Source: Styela clava (taxonomy: Eukaryota). From it: DNA of 64,000 bases. Each line of letters starts with the position of its first letter. Within the stretch, counting starts at the first letter, position 1. The notes below the pieces were generated by a model. It made no database searches. It was not told the DNA's origin and saw nothing but the letters and a program-made list of their open reading frames with translations. The stretch covers positions 18,476,001 through 18,540,000 of the forward strand of contig NC_135252.1 in the NCBI RefSeq assembly GCF_964204865.1, written 5' to 3'. A program made the translations under genes and the position numbers. Shown here piece after piece: positions 1 to 64,000 of the stretch.

Positions 1-2588
1 AGTTTGGATTTGTTTATCAGTTATTCAGTAAAAAGCTCCAAGACTGTAGTTCAAAACAAGAAACATGATGTGTCATTCTTTGTTCCTGTTGCTTATTGCG
101 GGATCAAGTCTCGGTGAGAAAGTTTTAAAATATTTGACCCTACTTAGTGTAAATTAAAGACTAAAAATTTTTAAAATTACGTATTTGTTTATTTCTCATA
201 AAACAAATCCATAGTTAACATATAAAAGCTTTCACGATATCACACGAATTGAGAATGTCGCCAAATTAACGAACAACGCATGTCGATTGGAACATGTTTC
301 GTCTAAATAACATAACCAAGTCCTAAGCTATGGCTTAGTCAAAATTAATAACTTCATAATGTTACTCTTATACACAGCAAAAATATTGCCAAACTCAGAA
401 GATACCTGTGATGGCATATCACACAATTTTTACTTGACGGTAAGTTAAATTATTTATGTATTATTGCAATTTTATAAATACCATCACCAAAACGTGTGTA
501 AATACTATTAACCTAGCAAAAATCATTCTTGCGCAGATAATATACACATTGTATAACAAATTTTCAGCAGCATTAAACCTCAAAATGTTATTTCTCGAAT
601 TTCATATGTCAATGTTGTGGGAATTCAAGGAAATGTTGCATTTGTTGTAAATAATTTGTAGTATAATATTCTTGCTCTAATTTTATACAATTGATTGTTT
701 AGCATATTTTTTCTTACTTCTTAAAAAACCCTTCACAAAAATGTGAAGTAAAGTGTGTTTCATTCTGTTTGTTTCAGTTAACCAGCGAACAAGGTAAGAT
801 GTGACTTTTATTACAATATTGATTGGTTTAACGGTCCCAGAATCTTTATTTGGATTCAATTTGAGAGAATCTTTGAATAAATATATATATCAATCTCATT
901 AGTTTTACATGTTCAAAATCTTCGTACACCAACAGACACACTAAGTATTGGTAAGCTAAAGCAACTTAAATCTATACCAGATTCAGAAATACATCAGAAG
1001 GTTTGTTAATTCAGATTTGCGAATGCAGTTGGAAGAAAAGCTTACATTATTGTTAATGAATAATTTTGACGGAGATCTTGTAATAAACACTCAAATATTT
1101 GAAAATGTTGCACGCACCAACCTAAATCATACAACTACAGATAGAGATGATACCACCGACAATAATGTTGAATATTCTAGTTCCGCGTCTTCTAATGATG
1201 TCACAACTGATCCGTTTTATTCAAGGACAAATTTGATAACAGAGAAAACTGAATTGAGTACAAAGAAGGAAATTACGACAGGTTTTAATAATTTTTCTTC
1301 ATATTTTCAACGTAAATGTAGATCAAGCTACACCAACAACTCGAATTGCAATGCATTATGTATACACAGTGTAGAAGGGAACCAATAAAAATATTGCAAT
1401 GACAAAAATTTGAAAAAAAAAACTCTTCAAATATGTATGAAATTATGGAAGTGTATGATCGCAAAACCCAACAAATTTGTATTCTAGTCAAAATTATAAT
1501 TATTACTCAATTCTTATGGTAGTAGCTTATACAATTGAGGTAGTTTAGTCATTTGGTAAGGTATTTAAACTATAATGTCCGTAATATAATACGAACGCGT
1601 CATCTATCGATTTCATTACATTCAATTATTGAACCTAATTGACCTCATTTCAGGCACTTACGAAATATACCGACTGGGAATGGCCGAGAAGTACCGACAA
1701 ATTGATAACAACCGACAAAGATGATATTGGAGATGTGGTGACCACTGACACGGATTCAACTCTTCTTCAGTCTTCTACTTTAACTACTCTCGTTGATAGG
1801 AATGAAGGAAGCTCACATTCAGGTATCGGTACTAGCAGAAGATTTCTGTCTTCCTCTTGATCATTATATTTACAACGTATAGTTAATATTATGTAATAAT
1901 ATTATGTTTTATATCAATATCAGATTTACCCGAGGATTGTACAAACATGCAAAAGAAAAACGCGAAAACTAAAAACGCTACTGGTGGAGTATTTAATATT
2001 TATCCTGAACCAAACGAAAGTTCCATTGAAGTTTATTGTGATCTCGTCACCGAATGAGGAGGATGGATTGTAAGCTTTGCATTTTGAACAAAGCTAGTAT
2101 AAGCTGATTAAAAATTATCCCTTGTATCAATTTTCAATATTCACTAATCACTCCACTCTCATGAGTGAAAATTTTATAAATCTGCACGGATACGTAAATT
2201 TGACAAAATTTTTGTAACATTTCGTTGTGAATCAATCATTGAATAATATAAGAACAACAGCAAACTTGATTTCAAAGGTGTTTCAACGACGAATGGATGG
2301 ATCGGAAAATTTTTATAGAAATTATTCTGACTACGTGAAGGGGTTTGGAAAAGCCGATAGAGAAATGTGGCTTGGTAAGTTTATTTACTTTTAATATTGT
2401 TGGAATATTTGCAATGTAACAATTTTGAATGAAGTTGCGATAAGAAAATGTCAAAAAAATTTAATATTGATCAAAATGTGCAACTCGGTTGGTTTACTTG
2501 CCCAATTCTAAATCCAGAAGTCATAAAATTAAATATTTCCATATTAAATCTTTGAAATTGTATAAAATCATTCAAGTTAACATAAAAA

Positions 2589-2995
2589 CGAGAATATCGG
2601 TTGGAAACCGAAGACTTATCGATCGATAGTTAGGGGATCCCCCAAAACAGAAACTGCAGTTTCGATTCATCCGCTCTTGTAACTTGCGCACTGCGCATCG
2701 CACACACACACTCGGCGGGTTTCAAAATTCTCTCGCTTTACAAAAATCTAGATCACTATATCAATAATTGATTGATAACTCGCTAATTATACGACATAAT
2801 TCGCCCAAAATCAATAGGCTACTGGTCCGAGATAAGATGAATGCACATGCAAAATCTGGAGCAGATTCAATCTCGCTTTCGTGAGATATCGCGTGCATCT
2901 AACAGACAGACATACATACAGACATACATACAGACAGACATACATACAGACAAATACCTATCAATATACTTACCGATCTTAAGATCGATAAGTAA
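2589..2995 (-). mobile_element. HINE/DINE-1-like non-autonomous Helentron-associated element in intron 7 of A1
   Basis: Absent at the homologous site in A2 (23490-23500). On the minus strand: 5' palindrome ACTTATCGATC-TTAA-GATCGGTAAGT, GTCT/GTAT microsatellite (2903-2952), 3' subterminal repeat GATCGATAAGT plus stem-loop TCGGTTTCCAACCGA. Inserted in a T/A run without a TSD. Confidence 0.75.
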
Positions 2996-3518
2996 TTAAG
3001 CACCAATACCATGTATAATGATACCTCATTTGCGCCAATATAAACTTCAGGTCTGGAAACGTTGAATCTGATTACGAATAAATATGATTGTGAACTTCGT
3101 ATAGATATGAAAGATTGGGAAAACAACACATCTTACGCCAAATATGGGTGAGTCGCGTGATAAAAAAATAAAAAGCCAATGAATTACACATAGCTTATAA
3201 ATGTGGGTTGGACTTTGAAAGGCCAATCTGTCACCCTATTTAGGAAAGTCGCCATTGACTTCAAGTTTTAGTGTTATTTGAGCACGCACTCGGGAAGAAA
3301 TGCTAGAGCAATGGAAGTTGGCTATTATATAATTTCTTTATTAAACTTGGCATCTTGGAATTGTTGTGAATTCGGAATAGCTTTTTCTAATATTCAAAAT
3401 ATTTCATATTGATTGAATGAAACTACATAAGCTACAATAATGCGGATAAAAACACTCGAAATAAGATAGAAACGTACCAGACTACTGTAATATTACTAGT
3501 ACAAACAAAAAATAAATG

Positions 3519-3628
3519 GGACCTCCTGAAGTATGCGCACCAAGATGGCGCACAATCTGAACTCGGGTTGTGTACAAAGTTAGGTTTCAGGCTGTGCGAC
3601 ATCTTTGTGCGCATACTTCAGGAGTACC
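3519..3628. mobile_element. ~110-bp fold-back MITE in intron 8 of A1 (copies at 24025-24134 and 47222-47331)
   Basis: Long imperfect inverted repeat GGACCTCCTGAAGTATGCGCAC...GTGCGCATACTTCAGGAGTACC with A-rich flanks aaataaatg/aaataatga. Absent from intron 8 of the B genes. Confidence 0.7.
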
Positions 3629-4534
3629 AAATAATGATATACGTTTGACTGCTGTTGATAAATAGTCAAGAAACGAATCTCAAAACCCCTCAGACATACT
3701 GTAGAGACGCAGTTGAAGGACAGAAACATGAATAACGCTCTAAATTTCTAGGGTGTTTAAAGTTGGAGATGAAACTAACAAATATCAACTCACTGTGGGG
3801 GAATACAGTGGAAATGCGGGAGATTCAATGCGAAATCATTCTACAATGAACTTCACAACAAAAGATTACGACAACGATATCTGGCAAAGAAATTGCGCTC
3901 AACGATTCAGAGGCGGTTGGTGGTACAATAAATGCCATCAATCTAACCCAAACGGCATTTACTTATCAGGAGAATCTGAGTTTGGCGTTGGAATCAGCTG
4001 GTTTACCTGGAAAACGCACAGATACTCCCTCAAATTTATTGAGCTGAAACTCAGGAAAAAATCTAAAACTATATGATCTCGCGCGAACCTTGCAAAATAA
4101 ACGATCAAAATAAACGATTGGTTTTTAAGCGAGCTAGTGTTATGCTGAAGTCCCTCTCGTTTTTTTTTCCATATGTGTGAATGGACATCAGTGGCCTAAC
4201 ATGTAGCAAATTTTTGAGCTACCATTTATGGTGATTGATTACCATTTGGGATTGCTGCCTGCATATAAATGGCCTGGCAATTGATGTAAATAAGTGACTT
4301 TCGAAGATTTTAAACATTTTGTCATCATATATATACGTTTGTTCCATATTCAAATATACCCATAATAATATGTCACGGATGCCGTCAGCATATTAGCGAG
4401 TTTCGTCCACGCACGCTTCAATCATCTCATTGGCATACTCGATCCGTATAAAACCGGAGAGTACAAGGTTTGATTTGACGATCGCAGCGTGTGTGAAGCA
4501 CATTTAGTTTCGCTACGTGGTAAAACGGGACGTT

Positions 4535-4960
4535 GGCTCGAGGGTAGGAGAGTTGAGGTACATAGACAGTGGGTCGAAGATAGGAAGGTAAGAGGGATCG
4601 GAACGCGGGCCGGCGATAGAAAGGTTGAGGGAGATATGATGGTGGCACGTAGATAAGTGGTGAGTCCAGGATAGAAGGGTGGGAAAGATAGGGCAGGGCA
4701 GTGGGTCGAGGATAGGAAGGTGAGAGAGATAGGACAGCGAACCGGGGATAGAAAGTTTGTATGAGATAGGGCAGTGGGTCGAGGATAGGAAAGTATGAAT
4801 AGATAGGTGGCTAGTCGAGGATAGGATAGTGAGAGAGGTAGTGCAGTGGGTCGAGGATAGAAAGGTTGGGGAGCTGGGGCAATGTGTGGAGGACAAGAAT
4901 GTTGAGGGAAATGGGACAGCGGGTGTAGGATAGAAAGGTTGAAGTGGATAGGCAGGGCCA
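4535..4960. repeat. Purine-rich ~37-bp minisatellite upstream of B1
   Basis: Degenerate repeats of GGGCAGTGGGTCGAGGATAGGAAGGTTGAGAGAGATA. Confidence 0.85.
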
Positions 4961-5617
4961 TTTTGTATCTTGCTCTTCTGTGTTAAAGGTTGCACATCCC
5001 TGATTTAGCGTATATATAAAAGACTAAAAATTTTGAAAGTCTGCATATAAACTCAACTAAGGGCAAGCCGCAGTAAACAGTCTGGCGGGCCGTGGGTTGG
5101 GCAACCAATATATAAAGCTACAGCTCCTATGACCTATACCGAGCCGTAGTTGTTGCCGAATATAGGAGATTGAAAACATCGTCCTGAAAACTTTGGTACC
5201 GGGATGCATGTATACGATCAATAACTTCTTACAAATTTGAAAATCTATTTATCCATAGGAAAACTAAAACACATTGCATATGAGACGTTGATATAAACGT
5301 AAAACATATTTGTTATAAATTTCAATGATCGAGTTGAGTTGTCGGTGTTTTTCCACAGCAACAATGGAATAATGAATAGAATAATAAATAAATAGAATAA
5401 AAAATCTTTGGCGCTTACATATTATACTGAGCTCAACAATGCCATGAACCTCCCAAAAATATAGAAAACTACTTCGATGTAAAATGGAAGTAAATTAAAA
5501 AGCTCTCAAATTTATTTTGATTATCGGGAAATAATTTCTAAAATACTATTTTGAGTACAACATGTACGTTAATAAATACATCGACAGTTCGAAAGTTGTA
5601 TTACCAAAAGATAAAGA

Positions 5618-5710
5618 GGAAATGTTATGACGTGAAATGATGACGCATGATGGGTTATGCGGTTCAAATATTAGTTGACATTATCATTTTCGGTTTGACG
5701 AGTTAGTATG
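5618..5710 (+). promoter_or_regulatory. Conserved proximal promoter block of A and B genes
   Basis: The same block lies ~65-160 nt upstream of the ATG in B1, A2 (20823-20912), B2 (28395-28485), A3 (43616-43705), B3 (49339-49430) and B4 (58206-58297). It contains CRE/AP-1-like TGACGT/TGACGCA and IRF-like TTTTCGGTTTG motifs. Confidence 0.45.
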
Positions 5711-5776
5711 GTTTGATTTTTTCTATCTGTAAATCCGCAACAAAACTTCAAGCTTATAATTCAAAAAAGAAGAAAC

Positions 5777-7631
5777 ATGATATATCAATATATATCAATT
5801 TGTTCGTGTTACTTATTGCGTGTTCAAGTCACGGTAAGATGGTTTTAAAATATTTGACCTACTTGATGTAAATTAAATACTAAAATTTAATAAAAGTATG
5901 TATTTGTTTATCTGTCATAAAACAACTCAATTGTTTACACATAAAAGCTTTCACGTTATTACCCGAATTGAGTAATTTAAAAGGCCGGTTAGAACATTTG
6001 TTGTCTAGATAACGTAAATTAAACTACGGTTTAGACCAAATTGACAAACTTCATAATGTTATTCCTGTAAACAGCAAAAATATCGACAAACTCAGAAGAT
6101 CAGTATGATGGCATATCATACAATTTTGACTTGACGGTAAGTTGAATTACTTATGTTTTATTGTAGTTTTATGAGTACGATCACCGAAAATGCGTTAATA
6201 CTATTAACTTAGCATAGATGATTATTGCACAGATTGTATACACATTGAATAACAAATTTTCAGTAGCAATAAACCGCAAAATGTTATTTTTTGAATTTCT
6301 TACGTCGGTGTCAGCATTTAATATATATATAGGCTACATGTAGAATACGATCATTTGTGAAGTCGTAACACCTTGGGTGTTCGAGGAAATGTTGCATCTG
6401 TTGTTCATAATTTGGTAGTTTATTAACCTTGCTTTATTTTAATACAATTGATTGTTGAGCATATGTTTTGTTACTTCTCAAGTGACCCCTTTACAACACA
6501 GATAAAGTAATTTACGTTTTACTCTGTTTGTTTCAGTTCTCAAGTGAACAAGGTAAGATGTGTTTTTTATACTTATATTGATTTGTTTAACGGCCCCAGA
6601 ATCGGTTTTTATTTTGATTCAATTTGAAAGGATTTTTGAATAAGTATATATCTTAATCTCATTATGAGTAAACTAAAGCAGCTTAATTTATTCTACACCC
6701 GATTCAAGTTTTTTTTTTTAATTCAGATTTGCGAATGCAGTTGGAGGAAAAGCTTACATCAATTTTAATGAACATTTTTGATGGAGATCTTGTAATAAAC
6801 ACTCAAATATTTGAAAATGTCGAACGCTCCAACCTAATTCCAACAACAACAGATAGAGATGATACCACCGACAATAATGCTGTATATTCTAGTTCCCCGT
6901 CTCCTAATGATGTCATAACTAATCCGCTCTATTCAGCGACAAATGGAATACACGAGAAAGCTGCATTGAGTACAAGGACGGAAATTACGACAGGTTCAAT
7001 CAATTTTTTTTTGACGCTTATAAGCATACGTGTAGATCAGGCAATATCAAATACTCAAATTACATTAATATATATACACAGTGTAGAAGAGAAACAATTA
7101 TAATTTTGCAACTCTGAAATTTGCGAATATGAAAATTTGTTAAATATATCAAGAGTCTAACAAATTTCTATGCTATACCAAATTTTAATTGTTAATTCAA
7201 TATAGGTAAATCTAAGCAATTGATAAAGTATTTGAACTATAATGTCTGTAATATAATAAGAACACGTCATCTATCGATTCGATTACCAATCTATTTGATC
7301 CTATTTCAAGCACTAACGAAATATACTTGGGGATGGCCGCTTAGTACTGACCAATTGATAACAACCGACAAAGATGATATTGGACATAGAGTGACCACTG
7401 ACACGGATTCAACTCTTATTCAGTCTTTCCCTTTATCAACCTTCGTTGATAGGACTAGAGGAAGCTCACTTTCAGGTATCTGTAGGCTACCAGCAAAACA
7501 TTTCTGCCTTCCTCTTGATCACTAAAATAAATATCATGTTTATATCAATACCAGAATTACCCGAGGATTGCACAAACATGCACAAGAAAAACGCAAAAAT
7601 TAAAAACGATACCATTCCAAGCAAAAGTTGA
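5777..7631 (+). pseudogene. FReD gene type B copy 1, 3'-truncated in exon 6
   Basis: Exons homologous to B3 exons 1-6. An 8-nt duplication in exon 1 (atatcaat) frameshifts the signal peptide. Homology ends at ~7612 (KIKND|TIPSKS*) and exons 7-9 are absent. Confidence 0.85.
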
Positions 7632-9674
7632 ATTCCATCAATTTTTTTAAAAGTGTAGTGAAAGTAATTTTTTTTTTTTTTTTTATATTAAAAGACATTG
7701 GAATTTTATTGGACTGCATTCTTTTCACCGAAAAAGTCAAAATTCCACCCAGGTTTTTGATGGTTTTTAAAAAATGGCCTAAAATGTAGAAATTTTGGTA
7801 TAATTGACATATTTTGTGATGATTCGTGACACAAAGTGTTTGATTGTGCGATACAGTTATTTCAAATGAAATAGACGCACTAGATTTAAATATTTTTTAT
7901 TGGAGAGTTCTTTAATATGTATTAACGTCCTTTTTTTCTCTAAGACATTGTTATCATTAGCTTTATGTACCATATATGTGCAGAAAAGCATGTTGCATTA
8001 CGCTACACTCTTTTAAATAAAAAATGCCCGATTATATATATTGAGAAGATCAAAAGTTACAATTAGATTCGATACAATAAACCATTTTCGTCTTATCTTC
8101 TCAGCTATGTATCAACAACAATACAATAATTTTAAGTTATTCATAATTTTGGGATTCATAATGGTACTTTTCTACCAGATACACAACCATGTTGAGTCTT
8201 ATTGGAGTATCAATTGAGTAATTAAATAATATATAGAGTATTTTATCCAATTTTTGAGCTTGTTGGGGATTTCAATGAATGTCATTTTTCTGTGGCAATT
8301 CAATTAATGCTTTCCACCTAAGTTGTTAATGAATATATTTCACTCATTATTTTAATTTCGAATTGCCCTGAAATATAGTTAAGAGCAGGAATTTGTGAAA
8401 AATATGTATTTTGTAAGTTGCAATATTTATGAAACATCTCAGTATAAATAAATGAGATGTTTTACAGATACAAAAATTTAATCTTATTGTTCTCTAACAA
8501 AATTTGGAAATGCTGGTGTTTACCTGTTGCTGTCAACATTTATACATTCATTCACACTGCTCTTCTATCTTCAATATAATATGAAATGTACAATGAAGAA
8601 ATAAACAGACTGAAACACGAAGGTGAGTTGCTGTTTTAATTTCTGAAATTTGTATATATGTTTTACTTGGCCGGTTAGAGATTGAGTTCATTATTTGATT
8701 CTGAATAAAAAAAAATACCATGTTTTCCATTATACATACTTTTATAAATTATTTTATTTCAAAATTATTGCAAAATAATATATTTTTATCATATCATTGC
8801 TTATTTTATAATACAAGTTTCCAAAGCTGATTGTATTTCGTATCGAGCATATCCCCATATTTGCATTCAAAATTCCAAATTACTTTAGGTTTGTTAAAAT
8901 ACCAATTTGTGTTTTCTAGTTTCTTTTACTATTTGATATTATAACATAGTTTTAACATCTATTTCAGTGACTGAAGCGAAAAAGTTAATAGAAAACTATA
9001 AGATTGATACTGATGCTTCAACAGAAAAACTCAATTTAGACAAAGATATCAAAAAATACTTAGAGAGAAGTAAGCAATCAAACTATTTACATTCCACACA
9101 AATGCCAATTAATAGTTCAGTGACACCAAACACGAAGCAAATTTTATTTTTAACTTTAACTTGGTTGTTCAAAAAATATAGGTATGTAAGAATGTAATGT
9201 AGAATGAAAGAAAATAGTTTTAGGAATACTTTATATCCACTTACCGTTACCGTTTCATGGACGTATTAAATGTGTCATTAATTATTCGATTATGCAGTAC
9301 CTCTATCGTCCATAGTTAGCATTCGACATAGTCATAATTTTTATTGACAAAATTATTATTACAAAATTAATATTCAGGTCGTTATTTGCCGGATAGTTGT
9401 CGAGGGTTACACAAACACAATTTATTTCTTGGAATGAAACCGGAGAAGTTTTTGGAATCTACCGTACACCGGTATCTGAAAAGATTTTACCGTGACTTGA
9501 TGACAGATGACGGAGGATGGGTTGTGAGTTGAATCGATTTATTGTTATTCTGATTGAACCATTTTGTAATGTATTTTTCTATTATCTTACAAAATACTTA
9601 AAAACTTTCGATCCATGAAATAATTTTCTCGATCCTAGCTCCTTAACTGGAAATAATGACTTGTTTGTTTAAAG

Positions 9675-11339
9675 CAGGGGTGGCCAACCTTTCACATACC
9701 ATGCGCCACGTTTTAAACATAATGTTTCAGATGCGCCGTAAATCTCATGTATTCCCACGCCTAATGTCCGCTTCTTGTGTCCACTCATTTAGAGAATTAC
9801 GGAATCACTGAATTAAACACTGAATGAATAAATTACAATGACAGCCGCATATATATAGTTAACTCAACGAAAATTCTCGTATCCACGCAAAAATTCGAGC
9901 AATTTACGATAAACAGATTACGATTGATTACGAAACAGGGAACCATTGTGACGCCATGCTTCAAGTAAAAACTACAGCCTTCCTGAAAGTAGGAGAAAAA
10001 CGCATTCTGTCTTAGTTATGAGCATTACGCAATAAAGCTGTTTTTAACAACGAAGAGAAAAAGGTACGATTAAGAAGTAAAGTTAGGCGTAATATTGTGA
10101 CAACAGGCCTTTAGTATCAATATCTACTCTACTCTACTCTACCCTCGATTCTAATTGGCCTTTGCTAATCAGCTGTTTGGCCTAGCGTTGCGTGATTTCA
10201 CTCCAGGCTTCTTCGAGATTAGTACCTGCGTCACAGCAAGCGATTTTACGCTTTGCTTTTGTTGACAACGGTCATTTGAAGTTTGGATGAAAAAGGCGGT
10301 ATTTAGGGGTCATTTTCAGCATGTTGTGGGTTGATTTATATTAAATTTTTTAGACTTGGGCAATTCAATTGGTTGTTCAATGGTTATTGGGAGATATTTG
10401 GGGAGTCTGGGCAATGGAAAATCCATGTCTCAAGCTGATAAATGACGATTTTCTATTTTTCCAGAAGTTCTGAACTTTTTACTTCAGTAGGAAAAAAATA
10501 GTAAATTTTACTAATTTTTGCTAAAAGTCTAGAATGAATGTCATAAAGTCCGTCCAAAAGCTAACGTCGATAATCGCCTGTTGTTTATAATTCCAACAAG
10601 CCGTAAGTGGGCGACGTGGAGTAAGGAGAATAGATTTCAGGTACAATCAAAAGTCACCATGTAAATTGCAAAAAAACGGCTTGGGGTGGAGAAGCCAAGT
10701 GCTATTAACAATTTTGGCATGAAAAGGGTTAAAGATGCAATGCGCCACCTCTAATCATGCAATGCGCCACGTTTGGCGCATGCGCCATAGGTAGGCTTAC
10801 CATATCTCTGAAGCCAAAAAACCGGGACGGCGCGGATTGGACAAGTCAAACTTGGTTCGATTCTGGGGGTTAGTAATAGTTTAAACGCTTTCCTACCATT
10901 GTGGGTAGATTGCAGGCATCAAAATTAGCTGTAAATCTTATTACGAAATCCTCGGTTTGACAAATAAAAATAAACTCTCTTTCTATTGGTCTTCGCTTCA
11001 AATAATGGGAATTGTTCTCATTCTTAAACTCATCAGAAAACTTGCACTTTGTTTCCGGCATTTTGATGATTCAACGACATTACAGTTGGGTGTTAAATTA
11101 ACACATGGTTCATACTTCATGTCATGAAGTGAGACGCAAATCATTGGTAAATCGGCTGCCTCCATTAAAAATAATTTTTTTTGTAATATTATCGAATAGA
11201 AAAACTATTATGACTGTCATACTGCAAAACCGGGTCATTTAAGTCTATCGCCGGGACGGCAGAAAAACATGCTAAAACTGGGACTGTCCCGGCTAAACCG
11301 GGACGTATGGTAAGCCTAGCCATAGGTTGGCCACCCCTG
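9675..11339. mobile_element. Non-autonomous hAT element in an intron of C1
   Basis: TIRs CAGGGGTGGCCAACCT / AGGTTGGCCACCCCTG and a perfect 8-bp TSD GTTTAAAG (9667-9674, 11340-11347). Subterminal TGCGCCA repeats. Confidence 0.92.
10792..11318. mobile_element. hAT (Blackjack-like) MITE nested in the hAT element
   Basis: TIRs TAGGCTTACCATA / TATGGTAAGCCTA and 8-bp TSD GCCATAGG (10784-10791, 11319-11326). Subterminal CCGGGAC repeats. Confidence 0.9.
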
Positions 11340-14300
11340 GTTTAAAGTCTTGTTTCAATCGCTATCTTCCGATATCTTTATCCCAAGTATATATACCGAT
11401 TGAAATATATTTGAAAGTGTAATGTTTTTACAAAGGTATTTCAACGTCGAATGGATGGCTCTGAAAACTTTTATCGTGAATGGTATTATTATAAAAAATG
11501 GATTTGGAAATACAACTGGAGAATTTTGGCTTGGTAAGTTTTTTTTTATTCGCTTAAATAGTAAACAAATTTTTATCCTGAACTAGTTCTTGAAAATGCT
11601 GTCAACTGAAAAATGTTAGATATATATTTCATTCATTCCAATTTTACATATTCATTTTGTTTCCTGTCAGTGTTTGACGCAATATTCTTGATCATAGTAT
11701 AAAACATGAAATTCATTCAAACCACAAACTCGATGACGATATTTTACAAGCTGTTGAAAATGAAAATTCACTATTCGCAACTCTTAATCGTAACGACGAA
11801 AAACGATAAGGAGAATAGCGGGGGAAACGATTCTGATAATCTTTATTTCTGGTTACTGTGGCAACTTTTCCATCTTATTAATCAAACGATATATTGAGGA
11901 AATCCATTCTGATAAACGTCCGTGGCACACAAAAATTTACCAAATTGCACTTGTGTGGTGAAATTTTGTATAACGTACAACAGTACGCTAAATGCATTCG
12001 TATCAGACAAGGACGCGGGATCAACCCGTATAAAGGTTAATGATATACATCATCAAGGCAGGCTATTATAATAAATCTTGTATCTGAAATTAAGTTTTTA
12101 GGTCTTGAAAATATCTATCAGATATTGAAAAGTAAGACGTATGAACTCAGAGTAGACATGGAATACTGGGAAGGAAACAAAGCCTATGCAAAATATGGGT
12201 ATGATATGAGCGTGTATGTAAAAGCTGGAATTGGGTTTAAATTATCATGTTTCTATATCGATTTCCAGAACATTTTCAATCGGTGATTCTTCAACAAATT
12301 ATCGTTTAACGATTGGTCAATACAGTGGAAATGCTGGGGATTCACTTAGACATTCCCAACATCAAGGACAATCTTTCACAACTAGAGACGCAGATCATGA
12401 CTCTACATCTGGCAACTGTGCTGTGAATTTTGAGGGAGCGTTCAGGTACGGAGGTTGTCATGCGACTAATTTGAATGAGCTGTATATCGCAGGAGGAAAA
12501 GCAGAATACGGAATATCTGTTGTCTGGTGGACCTGGAAAGGCCATATTCAGTTCAAGTGGTGTCGTTATGTTTGCTCCGAGCGGGTGTCTGATAAATATG
12601 CCATTAAAAGCAAAGCTCAAATGTTATGGTTCGCTAAATAGCTCTAAACAATGCCAAATTGTAAGCATGTATTCCCCACAAAAAAGATAAAAAGCCAGTC
12701 GAGACTGCTACGAACATCATGCAACCTCACTACCGTGTTTTCCCAAAAATAAGACTGCCCCTTCTTTTAATTTTCTTTCGAAAAATAACACTAGCTCTAA
12801 TTTTCTGGCGATGACTTTTATTTTCATTTATAAAAAAACAAATTTACAAAGTAGGGATTACGAGATTTTCAAATACACAAAATATGAAAACCGATATCCA
12901 TTTACTTATACTTATATCCATTTACTTAATATAAATAAACGAAATTGCAACAAAATTAAGTGGTGTACTTTTGTATAATACATATAATTCGGATTGACTC
13001 GAAACCAGATGTTCAGGACGTGGCTCCAATTCATTGCATTGTATTCGCAATAACGCAATATCTATTTTTAACAAACGGCCATTTATTTTTAGCGATGTTG
13101 TGGGCTACAATATAATTGGTCAATAACGTAGATTCGCTTTCATTTGACGTTTTCTTTTGTTTGGCTTTTTCATGAATTTAGGTATTTAACGTAGAATTAA
13201 ATTTTGAAATTCACGCTCTTACTGACGGTATTTTAAAGAATGCTTCGTCTCATAATAGCGCCCAATGATGTATTACGTCAGAACTGGAATATTTTGTTGG
13301 CAAGGAAGACAAATCGCTGAAGTTTAAATCTTTTCAATAAATAAATAGGACGGTTGCCATATACCGTATCTAAAAAACGCCTGTTTTCGGTGACTAGTTG
13401 TCGTTTTGTGATATCTCTTGGCACAAAATGGTCAAGTCAGAAAATGTTATTGCTGTGGGTCGCGTTATAATGCATTATTGTTTCTAACCTATATACTGTT
13501 ATTTAAAAAGGCATCTTCAGATTATATCAAATGAACTGATTCCGAATCGTCAATTCGGTTCCTTTTCCACTTTCTTATGAAGATATCACAATCTGACGTC
13601 AGCCACGTACGGCATTTTGATCAAACCCGCTCAGCAAAAATATGCAAAAAGGAGAATTTCATGCAAATTATCATAAGCTTCATCTTTTCATTATATAGTA
13701 TCAAGATCAATGTAGCCTTGGAAAATGTAAGAATACCACATGCGATGGAGGAGCTACGTCGAAAGACATCACACAGAAAGTTACACGACATAATAATTGC
13801 ATTAATTAGTGGAGATAAGTTTTATTTAAAGCGAAAGTGTGAACACGCCTGACTATAAACTTTCAATTTGCAATAAATTATATCATATATCATATATAAT
13901 TTAATGCTGTTATAGAAATAGTCATTGCCTTCAGATCTCAAAGTCTCTCTATAGAGCTCGTACTGTGATAATTCGTGAAAGCATGCTGATGCACAAATTG
14001 AGAATATTTGTTCATCGTGACTTATTAGTTATATCTACGTACTAATCGATTATGCTTCTAATACGTTTGCTGTTCTGAACAGTTTTCGATGTTAAAAGTT
14101 GCCCTGTTTTCAAACGCTCCTTCAAACACCTACCAACCACCATTATCAAAAATTGCGGCGAAATTAATTAAAGGAAATTATGCACAAACATTTACCCGAT
14201 GCCAGGGGATATTTCAAACATGCCAAGAGTTTGCTGATAAATGTCATTTAAACAAACTTTTTGTTTTAATAGAATGAAAATCTCCAAAAGAAAATCTTAG

Positions 14301-14607
14301 TAAAACAAATCCGTTGTGTAGTAAATGGTCCAAAAAAATTGCACAAATGAGGTGGTCACAGCCGATCAAAATACGTGTTCGAACGTTTAAAATGAATGTC
14401 TGATATAATATCTGCCAAATTAAGCCAAATCAAATTATTGCCAATCATATTTAAATCGCGCAACCCCTGGGTGCGAGTTGCGTGTGCCCCAATTTAATGA
14501 TGCATTAAAGATTAAACAATTGTAGTATTTTAATGCGCATATGCAAAAAAACTATGAGCGATCCTCAAAGTTATTAAAAGAGAATTAAGAGTTTCAGTAG
14601 GTAGGTA

Positions 14608-17062
14608 TCATAAAAGATTGGAAAGCACTGTCTTGAACTTTGTCATTTTATCCTGACTAACTGCGTCAGCCACCCAAAATTTGAAACCTAGTCCTGAATT
14701 CCGACGACAGCCTGCCTGCTGTCCCATCTGTCCGCTGCGATTTCTGGAAGTACTTAATCCCATGAATGATCGTGCATAATCAAATTTCTGTAACATATGC
14801 ACGTTCCACTGCCTCACACTTTTCCAGTGAACCATTCCAACCTTTACAAGTTCTCCGTCCTCCGCTTTACACACCTACATTTCACAATTTAAATTATATT
14901 GATTGAGTTGTCGGAGACGTTTCAGCATACGCAAATTATGTTGAATGTTTTCTATCATTTGTATGATCTTATCGAGGAACTAAAATGATAGATTATCTGT
15001 ATTTCCCTAAGATTGGATACTAATTCATAAAATATTGATGATTACATTGAGACCAAATTCAGGTGGGTGCTTTGTAAGCCACTTTTCGGTAGTTCGTCCC
15101 AAATAGAAGATATCGAATTCACTTCATTTAGTACTCTGGTGATTATGCCATCAATAAATCATTTACGCTATCGAAGTAAAGTTAAATTTTTGATGAAATA
15201 AAAATACTTTCAAAAAAAAATTTAAATAAATATATGCGTCCATATTCAATTAAAAAATTGATAAAACTTTTATGGTAACTTCTTTTGTACATAATTTTAT
15301 GCAGTTTTGAAACCATATTATGTTTTATCTTTTTACGCCAAAACACTTTCAAATACAGTTATCGTTAAAAATCTACGAATCATAGTCTAGAGCGAACAAT
15401 ACAGTTTAACATTAGAATAAACATGAAAATAGCTTATAACAATTGAAGTGGAAACTGAAGAGAACGATACGCCGATGCAAATATAGAAATGTAGCTTAAA
15501 ATATTCACTGAGGTTAGGAGGCATTTTGGGGTTTTCGATTTGATGTAAATATGAGGCAACGCGATAACTCGCCCGTATGCACATCTAGGCTAGTTTCCAC
15601 GTGAAGCTATCTAGTACAGTTACTGAAATAAATTTGACGTATACTTAGGGTCAAAAACCCACAAATCGTCCAGCCACATCATTTCGTTTTGCTTTATTTC
15701 CGTTTATTGACATTACATTATATATATGAAGTAAAAGTTTTACAACGTATTCACATATATTTAATGCGATAGGTGAACCGTATTATTGCATATAAAGGAT
15801 CATAACACGGCCCATCGCAACATTCACTTTATTGGTGATTTTATGCCAAGTTGTAAACGAGGGAAAGGCGAAAGGCATGTTAAAGAAACAAGCTGATATT
15901 TTTGGGTCGCGTCGTTTAGATATTGGCCCAAGGAGGTACAATGTGTTCACATTATATTGTTCTATATATTATGACTTGGACACTGGCATGCTTCGTACAA
16001 GTTAGTTTTATCTCTTATAGATAGATAAATCTTAAAGTCAAATATGGTCACAGCATCCAGTTTGACTCCTCTTGAAGAAATACACGAAAGATGTTGAGCA
16101 CATAAAACACAACTGTCCAAACAAATCTACCCTAGTTTAACCAAACCAGACTCTTACCTGGATTTGAGATTTATATCAGTGACAGTAGTCAGGGTCGAAA
16201 CTAAAAATATTTACCAGTTCTTATACTAATGTAACTGATCCATCCATTAAAAATAATTAATTGGGTGTGTACGATTTTTGATTAACTTATTAATGTATAA
16301 TCTGGACATCCCAATATCATTGGTATTTTAGCCTATTTCGTTGAAAATATGAGTGTAACAATTCAAAGTCAAGCTTCTTCAAATTGTCCACGAAATGAAG
16401 TAATTCATTTACATCCCCAACACAAAAGTGTGTTTGTTCACGGATATGGAGGATCATCCGAAAGTGCTGAACATCAAGCACATATCCTCAGCTCGTACAT
16501 TTACGACGAATCACTCAATATCGACCCAAAGATTGCGGTCATTCCTAACGAAGCACAACGTTTCAATGCTTCTTGCGCTAAAGCAACCACTCATCTGTTA
16601 GATTATATAAAGAAAATTGCAAGAGGCGAACAAAGTTCAAAGAGCAACGGGGATGAATGTGTTGAGCTGCTGGTGTATTGCCACAGTAACGGTGCGAAAC
16701 CAGTTCAGAAGGCTCTTACTCCTGAAAAGCTTACAGAATTATGCAAGAAGGAAAATATCCCTGAAATGGAAATAGACAATTTAATGAGAAGAATAAGAAA
16801 GAAAATTGTCGTGATTTCGTTTGGAGGAGTGACTTACATTCCGGGAAACTATGCCAAGGTATGGTAAAACTGATATCAGCAGCTGATTATAATTCCTGTT
16901 TTTAGTCATTCTAAATAAAATACAGCAATAAGGTATACGCAAATTTACTACTTGTTCTATTAGAGTATATCGACTGCAATTGAACCGAGTTTTCTACTGT
17001 TGCTAAGATAAATTTATATATAGTTTTAACTTACTGTGCTTACCTTTAATAAGGATTTGAGA
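14608..17062 (-). CDS. Possible antisense spliced gene fragment of unknown function
   Basis: Minus-strand GT-AG exons 17062-17044, 16200-16158, 15121-15046 and 14874-14608 splice in a continuous frame (SQILIKVSTLTTVTDINLKSSEFDIFYLGRTTEKWLTKHPPEFGLNVCKAEDGELVKVGMVHW...). The acceptor at 15122 is weak and no start codon was identified. Confidence 0.3.
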
Positions 17063-17342
17063 CTGCAGAGAAATTAATTTACATACATAAATATAAGTTT
17101 AAAATGAATTATATATATATATGTCGTTTTTTGTTAAGATTGTCATGAATTTTTGTTCAACAAGCGACTATTTTAGCCAGTTTTGTCATTTTATGGAAGT
17201 TGGAAAGCAACCGAAAGATGACGAGGCAAATCCGAAAATTTATGTGAGAGATCCTGCAATGCCCGAGAGAGAGAGAGAGGTTTCTGCTGGAATATGGGAA
17301 TATTTCCCAACAGTTAGCACTGTCTCGGGGGCGGCCAAAGAT
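16349..17342 (+). CDS. Alpha/beta-hydrolase-fold-like protein D, copy 1 (13-nt deletion at end of exon 2)
   Basis: Exon 16349-16858 (VFVHGYGG, LLVYCHSNGA nucleophile-elbow-like motif, IVVISFGG) spliced in phase 0 to 17139-17342 (IVMNFCSTSDYFS). The acceptor at 16331 suggests a possible upstream exon. Confidence 0.6.
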
Positions 17343-17861
17343 GTAAGTGAATCGCCGGAAAGACTGAATCGATTTTTTTGTAATTTGATACCGCATGCAA
17401 TGCTCTGATGGCTGGGGCGATATAGGCCTATTGTTTTTTACCAGCTTCTTTGATAACCAATATTGGCCACATAGACCAAATGAAGATTCGTGTCCCAAGT
17501 AACAATTGCACAGCACGCTTGAATGTTCGTATTGTAGTAAGTTTTGAAGATGAAATAATGGGTTTCATATAAAATTATTTATTCCACCCTAAAGACGTTT
17601 CAAATAGTGATTTCCTTCTTCCCTTTTCGGTTTAAAATTCTAAATACCGATATTTTTCAAATTTTCATTTTACGTTTATGTAAACCATTTCACACTGCGT
17701 GTGATAAATATTATATTGAAGTAAACATTTTTATATTGCATAGCTTGTTGTGAATCGGAGAATCATCCACACTATCTCGGAAGCATTCTGAAGAATAAAA
17801 AGATGATCTGTTACATAAGAGAAGTTCTGGGATTAAAAGCGGTAGAACATCTAAACTAAAT

Positions 17862-18064
17862 GGTTCCATTACATTTGAACCCACGTACATTTGAACCCAC
17901 GACAATTGCACCTGCATGCCATTGCACCTATGGAAATTTTTTTGGTTTTACGGATATTTGTACTCATACTAACCTAACCCATGGGTTTTAGCACCCGCAT
18001 ATTGATTGAACCCGCGGATATACACATGGGTTCAAATGTACATGGGTTCAAATGTACGGTCACC
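17862..18064. mobile_element. Mutator-like MITE
   Basis: Inverted ends with repeated TACATTTGAACCC / GGGTTCAAATGTA and 9-bp TSD AAACTAAAT (17853-17861, 18065-18073). Confidence 0.8.
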
Positions 18065-18840
18065 AAACTAAATATACAATGAATAAAGTTTTAAAGCATA
18101 ATTTTTGATAAAATAATTGTAAAACATTTTTGGTATTATAAGCTTACGATTTTAAATAAGGGTTATTTTAACATCAGTTGAGTGCATTCACTACTAAATA
18201 TGAGAAACAATTTATATGTGTTGTTTTCAATATGCTTTGATCGATATATATGATTTTATAATATTAAAAGAATCAAGACTAGTTATCACTAGTAACAAAT
18301 GTCTATATCAAGTGATTCCTAATTTCATAATTTTTCGATGTTTAGCCTGTTTACTCTATTCCCCCATGATGGTAGATATTTAATATATAAAACTAAATCA
18401 TCGTTCTATACTTTTTGTAGTTTAAACTGGGTTTTCTCAGGTTTAAGAGCCGGCACAGGGACGCTCCAGTAGTGTGTGTACCAATATTGAGGTAACTAAT
18501 TTTGTTCGCCTACTTTACATCAAATTGTGTAAAGAGACGGATGCCTTTGGAAAAGGGGGTGTATTCACTTACACTTAGATAACACGGACAGTCCCTGAAC
18601 TCGTAATAGAAGCAAAATGAGAAAATTGGAATAAAAGTATATATGCCCTAACCCTAACCTGGTACCAACACTACTTGAGTATCAGAACAGAACTCTGAGT
18701 TTTATCAGTCCTGTAATCGAAAATCGGTGACAGATTATTTTGCCTCAAATTATTCAGATTAGAAGGTAGGAGTCATAAGTATTAGGCTAGAATATGTTAA
18801 CAACCAGAGCGAGAGTCGTGAATTAGAGTATCGTATAGAT

Positions 18841-19725
18841 TAGTGGTTCCCAAACTTTTAAGGCATCGTCGCCCCCTTACAGTAATTTACATTATATTAA
18901 ACTATATTTTCAGTAAATTATATTCTGTATTTGAAATCGGATACGAAAATTCCGATCAAAACAGTCCTCGCTCGCGATAATGACAATCGTTAAAATTGCT
19001 GATTTTTTCAGCGATGATGATTTGTCTGTTGTGCAGAACAGTCAGTTCATTGCCGATACGAATATTAACAAGAATTTGTCATTTTAAAATAATAATTTCA
19101 ATGTAAATGACCGTTGGGCCTACTTACAATAAAATGAAAGTATTTTTGCTCTGAAATACTGCAAGCTGCGTACATAAAATGTATTGTATACTGCTCGATT
19201 AGAATTATTCGCATTTTCCGATCTTGATAATTTGTTAAATTTAAGCCGCTCGCGGTTATTATCAAGATATCACCGTTAGCAAAATGCCAATGTCGACAAT
19301 AAAATTTTACAACACAACATTGATTAGTTTTGATCAATTTATCACAATATGGAAAGAAGTCGTGTGGAATCCGGCGGTAATTCAATAATGGATAATGGAA
19401 TGGATCAACTTCAGATAACTGCGGTGTAGTTTCCGATCGAAAATTCCGAAATTTTGCAATTTAATTTCAATTTCGTCTGCAAAATCTTGTTTTCGCTTGT
19501 TTTTACAACTATTAAGGGATTTATATCTCAGTAAATTGTACTATTTATAATAACTATAGTAGGGTATATCTGGGGAGAATCACAGCGTGCAATCTTAGCG
19601 GTTAACTATGAGTAAAGCTACGCTACGATTTCAAAAATTTTTGAGTATACTCGTAGGTCGCGAGGTTTCACCAAATTTATTTTCGAAAGAATTTGGGTTG
19701 CTTGAAAAAACGTTAGGAACCTCAT
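18841..19725. mobile_element. Old degenerate hAT-like MITE (copy at ~41634-42518)
   Basis: Left end TAGTGGTTCCCAAACTTTT and decayed right end AAAACGTTAGGAACCTCATT. No clear TSD. Confidence 0.35.
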
Positions 19726-19770
19726 TAACATGACTGTACCAAATACTGCATCTATTTGGTTACTCTAACC

Positions 19771-20079
19771 CAGGGGTCGGCAACCTACAGCCCGCGGGCC
19801 GGATTTTACTATAATTAGATAAATGGCAACAAAACGCAGAAAAGTTGATGCTAAGTGCAAAGGGTTCAATGGCGCCGAGAACATTCAAATGGAATTTTTT
19901 GAGATGCAATGCAATGAGGAAATAAATCTATATTCTATTCTAGAGATTTCTCGCTGCATGATTTTCATTATAAAAAGTATCATCCGTTCGGTTTTCAATT
20001 TTCTTAAAAAATGTGCGCCCCGCCAATGACTGCAACCCTTCATTTTGGCCCGCAAGTGACAAAAGGTTGCCGACCCCTG
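19771..20079 (+). mobile_element. hAT Charlie/Buster-type deletion derivative
   Basis: TIRs CAGGGGTCGGCAACCT / AGGTTGCCGACCCCTG with near-TSD ctctaacc/cctaacc. The internal ORF joins a transposase-like N-terminus (MATKRRKVDAKCKGF) to a C-terminal-like piece (ENIQMEFFEMQCN). Confidence 0.8.
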
Positions 20080-20466
20080 CCTAACCTTTCATACACAATA
20101 TTCTTAGTTTCTATCCGATGCATAATCCAGAAAATACATCACCTATATATCACAATAAAACACATGGTTTTCAACGAGCAAAAGAGTGGCCACGTCGATG
20201 AGAAATAAAACTTTTACATTCTAATTCATCAAGTGCCTCAAACTCAATACCGCCACTATTCTGAACCGAATTGATTTTTTAATTCCAATTGTGGTATAAA
20301 TACGCTTGAGTGAATATTTCCCGCTACGACTCCGAGTTACATGGTATAAGTGCGTATTCACGTCTTGTACTTTGCTCACCCGAATAAAACTCTTCAATCC
20401 ATTCACTAACAACTGACTGTAGGAACACTGGAAAGTCAATGGCTCAAATGAACAGATTGTTAAATT

Positions 20467-20713
20467 TATTGGACACGTAGTGGACATAACGATCGTTTTG
20501 TTGTTATGTTGTTCTCAGTCTTGTTCTTGTTGTTGTGTGACACGTTTTGAAAAAATCGCCTTTCTCTTTGATTACTGGACCAATTGCTCTTAAATTTCCA
20601 GTGGGTAAAGATGGAATTTTTCTCCAAAGGGCTATTACTTTTTTTTTTGCTATGACGTCATCAAAATTATGTGGCTCTACGTGTCCATATATTTGAGCAT
20701 AGCTCTCTTGTTT
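20467..20713 (+). mobile_element. Second HINE-like element (copy at ~43260-43507)
   Basis: Subterminal inverted repeat GGACACGTAG / CTACGTGTCC, (TTG)n-like microsatellite, and 3' hairpin GAGCATAGCTC followed by a T-run. Confidence 0.55.
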
Positions 20714-20976
20714 TAGATGAGGTGATATTATCTAAATCGTTATTTTGAGTTCGACATGTACGTAAGTAAATAAATGGAGCTTTAATTACGCATTAGAAAT
20801 TGTAGAAACAGAAGGTGAAGCGGAAATGTTATGAAGTGAAACAATGACGCATGCTGGGTTATGCGGTTCAAATTTTGATTAATATCACATTTTCGGTTTG
20901 ACGAGTTAGTTTAGTTTGGATTTGTTTATCAGTTATTCAGTAAAAAGCTACAAGACTGTAGTTCAAAACAAGAAAC

Positions 20977-23900
20977 ATGATGTGTAATTCTTTGTTCCTG
21001 TTGCTTATTGCGGGATCAAGTCTCGGTGAGAAAGTTTTAAAATAAATGACCCTACTTAGTGTAAATTAAAGACTAAAAATTATTAAAATTATGTATTTGT
21101 TTATTTCTCATAAAACAAATTCATTGTTAACATATAAAAGCTTTCACGATATCACACGAATAGAGAATGTCGCCAAATTAACGAACAACGCATGCCGATT
21201 GGAACATGTTTCGTCTAAATAACATAACCTAGTCCTAAGCTATGGCTTAGTCAAAATTAATAAACTTCATAATGTTACTCCTATACACAGCAAAAATATC
21301 GCCAAACTCAGAAGATACCTGTGATGACATATCACACAATTTTGACTTGACGGTAAGTTAAATTATTTATGTATTATTGCAATTTTATAAATACAATCAC
21401 CAAAACGTGTGTAAATACTATTAACCTAGCAAAAATCATTCTTGCGCAGATAATATACACATTGAATAACAAATTATCAGCGGCATTAAACCTCAAAATG
21501 TTATTTCTCGAATTTCATATGTCGATGTATGAATTCAAGGAAATGTTGCATTTGTTGTAAATAATTTGTAGTATACTATTCTTGCTCTAATTTTATACAA
21601 TTGATTGTTTAGCATATTTTTTCTTACTTCTTAAAAAACCCTTCACAAAAATGTGAAATAAAGTGTGTTTCATTCTGTTTGTTTCAGTTAACCAGCGAAC
21701 AAGGTAAGATGTGACTTTTATTACAATATTGATTGGTTTAACGGTCCCAGAATCTTTATTTGGATTCAATTTGAGAGAATCTTTGAATAAATATATATAT
21801 CAATCTCATTAGTTTTACATGTTCAAAATCTTCGTACACCAACAGACACACTAAGTATTGGTAAGCTAAAGCAACTTAAATCTATACCAGATTCAGAAAT
21901 ACATCAGAAGGTTTGTTAATTCAGATTTGCGAATGCAGTTGGAAGAAAAGCTTACATTATTGTTAATGAATAATTTTGACGGAGATCTTGTAATAAACAC
22001 TCAAATATTTGAAAATGTTGCACGCACCAACCTAAATCATACAACTACAGATAGAGATGATACCACCGACAATAATGTTGAATATTCTAGTTCCGCGTCT
22101 TCTAATGATGTCACAACTGATCCGTTTTATTCAAGGACAAATTTGATAACAGAGAAAACTGAATTGAGTACAAAGAAGGAAATTACGACAGGTTTTAATA
22201 ATTTTTCTTCATATTTTCAACGTAAATGTAGATCAAGCTACACCAACAACTCGAATTGCAATGCATTATGTATACACAGTGTAGAAGGGAACCAATAAAA
22301 ATATTGCAATGACAAAAATTTGAAAAAAAAACTCTTCAAATATGTATGAAATTATGGAAGTGTATTATCGCAAAACCTAACAAATTTGTATTCTAGTCAA
22401 AATTATAATTATTACTCAATTCTTATGGTAGTAGCTTATACAATTGAGGTAGTTTAGTCATTTGGTAAGGTATTTAAACTATAATGTCCGTAATATAATA
22501 CGAACGCGTCATCTATCGATTTCATTACATTCAATTATTAAACCTAATTGACCTCATTTCAAGCACTTACGAAATATACCGACTGGGAATGGCCGAGAAG
22601 TACCGACAAATTGATAACAACCGACAAAGATGATATTGGAGATGTGGTGACCACTGACACGGATTTAACTCTTCTTCAGTCTTCCACTTTAACTACTCTC
22701 GTTGATAGGAATGAAGGAAGCTCACATTCAGGTATCGGTACTAGCAGAAGATTTCTGTCTTCCTCTTGATCATTATATTTACAACGTATAGTTAATATTA
22801 TGTAATAATATTATGTTTTATATCAATATCAGATTTACCCGAGGATTGTACAAACATGCAAAAGAAAAACGCGAAAACTAAAAACGCTACTGGTGGAGTA
22901 TTTAATATTTATCCTGAACCAAACGAAAGTTCCATTGAAGTTTATTGTGATCTCGTCATCGACTGAGGAGGATGGATTGTAAGCTTCGCATTTTGAACAA
23001 AGCTAGTATAAGCTGATTAAAAATTATCCCTTGTATCAATTTTCAATATTCACTAATCACTCCACTCTCATGAGTGAAAATTTTATAAATCTGCACGGAT
23101 ACGTAAATTAGGCAAAATTTTTGTAACATTTCGTTGTGAATCAATCATTAAATAATATAAGAACAACAGCAAACTTGATTTCAAAGGTGTTTCAACGACG
23201 AATGGATGGATCGGAAAATTTTTATAGAAATTATTCTGACTACGTGAATGGGTTTGGAAAAGCTGATAGAGAAATGTGGCTTGGTAAGTTTAATTACTTT
23301 CATTATTGTTGGAATATTTGCAATGTAACAATTTTGAATGAAGTTGTGATAAGAAAATGTCAAAAAAATTTAATGTTGATCAAAATGTGCAACTCGGTTG
23401 GTTTACTTGCCCAATTCTAAATCCAGAAGTCATAAAATTAAATATTTCCATATTAAATCTTTGAAATTGTATAAAAACATTCAAGTTAACATAAAAATTA
23501 AGCACCAATACCATGTATAATGATACCTCATTTGCGCCAATATAAACTTCAGGTCTGGAAACGTTGAATCTGATTACGAATAAATATGATTGTGAACTTT
23601 GTATAGATATGAAAGATTGGGAAAACAACACAGCTTATGCCAAATATGGGTGAGTCGTGTGATAAAAAAATGAAAAATCCAATGAATAACACATAGCTTA
23701 TAAATGTGGGCTGAACTTTGAACGGCCAATCTGTCACCCTATTTAAGAAAGTCGACATTGACTTCAAGTTTTAGTGTTATTTGAGCACGCACTCGGGAAG
23801 AAATGCTAGAGCAATGGAAGTTGATTGGCTATCAAATCAATTCTTTATTAAACTTGGCATCTTGGAATTGTTGTGAATTCGGAATAGCTATTTCTAATAT

Positions 23901-24609
23901 TCAAAATAATTTATATTGATTGAATGAAACTACATAAGCTACAATAATGCAGATAAAAACACTCAAAATAAGATAGAAACGTACCAGACTACTGTAATAT
24001 TACTAGTACAAACAAAAATTAATGGGACCTCCTGAAGTATGCGCACCAAGATGGCGCACAATCTGAACTCAGGTTGTGTACAAAGTTTGGTTTCAGGTTG
24101 TGCGACATCTTTGTGTGCATACTTCAGGAGTACCAAATAATGATATACGTTTGACTGCTGTTGATAAATAGTCAAGGAACGAATCTCAAAACCTCTAGTC
24201 AAGGAACGAATCTCAAACCATCTCAGACATACTGTAGAGACGCAGTTGAAGGACAGAAACATGAATAACGCTCTAAATTTCTAGGGTGTTCAAAGTTGGA
24301 GATAAAACTAACAAATATCAACTTACTGTGGGGGAATACAATGGAAATGCGGGAGATTCAATGCTAAATCATTCTACAATGAACTTCACAACAAAAGATT
24401 ACGACAACGATATCTGGCAAAGTAATTGCGCTCAACGATTCAGAGGCGGTTGGTGGTACAATAAATGCCATCAATCTAACCCAAACGGCCTTTACTTATC
24501 AGGAGAATCTGAGTTTGGCGTTGGAATCAGCTGGTATACCTGGAAAACGCACAGATACTCCCTCAAATTTATTGAGATAAAACTCAGGAAAAAATCTAAA
24601 ACTATATGA
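20977..24609 (+). pseudogene. FReD gene type A copy 2 (single nonsense codon)
   Basis: Same 9-exon structure as A1, with the ancestral exon-5 acceptor (caag|CA, 22564). In-frame TGA at 22964-22966. Lacks the intron-7 HINE. Exon 9 at 24285-24609. Confidence 0.85.
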
Positions 24610-24659
24610 TCTCGCGTGAACCTTGCAAAATAAACGATCATGCTGGCGTGTAATGAATA

Positions 24660-25520
24660 TCAGTTTGAATAGACAAAATTTATTGCTGGTAATTTTCTTT
24701 GAGCATAAATGAGATGAAGCAGTTCAAAAAATATTCATGATTATAATCAATCCCCCCCCCCCTTTTTTTTTATTCATTATTTGATAAAAAATTGGTAAAT
24801 AATTCATACTATATCTACTTATACAGTCAAATTACACCGTATCTTCAATACGTATATCTAACATTATTTAATTTTTTGACTTATTCATGCATGAAAAATG
24901 TGGTTTCCAATCTCCATTGTTAGATTCCTCCTTTTTCCTATTTTTGGACTCTTTATTCCTTACTCCATACGCATAAAACTACTTTATTTCTTCAATGCTC
25001 AAACGATTCTTTGCTAGTGTTATGCCCAAGTCGCTCTCTCCTATAGTATATTACATGTTCATGAAAAAGTAAGTAATATATTAATAATAATAAAATATAG
25101 ATATTTGTAACACCACAGAGAATACAAAGCAAAATTTCTCTCTAAAAATGGCAAAATTCTTCCCTGGGGACAAATTTCTTCTTTCCACAAATTTAAATCA
25201 AATAAATAGGTTTTTCAGAGTTCAGAATTTAGGTAACGAAATACTTCGGCATGGCGTATGAAGTTGTAGCATCAAAAAGTGACGTGCTTGTTTGAAATCT
25301 TCCATCAGTCATTCAATAACAAGTCCCAAGCTTGTAGGTTTGAAATCAAGAACCTAAAACAATAGTTTTCAATCTCAACCTTGTTGCCTAAATTTCTCCC
25401 TCTATACTTTTGTACTCATTCGCTATGCATAAAACTACTTTATTTATTAAATTTAATTTTGGTAATCATCTGTTATTATTCATTGTATTGTAGCTAGTTA
25501 ATACAAATTTGTTTTTAATC
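24660..25520. repeat. Spacer block shared with 55435-56390
   Basis: Clear homology (e.g. gtcgctctctc, ggcaaaattcttccctggggacaaatttc, gtagcatcaaaaagtgacg). Absent downstream of A1 and A3. Confidence 0.8.
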
Positions 25521-25540
25521 GAGCTAGTGTTAGGCTGAAG

Positions 25541-27312
25541 TTTTTTTTTTTTTTTTTTTACGAATCAGAACGACAAGTCTGGAATCCAGCCCAAATGCTT
25601 TCATACCCAGACTATGCCGACGGAAGTTTATGGATCAATTCTCTTTGTAATAGAGATCACCATTTTGTATACCACGTAGAGTGGTGGGCTTCCTGTCATC
25701 ACATCTGCTATATGTGAGATGGTATTTACTGAGTTGAGGTTTTACGCCGGCAACTGGGCGTTTTATATACAAGAGGTTTGAGAAGCCGAATTGAATTATG
25801 GCATGTCCAAAGAACCGAAATGAGAGACATCAGAGGAATTTGATTACCTGGGGCCGAAACATGGTAGTTACCTTTCTTTTTACCGTATTTTTTTTTTGAC
25901 GATTGATTCGGATGTTGAGGATTCTGTGGAAGTTGTTGTGTCCTTTCTGGTTCTTTTCCTCTGTAAGATCCACAATTGGCGGCGATAGATTCGACTCAAG
26001 GTCCGCTGGTGCAGATGTCGTTGCTTCCGGTGTTGTTTCGAAGACCGACGAAGACGTGGTGTCGCAAGACTCAAAGTTATCAATCCTTACTTTGATGTAA
26101 GGAAGGGGATGGAATGGCGTGTTTCCAATAGTTGACGACTCCTTAAATCTGTAGATTTGCCTGGGGGGTCTTGACAGTTGTGGAGATGGAGTTTTGAGTG
26201 GACTCACTACAGTCCTAACGTCCTCACATTCAGACCAGTTTTTAATTTCTCTTAAGCAGTTTAACTCCGAGTCGGAGGTAGAAAAATCACCTACCTTGTC
26301 GGTTGTTTCAGCAGGTTGTGCATCATTGTGGTTCTGCTCTGTTGTTCCAGCAGGTTGCACGTAATTCTGGCTCTGCTCTGTTATTTTTGCAGGTTCCACG
26401 TCATTCTGCTTCTGCTTTGTTGTTTCGGCAGGTTGCACGTTATTCTGACGTTGTTGTTGCGTATCTTTTCGCAGGGGTTTTCTTTTCTGCGGAGGCATGT
26501 TCCATCCTGTCACGGGGTTGGTGATGACTGGATCACGCTTCCGTTATTGACATTCTCTTAGTAAGTGACCCGGTGTTTTACAATACTTACAGACGGCTTC
26601 GTTCTTACATTCACTGTATATATGGCCGGTGGTGAGGCACTTCCCTCACGTCGGAGTGTATAACTCTCGTGGGAGGAAGGTCTTGCAGCTTTCACCATTG
26701 ATAACCACGTATTCCGGCAGACGGTCTTTTTAAAAACCGTCCATTAGGAATGACGTGTGCCCGTTGTAGACGTCGGTCCCCCGATACCAATTTTGGACTG
26801 CATTTCGTACCGTTCCACAGCCCAGCTTGTTGATCTTGATTACCGCCATGTTGTATGGAGTTTCCGCCGGAATTCTCCGTATGGAGATCCGGACAGGAGC
26901 TTCACTTGGTAGTGTCACAGTGATGTTACTCTTAGCCGTTTGTATCAGGCCACCTGTAGAAGAAAGAAAACTCTCTCTGCAGCTAGACTTCGGGCTGTCC
27001 GTTGGCGCAAAGGTGAGGATCCAGATCCCTCTGCGGCCCTCGAACAGCCCTTTCACCTGATCGCAGAACCTACTTGTTGTGGTGTTGTTCCGGAGGACGT
27101 CCATCATCTTCGGGAAATCCATGTCTTCGTCGGTCTTCAGGAAGAGCGTCCGAGGTCGAGATGGTGCAGCTGCGGAAACTTCTTCTGTGGCTGGAGTCGA
27201 GGATGCGGCGGCGGCGTAGCTCATCGTCTTCGTCTTTCGTTTTCTTCGTTCTTCTTCGCTATCGAGGGCCTAACCCAGTGAAGGGTTGCCTTAATCAAAT
27301 AGCGAATAATCT
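25541..27312 (-). mobile_element. ORF1-only non-LTR retroelement (HAL1-like, L1/Tx1-type gag-like ORF1)
   Basis: Poly(A) tail (T19 at 25541-25559) and TSD GGCTGAAG (25533-25540, 27313-27320), with empty sites at 4143-4150 and 47847-47853. One reading frame 27224-25830 (464 codons, three internal stops) with two CCHC knuckles [*]GKCLTTGHIYSEC and CKYCKTPGHLLREC. No endonuclease or RT. Confidence 0.85.
26300..26450 (-). repeat. 39-bp (13-aa) tandem repeat inside retroelement ORF1
   Basis: VQPAETTKQKQND / VEPAKITEQSQNY / VQPAGTTEQNHND / AQPAETT. Confidence 0.8.
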
Positions 27313-27639
27313 GGCTGAAGGCTCTCTTTTTTTTTTTTTTCATCTGTGTGGATGGACATCAGTGGCCGAACAAATTTTTGTGCTACCATTTATGGTGATC
27401 GATTACCATTTGGGATTGCTGCCTGCATGTAAATGGCCTGGCAATTGATGTAAATGAGTGACTTTCGAAGATTTCAAACATTTTTGTCATCATATATATA
27501 CGTTTGTTTCATATTCAAATATACCTATAATAATATGTCACGGATGCCGTCAGCCTTATAAGCGAGTTTCTTCCACTCACGCTTCAATCATCTCATTGGC
27601 ATACTCGATCCGTATAAAACCTTAGAGTACAAGGTTTGA

Positions 27640-27765
27640 GAGATATAGTGCATTGGGTCGAGGATAGGAAGATTGGGAAGCTAGGGCAATGGGTGGAGGA
27701 CAAGAATGTTGAGGGAAATCGGACAGTGGGTGTAGAATAGAAAGGTTGAAGTAGATAGGCAGAGC
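27640..27765. repeat. Contracted minisatellite upstream of B2
   Basis: Only ~3 degenerate units remain. The deletion junction aaggtttga|gagatatag at ~27639 is evident against the other copies. Confidence 0.75.
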
Positions 27766-28553
27766 CATTTTGTAACTTGCCCTCCTGTGTTAAAGGTTGC
27801 ACATCCCTAATTTAGCGTTTATATAAAAGACTAAAAATTTTGAAAGTCTGCATATAAACTCAACTAAGGGCAAGCCGCAGTAAACAGTCTGGCGGGCCGT
27901 GGGTTGGGCAACCAATATATAAAGCTACAGCTCCTATGACCTATACCGAGCCGTAGTTGTTGCCGAATATAGGAGATTGAAAACATCGTCCTGAAAACTT
28001 TGGTACCGGGATGCATGTATACGATCAATAACTTCTTACAAATTTGAAAATCTATTTATCCATAGTGAAACTAAAACACATTGCATATGAGACGTTGATA
28101 TAAACGTCAAAAATTATTTGTTATGAATTTCAATGATCGAGTTGAGTTGTCGGTGTTTTTCCACAGCAACAATAGAATAATAGTTTAAAAATCTTTGGCG
28201 CCCAAATATTATACTGAGCTCAACAATGCCATGAATCTCCCAAAAATATAGAAAACTACTTCAATGTAAAATGGAAGTAAATTAAATAGTTGCCAAATTT
28301 ATTTGGATTATCGGGAAATAATTTCTAAAAAATACAACATGTACCTAAATAAATACATCGACAGTTTGAAAGTTGTATTACCAAAAGATAAAGAGGAAAT
28401 GTTATGACGTGAAATGATGACGCATGATGGGTTATGCGGTTCAAATATTAGTTAACATTATCATTTTCGGTTTGACGAGTTAGTATGGTTTGATTTTTTC
28501 TATCTGTAAATCAGCAACAAAACTTCAAGCTTATAATTCAAAAAAGAAGAAAC

Positions 28554-30400
28554 ATGATATATCAATATTTGTTCGTGATACTTATTGCGTGTTCAAGTCA
28601 CGGTGGGATGGTTTTAAAATATTTGACCTACTTGATGTAAATTAAATACTAAAATTTAATAAAAGTATGTATTTGTTTATCTGTCATAAAACAACTCAAT
28701 TGTTTACACACAAAAGCTTTCACGTTATTACCCGAATTGAGTAATTTAAAAGGCCGGTTAGAACATTTGTTGTCTAGATAACGTAAATTAAACTACGGTT
28801 TAGTCCAAATTGACAAACTTCATAATGTTATTCCTGTAAACAGCAAAAATATCGACAAACTCAGAAGATCAGTATGATGGCATATCATACAATTTTGACT
28901 TTACGGTAAGTTGAATTACTTATGTTTTATTGTAGTTCTATGAGTACGATCACCGAAAAATGCGTTAATACTATTAACTTAGCATAGATGATTATCGCAC
29001 AGATTATATACACATTGAATAACAAATTTTCAGTAGCAATAAACACCGAAAAGTGTTATTTTTTGAATTTCTTACGTCGGTGTCAGCATTTAATATATAT
29101 ATAGGCTACATGTAGAATACGATCATTTGTGAAGTCGTAACACCTTGGGTGTTCGAGGAAATGTTGCATCTGTTGTTCATAATTTGGTAGTATATTAACC
29201 TTGCTTTATTTTAATCTAATTGATTGTTGAGCATATGTTTTGTTACTTCTCAAGTGACCCCTTTACAACACAGATAAAATAATTTACGTTTTACTCTGTT
29301 TGTTTCAGTTCTCAAGTGAACAAGGTAAGATGTGTTTTTTATACTTATATTGATTTGTTTAACGGCCCCAGAATCGGTTTTTATTTTGATTCAATTTGAA
29401 AGGATTTTTGAATAAGTATATATCTCAATCTCAATATGAGTAAACTAAAGCAGCTTAATTTATTCTACACCCGATTCAATTTTTTTTTAATTCAGATTTG
29501 CGAATGCAGTTGGAGGAAAAGCTTACATCAATTTTAATGAACATTTTTGATGGAGATCTTGTAATAAACACTCAAATATTTGAAAATGTCGAACGCTCCA
29601 ACCTAATTCCAACAACAACAGATAGAGATGGTACCACCGACAATAATGCTGTATATTCTAGTTCCCCGTCTCCTAATGATGTCATAACTAATCCGCTCTA
29701 TTCAGCGGCAAATGGAATACATGAGAAAGCTGCATTGAGTACAAGGATGGAAATTACGACAGGTTCAATCAATTTTTTTTTGACGCTTATAAGCATACGT
29801 GTAGATCAGGCAATATCAAATACTCAAATTACATTAATATATATACACAGTGTAGAAGAGAAACAATTATAATTTTGCAACTCTGAAATTTGCGAATATG
29901 AAAATTTGTTAAATATATCAAGAGTCTAACAAATTTCTATGCTATACCAAATTTTAATTGTTAATTCAATATAGGTAAATCTAAGCAATTGATAAAGTAT
30001 TTGAACTATAATGTCTGTAATATAATAAGAACACGTCATCTATCGATTCGATTAACAATCTATTTGATCCTATTTCAAGCACTAACGAAATATACTTGGG
30101 GATGGCCGCTTAGTACTGACCAATTGATAACAACCGACAAAGATGATTTTGGACATAGAGTGACCACTGACACGGATTCAACTCTTATTCAGTCTTCCAC
30201 ATTATCAACCTTCGTTGATAGGACTAGAGGAAGCTCACTTTCAGGTATCTGTAGGCTACCAGCAAAACATTTCTGCCTTCCTCTTGATCACTAAAATAAA
30301 TATCATGTTTATGTCAATACCAGAATTACCCGAGGATTGCACAAACATGCACAAGAAAAACGCAAAAATTAAAAACGATACCATTCCAAGCAAAAGTTGA
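28554..30400 (+). pseudogene. FReD gene type B copy 2, truncated in exon 6 (could encode ~211-aa stalk-only protein)
   Basis: Exons 1-5 are open (exon-1 donor weakened to gtggga). Exon 6 from 30324 runs into unrelated sequence and stops at 30398-30400, the same junction as B1. Confidence 0.8.
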
Positions 30401-32447
30401 ATTCCATAAATTTTTTTAAAAGTGTAGTGAAAGTAATTTTTTTTTTTTTTTTTTATATCAAAAGACATTGGAATTTTATTGGACTGCATTCTTTTCACCG
30501 AAAAAGTCAAAATTCCACCCAGGTTTTTGATGGTTTTTAAAAAATGGCCTAAAATGTAGAAATTTTGGTATAATTGACATATTTTGTGATGATTCGTGAC
30601 ACAAAGTGTTTGATTGTGCGATACAGTTATTTCATATGAAATAGACGCACTAGATTTAAATATTTTTTATTGGAGAGTTCTTTAATATGTATTAACGTCC
30701 TTTTTTTCTCTAAAACATTGTTATCATTAGCTTTATGTACCATATATGTGCAGAAAAGCATGTTGCATTACGCTACACTCTTTTAAATAAAAAATGCCCG
30801 ATTATATATATTGAGAAGATCAAAAGTTACAATTAGATTCGATACAATAAACCATTTTCGTCTTATCTTCTCAGCTATGTATCAACAACAATACAATAAT
30901 TTTTAGTTATTCATAATTTTGGGATTCATAATGGTACTTTTCTACCAGATACACAACCATGTTGAGGCTTATAGGAGTATCAATTGAGTAATTAAATAAT
31001 ATATAGAGTATTTTATCCAATTTTTGAGCTTGTTGGGTATTTCAATGAATGTCATTTTTCTGTGGCAATTCAATTAATGCTTTGCACCTACGTTGTTAAT
31101 GAATATATTTCACTCATTATTTTAATTTCGAATTGCCCTGAAATATAGTTAAGAGCAGGAATTTGTGAAAAATATGTATTTTGTAAGTTGCAATATTTAT
31201 GAAACATCTCAGTATAAATAAATGAGATGTTTTACAGATACAAAAATTTAATCTTATTGTTCTCTAACAAAATTTGGAAATGCTGGTGTTTACCTGTTGC
31301 TGTCAACATTTATACATTCATTCACACTGCTCTTCTATCTTCAATAGAATATGAAATGTACAATGAAGAAATAAACAGACTGAAACACGAAGGTGAGTTG
31401 CTGTTTTAATTTCTGAAATTTGTATATATGTTTTACTTGGCCGGTTAGAGATTGAGTTCATTACTTGATTCTGAATAAAAAAAAATACCATGTTTTCCAT
31501 TATACATACTTTTATAAATTATTTTATTTCAAAATTATTGCAAAATAATATATTTTTATCATATCATTGCTTATTTTATAATACAAGTTTCCAAAGCTGA
31601 TTGTATTTCGTATCGAGCATATCCCCATATTTGCATTCAAAATTCCAAATTACTTTAGGTTTGTTAAAATACCAATTTGTTGTGTTTTCTAGTTTCTTTT
31701 ACTATTTGATATTATAACATAGTTTTAACATCTATTTCAGTGACTGAAGCGAAAAAGTTAATAGAAAACTATAAGATTGATACTGATGCTTCAACAGAAA
31801 AACTCAATTTAGACAAAGATATCAAAAAATACTTAGAGAGAAGTAAGCAATCAAACTATTTACATTCCACACAAATGCCAATTAATAGTTCAGTGACACC
31901 AAACACGAAGCAAATTTTATTTTTAACTTTAACTTGGTCGTTCAAAAAATATAGGTATGTAAGAATGTAATGTAGAATGAAAGAAAATAGTTTTAGGAAT
32001 ACTTTATATCCACTTACCGTTACCGTTTCATGGACGTATTAAATGTGTCATTAATTATTCGATTATGCAGTACCTCTATCGTCCATAGTTAGCATTCGAC
32101 ATAGTCATAATTTTTATTGACAAAATTATTATTACAAAATTAATATTCAGGTCGTTATTTGCCGGATAGTTGTCGAGGGTTACACAAACTCAATTTATTT
32201 CTTGGAATGAAACCGGAGAAGTTTTTGGAATCTACCGTACACCGGTATCTGAAAAGATTTTACCGTGACTTGATGACAGATGACGGAGGATGGGTTGTGA
32301 GTTGAATCGATTTATTGTTATTCTGATTGAACCATTTTGTAATGTATTTTTCTATTATCTTACAAAATACTTAAAAACTTTCGATCCATGAAATAATTTT
32401 CTCGATCCTAGCTCCTTAACTGGAAATAATGACTTGTTTGTTTAAAG

Positions 32448-34112
32448 CAGGGGTGGCCAACCTTTCACATATCATGCGCCACGTTTTAAACATAATGTTT
32501 CAGATGCGCCGTAAATCTCATGTATTCCCACGCCTAATGTCCGCTTCTTGTGTCCACTCATTTAGAGAATTACGGAATCACTGAATTAAACACTGAATGA
32601 ATAAATTACAATGACAGCCGCATATATATAGTTAACTCAACGAAAATTCTCGTATCCACGCAAAAATTCGAGCAATTTACGATAAACAGATTACGATTGA
32701 TTACGAAACAGGGAACCATTGTGACGCCATGCTTCAAGTAAAAACTACAGCCTTCCTGAAAGTAGGAGAAAAACGCATTCTGTCTTAGTTATGAGCATTA
32801 CGCAATAAAGCTGTTTTTAACAACGAAGAGAAAAAGGTACGATTAAGAAGTAAAGTTAGGCGTAATATTGTGACAACAAGCCTTTAGTATCAATATCTAC
32901 TCTACTCTACTCTACCCTCGATTCTAATTGGCCTTTGCTAATCAGCTGTTTGGCCTAGCGTCGCGTGATTTCACTCCAGGCTTCTTCGAGATTAGTACCT
33001 GCGTCACAGCAAGCGATTTTACGCTTTGCTTTTGTTGACAACGGTCATTTGAAGTTTGGATGAAAAAGGCGGTATTTAGGGGTCATTTTCAGCATGTTGT
33101 GGGTTGATTTATATTAAATTTTTTAGACTTGGGCAATTCAATTGATTGTTCAATGGTTATTGGGAGATATTTGGGAAGTCTGGGCAATGGAAAATCCATG
33201 TCTCAAGCTGATAAATGACGATTTTCTATTTTTCCAGAAGTTCTGAACTTTTTACTTCAGTAGGAAAAAAATAGTAAATTTTACTAATTTTTGCTAAAAG
33301 TCTAGAATGAATGTCATAAAGTCCGTCCAAAAGCTAACGTCGATAATCGCCTGTTGTTTCTAATTCCAACAAGCCGTAAGTGGGCGACGTGGAGTAAGGA
33401 GAATAGATTTTAGGTACAATCAAAAGTCACCATGTAAATTGCAAAAAAACGGCTTGGGGTGGAGAAGCCAAGTGCTATTAACAATTTTGGCATGAAAAGG
33501 GTTAAAGATGCAATGCGCCACCTCTAATCATGCAATGCGCCACGTTTGGCGCATGCGCCATAGGTAGGCTTACCATATCTCTGAAGCCAAAAAACCGGGA
33601 CGGCGCGGATTGGACAAGTCAAACTTGGTTCGATTCTTGGGGTTAGTAATAGTTTAAACGCTTTCCTACCATTGTGGGTAGATTGCAGGCATCAAAATTA
33701 GCTGTAAATCTTATTACGAAATCCTCGGTTTGACAAATAAAAATAAACTCTCTTTCTATTGGTCTTCGCTTCAAATAATGGGAATTGTTCTCATTCTTAA
33801 ACTCATCAGAAAACTTGCACTTTGTTTCCGGCATTTTGATGATTCAACGACATTACAGTTGGGTGTTAAATTAACACATGGTTCATACTTCATGTCATGA
33901 AGTGAGACGCAAATCATTGGTAAATCGGCTGCCTCCATTAAAAATAATTTTTTTTGTAATATTATCGAATAGAAAAACTATTATGACTGTCATACTGCAA
34001 AACCGGGACATTTAAGTCTATCGCCGGGACGGCAGAAAAACATGCTAAAACTGGGACTGTCCCGGCTGAACCGGGACGTATGGTAAGCCTAGCCATAGGT
34101 TGGCCACCCCTG
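32448..34112. mobile_element. hAT element, copy 2
   Basis: Same TIRs and GTTTAAAG TSD as 9675-11339. Confidence 0.92.
33565..34091. mobile_element. Nested hAT MITE, copy 2
   Basis: TAGGCTTACCATA TIRs and GCCATAGG TSD. Confidence 0.9.
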
Positions 34113-37100
34113 GTTTAAAGTCTTGTTTCAATCGCTATCTTCCGATATCTTTATCCCAAGTATATATACCGATTGAAATATATTTGAAAGTGTAATGTTT
34201 TTACAAAGGTATTTCAACGTCGAATGGATGGCTCTGAAAACTTTTATCGTGAATGGTATTATTATAAAAAATGGATTTGGAAATACAACTGGAGAATTTT
34301 GGCTTGGTAAGTTTTTTTTTATTCGCTTAAATAGTAAACAAATTTTTATCCTGAACTAGTTCTTGAAAATGCTGTCAACTGAAAAATGTTAGATATATAT
34401 TTCATTCATTCCAATTTTACATATTCATTTTGTTTCCTGTCAGTGTTTGACGCAATATTCTTGATCATAGTATAAAACATGAAATTCATTCAAACCACAA
34501 ACTCGATGACGATATTTTACAAGCTGTTGAAAATGAAAATTCACTATTCGCAACTGTTAATCGTAACGACGAAAAACGATAAGGAGAATAGCGGGGGAAA
34601 CGATTCTGATAATCTTTATTTCTGGTCACTGTGGCAACTTTTCCATCTTATTAACCAAACGATATATTGAGGAAATCCATTCTGATAAACGTCCGTGGCA
34701 CACAAAAATTTACCAAATTGCACTTGTGTGGTGAAATTTTGTATAACGTACAACAGTACGCTAAATGCATTCGTATCAGACAAGGACGCGGGATCAACCC
34801 GTATAAAGGTTAATGATATACATCATCAAGGCAGGCTATTATAATAAATCTTGTATCTGAAATTAAGTTTTTAGGTCTTGAAAATATCTATCAGATATTG
34901 AAAGGTAAGACGTATGAACTCAGAGTAGACATGGAATACTGGGAAGGAAACAAAGCCTATGCAAAATATGGGTATGATATGAGCGTGTATGTAAAAGCTG
35001 GAATTGGGTTTAAATTATCATGTTTCTATATCTATTTCCAGAACATTCTCAATCGGTGATTCTTCAACAAATTATCGTTTAACGATTGGTCAATACAGTG
35101 GAAATGCTGGGGATTCACTTAGACATTCCCAACATCAAGGACAATCTTTCACAACTAGAGACGCAGATCATGACTCTACATCTGGCAACTGTGCTGTGAA
35201 TTTTGAGGGAGCGTTCAGGTACGGAGGTTGTCATGCGACTAATTTGAATGAACTGTATATCGCAGGAGGAAAAGCGGAATACGGAATATCTGTTGTCTGG
35301 TGGACCTGGAAAGGCCATATTCAGTTCAAGTGGTGTCGTTATGTTTGCTCCGAGCGGGTGTCTGATAAATATGCCATTAAAAGCAAAGCTTAAATGTTAT
35401 GGTTCGCTAAATAGCTCTAAACAATGCCAAATTGTAAGCATGTATTCCCCACAAAAAAGATAAAAAGCCAGTCGAGACTGCTACGAACATCATGCAACTT
35501 CACTACCGTGTTTTCCCAAAAATAAGACTGCCCCTTTTTTTTAATTTTCTTTCGAAAAATAACACTAGCTCTAATTTTCTGGCGATGACTTTTATTTTCA
35601 TTTATAAAAAAACAAAATTACAAAGTAGAGATTACGAGATTTTCAAATACACAAAATATGAAAACCGATATCCATTTACTTATACTTATATCCATTTACT
35701 TAATATAAATAAACGAAATTGCAACATAATTAAGTGGTGTACTTTTGTATATACGTGTAATTCGGATTGACTCGAAACCAGATGTTCAGGACGTGGCTCC
35801 AATTCATTGCATTGTATTCGCAATAACGCAATATCTATTTTTAACAAACGGCCATTTATTTTTAGCGATGTTGTGGGCTACAATATAATTGGTCAATAAC
35901 GTAGATTCACTTTCATTTGACGTTTTCTTTTGTTTGACTTTTTCATGAATTTAGGTATTTAACGTAGAATTAAATTTTGAAATTCACGCTCTTACTGACG
36001 GTATTTTAAAGAGTGCTTCGTCTCATAATAGCGCCCAATGATGCATTACGTCAGAACTGGAATATTTTGTTGGCAAGGAAGACAAATCGCTGAAGTTTAA
36101 ATCTTTTTAATAAATAAATAGGACGGTTGCCATATACCGTATCTAAAAAACGCCTGTTTTCGGTGACTAGTTGTCGTTTTGTGATATCTTTAAGCTTTCT
36201 TAACAACTTGGCACAAAATGATCAAATCAGAAAATGTTATTGCTGTGGGTCGCGTTATAATGCATTATTGTTTCTAACCTATATACTGTTATTTAAAAAG
36301 GTATCTTCAGATTATATCAAATGAACTGATTCCGAATCGTCAATTCGGTTCCGTTGCCACTTTCCTATGAAGATATCACAATCTGACGTCAGCCACGTAC
36401 GGCATTTTAATCAAACCCGCTCAGTAAAAATATGCAAAATGGAGAATTTCAAGCAAATTATCATAAGCTTCATCTTTTCATTATATAGTATTAAGATCAA
36501 TGTAGCCTTGGAAAATGTAAGAATACCACATGCGATGGAGGAGCTACGTCGAAAGACATCACACAGAAAGTTACACGACATAATAATTGCATTAATTAGT
36601 GGAGATAAGTTTTATTTAAAGCGAAAGTGTGAACACGCCTGACTATAAACTTTCAATTTGCAATAAATTATATCATATATCATATATAATTTAATGCTGT
36701 TATAGAAATAGTCATTGCCTTCAGATCTCAAAGTCTCTCTATAGAGCTCGTACTGTGATAATTCGTGAAAGCATGCTGATGCACAAATTGAGAATATTTG
36801 TTCATCGTGACTTATTAGTTATATCTACGTACTAATCGATTATGCTTCTAATACGTTTGCTGTTCTGAACAGTTTTCGATGTTAAAAGTTGCCCTGTTTT
36901 CAAACGCTCCTTCAAACACCTACCAACCACCATTATCAAAAATTGCGGCGAAATTAATTAAAGGAAATTATGCACAAACGTTTACCCGATGCCAGGGGAT
37001 ATTTCAAACATGCCAAGAGTTTGCTGATAAATGTCATTTAAACAAACTTTTTGTTTTAATAGAATGAAAATCTCCAAAAGAAAATCTTGGTAAAACAAAT

Positions 37101-39129
37101 CCGTTGTGTAGTAAATGGTCCAAAAAAATTGCACAAATGAGGTGGTCACAGCCGATCAAAATACGTGTTCGAACGTTTAAAATGAATGTCTGATATAATA
37201 TCTGCCAAATTAAGCCAAATCAAATTATTGCCAATCATATTTAAATCGCGCAACCTCTGAGTGCGAGTTGCGTGTGCCCCAATTTAATGATGCATTAAAG
37301 ATTAAACAATTGTAGTATTTTAATGCGCATATGCAAAAAAACTATGAGCGATCCTCAAAGTTATTAAAAGAGAATTAAGAGTTTCAGTAGGTAAGTATCA
37401 TAAAAGATTGGAAAGCACTGTCTTGAACTTTGTCATTTTATCCTGACTAACTGCGTCAGCCACCCAAAATTTGAAACCTAGTCCTGAATTCCGACGACAG
37501 CCTGCCTGCTGTCCCATCTGTCCGCTGCGATTTCTGGAAGTACTTATCCCTATGAATGATCGTGCATAATCAAATTTCTGTAACATATGCACGTTCCACT
37601 GCCTCACACTTTTCCAGTGAACCATTCCAACCTTGACCAGTTCTCCGTCCTCCGCTTTACACACCTACATTTCACAATTTAAATTATATTGATTGAGTTG
37701 TCGGAGACGTTTCAGCATACGCAAATTATGTTTAATGTTTTCTATCATTTGTATGATCTTATCGAGGAACTAAAATGATAGATTATCTGTATTTCCCTAA
37801 AATTGGATACTAATTCATAAAACATTGATGATTACATTGAGACCAAATTCAGGTGGGTGCTTTGTAAGCCACTTTTCGGTAGTTCGTCCCAATTAGAAGA
37901 TATCGAATTCACTTCATTTAGTACTCTGGTGATTATGCCATCAATAAATCATTTACGCTATCGAAGTAAAGTTAAATTTTTGATGAAATAAAAATACTTT
38001 CAAAAAAAAATTTAAATAAATATATGCGTCCATATTCAATAAAAAAATTGATAAAACTTTTATGGTGACTTCTTTTGTACATAATTTTATGCAGTTTTGA
38101 AACCATTTTATGTTTTATCTTTTTACGCCAAAACACTTTCAAATACAGTTATCGTTAAAAATCTACGAATCATAGTCTAGAGCAAACAATACAGTTTAAC
38201 ATTAGAATAAACATGAAAATAGCTTATAACAATTGAAGTGGAAACTGATACGCCGATGCAAATATAGAAATGTAGCTTAAAATATTCACTGAGGTTAGGA
38301 GGCATTTTGGGGTTTTCGATTTGATGTAAATATGAGGCAACGCGATAACTCGCCCGTATGCACATCTAGGCTAGTTTCCACATGAAGCTATCTAGTACAG
38401 TTACTGAAATAAATTTGACGTATACTTAGGGTCAAAAACCCACAAATCGTCCAGTCACATCATTTCGTTTTGCTTTATTTCCGTTTATTGACATTACATT
38501 ATATATATGAAGTAAAAGTTTTATAACGTATTCACATATATTTAATGCGATAGGTGAACCGTATTATTGCATATAAAGGATCATAACACGGCCCATCGCA
38601 ACATTCACTTTATTGGTGATTTTATGCCAAGTTGTAAACGAGGGAAAGGCGAAAGGCATGTTAAAGAAACAAGCTGATATTTTTGGGTCGCGTCGTTTAG
38701 ATATTGGCCCAAGGAGGTACAATGTGTTCACATTATATTGTTCTATATATTATGACTTGGACACTGGCATGCTTCGTACAAGTTAGTTTTATCTCTTATA
38801 GATAGATAAATCTTAAAGTCAAATATGGTCACAGCATCCCGTTTGACTCCTCTTGAAGAAATACACGAAAGATGTTGAGCACATAAAACACAACTGTCCA
38901 AACAAATCTACCCTAGTTTAACCAAACCAGACTCTTACCTGGATTTGAGATTTATATCAGTGACAGTAGTCAGGGTCGAAACTAAAAATATTTACCAGTT
39001 CTTATACTAATGTAACTGATCCATCCATTAAAAATAATTAATTGGGTGTGTACGATTTTTGATTAACTTATTAATGTATAATCTGGACATCCCAATATCA
39101 TTGGTATTTTAGCCTATTTCGTTGAAAAT

Positions 39130-41264
39130 ATGAGTGTAACAATTCAAAGTCAAGCTTCTTCAAATTGTCCACGAAATGAAGTAATTCATTTACATCCCCA
39201 ACACAAAAGTGTGTTTGTTCACGGATATGGAGGATCATCCGAAAGTGCTGAACATCAAGCACATATCCTCAGCTCGTACATTTACGACGAATCACTCAAT
39301 AACGACCCAAAGATTGCGGTCATTCCTAACGAAGCACAACGTTTCAATGCTTCTTGCGCTAAAGCAACCACTCATCTGTTAGATTATATAAAGAAAATTG
39401 CAAGAGGCGAACAAAGTTCAAAGAGCAACGGGGATGAATGTGTTGAGCTGCTGGTGTATTGCCACAGTAACGGTGCGAAACCAGTTCAGAAGGCTCTTAC
39501 TCCTGAAAAGCTTACAGAATTATGCAAGAAGGAAAATATCCCTGAAATGGAAATAGACAATTTAATGAGAAGAATAAGAAAGAAAATTGTCGTGATTTCG
39601 TTTGGAGGAGTGACTTACATTCCGGGAAACTATGCCAAGGTATGGTAAAACTGAGATCAGCAGCTGATTATAATTCCTGTTTTTAGTCATTCTAAATAAA
39701 ATACAGCAATAAGGTATACGCAAATTTACTACTTGTTCTATTAGAGTATATCGACTGCAATTGAACCGAGTTTTCTACTGTTGCTAAGATAAATTTATAT
39801 ATAGTTTTAACTTACTGTGCTTACCTTTAATAAGGATTTGAGACTGCAGAGAAATTAATTTACATACATAAATATAAGTTTAAAATGAATTATATATATA
39901 TATGTCGTTTTTTGTTAAGATTGTCATGAATTTTTGTTCAACAAGCGACTATTTTAGCCAGTTTTGTCATTTTATGGAAGTTGGAAAGCAACCGAAAGAT
40001 GACGAGGCAAATCCGAAAATTTATGTGAGAGATCCTGCAATGCCCGAGAGAGAGAGAGAGGTTTCTGCTGGAATATGGGAATATTTTCCAACAGTTAGCA
40101 CTGTCTCGGGGGCGGCCAAAGATTTAGCTTCTAAATGTAAGTGAAACGCCGGAAAGACTGAATCGATTTTTTTGTAATTTGATACCGCATGCAATGCTCT
40201 GATGGCTGGGGCGATATAGGCCTATTGTTTTTTCTCAGCTTCTTTGATAACCAATATTGGCCACATAGACCAAATGAAGATTCGTGTCCCAAGTAACAAT
40301 TGCACAGCACGCTTGAATGTACGTATTGTAAGTTTTGAAGATGAAATAATGGGTTTCATATAAAATTATTTATTCCACCCTAAAGACGTTTCAAATAGTG
40401 ATTTCCTTCTTCCCTTTTCGGTTTAAAATTCTAAATACCGATATTTTTCAAATTTTCATTTTACGTTTATGTAAACCATTTCACACTGCGTGTGATAAAT
40501 ATTATATTGAAGTAAACATTTTTATATTGCATAGCTTGTTGTGAATCGGAGGATCATCCACACTATCTCGGAAGCATTCTGAAGAATAAAAAGATGATCT
40601 GTCACATAAGAGAAGTTCTGGGATTAAAAGCGGTAGAACATCTAAACTAAATGGTTCCATTACATTTGAACCCACGTACATTTGAACCCACGACAATTGC
40701 ACCTGCATGCCATTGCACCTATGGAAATTTTTTTGGTTTTACGGATATTTGTACTCATACTAACCTAACCCATGGGTTTTAGCACCCGCATATTGATTGA
40801 ACCCGCGGATATACACATGGGTTCAAATGTACATGGGTTCAAATGTACGGTCACCAAACTAAATATACAATGAATAAAGTTTTAAAGCATAATTTTTGAT
40901 AAAATAATTGTAAAACATTTTTGGTATTATAAGCTTACGATTTTAAATAAGGGTTATTTTAACATCAGTTGAGTGCATTCACTACTAAATATGAGAAACA
41001 ATTTATATGTGTTGTTTTCAATATGCTTTGATCGATATATATGATTTTATAATATTAAAAGAATCAAGACTAGTTATCACTAGTAACAAATGTCTATATC
41101 AAGTGATTCCTAATTTCATAATTTTTCGATGTTTTAGCCTGTTTACTCTATTCCCCCATGATGGTAGATATTTAATATATAAAACTAAATCATCGTTCTA
41201 TACTTTTTGTAGTTTAAACTGGGTTTTCTCAGGTTTAAGAGCCGGCACAGGGACGCTCCAGTAG
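39130..41264 (+). CDS. Alpha/beta-hydrolase-fold-like protein D, copy 2 (~252 aa model)
   Basis: Exons 39130-39639, 39920-40136 and tentative 41233-41264 (phase-compatible, CLRAGTGTLQ*). Motifs VFVHG, CHSNG, ISFGG, STSD. Confidence 0.6.
40653..40855. mobile_element. Mutator-like MITE, copy 2
   Basis: Same inverted ends and AAACTAAAT TSD as 17862-18064. Confidence 0.8.
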
Positions 41265-42563
41265 TGTGTGTACCAATATTGAGGTAACTAATTTTGTTCG
41301 CCTACTTTACATCAAATTGTGTAAAGAGACGGATGCCTTTGGAAAAGGGGGTGTATTCACTTACACTTAGATAACACGGACAGTCCCTGAACTCGTAATA
41401 GAAGCAAAATGAGGAAAATTGGAATAAAAGTATATATGCCCTAACCCTAACCTGGTACCAACACTACTTGAGTATCAGAACAGAACTCTGAGTTTTATCA
41501 GTCCTGTAATCGAAAATCGGTGACAGATTATTTTGCCTCAAATTATTCAGATTAGAAGGTAGGAGTCATAAGTATTAGGCTAGAATATGTTAACAACCAG
41601 AGCGAGAGTCGTGAATTAGGGTATCGTATAGATTAGTGGTTCCCAAACTTTTAAGGCATCGTCGCCCCCTTACAGTAATTTACATTATATTAAACTATAT
41701 TTTCAGTAAATTATATTCTGTATTTGAAATCGGATACGAAAATTCCGATCAAAACAGTCCTCGCTCGCGATAATGACAATCGTTAAAATTGCTGATTTTT
41801 TCAGCGATGATGATTTGTCTGTTGTGCAGAACAGTCAGTTCATTGCCGATACGAATATTAACAAGAATTTGTCATTTTAAAATAATAATTTCAATGTAAA
41901 TGACCGTTGGGCCTACTTACAATAAAATGAAAGTATTTTGGCTCTGAAATACTGCAAGCTGCGTACATAAAATGTATTGTATACTGCTCGATTAGAATTA
42001 TTCGCATTTTCCGATCTTGATAATTTGTTAAATTTAAGCCGCTCGCGGTTATTATCAAGATATCACCGTTAGCAAAATGCCAATGTCGACAATAAAATTT
42101 TACAACACAACATTGATTAGTTTTGATCAATTTATCACAATATGGAAAGAAGTCGTGTGGAATCCGGCGGTAATTCAATAATGGATAATGGAATGGATCA
42201 ACTTCAGATAACTGCGGTGTAGTTTCCGATCGAAAATTCCGAAATTTTGCAATTTAATTTCAATTTCGTCTGCAAAATCTTGTTTTCGCTTGTTTTTACA
42301 ACTATTAAGGGATTTATATCTCAGTAAATTGTACTATTTATAATAACTATAGTAGGGTATATCTGGGGAGAATCACAGCGTGCAATCTTAGCGGTTAACT
42401 ATGAGTAAAGCTACGCTACGATTTCAAAAATTTTTGAGTATACTCGTAGGTCGCGAGGTTTCACCAAATTTATTTTCGAAAGAATTTGAGTTGCTTGAAA
42501 AAACGTTAGGAACCTCATTAACATGACTGTACCAAATACTGCATCTATTTGGTTACTCTAACC

Positions 42564-42872
42564 CAGGGGTCGGCAACCTACAGCCCGCGGGCCGGATTTT
42601 ACTATAATTAGATAAATGGCAACAAAACGCAGAAAAGTTGATGCTAAGTGCAAAGGGTTCAATGGCGCCGAGAACATTCAAATGGAATTTTTTGAGATGC
42701 AATGCAATGAGGAAATAAATCTATATTCTATTCTAGAGATTTCTCGCTGCATGATTTTCATTATAAAAAGTATCATCCGTTCGGTTTTCAATTTTCTTAA
42801 AAAATGTGCGCCCCGCCAATGACTGCAACCCTTCATTTTGGCCCGCAAGTGACAAAAGGTTGCCGACCCCTG
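42564..42872 (+). mobile_element. hAT Charlie/Buster-type derivative, copy 2
   Basis: Same TIRs and ORF remnant as 19771-20079. Confidence 0.8.
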
Positions 42873-43769
42873 CCTAACCTTTCATACACAATATTCTTAG
42901 TTTCTATCCGATGCATAATCCAGAAAATACATCACCTATATATCACAATAAAACACATGGTTTTCAACGAGCAAAAGAGTGGCCACGTCGATGAGAAATA
43001 AAACTTTTACATTCTAATTCATCAAGTGCCTCAAACTCAATACCGCCACTATTCTGAACCGAATTGATTTTTTAATTCCAATTGTGGTATAAATACGCTT
43101 GAGTGAATATTTCCCGCTACGACTCCGAGTTACATGGTATAAGTGCGTATTCACGTCTTGTACTTTGCTCACCCGAATAAAACTCTTCAATCCATTCACT
43201 AACAACTGACTGTAGGAACACTGGAAAGTCAATGGCTCAAATGAACAGATTGTTAAATTTATTGGACACGTAGTGGACATAACGATCGTTTTGTTGTTAT
43301 GTTGTTCTCAGTCTTGTTCTTGTTGTTGTGTGACACGTTTTGAAAAAATCGCCTTTCTCTTTGATTACTGGACCAATTGCTTTGAAATTTCCAGTGGGTA
43401 AAGATGGAATTTTTCTCCAAAGGGCTATTACTTTTTTTTTTGCTATGACGTCATCAAAATTATGTGGCTCTACGTGTCCATATATTTGAGCATAGCTCTC
43501 TTGTTTTAGATGAGGTGATATTATCTAAATCGTTATTTTGAGTTCGACATGTACGTAAGTAAATAAATGGAGCTTTAATTACGCATTAGAAATTGTAGAA
43601 ACAGAAGGTGAAGCGGAAATGTTATGAAGTGAAACAATGACGCATGCTGGGTTATGCGGTTCAAATTTTGATTAATATCACATTTTCGGTTTGACGAGTT
43701 AGTTTAGTTTGGATTTGTTTATCAGTTATTCAGTAAAAAGCTACAAGACTGTAGTTCAAAACAAGAAAC

Positions 43770-46700
43770 ATGATGTGTAATTCTTTGTTCCTGTTGCTTA
43801 TTGCGGGATCAAGTCTCGGTGAGAAAGTTTTAAAATAAATGACCCTACTTAGTGTAAATTAAAGACTAAAAATTATTAAAATTATGTATTTGTTTATTTC
43901 TCATAAAACAAATTCATTATTAACATATAAAAGCTTTCACGATATCACACGAATTGAGAATGTCGCCAAATTAACGAACAACGCATGCCGATTGGAACAT
44001 GTTTCGTCTAAATAACATAACCTAGTCCTAAGCTATGGCTTAGTCAAAATTAATAAACTTCATAATGTTACTCCTATACACAGCAAAAATATCGCCAAAC
44101 TCAGAAGATACCTGTGATGACATATCACACAATTTTGACTTGACGGTAAGTTAAATTATTTATGTATTGTTGCAATTTTATAAATACAATCACCAAAACG
44201 CGTGTAAATACTATTAACCTAGCAAAAATCATTCTTGCGCAGATAATATACACATTGAATAACAAATTATCAGCGGCATTAAACCTCAAAATGTTATTTC
44301 TCGAATTTCATATGTCGATGTATGAATTCAAGGAAATGTTGCATTTGTTGTAAATAATTTGTAGTATACTATTCTTGCTCTAATTTTATACAATTGATTG
44401 TTTAGCATATTTTTTCTTACTTCTTAAAAAACCCTTCACAAAAATGTGAAGTAAAGTGTGTTTCATTCTGTTTGTTTCAGTTAACCAGCGAACAAGGTAA
44501 GATGTGACTTTTATTACAATATTGATTGGTTTAACGGTCCCAGAATCTTTATTTGGATTCAATTTGAGAGAATCTTTGAATAAATATATATATCAATCTC
44601 ATTAGTTTTACATGTTCAAAATCTTCGTACACCAACAGACACACTAAGTATTGGTAAGCTAAAGCAACTTAAATCTATACCAGATTCAGAAATACATCAG
44701 AAGGTTTGTTAATTCAGATTTGCGAATGCAGTTGGAAGAAAAGCTTACATTATTGTTAATGAATAATTTTGACGGAGATCTTGTAATAAACACTCAAATA
44801 TTTGAAAATGTTGCACGCACCAACCTAAATCATACAACTACAGATAGAGATGATACCACCGACAATAATGTTGAATATTCTAGTTCCGCGTCTTCTAATG
44901 ATGTCACAACTGATCCGTTTTATTCAAGGACAAATTTGATAACAGAGAAAACTGAATTGAGTACAAAGAAGGAAATTACGACAGGTTTTAATAATTTTTC
45001 TTCATATTTTCAACGTAAATGTAGATCAAGCTACACCAACAACTCGAATTGCAATGCATTATGTATACACAGTGTAGAAGGGAACCAATAAAAATATTGC
45101 AATGACAAAAATTTGAAAAAAAAAACTCTTCAAATATGTATGAAATTATGGAAGTGTATGATCGCAAAACCCAACAAATTTGTATTCTAGTCAAAATTAT
45201 AATTATTACTCAATTCTTATGGTAGTAGCTTATACAATTGAGGTAGTTTAGTCATTTGGTAAGGTATTTAAACTATAATGTCCGTAATATAATACGAACG
45301 CGTCATCTATCGATTTCATTACATTCAATTATTGAACCTAATTGACCTCATTTCAGGCACTTACGAAATATACCGACTGGGAATGGCCGAGAAGTACCGA
45401 CAAATTGATAACAACCGACAAAGATGATATTGGAGATGTGGTGACCACTGACACGGATTCAACTCTTCTTCAGTCTTCTACTTTAACTACTCTCGTTGAT
45501 AGGAATGAAGGAAGCTCACATTCAGGTATCGGTACTAGCAGAAGATTTCTGTCTTCCTCTTGATCATTATATTTACAACGTATAGTTAATATTATGTAAT
45601 AATATTATGTTTTATATCAATATCAGATTTACCCGAGGATTGTACAAACATGCAAAAGAAAAACGCGAAAACTAAAAACGCTACTGGTGGAGTATTTAAT
45701 ATTTATCCTGAACCAAACGAAAGTTCCATTGAAGTTTATTGTGATCTCGTCACCGAATGAGGAGGATGGATTGTAAGCTTTGCATTTTGAACAAAGCTAG
45801 TATAAGCTGATTAAAAATTATCCCTTGTATCAATTTTCAATATTCACTAATCACTCCACTCTCATGAGTGAAAATTTTATAAATCTGCACGGATACGTAA
45901 ATTTGACAAAATTTTTGTAACATTTCGTTGTGAATCAATCATTGAATAATATAAGAACAACAGCAAACTTGATTTCAAAGGTGTTTCAACGACGAATGGA
46001 TGGATCGGAAAATTTTTATAGAAATTATTCTGACTACGTGAAGGGGTTTGGAAAAGCCGATAGAGAAATGTGGCTTGGTAAGTTTATTTACTTTTAATAT
46101 TGTTGGAATATTTGCAATGTAACAATTTTGAATGAAGTTGCGATAAGAAAATGTCAAAAAAATTTAATATTGATCAAAATGTGCAACTCGGTTGGTTTAC
46201 TTGCCCAATTCTAAATCCAGAAGTCATAAAATTAAATATTTCCATATTAAATCTTTGAAATTGTATAAAATCATTCAAGTTAACATAAAAACGAGAATAT
46301 CGGTTGGAAACCGAAGACTTATCGATCGATAGTTAGGGGATCCCCCAAAACAGAAACTGCAGTTTCGATTCATCCGCTCTTGTAACTTGCGCACTGCGCA
46401 TCGCACACACACACTCGGCGGGTTTCAAAATTCTCTCGCTTTACAAAAATCTAGATCACTATATCAATAATTGATTGATAACTCGCTAATTATACGACAT
46501 AATTCGCCCAAAATCAATAGGCTACTGGTCCGAGATAAGATGAATGCACATGCAAAATCTGGAGCAGATTCAATCTCGCTTTCGTGAGATATCGCGTGCA
46601 TCTAACAGACAGACATACATACAGACATACATACAGACAGACATACATACAGACAAATACCTATCAATATACTTACCGATCTTAAGATCGATAAGTAATT

Positions 46701-47779
46701 AAGCACCAATACCATGTATAATGATACCTCATTTGCGCCAATATAAACTTCAGGTCTGGAAACGTTGAATCTGATTACGAATAAATATGATTGTGAACTT
46801 CGTATAGATATGAAAGATTGGGAAAACAACACATCTTACGCCAAATATGGGTGAGTCGCGTGATAAAAAAATAAAAAGCCAATGAATTACACATAGCTTA
46901 TAAATGTGGGTTGGACTTTGAAAGGCCAATCTGTCACCCTATTTAGGAAAGTCGCCATTGACTTCAAGTTTTAGTGTTATTTGAGCACGCACTCGGGAAG
47001 AAATGCTAGAGCAATGGAAGTTGGCTATTATATAATTTCTTTATTAAACTTGGCATCTTGGAATTGTTGTGAATTCGGAATAGCTTTTTCTAATATTCAA
47101 AATATTTCATATTGATTGAATGAAACTACATAAGCTACAATAATGCGGATAAAAACACTCGAAATAAGATAGAAACGTACCAGACTACTGTAATATTACT
47201 AGTACAAACAAAAAATAAATGGGACCTCCTGAAGTATGCGCACCAAGATGGCGCACAATCTGAACTCGGGTTGTGTACAAAGTTAGGTTTCAGGCTGTGC
47301 GACATCTTTGTGCGCATACTTCAGGAGTACCAAATAATGATATACGTTTGACTGCTGTTGATAAATAGTCAAGAAACGAATCTCAAAACCCCTCAGACAT
47401 ACTGTAGAGACGCAGTTGAAGGACAGAAACATGAATAACGCTCTAAATTTCTAGGGTGTTTAAAGTTGGAGATGAAACTAACAAATATCAACTCACTGTG
47501 GGGGAATACAGTGGAAATGCGGGAGATTCAATGCGAAATCATTCTACAATGAACTTCACAACAAAAGATTACGACAACGATATCTGGCAAAGAAATTGCG
47601 CTCAACGATTCAGAGGCGGTTGGTGGTACAATAAATGCCATCAATCTAACCCAAACGGCATTTACTTATCAGGAGAATCTGAGTTTGGCGTTGGAATCAG
47701 CTGGTTTACCTGGAAAACGCACAGATACTCCCTCAAATTTATTGAGCTGAAACTCAGGAAAAAATCTAAAACTATATGA
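43770..47779 (+). pseudogene. FReD gene type A copy 3 (mosaic of A2-like 5' and A1-like 3')
   Basis: 9 exons, TGA at 45758-45760, shifted exon-5 acceptor, and intron-7 HINE as in A1. Confidence 0.88.
46292..46698 (-). mobile_element. HINE/DINE-like element, copy in A3
   Basis: Essentially identical to 2589-2995. Confidence 0.75.
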
Positions 47780-48234
47780 TCTCGCGCGAACCTTGCAAAA
47801 TAAACGATCAAAATAAACGATTGGTTTTTAAGCGAGCTAGTGTTATGCTGAAGTCCCTCTCGTTTTTTTCCATATGTGTGAATGGACATCAGTGGCCTAA
47901 CATGTAGCAAATTTTTGAGCTACCATTTATGGTGATTGATTACCATTTGGGATTGCTGCCTGCATATAAATGGCCTGGCAATTGATGTAAATAAGTGACT
48001 TTCGAAGATTTTAAACATTTTGTCATCATATATATACGTTTGTTCCATATTCAAATATACCCATAATAATATGTCACGGATGCCGTCAGCATATTAGCGA
48101 GTTTCGTCCACGCACGCTTCAATCATCCCATTGGCATACTCGATCCGTATAAAACCGGAGAGTACAAGGTTTGATTTGACGATCGCAGCGTGTGTGAAGC
48201 ACATTTAGTTTCGCTACGTGGTAAAACGGGACGT

Positions 48235-48680
48235 TGGCTCGAGGGTAGGTGAGTTGAGGTACATAGACAGTGGGTCGAAGATAGGAAGGTAAGAGGGATC
48301 GGAACGCGGGCCGGCGATAGAAAGGTTGAGGGAGATATGATGGTGGCACGTAGATAAGTGGTGAGTCCAAGATAGAAGGGTGGGAAAGATAGGGCAGGGC
48401 AGTGGGTCGAGGATAGGAAGGTGAGAGAGATAGGAAGTTTGTGCCCAGTGGGTCGAGGATAGGAAGGTGAGAGAGATAGGAAGTTTGTATGAGATAGGGC
48501 AGTGATTCGAGGATAGGAAGGTATGAATAGATAGGTGGCTAGTCGAGGATAGGATAGTGAGAGAGATAGTGCAGAGGATAGAAAGGTTGGGGAGCTGGGG
48601 CAATGTGTGGAGGACAAGAATGTTGAGGGAAATGGGACAGCGGGTGTAGGATAGAAAGGTTGAAGTAGATAGGCAGGGCC
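48235..48680. repeat. Minisatellite upstream of B3
   Basis: Same ~37-bp unit, with internal unit gains and losses relative to the 4535-4960 copy. Confidence 0.85.
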
Positions 48681-49497
48681 ATTTTGTATCTTGCTCTTCT
48701 GTGTTAAAGGTTGCACATCCCTGATTTAGCGTATATATAAAAGACTAAAAATTTTGAAAGTCTGCATATAAACTCAACTAAGGGCAAGCCGCAGTAAACA
48801 GTCTGGCGGGCCGTGGGTTGGGCAACCAATATATAAAGCTACAGCTCCTATGACCTATACCGAGCCGTAGTTGTTGCCGAATATAGGAGATTGAAAACAT
48901 CGTCCTGAAAACTTTGGTACCGGGATGCATGTATACGATCAATAACTTCTTACAAATTTGAAAATCTATTTATCCATAGTAAAACTAAAACACATTGCAT
49001 ATGAGACGTTGATATAAACGTAAAACATATTTGTTATAAATTTCAATGATCGAGTTGAGTTGTCGGTGTTTTTCCACAGCAACAATGGAATAATGAATAG
49101 AATAATAAATAAATAGAATAAAAAATCTTTGGCGCTTAAATATTATACTGAGCTCAACAATGCCATGAACCTCCCAAAAATATAGAAAACTACTTCGATG
49201 TAAAATGGAAGTAAATTAAAAAGCTCTCAAATTTATTTTGATTATCGGGAAATAATTTCTAAAATACTATTTTGAGTACAACGTGTACGTTAATAAATAC
49301 ATCGACAGTTTGAAAGTTGTATTACCAAAAGATAAAGAGGAAATGTTATGACGTGAAATGATGACGCATGATGGGTTATGCGGTTCAAATATTAGTTGAC
49401 ATTATCATTTTCGGTTCGACGAGTTAGTATGGTTTGATTTTTTCTATCTGTAAATCAGCAACAAAACTTCAAGCTTATAATTCAAAAAAGAAGAAAC

Positions 49498-52400
49498 ATG
49501 ATATATCAATATTTGTTCGTGTTACTTATTGCGTGTTCAAGTCACGGTAAGATGGTTTTAAAATATTTGACCTACTTGATGTAAATTAAATACTAAAATT
49601 TAATAAAAGTATGTATTTGTTTATCTGTCATAAAACAACTCAATTGTTGACATATAAAAGCTTTCACGTTATTACCCGAATTGAGTAATTTAAAAGCCGG
49701 TTAGAACATTTGTTGTCTAGATAACGTATATTAACTACGGTTTAGTCCAAATTGACAAACTTCATAATGTTATTCCTGTAAACAGCAAAAATATCGACAA
49801 ACTCAGAAGATCAGTATGATGGCATATCATACAATTTTGACTTTACGGTAAGTTGAATTACTTATGTTTTATTGTAGTTTTATGAGTACGATCACCGAAA
49901 AATGCGTTAATACTATTAACTTAGCATAGATGATTATCGCACAGATTATATACACATTGAATAACAAATTTTCAGTAGCAATAAACCGCAAAATGTTATT
50001 TTTTGAATTTCTTACGTCGGTGTCAGCATTTAATATATATATAGGCTACATGTAGAACACGATCATTTGTGAAGTCTTAACACCGTGGTTGTTCATGTAA
50101 AAGTTGCATCTGTTGTTTATAATTTTGTAGTATATTAACTTTGCTTCAATTTTATACAATTGATTGTTGAGCATATTTTTTGTTACTTCTCAAGTGACCC
50201 CTTCATAACACAGATGAATAAATTTACGTTTTACATTGTTTGTTTCAGTTCTCAAGTGAACAAGGTAAGATGTGTTTTTTATTCTTATATTGATTTGTTT
50301 AACGGCCCCAGAATCGGTTTTATTTTGATTCAATTTAAAAGGATTTTTGAATAAGTATATATCTTAATCTCATTATGAGTAAACTAAAGCAGTTCAATTT
50401 ATTCTACACCAGATTCAAGGTTTTTTTTAATACAGATTTGCGAATGCAGTTGGAGAAAAAGCCTACATCAATTCTATTGAACATTTTTGATGGTAATCTT
50501 GTAATAAACACTCAAATATTTGAAAATGTCGAACGGTCCAACCTAAATCCAACAACAACAGATAGAGATGATACCACCGACAATAATGCTGTATATTCTA
50601 GTTCCTCGTCTCCTAATGATGTCATAACTAATCCGCTCTATTCAGCGGCAAATGGAATACATGAGAAAGCTGCATTGAGTACAAGGACGGAAATTACGAC
50701 AGGTTCAATCAATTTTTTTGACTCCTATAAGCATACGTGTAGATCAGGCAATATCAAATACTCAAATTACATTAATATACACAGTGTAGAAGAGAAACAA
50801 TTATACTATTGCAACGCTAAAATTTGGGAATATGAAAATTTGTTAAATATATCATGAGTCTAACAAATTTCTATGCTATACCAAATTTTAATTGTTAATT
50901 CAATATAGGTAAATCTAAGCAATTGGTAAAGTATTTAAACTATAATATCTGTAATATAATAAGAACGCGTCATCTATCGATTCGATTAACAATCTATTTG
51001 ATCCTATTTCAAGCACTAACGAAATATACTTGGGGATGGCCGCTTAGTACTGACCAATTGATAACAACCGACAAAGATGATATTGGACATAGAGTGACCA
51101 CTGACACGGATTCAACTCTTCTTCAGTCTTCCACTTTATCAACCTTCGTTGATAGGACTAGAGGAAGCTCACATTCAGGTATATGTAGGCTACTAGCAGA
51201 ACATTTCTGCCTTCCTTTTGGTCATTAAAATAAATATTATGTTTATGTCAATACCAGATTTACCCGAGGATTGCACAAACATGCACAAGAAAAACGCAAA
51301 AATTAATAACGTTACTGGTGGAGTGTTTGAAATATATCCTGAACCAACTGAAAGTTCCATTAAAGTTTACTGTGATCTCGTCACCGACGGAGGAGGATGG
51401 ATTGTAAGCATTGTATTTTTGAACGAACCCAGTATAAGCTGATTAAAAAAACTATCATAAGCATCAACTTGCTATATTCACTACGCTCTCATGATTACAA
51501 ATTTTATAAATCTGCGCGGATACGTAAATTTGGCCTTTTTTTTGGTAACATTTCGTTTAGCTGAAAGGCTGAAACATTGAATAGTATGAGAATACCACAA
51601 AACTTGATTTCAAAGGTGTTTCAACGACGAATGGATGGATCGGAAAATTTTTATAGAAATTATTCTGACTACGAGAAAGGGTTTGGAAAAGCTGATAGAG
51701 AAATGTGGCTCGGTTAGTATATTTACTTTTAATATTGTTGGAATATTTGCAATGTAACAATTTTCCAAATAAATATCGTATACAGATTATCTCAAATAAA
51801 CGGCACATGAAGCTGTGATAACAAAAATGACAAGCAATGTTAATATTGATCAAAATTTGGTTTCAATTGGTTTACTTGCCTATTTCCAGATTCAGACGTC
51901 ATAAAACTAATTGTTTTCATATTAAATCTTTGAAATCGTAATAAAACATTTGAGTTAACTTAATCATGAAGCACTAATACCCACCCTTGTCCATGGGAAT
52001 AAGATTTCCATGGGAAACGTCTCTTGGGATGGGATGTGACAGCACACATTTGTATTTCACATGGGACACGTGGGTAATGAAATAACAGATGATTTTCGTG
52101 GAAACGATGGTAAAACATTTCGTTATGAATTTCGTGTCCATATATTTGAGCATAGCTTTCTTGATGGTTATAAAGAGCAAAATGTATTCAGCATTGCAAA
52201 TTCGTTTTATAAAGGGGCTAATGGACACGTGTATAATAGGTATAAACTTGAAGTTAACAAAGTCAGATAATTTGTTGTTTGCATGTCTCATCGTACATGT
52301 AGTCCTATTTAGTAGACGCTAAACTTAAATTTAACAATTTTATTGTTTTCCAATGCGAATCCCATGGGATGGGACAAGCATAGATTGTTATGGGATGGGA

Positions 52401-53377
52401 CAGAAAAAACTGTCCCATGGACAAGCCTGCTAATACCCTTATAACACTTTATTTGGTTTAATACATTGTTCAGGTCTAAAAACTTTAAATCTGATTACGA
52501 ACAAATATGATTGTGAACTTCGTATAGATATGAAAGATTGGAAAAACAACACAGCTTATGCCAGATATGGGTGAGTCGTGTGATAATAAAATTAAAAAAA
52601 ATCATTGTATTACATATACCTTATAGATGTCGGTTATCTGATACCATATTTGAAAAAGTTGACATTGACCAAAATTTCCATTGTTATTTGAATACACACT
52701 CGGGAATAAATGATAGAGCAATAGAAGTTGATTGCGTATTGAATGACTCGACATCCTTATTTCATGTAACAGGGTTGAAGTGGTGCAAATTCGAAATAGC
52801 TATTTCTAATATTTAAAATTATTCATATTGATTGCATAAAACTGTATATGATACACCAACTACAAACAGATGAGAAACTAAAAATAATATGGAAACGTAA
52901 CCAGACTATTGTGAACTTACAAAAATGAATACACATTTGACCACTGTTAATAAATAGACAAGTAAACGAATCTCGAAACCCTCAGTCAAACCTAAACTTT
53001 GTCTATAGAGACGCTGTTGAAAATTAGAAACATGAATTGCGCTCTGAATTTCCAGGTTGTTCAAAGTTGGAGATGAAACTACAAATTATCGGCTAACCAT
53101 TGGTGAATACAGCGGAAATGCTGGAGATTCATTGTCATATCATAATGCAATGAACTTTACAACTAAAGATTATGATAATGACATTGCCGCCAAAAATTGC
53201 GCTCAACGATATATTGGTGCTTGGTGGTACAGGAAATGCCACAGATCTAACCTTAACGGATTTTACTTTAGAGGAAATTCGTCATTTGGACAGGGAGTAA
53301 TCTGGTTTACTTGGAGGGGACAGTACTACTCTCTTAACTTTATTGAGATGAAACTAAGAAGAAAAGTTGAAGTGTAA
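49498..53377 (+). CDS. Intact secreted FReD/FREP lectin-like protein B3 (406 aa)
   Basis: Exons 49498-49546, 49786-49847, 50249-50264, 50436-50702, 51014-51178, 51258-51403, 51616-51712, 52474-52570 and 53056-53377 total 1221 nt with compatible phases and no stop. Architecture: signal peptide, S/T/D-rich stalk, complete FReD ([32 protein letters not shown]). Confidence 0.92.
51982..52429. mobile_element. hAT MITE in intron 7 of B3
   Basis: TIRs CACCCTTGTCCATGGGA / TCCCATGGACAAGCCTG, 8-bp TSD CTAATACC, and subterminal ATGGG repeats. Confidence 0.85.
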
Positions 53378-54117
53378 AACTAAATTTAAAATTGTACGTT
53401 TATTTGCAATATTGATATATCAAAAAGTTGATGAGTTTTTATTCGTAGTTTTCTCAATATTTTAAAATTTAATTTTATGGTATATTTGTGTTTGAATACA
53501 TTTTATATGGGGTTGTTAAAGAAAGCTCACTAACACTCATCAAATCTTTAATCTAAGTTGAAGGCCACGAGTCATAACCTTCCGGAATGAAAAAAAAAAT
53601 GGCGATCAGATTGGCGAATTTTAATACTATTATATATACAATTATTATATGAATGAATTTATTGGGCTATTTCTGGAGATGTTTTTTATGATTACTATAA
53701 CGCGAACTAAACTAAAAACACAATAGTTTCGTATTTTTTCCTGCACTGACGTCAGTGCGAACATTGATTAAGATTGAGAATCCTTCTTTGCATTTAAGCA
53801 AATGAATTGAGTTTTTCATTTATTTATTGCACTTTTTCCATTTTGATATTTTTTGAATGCCTGACCAGCATAATGACTTTATTGAACTACAATCATTGGC
53901 ATGTTGGTCAATAGATTGTTAGATTGATTTTATACTTGTATCGTTAAAATACTTTTATGGAAAATTATATGTTATTTAGAATGAATGTGCAAATTTATGA
54001 AACAGAACGCATTACAAGTGAACTTATTGAATATTGTTGTTACTTGAATTATTAACCCGAACCTATTGTTTTATCCGGTCATTTTTCGTGTGGTACGAAG
54101 AGACGGACGGAATCAAA

Positions 54118-54320
54118 TCAGTGGGTCGAGGACAGTAGATTAGGGATACTGAAAGTTTTGTAGAGGATAGTACGGATGATTGGGGGTGGGTCGAGGATAG
54201 AAAGTCAGAATGGGATAGGGCAGTGGGTTAAAGACTGGAACCTAGAGGGAGATTCAACGAACAATCGAGGATAGGAACCGAAACGATTGTAAAGGAAGTC
54301 GAGGATATGGAGGGACGGAG
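54118..54320. repeat. Degenerate copies of the minisatellite unit downstream of B3 (also ~62950-63075 after B4)
   Basis: GTGGGTCGAGGA and TCGAGGATAG cores. Confidence 0.6.
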
Positions 54321-54959
54321 GACACTACCCCATTCCTATGAATATTTGAACAAATATTGGAAATATATGAGTTAAAATATCAAATACAACACCTTATTAT
54401 ATCTTTGCATATAATAAACACCGACCTACCACAAGTGTATATTGCGTTTTAACTCACAAAACTGTCGACGTTACATTGTTTTGAATTCAGCAATAACAGA
54501 AATTTTGATTCTGATAAAAATTGACATTTGGTAATCACTTCGATCCAAATTTATGAGTATTGGAGAATTACAACTAAACGAGCTTTTTTTTAACGCGGAT
54601 GAACTTTTCGGAGAAACGAATTGTTTGTTTTAATTTTTCTTTAAATTCAAAGTTTAGTAGTTAAATAGTTCAAAACTTGGGGTTATGTGTTACAGTGTCC
54701 TTTATTAAAATTTGTTAAGCTCGGCAACCCCATGTATGTGTTTATGTACATAAGTATGGGATTTTTGTGTTAAGCCGTATAAACACGGTTAACTCACTCT
54801 ACATACCGTATGATGAAGATGCCATATGACCAGCATGACTGATAGCAACGTTCTAGAAAATTCAGGCGAAATGCTTACAGTATCTAGAATTGATGATATC
54901 TTGCTAAAATATGCCAAAAAGATTTGTTACAGAATGCAATTAGGACGATTAAACAGCTT

Positions 54960-55434
54960 ACAGCTTATGCCAAATATGGGTGAGTCGTATAATAATAATA
55001 TGAAAAAAATCATTGAATAACATATACTTATAGATGTCGGTAATCTTTTACCCTATTTTGGAAAGGCGACATTGACCAAAACTTTCAGTGTTATTTAAGT
55101 ACGCACTCGGGAATAAATGCTAGAGTAATAAAAGTTGATTGGTTATTGAATCATTTAGCATCCACATTCCATTTAACATATATATATATATGTAGGCTAA
55201 ATAGGCTACAATAAATGGATAGAAAACTCAATATAATATAGATTGCTGTTGATAAATAGTCAAAAAAAAGCGAATTTCAAAACCCATAGGCATAAAACTC
55301 TGACTGTAGAAACGCAGTTGAACGGCAGAAACCTGAATAACACTCTAAACTTCCAGGGTGTTCAAAGTTGGAGATGAAACTAACAAATATCAACTCACTG
55401 TGGGGGAATACAGTGGAAACGCATGAGATTCAAT
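54960..55434 (+). pseudogene. Fragment of an A-type FReD gene (end of exon 8, intron 8, start of exon 9)
   Basis: ACAGCTTATGCCAAATATGG|gtgagt, a homologous intron, then ccag|G GTG TTC AAA GTT GGA GAT GAA ACT AAC AAA... ending N-A-*-D-S at ~55432. Confidence 0.85.
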
Positions 55435-56814
55435 TAGTTTGAAAAATATTCATGATTATATTCGATGCTCTTCGGATTTTTTTATTATTTTTCGATAAAA
55501 AATTGGTAAATAGTACCTACTATATCTACTTATGCAGTCAAATCACACTGTATCACCAATACGAATATGTAATTTTTAATATTTTTCAATTTTTTGATTT
55601 ATTTATGTATGAAAAACTGCCAAAAATAAACTAGAAATTTCTAGAACGGCGCGTCCATCTGTTACCCATCCTGAAAAATCAGCCTAAATCAGTGGTTTTC
55701 AATCTCCTTTGTTGAATTCCTTCTCTTTCCTATTTTTGACTCTTTATTCCTTATTATATAAGCATAAAATTACTTTATTTCTTCAATCTTTAATAGATTC
55801 TTTGCTAGTGTAATGCCAAAGTCGCTCTCTCGTATAGTTTTTCATATGTTCATGAAAAAGTAAGTAATATATTAATAATAATAAAATATAGATATTAGTA
55901 ATACCACAGAGAATACAAAGCAAAATTTCTCTCTAAAAATGGCAAAATTCTTCCCTGGGGACAAATTTCTTCTTGGGTGCGGAATGCACTTGAGTATATA
56001 CCAGTTATTTTGTAAGCAGGCACATGAATATTTATACTGGAGCATTAGTGAATTTATTTCCACAAATTTAAATCAAATAAATAGGTTTTTCAGAGTTCAG
56101 AATGTAGGTAACAAAATACATTGGTATGGCGTTTGGAGTTGTAGCATCAAAAAGTGACGAGCTTGTTTGATATCTTCCATCAGTCATTCAATAACAAGTC
56201 TCAAGCTTGTAGATTTAAAATCAAGAACCTAAAACAATAGTTCTCAACCTTGTTGCCTAAATTTCCCCCCTTATCTTTTTGTACTCACTATGAATAAAAC
56301 TACCTTATTTATGCAATCTAACTTTGTTAATCATCTGTTATTTTCCAATGCATCGTTGCTAGTTAATATAAATTTGTTTTTAATCGATCCCTTGCTAGTT
56401 TTATGCTGAAGTTTCTCTCCCGTTGTGTACGTTTTTCATTCATCCATTGATATGAAGCAATATCAGTGGCCTAACAAGTAGCAAATTTTTGAGCTACCAT
56501 TTATGGTGATTGATTTCCAGTTGGGATTGCTGCCTGCATATAAATGGCCTGGCAATTGATGTAAATAAGTGACTTTCCAAGATTTTAAACATTTTTGTCA
56601 TCATATATATACGTTTGTTCCATATTCAAATATACCCATAATAATATGTCACGGATGCCGTCAACCTTATAAGCGAGTTTCTTCCACACACGCTTCAATC
56701 ATCTCATTGGCATACTGGATCCGTATAAAACCTGAGAGTACAAGGTTTGATTTGACGATCGCAGCGTGTGTGAAGCACATTTAGTTTCGCTACGTGGTAG
56801 AACGGGACGTTGGC

Positions 56815-57552
56815 TCGAGGGTAGGTGAGTTGAGGTAGATAGACAGTGGGTCGAGCGTAAAAAGGTGAGAGAGGTCGGACCGCGGGCCGGGGGTAAAAAG
56901 GTGGAGGGAGATAGGTAGGAAGGTCTCGAGTGTGACCACTTTAGAAGGGTTAGAGAGATAGCGCAGTGAGTCGAGGATTGGAAGGTTGAGGAAGATGGGG
57001 CAGTGGGTCTAGGATAGAGAGGTTGAGGGAGATAGGGCGGTGGGTCAAGGGTAGGTAGGTTGAGAGATAGGGCAGTGGGTCGAGGATAGTTAGGTTGAGG
57101 GAAATAGGGCAGTGGGTCGAGGATAGGTAGGTTGAGAGAGATAGGGCAGTGGGTCGTGGATAGGTAGGTTGAGGGAAATAGGGTAGTGGGTCGAGGATAG
57201 GTAGGTTGAGAGAGATAGGGCAGTGGGTCGAGGATAGGTAGGTTGAGGGAATAGGGCAGTGGGTCGAGGATAGGTAAGTTGAGGGAGATATGGCAGTGGG
57301 TCGAGGATAGATAGGTTGAGGGAATAGGGCAGTGGGTCGAGGATAGGCAAGTTGAGGGAGATATGGCAGTGGGTCGAGGATAGGTAGGTTGAGGGAATAG
57401 GGCAGTGGTCGAGGATAGGTAAGTTGAGGGAGATATGGCAGTGGGTCGAGGATAGAAAGGTTGGGGAGCTAGGGAAGTGGGTGGAGGACAAGAAGGTTGA
57501 AGGAAATGGAACAGGGGGTGTAGGATAGGAAGATTGAAGGAGATAGGCAGGG
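56815..57552. repeat. Expanded minisatellite upstream of B4 (~14 well-conserved 35-37 bp units plus degenerate flanks)
   Basis: Tandem GGGCAGTGGGTCGAGGATAGGTAGGTTGAGGGAGATA, with alternating 36/37-bp variants at ~57220-57440. Confidence 0.95.
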
Positions 57553-58363
57553 CAATTTTGTATCTCGCCTTCCTGTGTAAAAGGATGCACACCCCTGATT
57601 TAGCCTATATATTATAAAATACTAAAAATTTCGGAAGTCTGCATATAGACTGAACTAAGGGCAAGCCGCAGTAAACAGTCTGGCGGGCCACATGCGGGCC
57701 GTGGGTTGGGCAACCAATATATAGGGCTACAGCTCCTATGACCTATACCGAGCCGTAGTTGTTGCCGAATATAGGAGATTGAAAACATCGTCCTGAAAAC
57801 TTTGGTACCGGGATGCATGTATACGATCAATAACTTCTTACAAATTTGAAAATCTATTCATCCATAGTGAAACTAAAACACATTGCATATGAGACGTTGA
57901 TATAAACGTCAAAAATATTTGTTATGAATTTCAATGATCGAGTTGAGTTGTCGGTGTGTTTCCACAGCAACAATAGAATAATAGTTTGAAAATCTTTGGC
58001 GCTTAAATATTATACTGAGCTCAACAATGCCATGAACCTTCCAAAAATATAGAAAACTACTTCAATTTGAAATGGAAGTAAATTAAATAGTTGTCAAATT
58101 TATTTGGATTATCGGGAAATAGTTTTCGAAAAATTTTTTTGAGTACAACATGTACGTAAATAAATACATCGACAGTTCGAGAGTTGTATTAACAAAAGAT
58201 AAAGAGGAAATGTTATGACGTGCAATGATGACGCATGATGGGTTATGCGGTTCAAATATTAGTTGACATTTCATTTTCGGTTTGACGAGTTAGTTTAGTT
58301 TGATGTTTTCTATCTGTAAATCAGCAACAAAACTTCAAGCTTATAATTCAAAAAAGAAGAAAC

Positions 58364-61300
58364 ATGATATATCAATATTTGTTCGTGTTACTTATTACGG
58401 GATCAAGTCTCGGTAAGATGGTTGCATAAGATGCATAAGATGGACCTACTTGGTGTAAATTAAATACCAAAATTTTAATAAAAGTATGTATTTGTTTAAC
58501 TCTCATAAAACAACTCAATTGTTTACATATAAAAGCTTTCACGTTATCACCCGAATTGTGTAGTTACATGTCGCAATATTAGCGTACAACGCCGGTTAGA
58601 ACATTTTTTGTCTAGATAACGTAAATTAAACTACAGTTTAGTCCAAATTGACAAACTTTATAATGTTATTCCTGTAAACAGCAAAAATATCGACAGACTC
58701 AGAAGATCAGTATGATGGCATATCATACAATTTTGACTTGACGGTAAGTTGAATTACTTATGTTTTATTGTAGTTTTATGAGTACAATCACCGAGAAATG
58801 CGTTAATACTATTAACTTAGCATAGATGAATATCGCACAGATTATATACACATTGAATAACAAATTTTCAGTAGCAATAAACCGCAAAATGTTATTTTTT
58901 GAATTTCTTACGTCGGTGTCAGCATTTAATATATATATATATATATAGGCTACATGTAGAACACGATCATTTGTAAAGTCTTAACACCGTGGATGTTCAT
59001 GTAAAAGTAGCATCTGTTGTTTATAATTTTGTAGTATATTAACTTTGCTTCAATTTTATACAATTGATTGTTGAGCATATTTTTTGTTACTTCTCAGTGA
59101 CCCCTCCATAACACAGATGAATAAATTTACGTTTTACATTGTTTGTTTCAGTTCTCCAGTGAACAAGGTAAGATGTGTTTTTTATTCCTATATTGATTTG
59201 TTTAACGGCCCCAGAATCGGCTTTTATTTTGATTCAATTTAAAAGGATTATTGAATAAGTATATATCGTAATCTTATTATGAGTAAACTAAAGCAGTTTA
59301 ATTTATTCTACACCAGAATCAAGTTTTTTTAATACAGATTTGCGAATGCAGTTGGAGAAAAAGCTTACATCAATCCTTTTGAACATTTTTGATGGTAATC
59401 TTGTAATAAACACTCAAATATTTGAAAATGTCGAACGCTCCAACCTAAATCCAACAACAACAGATAGAGATGATACCACCGACAATAATGCTGTATATTC
59501 TAGTTCCCCGTCTCCTAATGATGTCATAACTAATCCGCTCTATTCAGCGGCAAATGGAATCAGGGGGAAAGCTGCATTGAGTACATGGACGGAAATTACG
59601 ACAGGTTCAATCATTTTTTTTGACTCCTATAAGCATAGGTGTAGATCAGGCAATATCACATACTCAAATTACATTAATATACACAGTGTAGAAGAGAAAC
59701 AATTATACTATTGCAACGCTAAAATTTGGGAATATGAAAATTTGTTAAATATATCATGAGTCTAACAAATTTCGATGCTATACCAAATTTTAATTGTTAA
59801 TTCAATATAGGTAAATCTAAGCAATTGGTAAAGTATTTGAACTATAATGTATGTAATATAATAAGAACGCGTCATCTATCGATTCGATTAACAATCTATT
59901 TGATCCTATTTCAAGCACTAACGAAATATACTTGGGGATGGCCGCTTAGTACTGACCAATTGATAACAACCGACAAAGATGATATTGGACATAGAGTGAC
60001 CACTGACACGGATTCAACTCTTCTTCAGTCTTTCACTTTATCAACCTTCGTTGATAGGACTAGAGGAAGCTCACATTCAGGTATCTGTAGGCTACTAGCA
60101 GACCATTTCTGCCTTCCTTTTGATCATTAAAATAAATATTATGTTTATGTCAATACCAGATTTACCCGAGGATTGCACAAACATGCACAAGAAAAACGCA
60201 AAAATTAATAACGTTACTGGTGGAGTGTTTGAAATATATCCTGAACCAACTGAAAGTTCCATTAAAGTTTACTGTGATCTCGTCACCGACGGAGGAGGAT
60301 GGATTGTAAGCATTGTATTTTTGAACGAACCAAGTATAAGCTGATTAAAAACCATCACAAGCATCAACTTGCTATATTCACTACGCTCTCATGATTACAA
60401 ATTTTATAAATCTGCGCGGATACGTAAATTTGGCCTTTTTTTGGTAACATTTCGTTGTAGCTGAAAGACTGAAACATTGAATAGTATGAGAATACCACAA
60501 AACTTGATTTCAAAGGTGTTTAAACGACGAATGGATGGATCGGAAAATTTTTATAGAAATTATTCTGACTACGTGAAGGGGTTTGGAAAAGCTGATAGAG
60601 AAATGTGGCTCGGTTAGTATATTTACTTTTAATATTGTTGGAATATTTGCAATGTAACAATTTTCCAAATAAATATCGTATACAGATTATCTCAAATAAA
60701 CGGCACATAAAGCTGTGAAAACAAAAATGTCAAGCAATGTTAATATTGATCAAAATTTGGTTTCAATTGGTTTAATTGCCTATTTCTAGATTCAGACGTC
60801 ATAAAACTAATTGTTTTCATATTAAATCTTTGAAATCGTATTAAAACATTTAAGTTAACTTAATCATGAAGCACTAATACCCACCCTTGTCCATGGGAAT
60901 AAGATTTCCATGGGAAACGTCCCTTGGGATGGGATGTGACAGCACACATTTGTATTTCACATGGGACACGTGGGTCATGAAATAACAGATGATTTTCGTG
61001 GAAACGATGGTAAAACATTTCGTTATGAATTTCGTGTCCATATATTTGAGCATAGCTTTCTTGATGGTTATATAGAGCAAAATGTATTCAGCATTAAAAA
61101 TTCGTTTAATAAGGGGGCTGATGAGCACGTGTATAATAGGTATAAACTTGAAGTTAACAAAGTCAGATAATTTGTTGTTTGCATGTCTCATCGTACATGT
61201 AGTCCTATTTAGTAGACGCTAAACTTAAATTTAACAATTTTATTGTTTTCCAATGCGAATCCCATGGGATTGGACAAGCATAGATTGTTATGGGATGGGA

Positions 61301-62259
61301 CAGAAAAAACTGTCCCATAGACAAGCCTGCTAATACTCTTATAACACTTTATTTGGTTTAATACATTGTTCAGGTCTAAAAACTTTAAATCTGATTACGA
61401 ACAAATATGATTGTGAACTTCGTGTAGATATGAAAGATTGGAAAAACAACACAGCTTATGCCAGATATGGGTGAGTCGTGTGATAATAAAATTAAAAAAA
61501 ATCATTGTATGACATATACCTTATAGATGTCGGTTATCTGATACCATATTTGAAAAAGTTGACATTGACCAAAATTTCCATTGTTATTTGAATACACACT
61601 CGGGAAAAAATGATAGAACAATAGAAGTTGATTGCGTATTAAATGACTTGACGTCCTTATTTCATGTAACAGGGTTGAAGTGGTGCAAATTCGAAATAGC
61701 TATTTCTAATATTTAAAATTATTCATATTGATTGCATAAAACTGTATATGATACACCAACTACAAACAGACGAGAAGGCTAAAAATAATATAGAAACGTA
61801 ACCAGACTACTGTGAACTAATTTGTACAAAAAACAATACACGTTTGACCCCTGTTAATGGATAGTCAAGAAAACTAATTCCAAAACCCTCAGGCATATCT
61901 TAACTTTGAGTGTAGAAAAACAGTTGAAAATTTTCAGGTTGTTTAAAGTTGGAGATGAAACTACAAATTATCGCCTTACCATTGGTGAATATAGCGGAAA
62001 TGCTGGAGATTCATTGTCACCTAATAATGCTATGAACTTCACAACTAAAGATTATGATAATGATATTTGGCCTTTTAATTGCGCTCAACGATATACTGGC
62101 GCTTGGTGGTTCAGGAAATGTCATAACTCTCACCTCAACGGAGTTTACTATAGAGGAAATTCGACATATGCAGAGGGAATTATCTGGCGTACTTGGCGGG
62201 GATACTACTATTCTCTTAAATTTATTGAGATGAAACTAAGAAGAAAATTTAAAGTTTGA
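58364..62259 (+). CDS. Intact secreted FReD/FREP lectin-like protein B4 (406 aa)
   Basis: Exons 58364-58412, 58682-58743, 59152-59167, 59338-59604, 59916-60080, 60160-60305, 60516-60612, 61374-61470 and 61938-62259 form an open frame. VFKRR replaces VFQRR. Confidence 0.92.
60882..61329. mobile_element. hAT MITE in intron 7 of B4
   Basis: Same element and site as 51982-52429, with TSD CTAATACC/CTAATACT. Confidence 0.85.
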
Positions 62260-64000
62260 AACTAAATTTAAAATTGTACGTCTATTTGAAACGTTAATGA
62301 ATCAAAAGATTGATAATTTTTTTTTCGTAGCTTTCTCAATATTTTAAAAGGTAACTCTATTTATATATTGGGTTTGTATCTATTTTATATGGGGTTGTTA
62401 TATACTAACACTCATCAAATATTTCATTTCAGTTGCAGTTTTAATTCATAACTATTCGGAATTGAAAAAAAGCTGAAAATTAGAAGTTTTAATACATTAT
62501 ACTATATACATTTATGATAAAATTGAATTTATTTAGTTATATCTTGAGATGTTATATATGTGTACTATGAGGCGAACAAAATATGCGAAAAATTCAATAT
62601 TTTTATTTTTTTCATTTGCTCTGACAGATCAAGATTGAGAAGTAAATTGAGGTTTACATTTATTTATTTCACCTTTTTCGTTTTGATATTTTTTGAATAC
62701 ATGATCAGCATATTTACTTTATGGAACTACTATCATTGACATATTGGTCAATAAATTATGTTATGTTGATTTTAATCTTTTATCGTTAAAATCCCGCTAT
62801 AGAAAATGATATGTTATTTAGAAAGAATGAGCAAAAGTATAAATTAAAATGTATTGCAAATCAACTTTCTGGATATTGTTGTTACATGAATTATCAACTC
62901 GAAAGTATTGTTTCATCCAATCAATTTATTTGTTGTACGAGGCGACTGACGGAGATAGGGAATAGGTGGACGGTAGGATGGGACAGTGGATCGAAGACTG
63001 GAAACTACAGGGAGATTAAACCAGAGTCGAGGATAGAAAACTGAAAAGATTGTAAAATGATTCCGGGATATGGAGAACAGAGGGCAGTACTCAATTCCTA
63101 TATAAATAATTGAACAAATATAAGATATATGTTAAAATACCAAGACCGACATAAAACTTTATCTTCAGATATAATGAACACCGATTCACCGCAGATGTGT
63201 ATATGGCATCGTAACTCGAAAAAATTGAAGGTTGTTTTGAATTCAGCAATAACAAAAATTTTGATTAGGATAAAATTTAAACATTTGGAAATAACCCAGA
63301 TCCCAATTTGTGAATATTGTAAATGGCTTCTTTTTTTACGCGGATGGCCTCTTCAAATAAACAAATTGTGTGTTTTAATTATTATACAAATTCATAATTC
63401 AGCAGTTAATTAATTAAAAACCCTGGGGATATGTGTCACGGTGTCTTTTATTCAAATTTGTTAAATTCGGCAACCCCATGTATGGGTTTACTTACATAAG
63501 TTTCAGATTTTTGTTCAAATATTTTGAAACCCATCATTAAAACCGAATGATGAAAATGGTATATCATCTTGAGCATGCATGCTAGCAATGTTCTAGAATA
63601 TTCAGGTTATCCAGGCGAAATGGCCCTAATTAGAACTGATATTTTGCTAATGTATACCAAACAAATAGTGACAGAACGCAATTGGGGCGATTAAACAAAT
63701 GACAATGACGCTTTTTTATAGTAAATCGTTTTAATAAGTTGCGTTATGCATTGGTAAATTCATTTATTTAAAAAATCAAAACATTTACTTACAAAGGAGG
63801 ACTTACAAAACACGTAATGATACAGCTGTACGTTAATTATAATAATATGACGAAGAGAACATGTGTTGAATGAGCATACAAATTGAATTTATTCAAAGAC
63901 AAAAAACTTCGATTGGTCAAAATATAGATCAGTAACTTAGTTATATCAATTCTCCTATCTGCATGTATAAACAAGAGAGCGATGCTCAAATATATGAACA

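Follow-up and report, generated by a model that had tools for sequence, protein, structure and literature searches.

The window, meaning the whole 64,000-nucleotide stretch of Styela clava DNA that was analysed (1-64000), carries a tandem array of fibrinogen-C-domain genes. The array includes a 22.8-kb duplication (98.5%; 4830-23497 against 27637-46291) and older units of 6-9 kb. Exons of a second protein, with a 188-aa open frame, lie within the duplicated block (16301-17408 and 39082-39648). A G-rich, strand-skewed minisatellite of 36-37 bp is present at 56948-57547, 4660-4942 and 48400-48488, and similar sequence flanks several dispersed elements elsewhere (e.g. L125, L181, L187).

A retroelement of 1.77 kb is inserted in the array on the minus strand (25541-27312), antisense and about 0.9 kb beyond the stop of a fibrinogen-C-domain gene (Table 1). 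The earlier note on this DNA had described a complete ORF1-only element with poly(A) and an 8-bp target-site duplication (TSD), for which paralogous units hold empty sites. The insertion with both marks was confirmed, and the empty site with a single TSD copy was found in three paralogous units, at 4133, 47836 and 56394. Pfam zinc-knuckle matches bear out the two CCHC knuckles claimed for the encoded protein, and the insertion does lack ORF2.

Table 1. Features of the insertion and its surroundings, in window positions
Feature	Position	Strand	Remark
Last exon of fibrinogen-C-domain gene, tandem array	24277..24609	+	PF00147, E 5.5e-31
TSD copy, 3' side of element	25533..25540	+	8 bp; present once in empty paralogous sites
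Poly(A) tail	25541..25559	-	19 nt
Family 3' UTR	25560..25867	-	about 308 nt
Predicted folded 3' module	25560..25708	-	box C-like and box D-like motifs, short terminal stem
ORF1, broken in window copy	25868..27224	-	open, 445 aa in array copy L003
Coding tandem repeat, 39 bp	26302..26447	-	3.7 copies; L002 and L003 have one unit fewer
Two CCHC zinc knuckles	26550..26648	-	first Cys of knuckle 1 is a stop in window copy
Element's own 5' UTR	27225..27289	-	begins GC where SL-like genes have GT donor
Predicted hairpin in 5' UTR	27267-27289	-	
21-nt spliced-leader-like exon, type a	27290..27310	-	identical to exon of tandem arrays on C4, C6, C7
Two extra bases between TSD and exon	27311..27312	-	absent upstream of array exons
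TSD copy, 5' side of element	27313..27320	+	8 bp

The window copy is dead and was wrongly called complete. The 464-codon frame attributed to ORF1, which starts at 27224, is not open: stops occur at codons 165, 193 and 227 (26730-26732, 26646-26648 and 26544-26546), the second of which hits the first Cys of knuckle 1, and frameshifts follow late in the frame. Compared with the intact L003, from which it differs at 43 of 1710 aligned bases, the window copy has an 8-nt deletion, a 1-nt insertion and a 1-nt deletion in this late part. These indels push its frame past the family stop near 25868, and the family 3' UTR is therefore about 308 nt and not 270 nt as first read. The short 5' UTR of that reading includes the element's own, but its start is an unnoticed 21-nt exon resembling a spliced leader (SL), plus two bases; the extra 5' G among these may be a copied cap. 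The insertion is a dead, dispersed stray of an ORF1-only family.

This family has many copies in the genome. A DNA search with the element returned at least 62 matches (40 of 170 candidates scored), and an exact-pattern search found 34 heads and 57 tails. Four subfamilies, A (window copy, about 445 aa), B (about 410 aa), C (480-510 aa) and D, have one head and one 3' UTR, the last 240 nt of which are 83% alike across subfamilies despite saturated synonymous sites in ORF1. Many copies, different TSDs and 5' truncations mark its propagation. The expectation of a multi-copy family with a common ORF1-to-3'UTR junction and differing TSDs is supported. The earlier note had proposed that its reading would fail if other copies ran into ORF2 or if an intron-containing host gene were the parent. 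ORF2 stands directly before none of 66 tails; 57 have an ORF1 match upstream and nine have no match. An ORF2 match lies within 2.2 kb of six tails, and an ORF1 piece intervenes each time (L044 read by eye). Three loci with long head-to-tail distances (L115, L116, L011) have no ORF2 match in the 2.2 kb before the tail. The ORF1 homologues are intronless element ORFs. Styela clava, an ascidian, thus has a genuine ORF1-only, HAL1-like family, which fits the definition of such elements and is not a mammalian HAL1. At one locus (L049/L127, G000:C4:22827510), within a cluster of tRNA genes, a half-element head immediately follows the 5' half of one such gene. The truncated tails L141, L016 and L017 (C14:1.92 Mb) are duplicated with a spacing of 1570 bp beside a 5S rRNA array.

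ORF1 has been under purifying selection after the loss of ORF2. The dN/dS of its core is 0.11 between subfamilies A and B, 0.073 between C and D and 0.097 between C and C2, in comparisons whose synonymous sites are saturated or nearly so. Between close copies the ratio is near 0.5-1. Autonomous ORF1 has a value of 0.048, which indicates selection of similar strength. ORF1 is open in 16/16 full-length array copies and broken in dispersed ones such as the window copy, L024, L028, L034 and L035. In trees, the half-element ORF1 nests among autonomous ORF1s. The first ORF1 tree placed one autonomous ORF1 among subfamilies A-D at 86/85, and a single origin of A-D is neither established nor rejected (p-AU 0.226, with a tree from which 7 of 25 rows were left out).

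The predicted architecture of ORF1 consists of two RRM domains, two CCHC knuckles, a low-complexity C-terminal half and a basic tail. The fold model reached a pLDDT of 89.4 with a 19-row alignment and 33 with a single sequence, and a fold search with it returned tandem RRM proteins. Pfam identified zinc knuckles only, and a profile search of solved structures gave knuckle proteins only. Named homologues are uncharacterised Styela clava proteins, with no named Tx1 or ZCCHC3 among the matches listed. The multi-copy mobile pattern argues against a ZCCHC3-like domestication.

The end of the element may also be structured. A box C-like motif lies at 25696-25702, a box D-like motif lies at the very end, and a short terminal stem, altered at two positions in the window copy, closes the module. 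Support for this 3' UTR fold from covariation is low (5 of 38 pairs, covariation term +0.35), and it is accordingly no more than a prediction. Changes on both sides of a pair are few and come mostly from an autonomous family that shares the tail. In array copies on C4 and C6, short non-A stretches of varied sequence separate the element's end from the poly(A), and their 3' UTR showed no canonical polyadenylation hexamer; tailing may be non-standard.

The earlier note missed the SL-like head and the site-specific home in arrays of SL-like genes. The 22-mer at the head (the 21-nt exon and one base) has 901 exact matches in the genome, mostly in tandem arrays. The C4 array has an 831-bp unit with three exon types and the C6 array a 490-bp unit, and a GT donor follows each exon in both. 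Array exons are short, end in AG and are multicopy in tandem. In the last 13 nt of the exon, 12 match the Ciona leader as given in PMC7986045. The 24-nt leader listed as 'Chordata 1' in PMC3795323 stands in a related gene whose intron has a similar hairpin. Exon types a-c are predicted to encode spliced-leader RNA; Rfam gave no SL family match in five loci. Sister retroelement copies differ by the loss of an AG-ending segment after the exon (L156 is without the short one found in L160, and L190 and L192 form a second pair), which suggests that the leader is used in trans-splicing. The element is also covered by contigs from two runs whose RNA origin is a guess; these were not counted as evidence.

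Such exons are also found in other elements. Dispersed LINE-like elements of several unrelated families start with a type-a exon joined to non-donor sequence (L149-L161, L171, L178, L045 and L047), and L178 has two different leaders in tandem. The 24-nt chordate leader has 326 exact matches, often in same-strand pairs 5-7 kb apart inside direct repeats of 240-750 bp (L190-L203, L211-L212). These pairs are LTR-like elements carrying a leader relic in their repeats.

Of the 34 half-element heads, 15 lie in two arrays whose combined length is at most 0.19% of the assembly, and the other 19 lie elsewhere. Among 17 array copies in 400 kb of C4 and C6, the 3' junction falls exactly at the donor in 15; one lies at +1 and one has no poly(A). 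The tandem SL-like arrays hold 16 full-length half-elements. Tail-proximal sequences of the array copies are of 13 different kinds, which speaks for mostly separate insertion events, and some of the copies may be products of array duplication. Extra array stretches (50 kb of C7 and 60 kb of C6) held no further half-element. An ORF1-only element also occupies the donor of a gene with the 24-nt chordate leader (L142). One truncated half-element has a 12-bp TSD resembling those of autonomous copies at the exact donor junction (junction 0). Flanks of the dispersed copies are varied.

On insertion, the resident exon is replaced by the incoming one or fused with it. In 200 kb of the C6 array, where 219 resident exons are of type a, all three type-c exons stand directly before a half-element, and two insertions have hybrid exons. 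Foreign exon types thus accompany the half-element, which means that the exon belongs to its RNA. The exon type varies within a subfamily. In the array copies, the promoter region, exon and element are already in register.

Alongside the half-elements, the arrays contain a large number of autonomous families that have ORF1, ORF2, APE and RT. Against solved structures, the ORF2 of these relatives is closest to human L1 ORF2p (E 5e-60), with R2 at 2e-25. PF03372 (APE) is N-terminal in both helpers tested, whose junctions are fixed; a restriction-like endonuclease as in NeSL/CRE was not found in them. No named Tx1 sequence occurs among the 120 homologues listed or in the solved structures. The candidate helpers are placed by these matches in the L1 group. 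The proposed relation is supported for autonomous L1-group (APE+RT) elements, as is mobilisation, necessarily in trans.

Three autonomous lineages are candidate helpers. The first has the same box C/D-like frame at its end and the closest ORF1, but 13 of its 14 copies are inserted 5 nt further on (+5). The second has a distant ORF1 and another tail type; 15 of its 18 autonomous copies are at junction 0, and no similarity between its 3' UTR and that of the half-element could be detected (z -0.6 to -2.1). The third, with an ORF1 starting MAYAA and an ORF2 of 1162 aa, has a 3' UTR that matches the half-element at 72% across 168 nt and at 83% in the final 69 nt. An autonomous family with a common 3' end, as the earlier note had proposed to look for, is therefore present, but it is mostly dispersed: eight of nine copies lie outside the C4 and C6 SL-like arrays, and the sole array copy lies at +2 to +4. 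No single target emerged from seven of its copies. The endonuclease mainly sets the insertion site, according to PMC4494074, and the junction-0 lineage is thus favoured for the array insertions, with modest odds as the candidate helper. ORF1 and tail are from +5 families while the junction is that of another lineage, so the helper of the half-element may have switched.

The junction-0 lineage has an ORF1-only derivative of its own, sighted four times (once on C4 and three times on C8). This second lineage (G000:C4:23329500-23331746; L142, L232 and L233 on C8) lies at SL-like donors, is about 2.6 kb long and has an ORF1 of 455-475 aa and no ORF2 match. Autonomous heads (G000:C4:23304090 and others) keep the GT donor, predicted to be hidden in a hairpin with a complement in their own 5' UTR. 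Another insertion, 1.4 kb long, polyadenylated and with a tail of a different kind, lies at +5 of an SL-like gene (G000:C6:19611873-19613250, in the L237 area).

These observations are best explained, with a probability of about three in four, if the insertion in the window is a dead, dispersed member of an ORF1-only L1-group retrotransposon family whose intact kin sit at predicted SL donors and likely use the SL promoter and the ORF2p of a complete element. A source copy would be transcribed from the SL gene start, giving an RNA that opens with a capped SL exon, and would need no promoter of its own because its RNA starts at the SL gene promoter. The ORF1p produced would coat its own RNA, which could explain why ORF1 is retained under selection. 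ORF2p supplied in trans would then nick the donor and reverse-transcribe from the poly(A); the best fit to the junction is the abundant autonomous lineage with exactly the same one. The RNA-borne exon replaces or fuses with the target exon, as the exon types and hybrids show. Some insertions miss the arrays, keep the exon head, gain a TSD and decay, as the window copy has.

A role as helper for the third family, acting on the shared 3' UTR in SINE-LINE style, or for another tail-sharing family, is rather doubtful, even though the tails are alike, the family supplies most double-sided pair changes in the 3' fold, and GT follows the poly(A) directly in 7 of 9 copies. It has a long 5' UTR of its own, it is largely absent from the arrays, and its one array copy is off junction 0. 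Improbable in turn is the acquisition of the head by trans-splicing, in which a read-through RNA from any host promoter takes the SL exon at the AG ending the relic exon and dispersed copies also act as sources. Many unrelated LINE-like and LTR-like elements begin with an SL exon that runs into non-donor sequence, sister copies lose a short AG-ending segment, the half-element has GC and not GT after the exon, and exon types differ inside one subfamily, all in keeping with this route. However, it cannot yield the exon, donor and source intron start that autonomous neighbours carry into a foreign array, and the array half-elements already stand in register with promoter region and exon. That ORF1 is retained because it benefits the host, for instance by acting as a dominant-negative brake against the autonomous SL-array elements, is very improbable. 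The selection on the ORF1 core is strong, and L1TD1 is discussed in that role in a section of PMC4161310, but the copies look mobile (varied tails, TSDs, many sites) and are not fixed at one locus, and autonomous ORF1 is under similar selection. A single event in which a full LINE was shortened by deletion or by early polyadenylation is ruled out by the copies found, and so is a processed pseudogene of a host gene: four subfamilies with saturated synonymous sites have a common head and tail, none of the 66 tails directly follows ORF2, and the intronless ORF1 homologues precede ORF2 in autonomous elements.

A further, tentative reading has somewhat less than even odds. The half-element may be active and have changed hosts: while retaining ORF1 and the box C/D-like tail from one retrotransposon lineage, it would be inserted by the endonuclease of another, within a community of site-specific elements that share the SL splice donor and in which ORF1-only parasites have at least two origins. 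If this is true, its own ORF1p, and not tail recognition, would let a passenger RNA capture a foreign ORF2p.

HAL1 of mammals is a non-autonomous element that encodes ORF1p only (PMC5753468, PMC4161310). As far as the HAL1 sections of these sources go, the two systems are alike in having ORF1p only, a poly(A), an L1-group origin and repeated origin (two lineages in Styela clava). The ascidian element differs in being sequence-specific, in taking its head from the target gene, in having no apparent promoter of its own and in its young intact copies. The known mammalian half-L1 examples are largely old. Mammalian L1 ORF1 has a coiled-coil/RRM/CTD architecture, in contrast to the predicted two RRMs and two CCHC knuckles here, and no homology to mammalian L1 ORF1p was found by Pfam or by the profile search of solved structures, which gave knuckles only.

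CRE and CZAR of trypanosomatids are specific for spliced-leader genes. The same specificity is described for the non-LTR elements NeSL of nematodes and SLACS of trypanosomatids (PMC4640811, PMC8869645). The four share SL-gene specificity with the present elements and differ in being early-branching and autonomous with a restriction-like endonuclease, whereas the helpers here have APE and an L1-like RT. Tx1, Keno, Kibi, Koshi and Tx1-Mar are APE-type and insert in multicopy targets including snRNA genes, and SINEU is a non-coding element with an snRNA-derived head for which transcription from the target flank is proposed (PMC4494074). The Styela clava elements resemble this clade in the APE type, the multicopy target and the proposed transcription from the target's flank; the part of that source on the clade names no SL target and no ORF1-only member. 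The head derived from a small-RNA target is shared with SINEU, which, unlike the half-element, is non-coding. R2 of 28S rRNA genes is co-transcribed with its target, and its integration is more strongly site-specific when the RNA includes target sequence (PMC4494074). In what is summarised there, R2 is alike in its target-dependent transcription and unlike in clade, enzyme, target and its autonomy. A literature search, with Repbase and Dfam outside its scope, returned no paper on SL-targeting APE elements or tunicate ORF1-only elements, and an earlier description is possible.

With this family, APE-type elements and their parasites are added to those that target spliced leaders. It also addresses the open question of why half-L1 elements keep ORF1. 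Since intact young copies, candidate helpers and a target precise to one base are present in one genome, Styela clava allows a direct test of what ORF1p does in cis and of which helper is used.

What the first reader, a model, noticed from the sequence alone, without database searches (positions are those of the whole stretch)
53056..62259. Constant-body / variable-head FReD receptors: B3 and B4 differ mainly in the ligand-binding exon 9
Seen: exons 6-8 differ at 3 of ~113 residues, and intron 7 and its MITE are nearly identical. Exon 9 differs at 21 of 106 residues, none in its first 27: YH/PN, DIAAK/DIWPF, CHRSN/CHNSH, SFGQ/TYAE, WFTWRGQ/WRTWRGY. Identity drops abruptly in late intron 8 (~52850 versus ~61790) and stays low through the 3' flank. 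Established: in ficolins, tachylectin-5 and FIBCD1 this region is the P subdomain, holding the Ca2+ loop and the Cys-His acetyl-binding pocket. Inference: recombination or conversion homogenises the 5' scaffold while old, distinct specificity exons are kept or swapped as cassettes, giving a germline-diversified pattern-recognition array.
Basis: partly seen in the sequence, partly recalled or inferred. Interest (0 to 1): 0.8.

Follow-up and report, generated by a model that had tools for sequence, protein, structure and literature searches.

The report
Partly homogenised tandem fibrinogen-domain lectin genes
Two neighbouring secreted fibrinogen-domain lectin genes of a sea-squirt-like genome were made almost identical over about 3 kb by recombination between the copies, but kept old, different last exons that line the sugar-binding pocket; this is a clear example of a known process, not a new diversity-generating system.

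Summary
B3 and B4 differ at 2.4% of aligned bases up to a change-point in intron 8 (B3 52867-52926, B4 about 61767-61833) and at 19% beyond it. Exons 6-8 differ at 3 of 114 residues and exon 9 at 21 of 106, none in the first 27.

Silent sites show the same split (dS 0.015 against 0.32). Exon 9 has dN/dS 0.37, so it is older, not faster-evolving.

B3 is a three-part mosaic. It matches the B1 relic up to about 49936 and B4 from there to about 52900, and is old beyond that. Nowhere in the 377-Mb assembly is there a closer copy of either 3' module, so the heads were kept in place, not swapped as cassettes.

An older A-versus-B layer stops at the same place (dS 0.2 against 0.9). Several other FReD clusters show the same polarity and one shows the reverse. 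The effect follows loss of 3'-flank homology.

Mapped on FIBCD1, B4 has the canonical acetyl pocket, while B3 is changed at three of five pocket positions.

Verdict: interlocus gene conversion or unequal crossover in a tandem lectin array, with likely functional divergence of the heads. Selection for this pattern is unproven. Earlier notes of this scan flag similar sharp-edged tracts elsewhere in this genome.

The parts
49498..53377 (+). Gene B3, a secreted FReD protein with nine exons. Exon 1 (signal peptide) starts at 49498. Exon 2 ends at 49847. Exon 3 is a micro-exon at about 50249-50264. Exons 4-9 are about 50436-50702, 51014-51178, 51258-51403, 51616-51712, 52474-52570 and 53056-53377.
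   Evidence: Exon boundaries were transferred from the RNA-supported B4 model through the pairwise alignment. The frame is open across exons 4-9. The signal-peptide ORF and exon 2 were found by conservation between the A and B genes. RNA-type contigs carry B3-specific letters in exons 4 and 5.
58364..62442 (+). Gene B4, with the same nine-exon structure. Exon 1 starts at 58364. Exon 2 ends at 58743. The micro-exon is 59152-59167. The remaining exons are 59338-59604, 59916-60080, 60160-60305, 60516-60612, 61374-61470 and 61938-62259 (stop codon), followed by a 3' UTR to about 62442.
   Evidence: Spliced contigs of runs X5 and X6 give GT..AG joints at every intron from exon 4 to exon 9. Other contigs cover B4's own exon 9 with 2 mismatches or fewer per 343 nt. 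The loose 5' end of one contig matches the exon 2 end and the B4 form of the micro-exon.
52867..52926 (.). 3' edge of the B3/B4 high-identity tract, in intron 8 (the B4 equivalent is about 61767-61833).
   Evidence: Maximum-likelihood change-point: mismatch 2.4% to the left against 19.4% to the right, 2dlnL = 286. See also the alignment.
49934..49938 (.). 5' edge of the B3/B4 tract, in intron 2. Upstream of it B3 matches the B1 relic at 99-100% and B4 is the odd one out.
   Evidence: Maximum chi-square on three-way site patterns. Left of the point there are 170 sites with B1=B3 and 14 with B3=B4. Right of it there are 22 and 59. Fisher P = 4e-27.
53056..53377 (+). B3 exon 9 (P subdomain). The pocket is non-canonical: Phe77, Gly78 and Gln89 stand at the FIBCD1 Tyr431, Ala432 and Trp443 positions.
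   Evidence: Pfam Fibrinogen_C positions 112-219. Alignment to FIBCD1 chain 4m7f together with the residue roles in PMC3908420.
61938..62259 (+). B4 exon 9 (P subdomain). The acetyl pocket is canonical: Tyr52, Cys61-His62, Tyr77, Ala78 and Tyr89.
   Evidence: The exon is transcribed.
53378..54955 (.). Old 3' flank of B3, homologous to the B4 flank 62260-63697 at 72-73% identity.
54960..56414 (+). Relic of the 3' end of an A-type gene lying between B3 and B4. It holds the end of exon 8, part of intron 8, the first 34 codons of exon 9 and an A2-like 3' flank.
   Evidence: tblastn fragment at 55358-55459 and blastn matches.
60914..61240 (.).
   Evidence: Very high contig depth. At least 891 candidate copies genome-wide at about 80% identity, while the B3 and B4 copies are 97% alike. 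Only weak 11-nt inverted ends were found.
43706..47779 (+). Gene A3, the paralog with the same exon structure, used as the older comparison.
   Evidence: For A against B, dS is 0.19-0.25 in exons 6-8 and 0.83-0.97 in exon 9.
6121..7613 (+). B1, a 5' relic with B-type exons 2-5 and the first 20 codons of exon 6, where it is cut off. The twin relic B2 is at 28890-30382.

Best explanation
B3 and B4 are old tandem duplicates of a secreted fibrinogen-domain lectin gene. Their silent and flanking divergence is about 0.25-0.35.

Later non-allelic homologous recombination between the copies (gene conversion, or unequal crossover followed by conversion) overwrote about 3 kb, from intron 2 (about 49936) to late intron 8 (about 52900). 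This left exons 3-8 nearly identical. Exon 9 and the 3' flank were never overwritten and keep the old divergence.

An even more recent event made the region upstream of 49936 in B3 a copy of the A1-B1 unit.

The tract edge before exon 9 is most simply mechanical. Conversion needs good homology on both sides of the tract, and the segment from exon 9 onward lies at or beyond the edge of usable homology.

The outcome is two expressed or expressible proteins with one stalk and one N-terminal half of the FReD, but different binding pockets. B4 is canonical for acetyl groups. B3 is altered at three pocket positions and in the Ca2+ loop.

Shown here: the mosaic, its edges, the age difference, the absence of donor copies and the residue mapping. 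Inferred: the direction and order of the events, the mechanical cause of the edge and the difference in ligand.
For: - The change-point in intron 8 has 2dlnL = 286.
- For B3 against B4, dS is 0.015 in exons 6-8 and 0.32 in exon 9. Exon 9 has dN/dS 0.37, and there are 4 silent differences even in its 27 invariant first residues.
- The 3' flank is 16-30% diverged over 1.6 kb.
- A second edge lies at 49934-49938, where B3 switches from B1-like to B4-like (P = 4e-27).
- No closer copy of either 3' module exists in the assembly.
- Debris of other unequal exchanges lies in the same array: the psi relic that begins at the exon 8/intron 8 border, the B1 and B2 relics cut in exon 6, and the frameshifted C1 and C2.
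- The same layering is seen for A against B, with dS 0.19-0.25 against 0.83-0.97. There the homology ends right after the stop codon.
- Across 56 paralog pairs from other clusters, the ratio of exon-9 dS to exon 7-8 dS is about 2 where the 3' flank is no longer alignable and about 0.8 where it is (Spearman 0.42, P = 0.001).
Against: - Two nested events in this array (A against B, and B3 against B4) both stop just before exon 9. So do events in at least three other clusters. That recurrence could also mean that selection removes conversions which homogenise the head.
- The differences are enriched at ligand-site positions (P = 0.006) and at family-wide hypervariable positions (P = 6e-5).
- The surveyed pairs are not independent, and the link with 3'-flank divergence does not tell cause from effect.
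- Neither the donor nor the direction of the B3/B4 tract could be resolved.
- Transcription of B3's own exon 9 was not shown.
Confidence: 0.75

Rival explanations
1. A divergence island kept by selection. Conversion tracts do reach exon 9, but copies whose heads are homogenised lose a distinct ligand specificity and are removed. The boundary in intron 8 is therefore kept by diversifying or balancing selection on the P subdomain. On this reading the array works as a germline repertoire of heads on a shared body, which is the reader's idea without the cassette swapping.
For: - Edges before exon 9 recur in the A/B and B3/B4 comparisons and in the C19, C10 and C6:8.8 Mb clusters.
- 7 of the 14 FIBCD1 ligand or Ca2+-loop positions differ, against 14 of 92 other positions.
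- The differences sit at the family's most variable positions.
- Exon-9 dN exceeds exon 7-8 dN in 53 of 56 pairs.
- B4 has a canonical pocket and B3 an altered one.
Against: - dN/dS for exon 9 is 0.37, and dN and dS rise together.
- The non-coding 3' flank is as old as exon 9.
- The polarity is reversed in cluster C6:23.2 Mb, where the 3' flank is still homologous.
- No population or functional data are available.
Confidence: 0.3
2. A chimeric origin through one unequal crossover or a partial duplication, without any conversion. A young copy of exons 1-8 was placed in front of the exon 9 of an older, now partly deleted paralog.
For: The array holds headless 5' relics (B1, B2) and a bodyless 3' relic (psi) that begins at the exon 8/intron 8 border. 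Breaks in this part of the gene therefore do occur.
Against: - The high-identity tract has two edges (about 49936 and about 52900). Older homologous sequence lies on both sides, in the same order and spacing in both copies. This fits replacement in place rather than a junction of unrelated segments.
- The segment between 49938 and 51315 is patchy, with 22 sites of one pattern against 59 of the other.
Confidence: 0.15
3. Same age throughout, with exon 9 simply evolving faster through positive selection or relaxed constraint.
For: Exon 9 is the most variable part of the domain across the family.
Against: - Silent sites in exon 9 are about 20 times more diverged than in exons 6-8.
- The late part of intron 8 and 1.6 kb of non-coding flank are equally diverged.
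- dN/dS is 0.37.
Confidence: 0.02
4. An assembly artefact, with B3 and B4 being two haplotypes of one gene laid side by side.
For: Contig depth in DNA run X1 is roughly twice as high over the shared 5' part as over the B4-specific 3' part. This fits either two true copies or two collapsed alleles.
Against: - The 3' flanks differ by 16-30% over 1.6 kb.
- The upstream contexts differ: A3 lies before B3, while the psi relic and a 16-copy minisatellite lie before B4.
- B3's upstream region equals B1, not B4.
- This is far beyond allelic divergence.
Confidence: 0.03

Closest known systems
Partial interlocus gene conversion in tandem innate-immune receptor paralogs, for example mammalian TLR1/TLR6 (PMC2077338)
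   Same: Tandem paralogs. A sharply bounded region is kept nearly identical by conversion, while the rest, which includes ligand-contacting parts, stays diverged. The same region is affected in repeated events.
   Different: In TLR1/TLR6 the converted part is C-terminal (late LRRs, the transmembrane segment and TIR), and independence across nine species was shown. Here the converted part is N-terminal plus the first half of the binding domain, only one genome was examined, and independence of the events is only partly shown.
FIBCD1, tachylectin-5A and ficolin-type FReD acetyl-binding lectins (PMC3908420; PDB 4m7f, 1jc9, 2j3g)
   Same: Exon 9 aligns to FIBCD1 at E = 2e-33. The Ca2+ ligands Asp393 and Asp395, the Cys401-Cys414 disulfide and the Cys-His pair are all conserved. 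B4 also has the Tyr405, Tyr431 and Ala432 equivalents, and a Tyr at the Trp443 position, as in TL5A and the ficolins.
   Different: - There is no collagen-like region, so these are not ficolins.
- There is no N-terminal transmembrane segment, unlike FIBCD1. Instead there is a signal peptide followed by an acidic Ser/Thr-rich stalk of about 170 residues with no Pfam domain.
- B3 has Phe, Gly and Gln at three pocket positions.
Biomphalaria glabrata FREPs (PMC7588048)
   Same: A large FReD gene family in an invertebrate, in which gene conversion is invoked as a source of variant sequences.
   Different: FREPs carry IgSF domains, and their diversification is reported to be somatic, from germline source genes. 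Here there is no IgSF domain, the mosaic is in the germline assembly, and somatic variation was not examined.
Islands of divergence persisting under gene conversion (for example the copepod GOT1 paralogs, PMC3728101)
   Same: Converted paralogs that retain a diverged segment, which may mark a region under selection for a distinct function.
   Different: Here the diverged segment runs on into the non-coding flank, and its dN/dS is below 1. Selection is therefore not needed to explain it.

Membership tests
Fibrinogen-related domain (Pfam PF00147 Fibrinogen_C) | Profile match over the whole domain of about 220 residues | tested here: met
   Searched exon by exon. Exon 6 covers profile positions 2-44, exon 7 covers 45-77, exon 8 covers 78-110 and exon 9 covers 112-219, with E-values from 1e-4 to 3e-33.
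Fibrinogen-related domain (Pfam PF00147 Fibrinogen_C) | P-subdomain Ca2+ ligands (two Asp) and the disulfide followed by Cys-His | tested here: met
   Asp40, Asp42, Cys48 and Cys61-His62 are present in both B3 and B4. Asp40, Asp42, Cys48 and Cys61 are invariant in 40 distinct exon-9 peptides of this genome; His62 is replaced by Tyr or Phe in a few of them.
Ficolin | N-terminal collagen-like Gly-X-Y region | tested here: not met
   The exon 1-5 translations show a signal peptide and an acidic Ser/Thr-rich stretch without Gly-X-Y repeats. Pfam finds no domain in exons 4 and 5.
TL5A/FIBCD1-type acetyl-binding S1 pocket | The FIBCD1 residues Tyr405, His415, Tyr431 and Ala432, and an aromatic residue at position 443 | tested here: inconclusive
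   By sequence alignment only. B4 has all five (Y, H, Y, A, Y). B3 has two of five (Y and H, then F, G, Q). No structure or binding assay was done.
Interlocus gene conversion / non-allelic homologous recombination mosaic | A sharply bounded high-identity tract with older homologous sequence on both sides | tested here: met
   The edges are at about 49936 and about 52900. Divergence is 2.4% inside the tract, 5-15% upstream of it (B3 against B4) and 16-30% downstream.
Interlocus gene conversion / non-allelic homologous recombination mosaic | A silent-site age difference between segments of one gene | tested here: met
   dS is 0.015 against 0.32 (P = 4e-5) for B3/B4, and 0.25 against 0.97 (P = 1e-4) for A3/B3.
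Interlocus gene conversion / non-allelic homologous recombination mosaic | Identified donor and direction | tested here: inconclusive
   B1 and B2 serve as outgroup only up to 51315. Between 49938 and 51315, B3 and B4 share the state 59 times against 22, but which copy was overwritten cannot be told.
Cassette-swapping diversity system (donor library copied into an expression site) | Additional donor copies of the variable module elsewhere in the genome | tested here: not met
   Whole-assembly searches were run with both 3' modules as DNA and with exon 9 as protein. The best non-self hit is always the other B gene, followed by the A genes at 63-66% protein identity, with every other locus at 60% or below.
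Positively selected recognition exon | dN/dS above 1 | tested here: not met
   Exon 9 of B3 against B4 has dN/dS 0.37, and 0.42 outside the first 28 codons. Site-wise tests are not possible with two sequences.
Biomphalaria-type FREP | IgSF domain(s) upstream of the FReD | tested here: not met
   Pfam finds no domain in the N-terminal exons.

The most novel reading that the evidence does not exclude
In this tunicate-like genome, FReD arrays are run as modular germline repertoires. Recurrent conversion keeps the signal peptide, the stalk and the A/B subdomains uniform. Selection protects exon 9, the pocket exon, from homogenisation. Many old heads therefore persist on a few shared bodies, and the boundary in intron 8, with its conserved 130-nt block, is a maintained feature rather than a chance tract end.
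Probability: 0.22. Interest if true: 0.6.

Novelty: new member of a known kind. Interest (0 to 1): 0.4.

Why it matters
It gives a well-resolved case, base by base and with RNA support for the exons, of how a large invertebrate-chordate lectin family is shaped. Unequal exchange and conversion constantly reshuffle and homogenise gene bodies, while the exon that lines the sugar pocket can stay old and distinct.

It offers a simple, testable pair. B4 has a canonical acetyl pocket and B3 has three pocket changes on an otherwise identical protein. This is close to a natural domain-swap experiment for FReD specificity.

It also warns that gene trees built from whole FReD genes in such arrays mix segments of very different ages.

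Tried and rejected
- Cassette import from elsewhere was rejected. Whole-assembly searches with both 3' modules and with exon 9 found no closer copy.
- Faster evolution of exon 9 at equal age was rejected by the silent-site and flank divergence.
- Type II membrane receptor (FIBCD1-like topology) was considered because earlier notes mention such FReD genes in this genome. It was rejected for A and B, because exon 1 encodes a short hydrophobic signal-peptide-like start ([17 protein letters not shown]) and no later hydrophobic segment is present. No signal-peptide predictor was available.
- B1 and B2 as functional 'B body plus C head' chimeras are unlikely. Exon 6 is cut after codon 20 and runs into stop codons, and exon 9 of C1 and C2 has lost the conserved C-terminal strand through a frameshift.
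- The MITE label was not confirmed. No inverted repeats of 14 nt or longer were found, only weak 11-nt ends. The element is a dispersed repeat.
- No repeat or other special sequence was seen at the intron 8 change-point.
I did not try to get round it.
Exons were searched one by one. They were concatenated only inside a local script, to check frame continuity and count substitutions, and only per-exon translations were printed.

Full report
SETTING

The window is G000:C3:18476001-18540000 of a 377-Mb assembly that holds at least 150 FReD terminal exons. Earlier notes of this scan name the genome as the ascidian Styela clava. I did not verify that. The assembly size and the reported ficolin expansion are compatible with it (PMC7540406).

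The window carries seven FReD terminal exons plus one fragment, inside a patchwork of segmental repeats:
- A unit of about 22.8 kb is present twice. It holds an A gene, a B-type 5' relic, a C-type FReD and a hydrolase-like gene.
- A third, partial unit follows with A3, B3, a 3' relic (psi, 54960-56414) and B4.

No further member of this subfamily lies outside the window.

GENE MODEL

Contigs of two RNA-type runs laid on B4 give GT..AG joints for every intron from exon 4 to exon 9. They also cover B4's own exon 9 and a 3' UTR to about 62442. The loose 5' end of one contig matches the end of an upstream exon (58743) and a 14-16 nt micro-exon (59152-59167).

A short hydrophobic ORF that is conserved between the A and B genes supplies the start codon and a signal-peptide-like sequence.

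The frame is open across exons 4-9 in both genes. Exons 6-9 make one Fibrinogen_C domain, with exon 9 covering profile positions 112-219. Exons 4-5 are an acidic Ser/Thr-rich stretch without any Pfam domain and without collagen repeats. These are secreted FReD lectin-like proteins, not ficolins in the strict sense.

The spliced contigs carry B3-specific letters in exons 4 and 5, so B3 is probably transcribed too. Its own exon 9 was not tested.

THE OBSERVATION

It is correct in every number.
- B3 and B4 are 93-100% identical per 100 columns up to 52889/61790 and 62-91% identical after that.
- The maximum-likelihood change-point is at B3 52867-52926, with 2.4% mismatch before it and 19.4% after it (2dlnL = 286). 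That is 130-190 bp before exon 9.
- Exons 6-8 differ at 3 of 114 residues. Exon 9 differs at 21 of 106, with none in the first 27.
- Low identity continues through 1.6 kb of homologous 3' flank.

OLD OR FAST?

Silent divergence (dS) is 0.015 in exons 6-8 and 0.32 in exon 9, and exon 9 has dN/dS 0.37. The 27 invariant first residues of exon 9 still carry four silent differences, giving dS 0.25. The non-coding flank is 16-30% diverged.

In other paralog pairs of this genome that are uniformly diverged, exon-9 dS is about equal to the non-coding divergence, so the two measures can be compared. The head is therefore older, not faster-evolving.

THE BODY IS ITSELF A MOSAIC

Three-way site patterns switch at B3 49934-49938. 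Upstream there are 170 sites with B1=B3 against 14 with B3=B4. Downstream there are 22 against 59 (P = 4e-27; sliding identities).

B3 therefore has three parts:
- It is B1-like (99-100%) up to intron 2.
- It is B4-like (about 98%) from there to late intron 8.
- It is old beyond that.

The B3/B4 tract is thus about 3 kb long with two edges. Homologous sequence continues on both sides. That is the signature of conversion, or of a double exchange, and not of a junction between unrelated pieces.

NO CASSETTE DONORS

Whole-assembly searches were run with the B3 module (52930-54950), with the B4 module (61835-63700) and with the exon 9 protein. In each case the other B gene is the best non-self hit (76% and 72% DNA, 79% protein). 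The A genes come next at 63-66% protein identity, and every other locus is at 60% or below. The tree shape is the same for body and head. Only the depth differs.

IS THE BOUNDARY RECURRENT?

Yes, in part.
- A against B shows the same layering: dS 0.19-0.25 in exons 6-8 against 0.83-0.97 in exon 9 (P = 1e-4). Here the A/B homology ends immediately after the stop codon.
- In a survey of 50 FReD loci from other clusters, exon-9 dS is 2-7 times the exon 7-8 dS in the C19, C10 and C6:8.8 Mb clusters.
- The cluster at C6:23.2 Mb shows the reverse (exons 7-8 at 0.15-0.30, exon 9 at 0.05-0.14).
- The cluster at C13 is mostly uniform, with one pair also reversed.

The ratio follows the state of the 3' flank. 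Its median is about 2 where the flank is no longer alignable and about 0.8 where it still is (Spearman 0.42, P = 0.001; the pairs are not independent).

A mechanical limit would predict exactly this: conversion needs homology on both sides, so the last exon at the edge of the duplicated segment escapes. I state the general rule from my own knowledge of conversion in duplicated segments. The same pattern is also what one old block of exon 9 plus flank would look like, so it does not exclude selection.

FUNCTIONAL READING OF THE DIFFERENCES

Exon 9 aligns to FIBCD1 (4m7f) at E = 2e-33, without ambiguity around the pocket. I used the residue roles given for FIBCD1 in PMC3908420.

Conserved in both genes: the Ca2+ ligands Asp393 and Asp395, Cys401-Cys414, His415 and Tyr405.

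Different between B3 and B4:

| FIBCD1 position | Role | B3 / B4 |
|---|---|---|
| Lys381 | TL5A Arg186 position | Y / P |
| Ser397 | Ca2+ loop | A / W |
| Glu398 | Ca2+ loop | A / P |
| Asn399 | Ca2+ loop | K / F |
| Tyr431 | pocket | F / Y |
| Ala432 | pocket | G / A |
| Trp443 | pocket | Q / Y |

That is 7 of 14 listed site positions against 14 of 92 others (hypergeometric P = 0.006).

B4 therefore has the full canonical acetyl pocket. B3 shares Phe-Gly with the A genes, which have His where B3 has Gln at position 89.

The differing positions are also the most variable ones across 40 distinct exon-9 peptides of this genome (2.13 against 1.14 bits, P = 6e-5). Derived changes are split about evenly between the two lineages. 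A difference in ligand preference is likely, but it is inferred from sequence only.

COMPARISON WITH WHAT IS KNOWN

Sharply bounded conversion that keeps one part of tandem immune-receptor paralogs uniform, while other domains stay diverged, is documented for TLR1/TLR6 (PMC2077338). The idea of divergence islands under conversion is also established (PMC3728101). Gene conversion is invoked for snail FREPs, but there it is somatic and the proteins carry IgSF domains (PMC7588048).

I found no paper describing this for ascidian FReD genes, though the library is limited. Other first-reader notes of this scan flag sharp-edged conversion tracts in several unrelated gene families of this same genome. 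These notes are unverified, but they suggest the process is common here and not special to FReD genes.

VERDICT

It is wrong about cassette swapping, and unproven about a selected 'constant body, variable head' design.

This is a new, well-resolved member of a known kind of event. It has a useful by-product: a natural pair of lectins that differ almost only in the pocket exon.

LIMITS

- Only one assembly was examined.
- B3 exon 9 expression was not shown.
- Pocket mapping is by sequence only.

Noticed in passing
G000:C6:23137428-23317084 (loci L028, L034-L040): In this FReD cluster exon 9 has dN at or above dS (for example L036/L038 with dS 0.049 and dN 0.113). The mosaic polarity is also reversed: exons 7-8 are older (dS 0.15-0.30) than exon 9 (0.05-0.14) and its 3' flank (3-9%). 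This is a better candidate for positive selection on the pocket exon than B3/B4.
   Followed up: partly
G000:C19:5.34-6.01 Mb (L007-L012, L019): At least seven copies of an identical or nearly identical FReD exon 9, with flanks 99-100% alike, at a spacing of about 100 kb. This is either a very young large tandem amplification or an assembly repeat.
   Followed up: no
window 54960-56414: A bodyless relic between B3 and B4. It holds the end of exon 8, part of intron 8, the first 34 codons of an A-like exon 9, and then A2-type 3' flank.
   Followed up: partly
window 6121-7613 and 28890-30382; 9386-12545 and 32159-35318: Headless B-type 5' relics (B1, B2) are cut after codon 20 of exon 6. Each is followed by a C19-type FReD (C1, C2) whose exon 9 has lost the conserved C-terminal strand through a frameshift, and which has no N-terminal exons of its own detectable.
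   Followed up: partly
window 56948-57547 (and 48400-48488): A 37-bp minisatellite with 16 copies lies upstream of B4, against about two 46-bp copies at the matching place upstream of B3. It produces long spurious Pro/Ser/Thr-rich ORFs on the minus strand.
   Followed up: partly
window 52925-53055, 61830-61937, 47325-47455, 55240-55357: The last ~130 nt of intron 8 are conserved between A3, the psi relic, B3 and B4 (about 80%), although exon-9 silent sites of A against B are near saturation. This may be a constrained intronic element or a small old conversion patch.
   Followed up: no
window 59152-59167 (B4), 50249-50264 (B3), 6537-6552, 29309-29324: A 14-16 nt micro-exon (encoding FSSEQ) between exon 2 and the large stalk exon. 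It is supported by the loose end of an RNA-type contig.
   Followed up: partly
loci L020, L025, L033, L047, L049: Several FReD copies in other clusters have stop codons in exon 7, 8 or 9, so they are probably pseudogenes.
   Followed up: no
window 58687-58743 (B4 exon 2) and 49791-49847 (B3): Exon 2 encodes an acidic stretch with two tyrosines ([14 protein letters not shown]), partly conserved in the A genes. Because it follows a signal peptide it would be extracellular, so it is not a cytoplasmic Tyr signalling motif.
   Followed up: no
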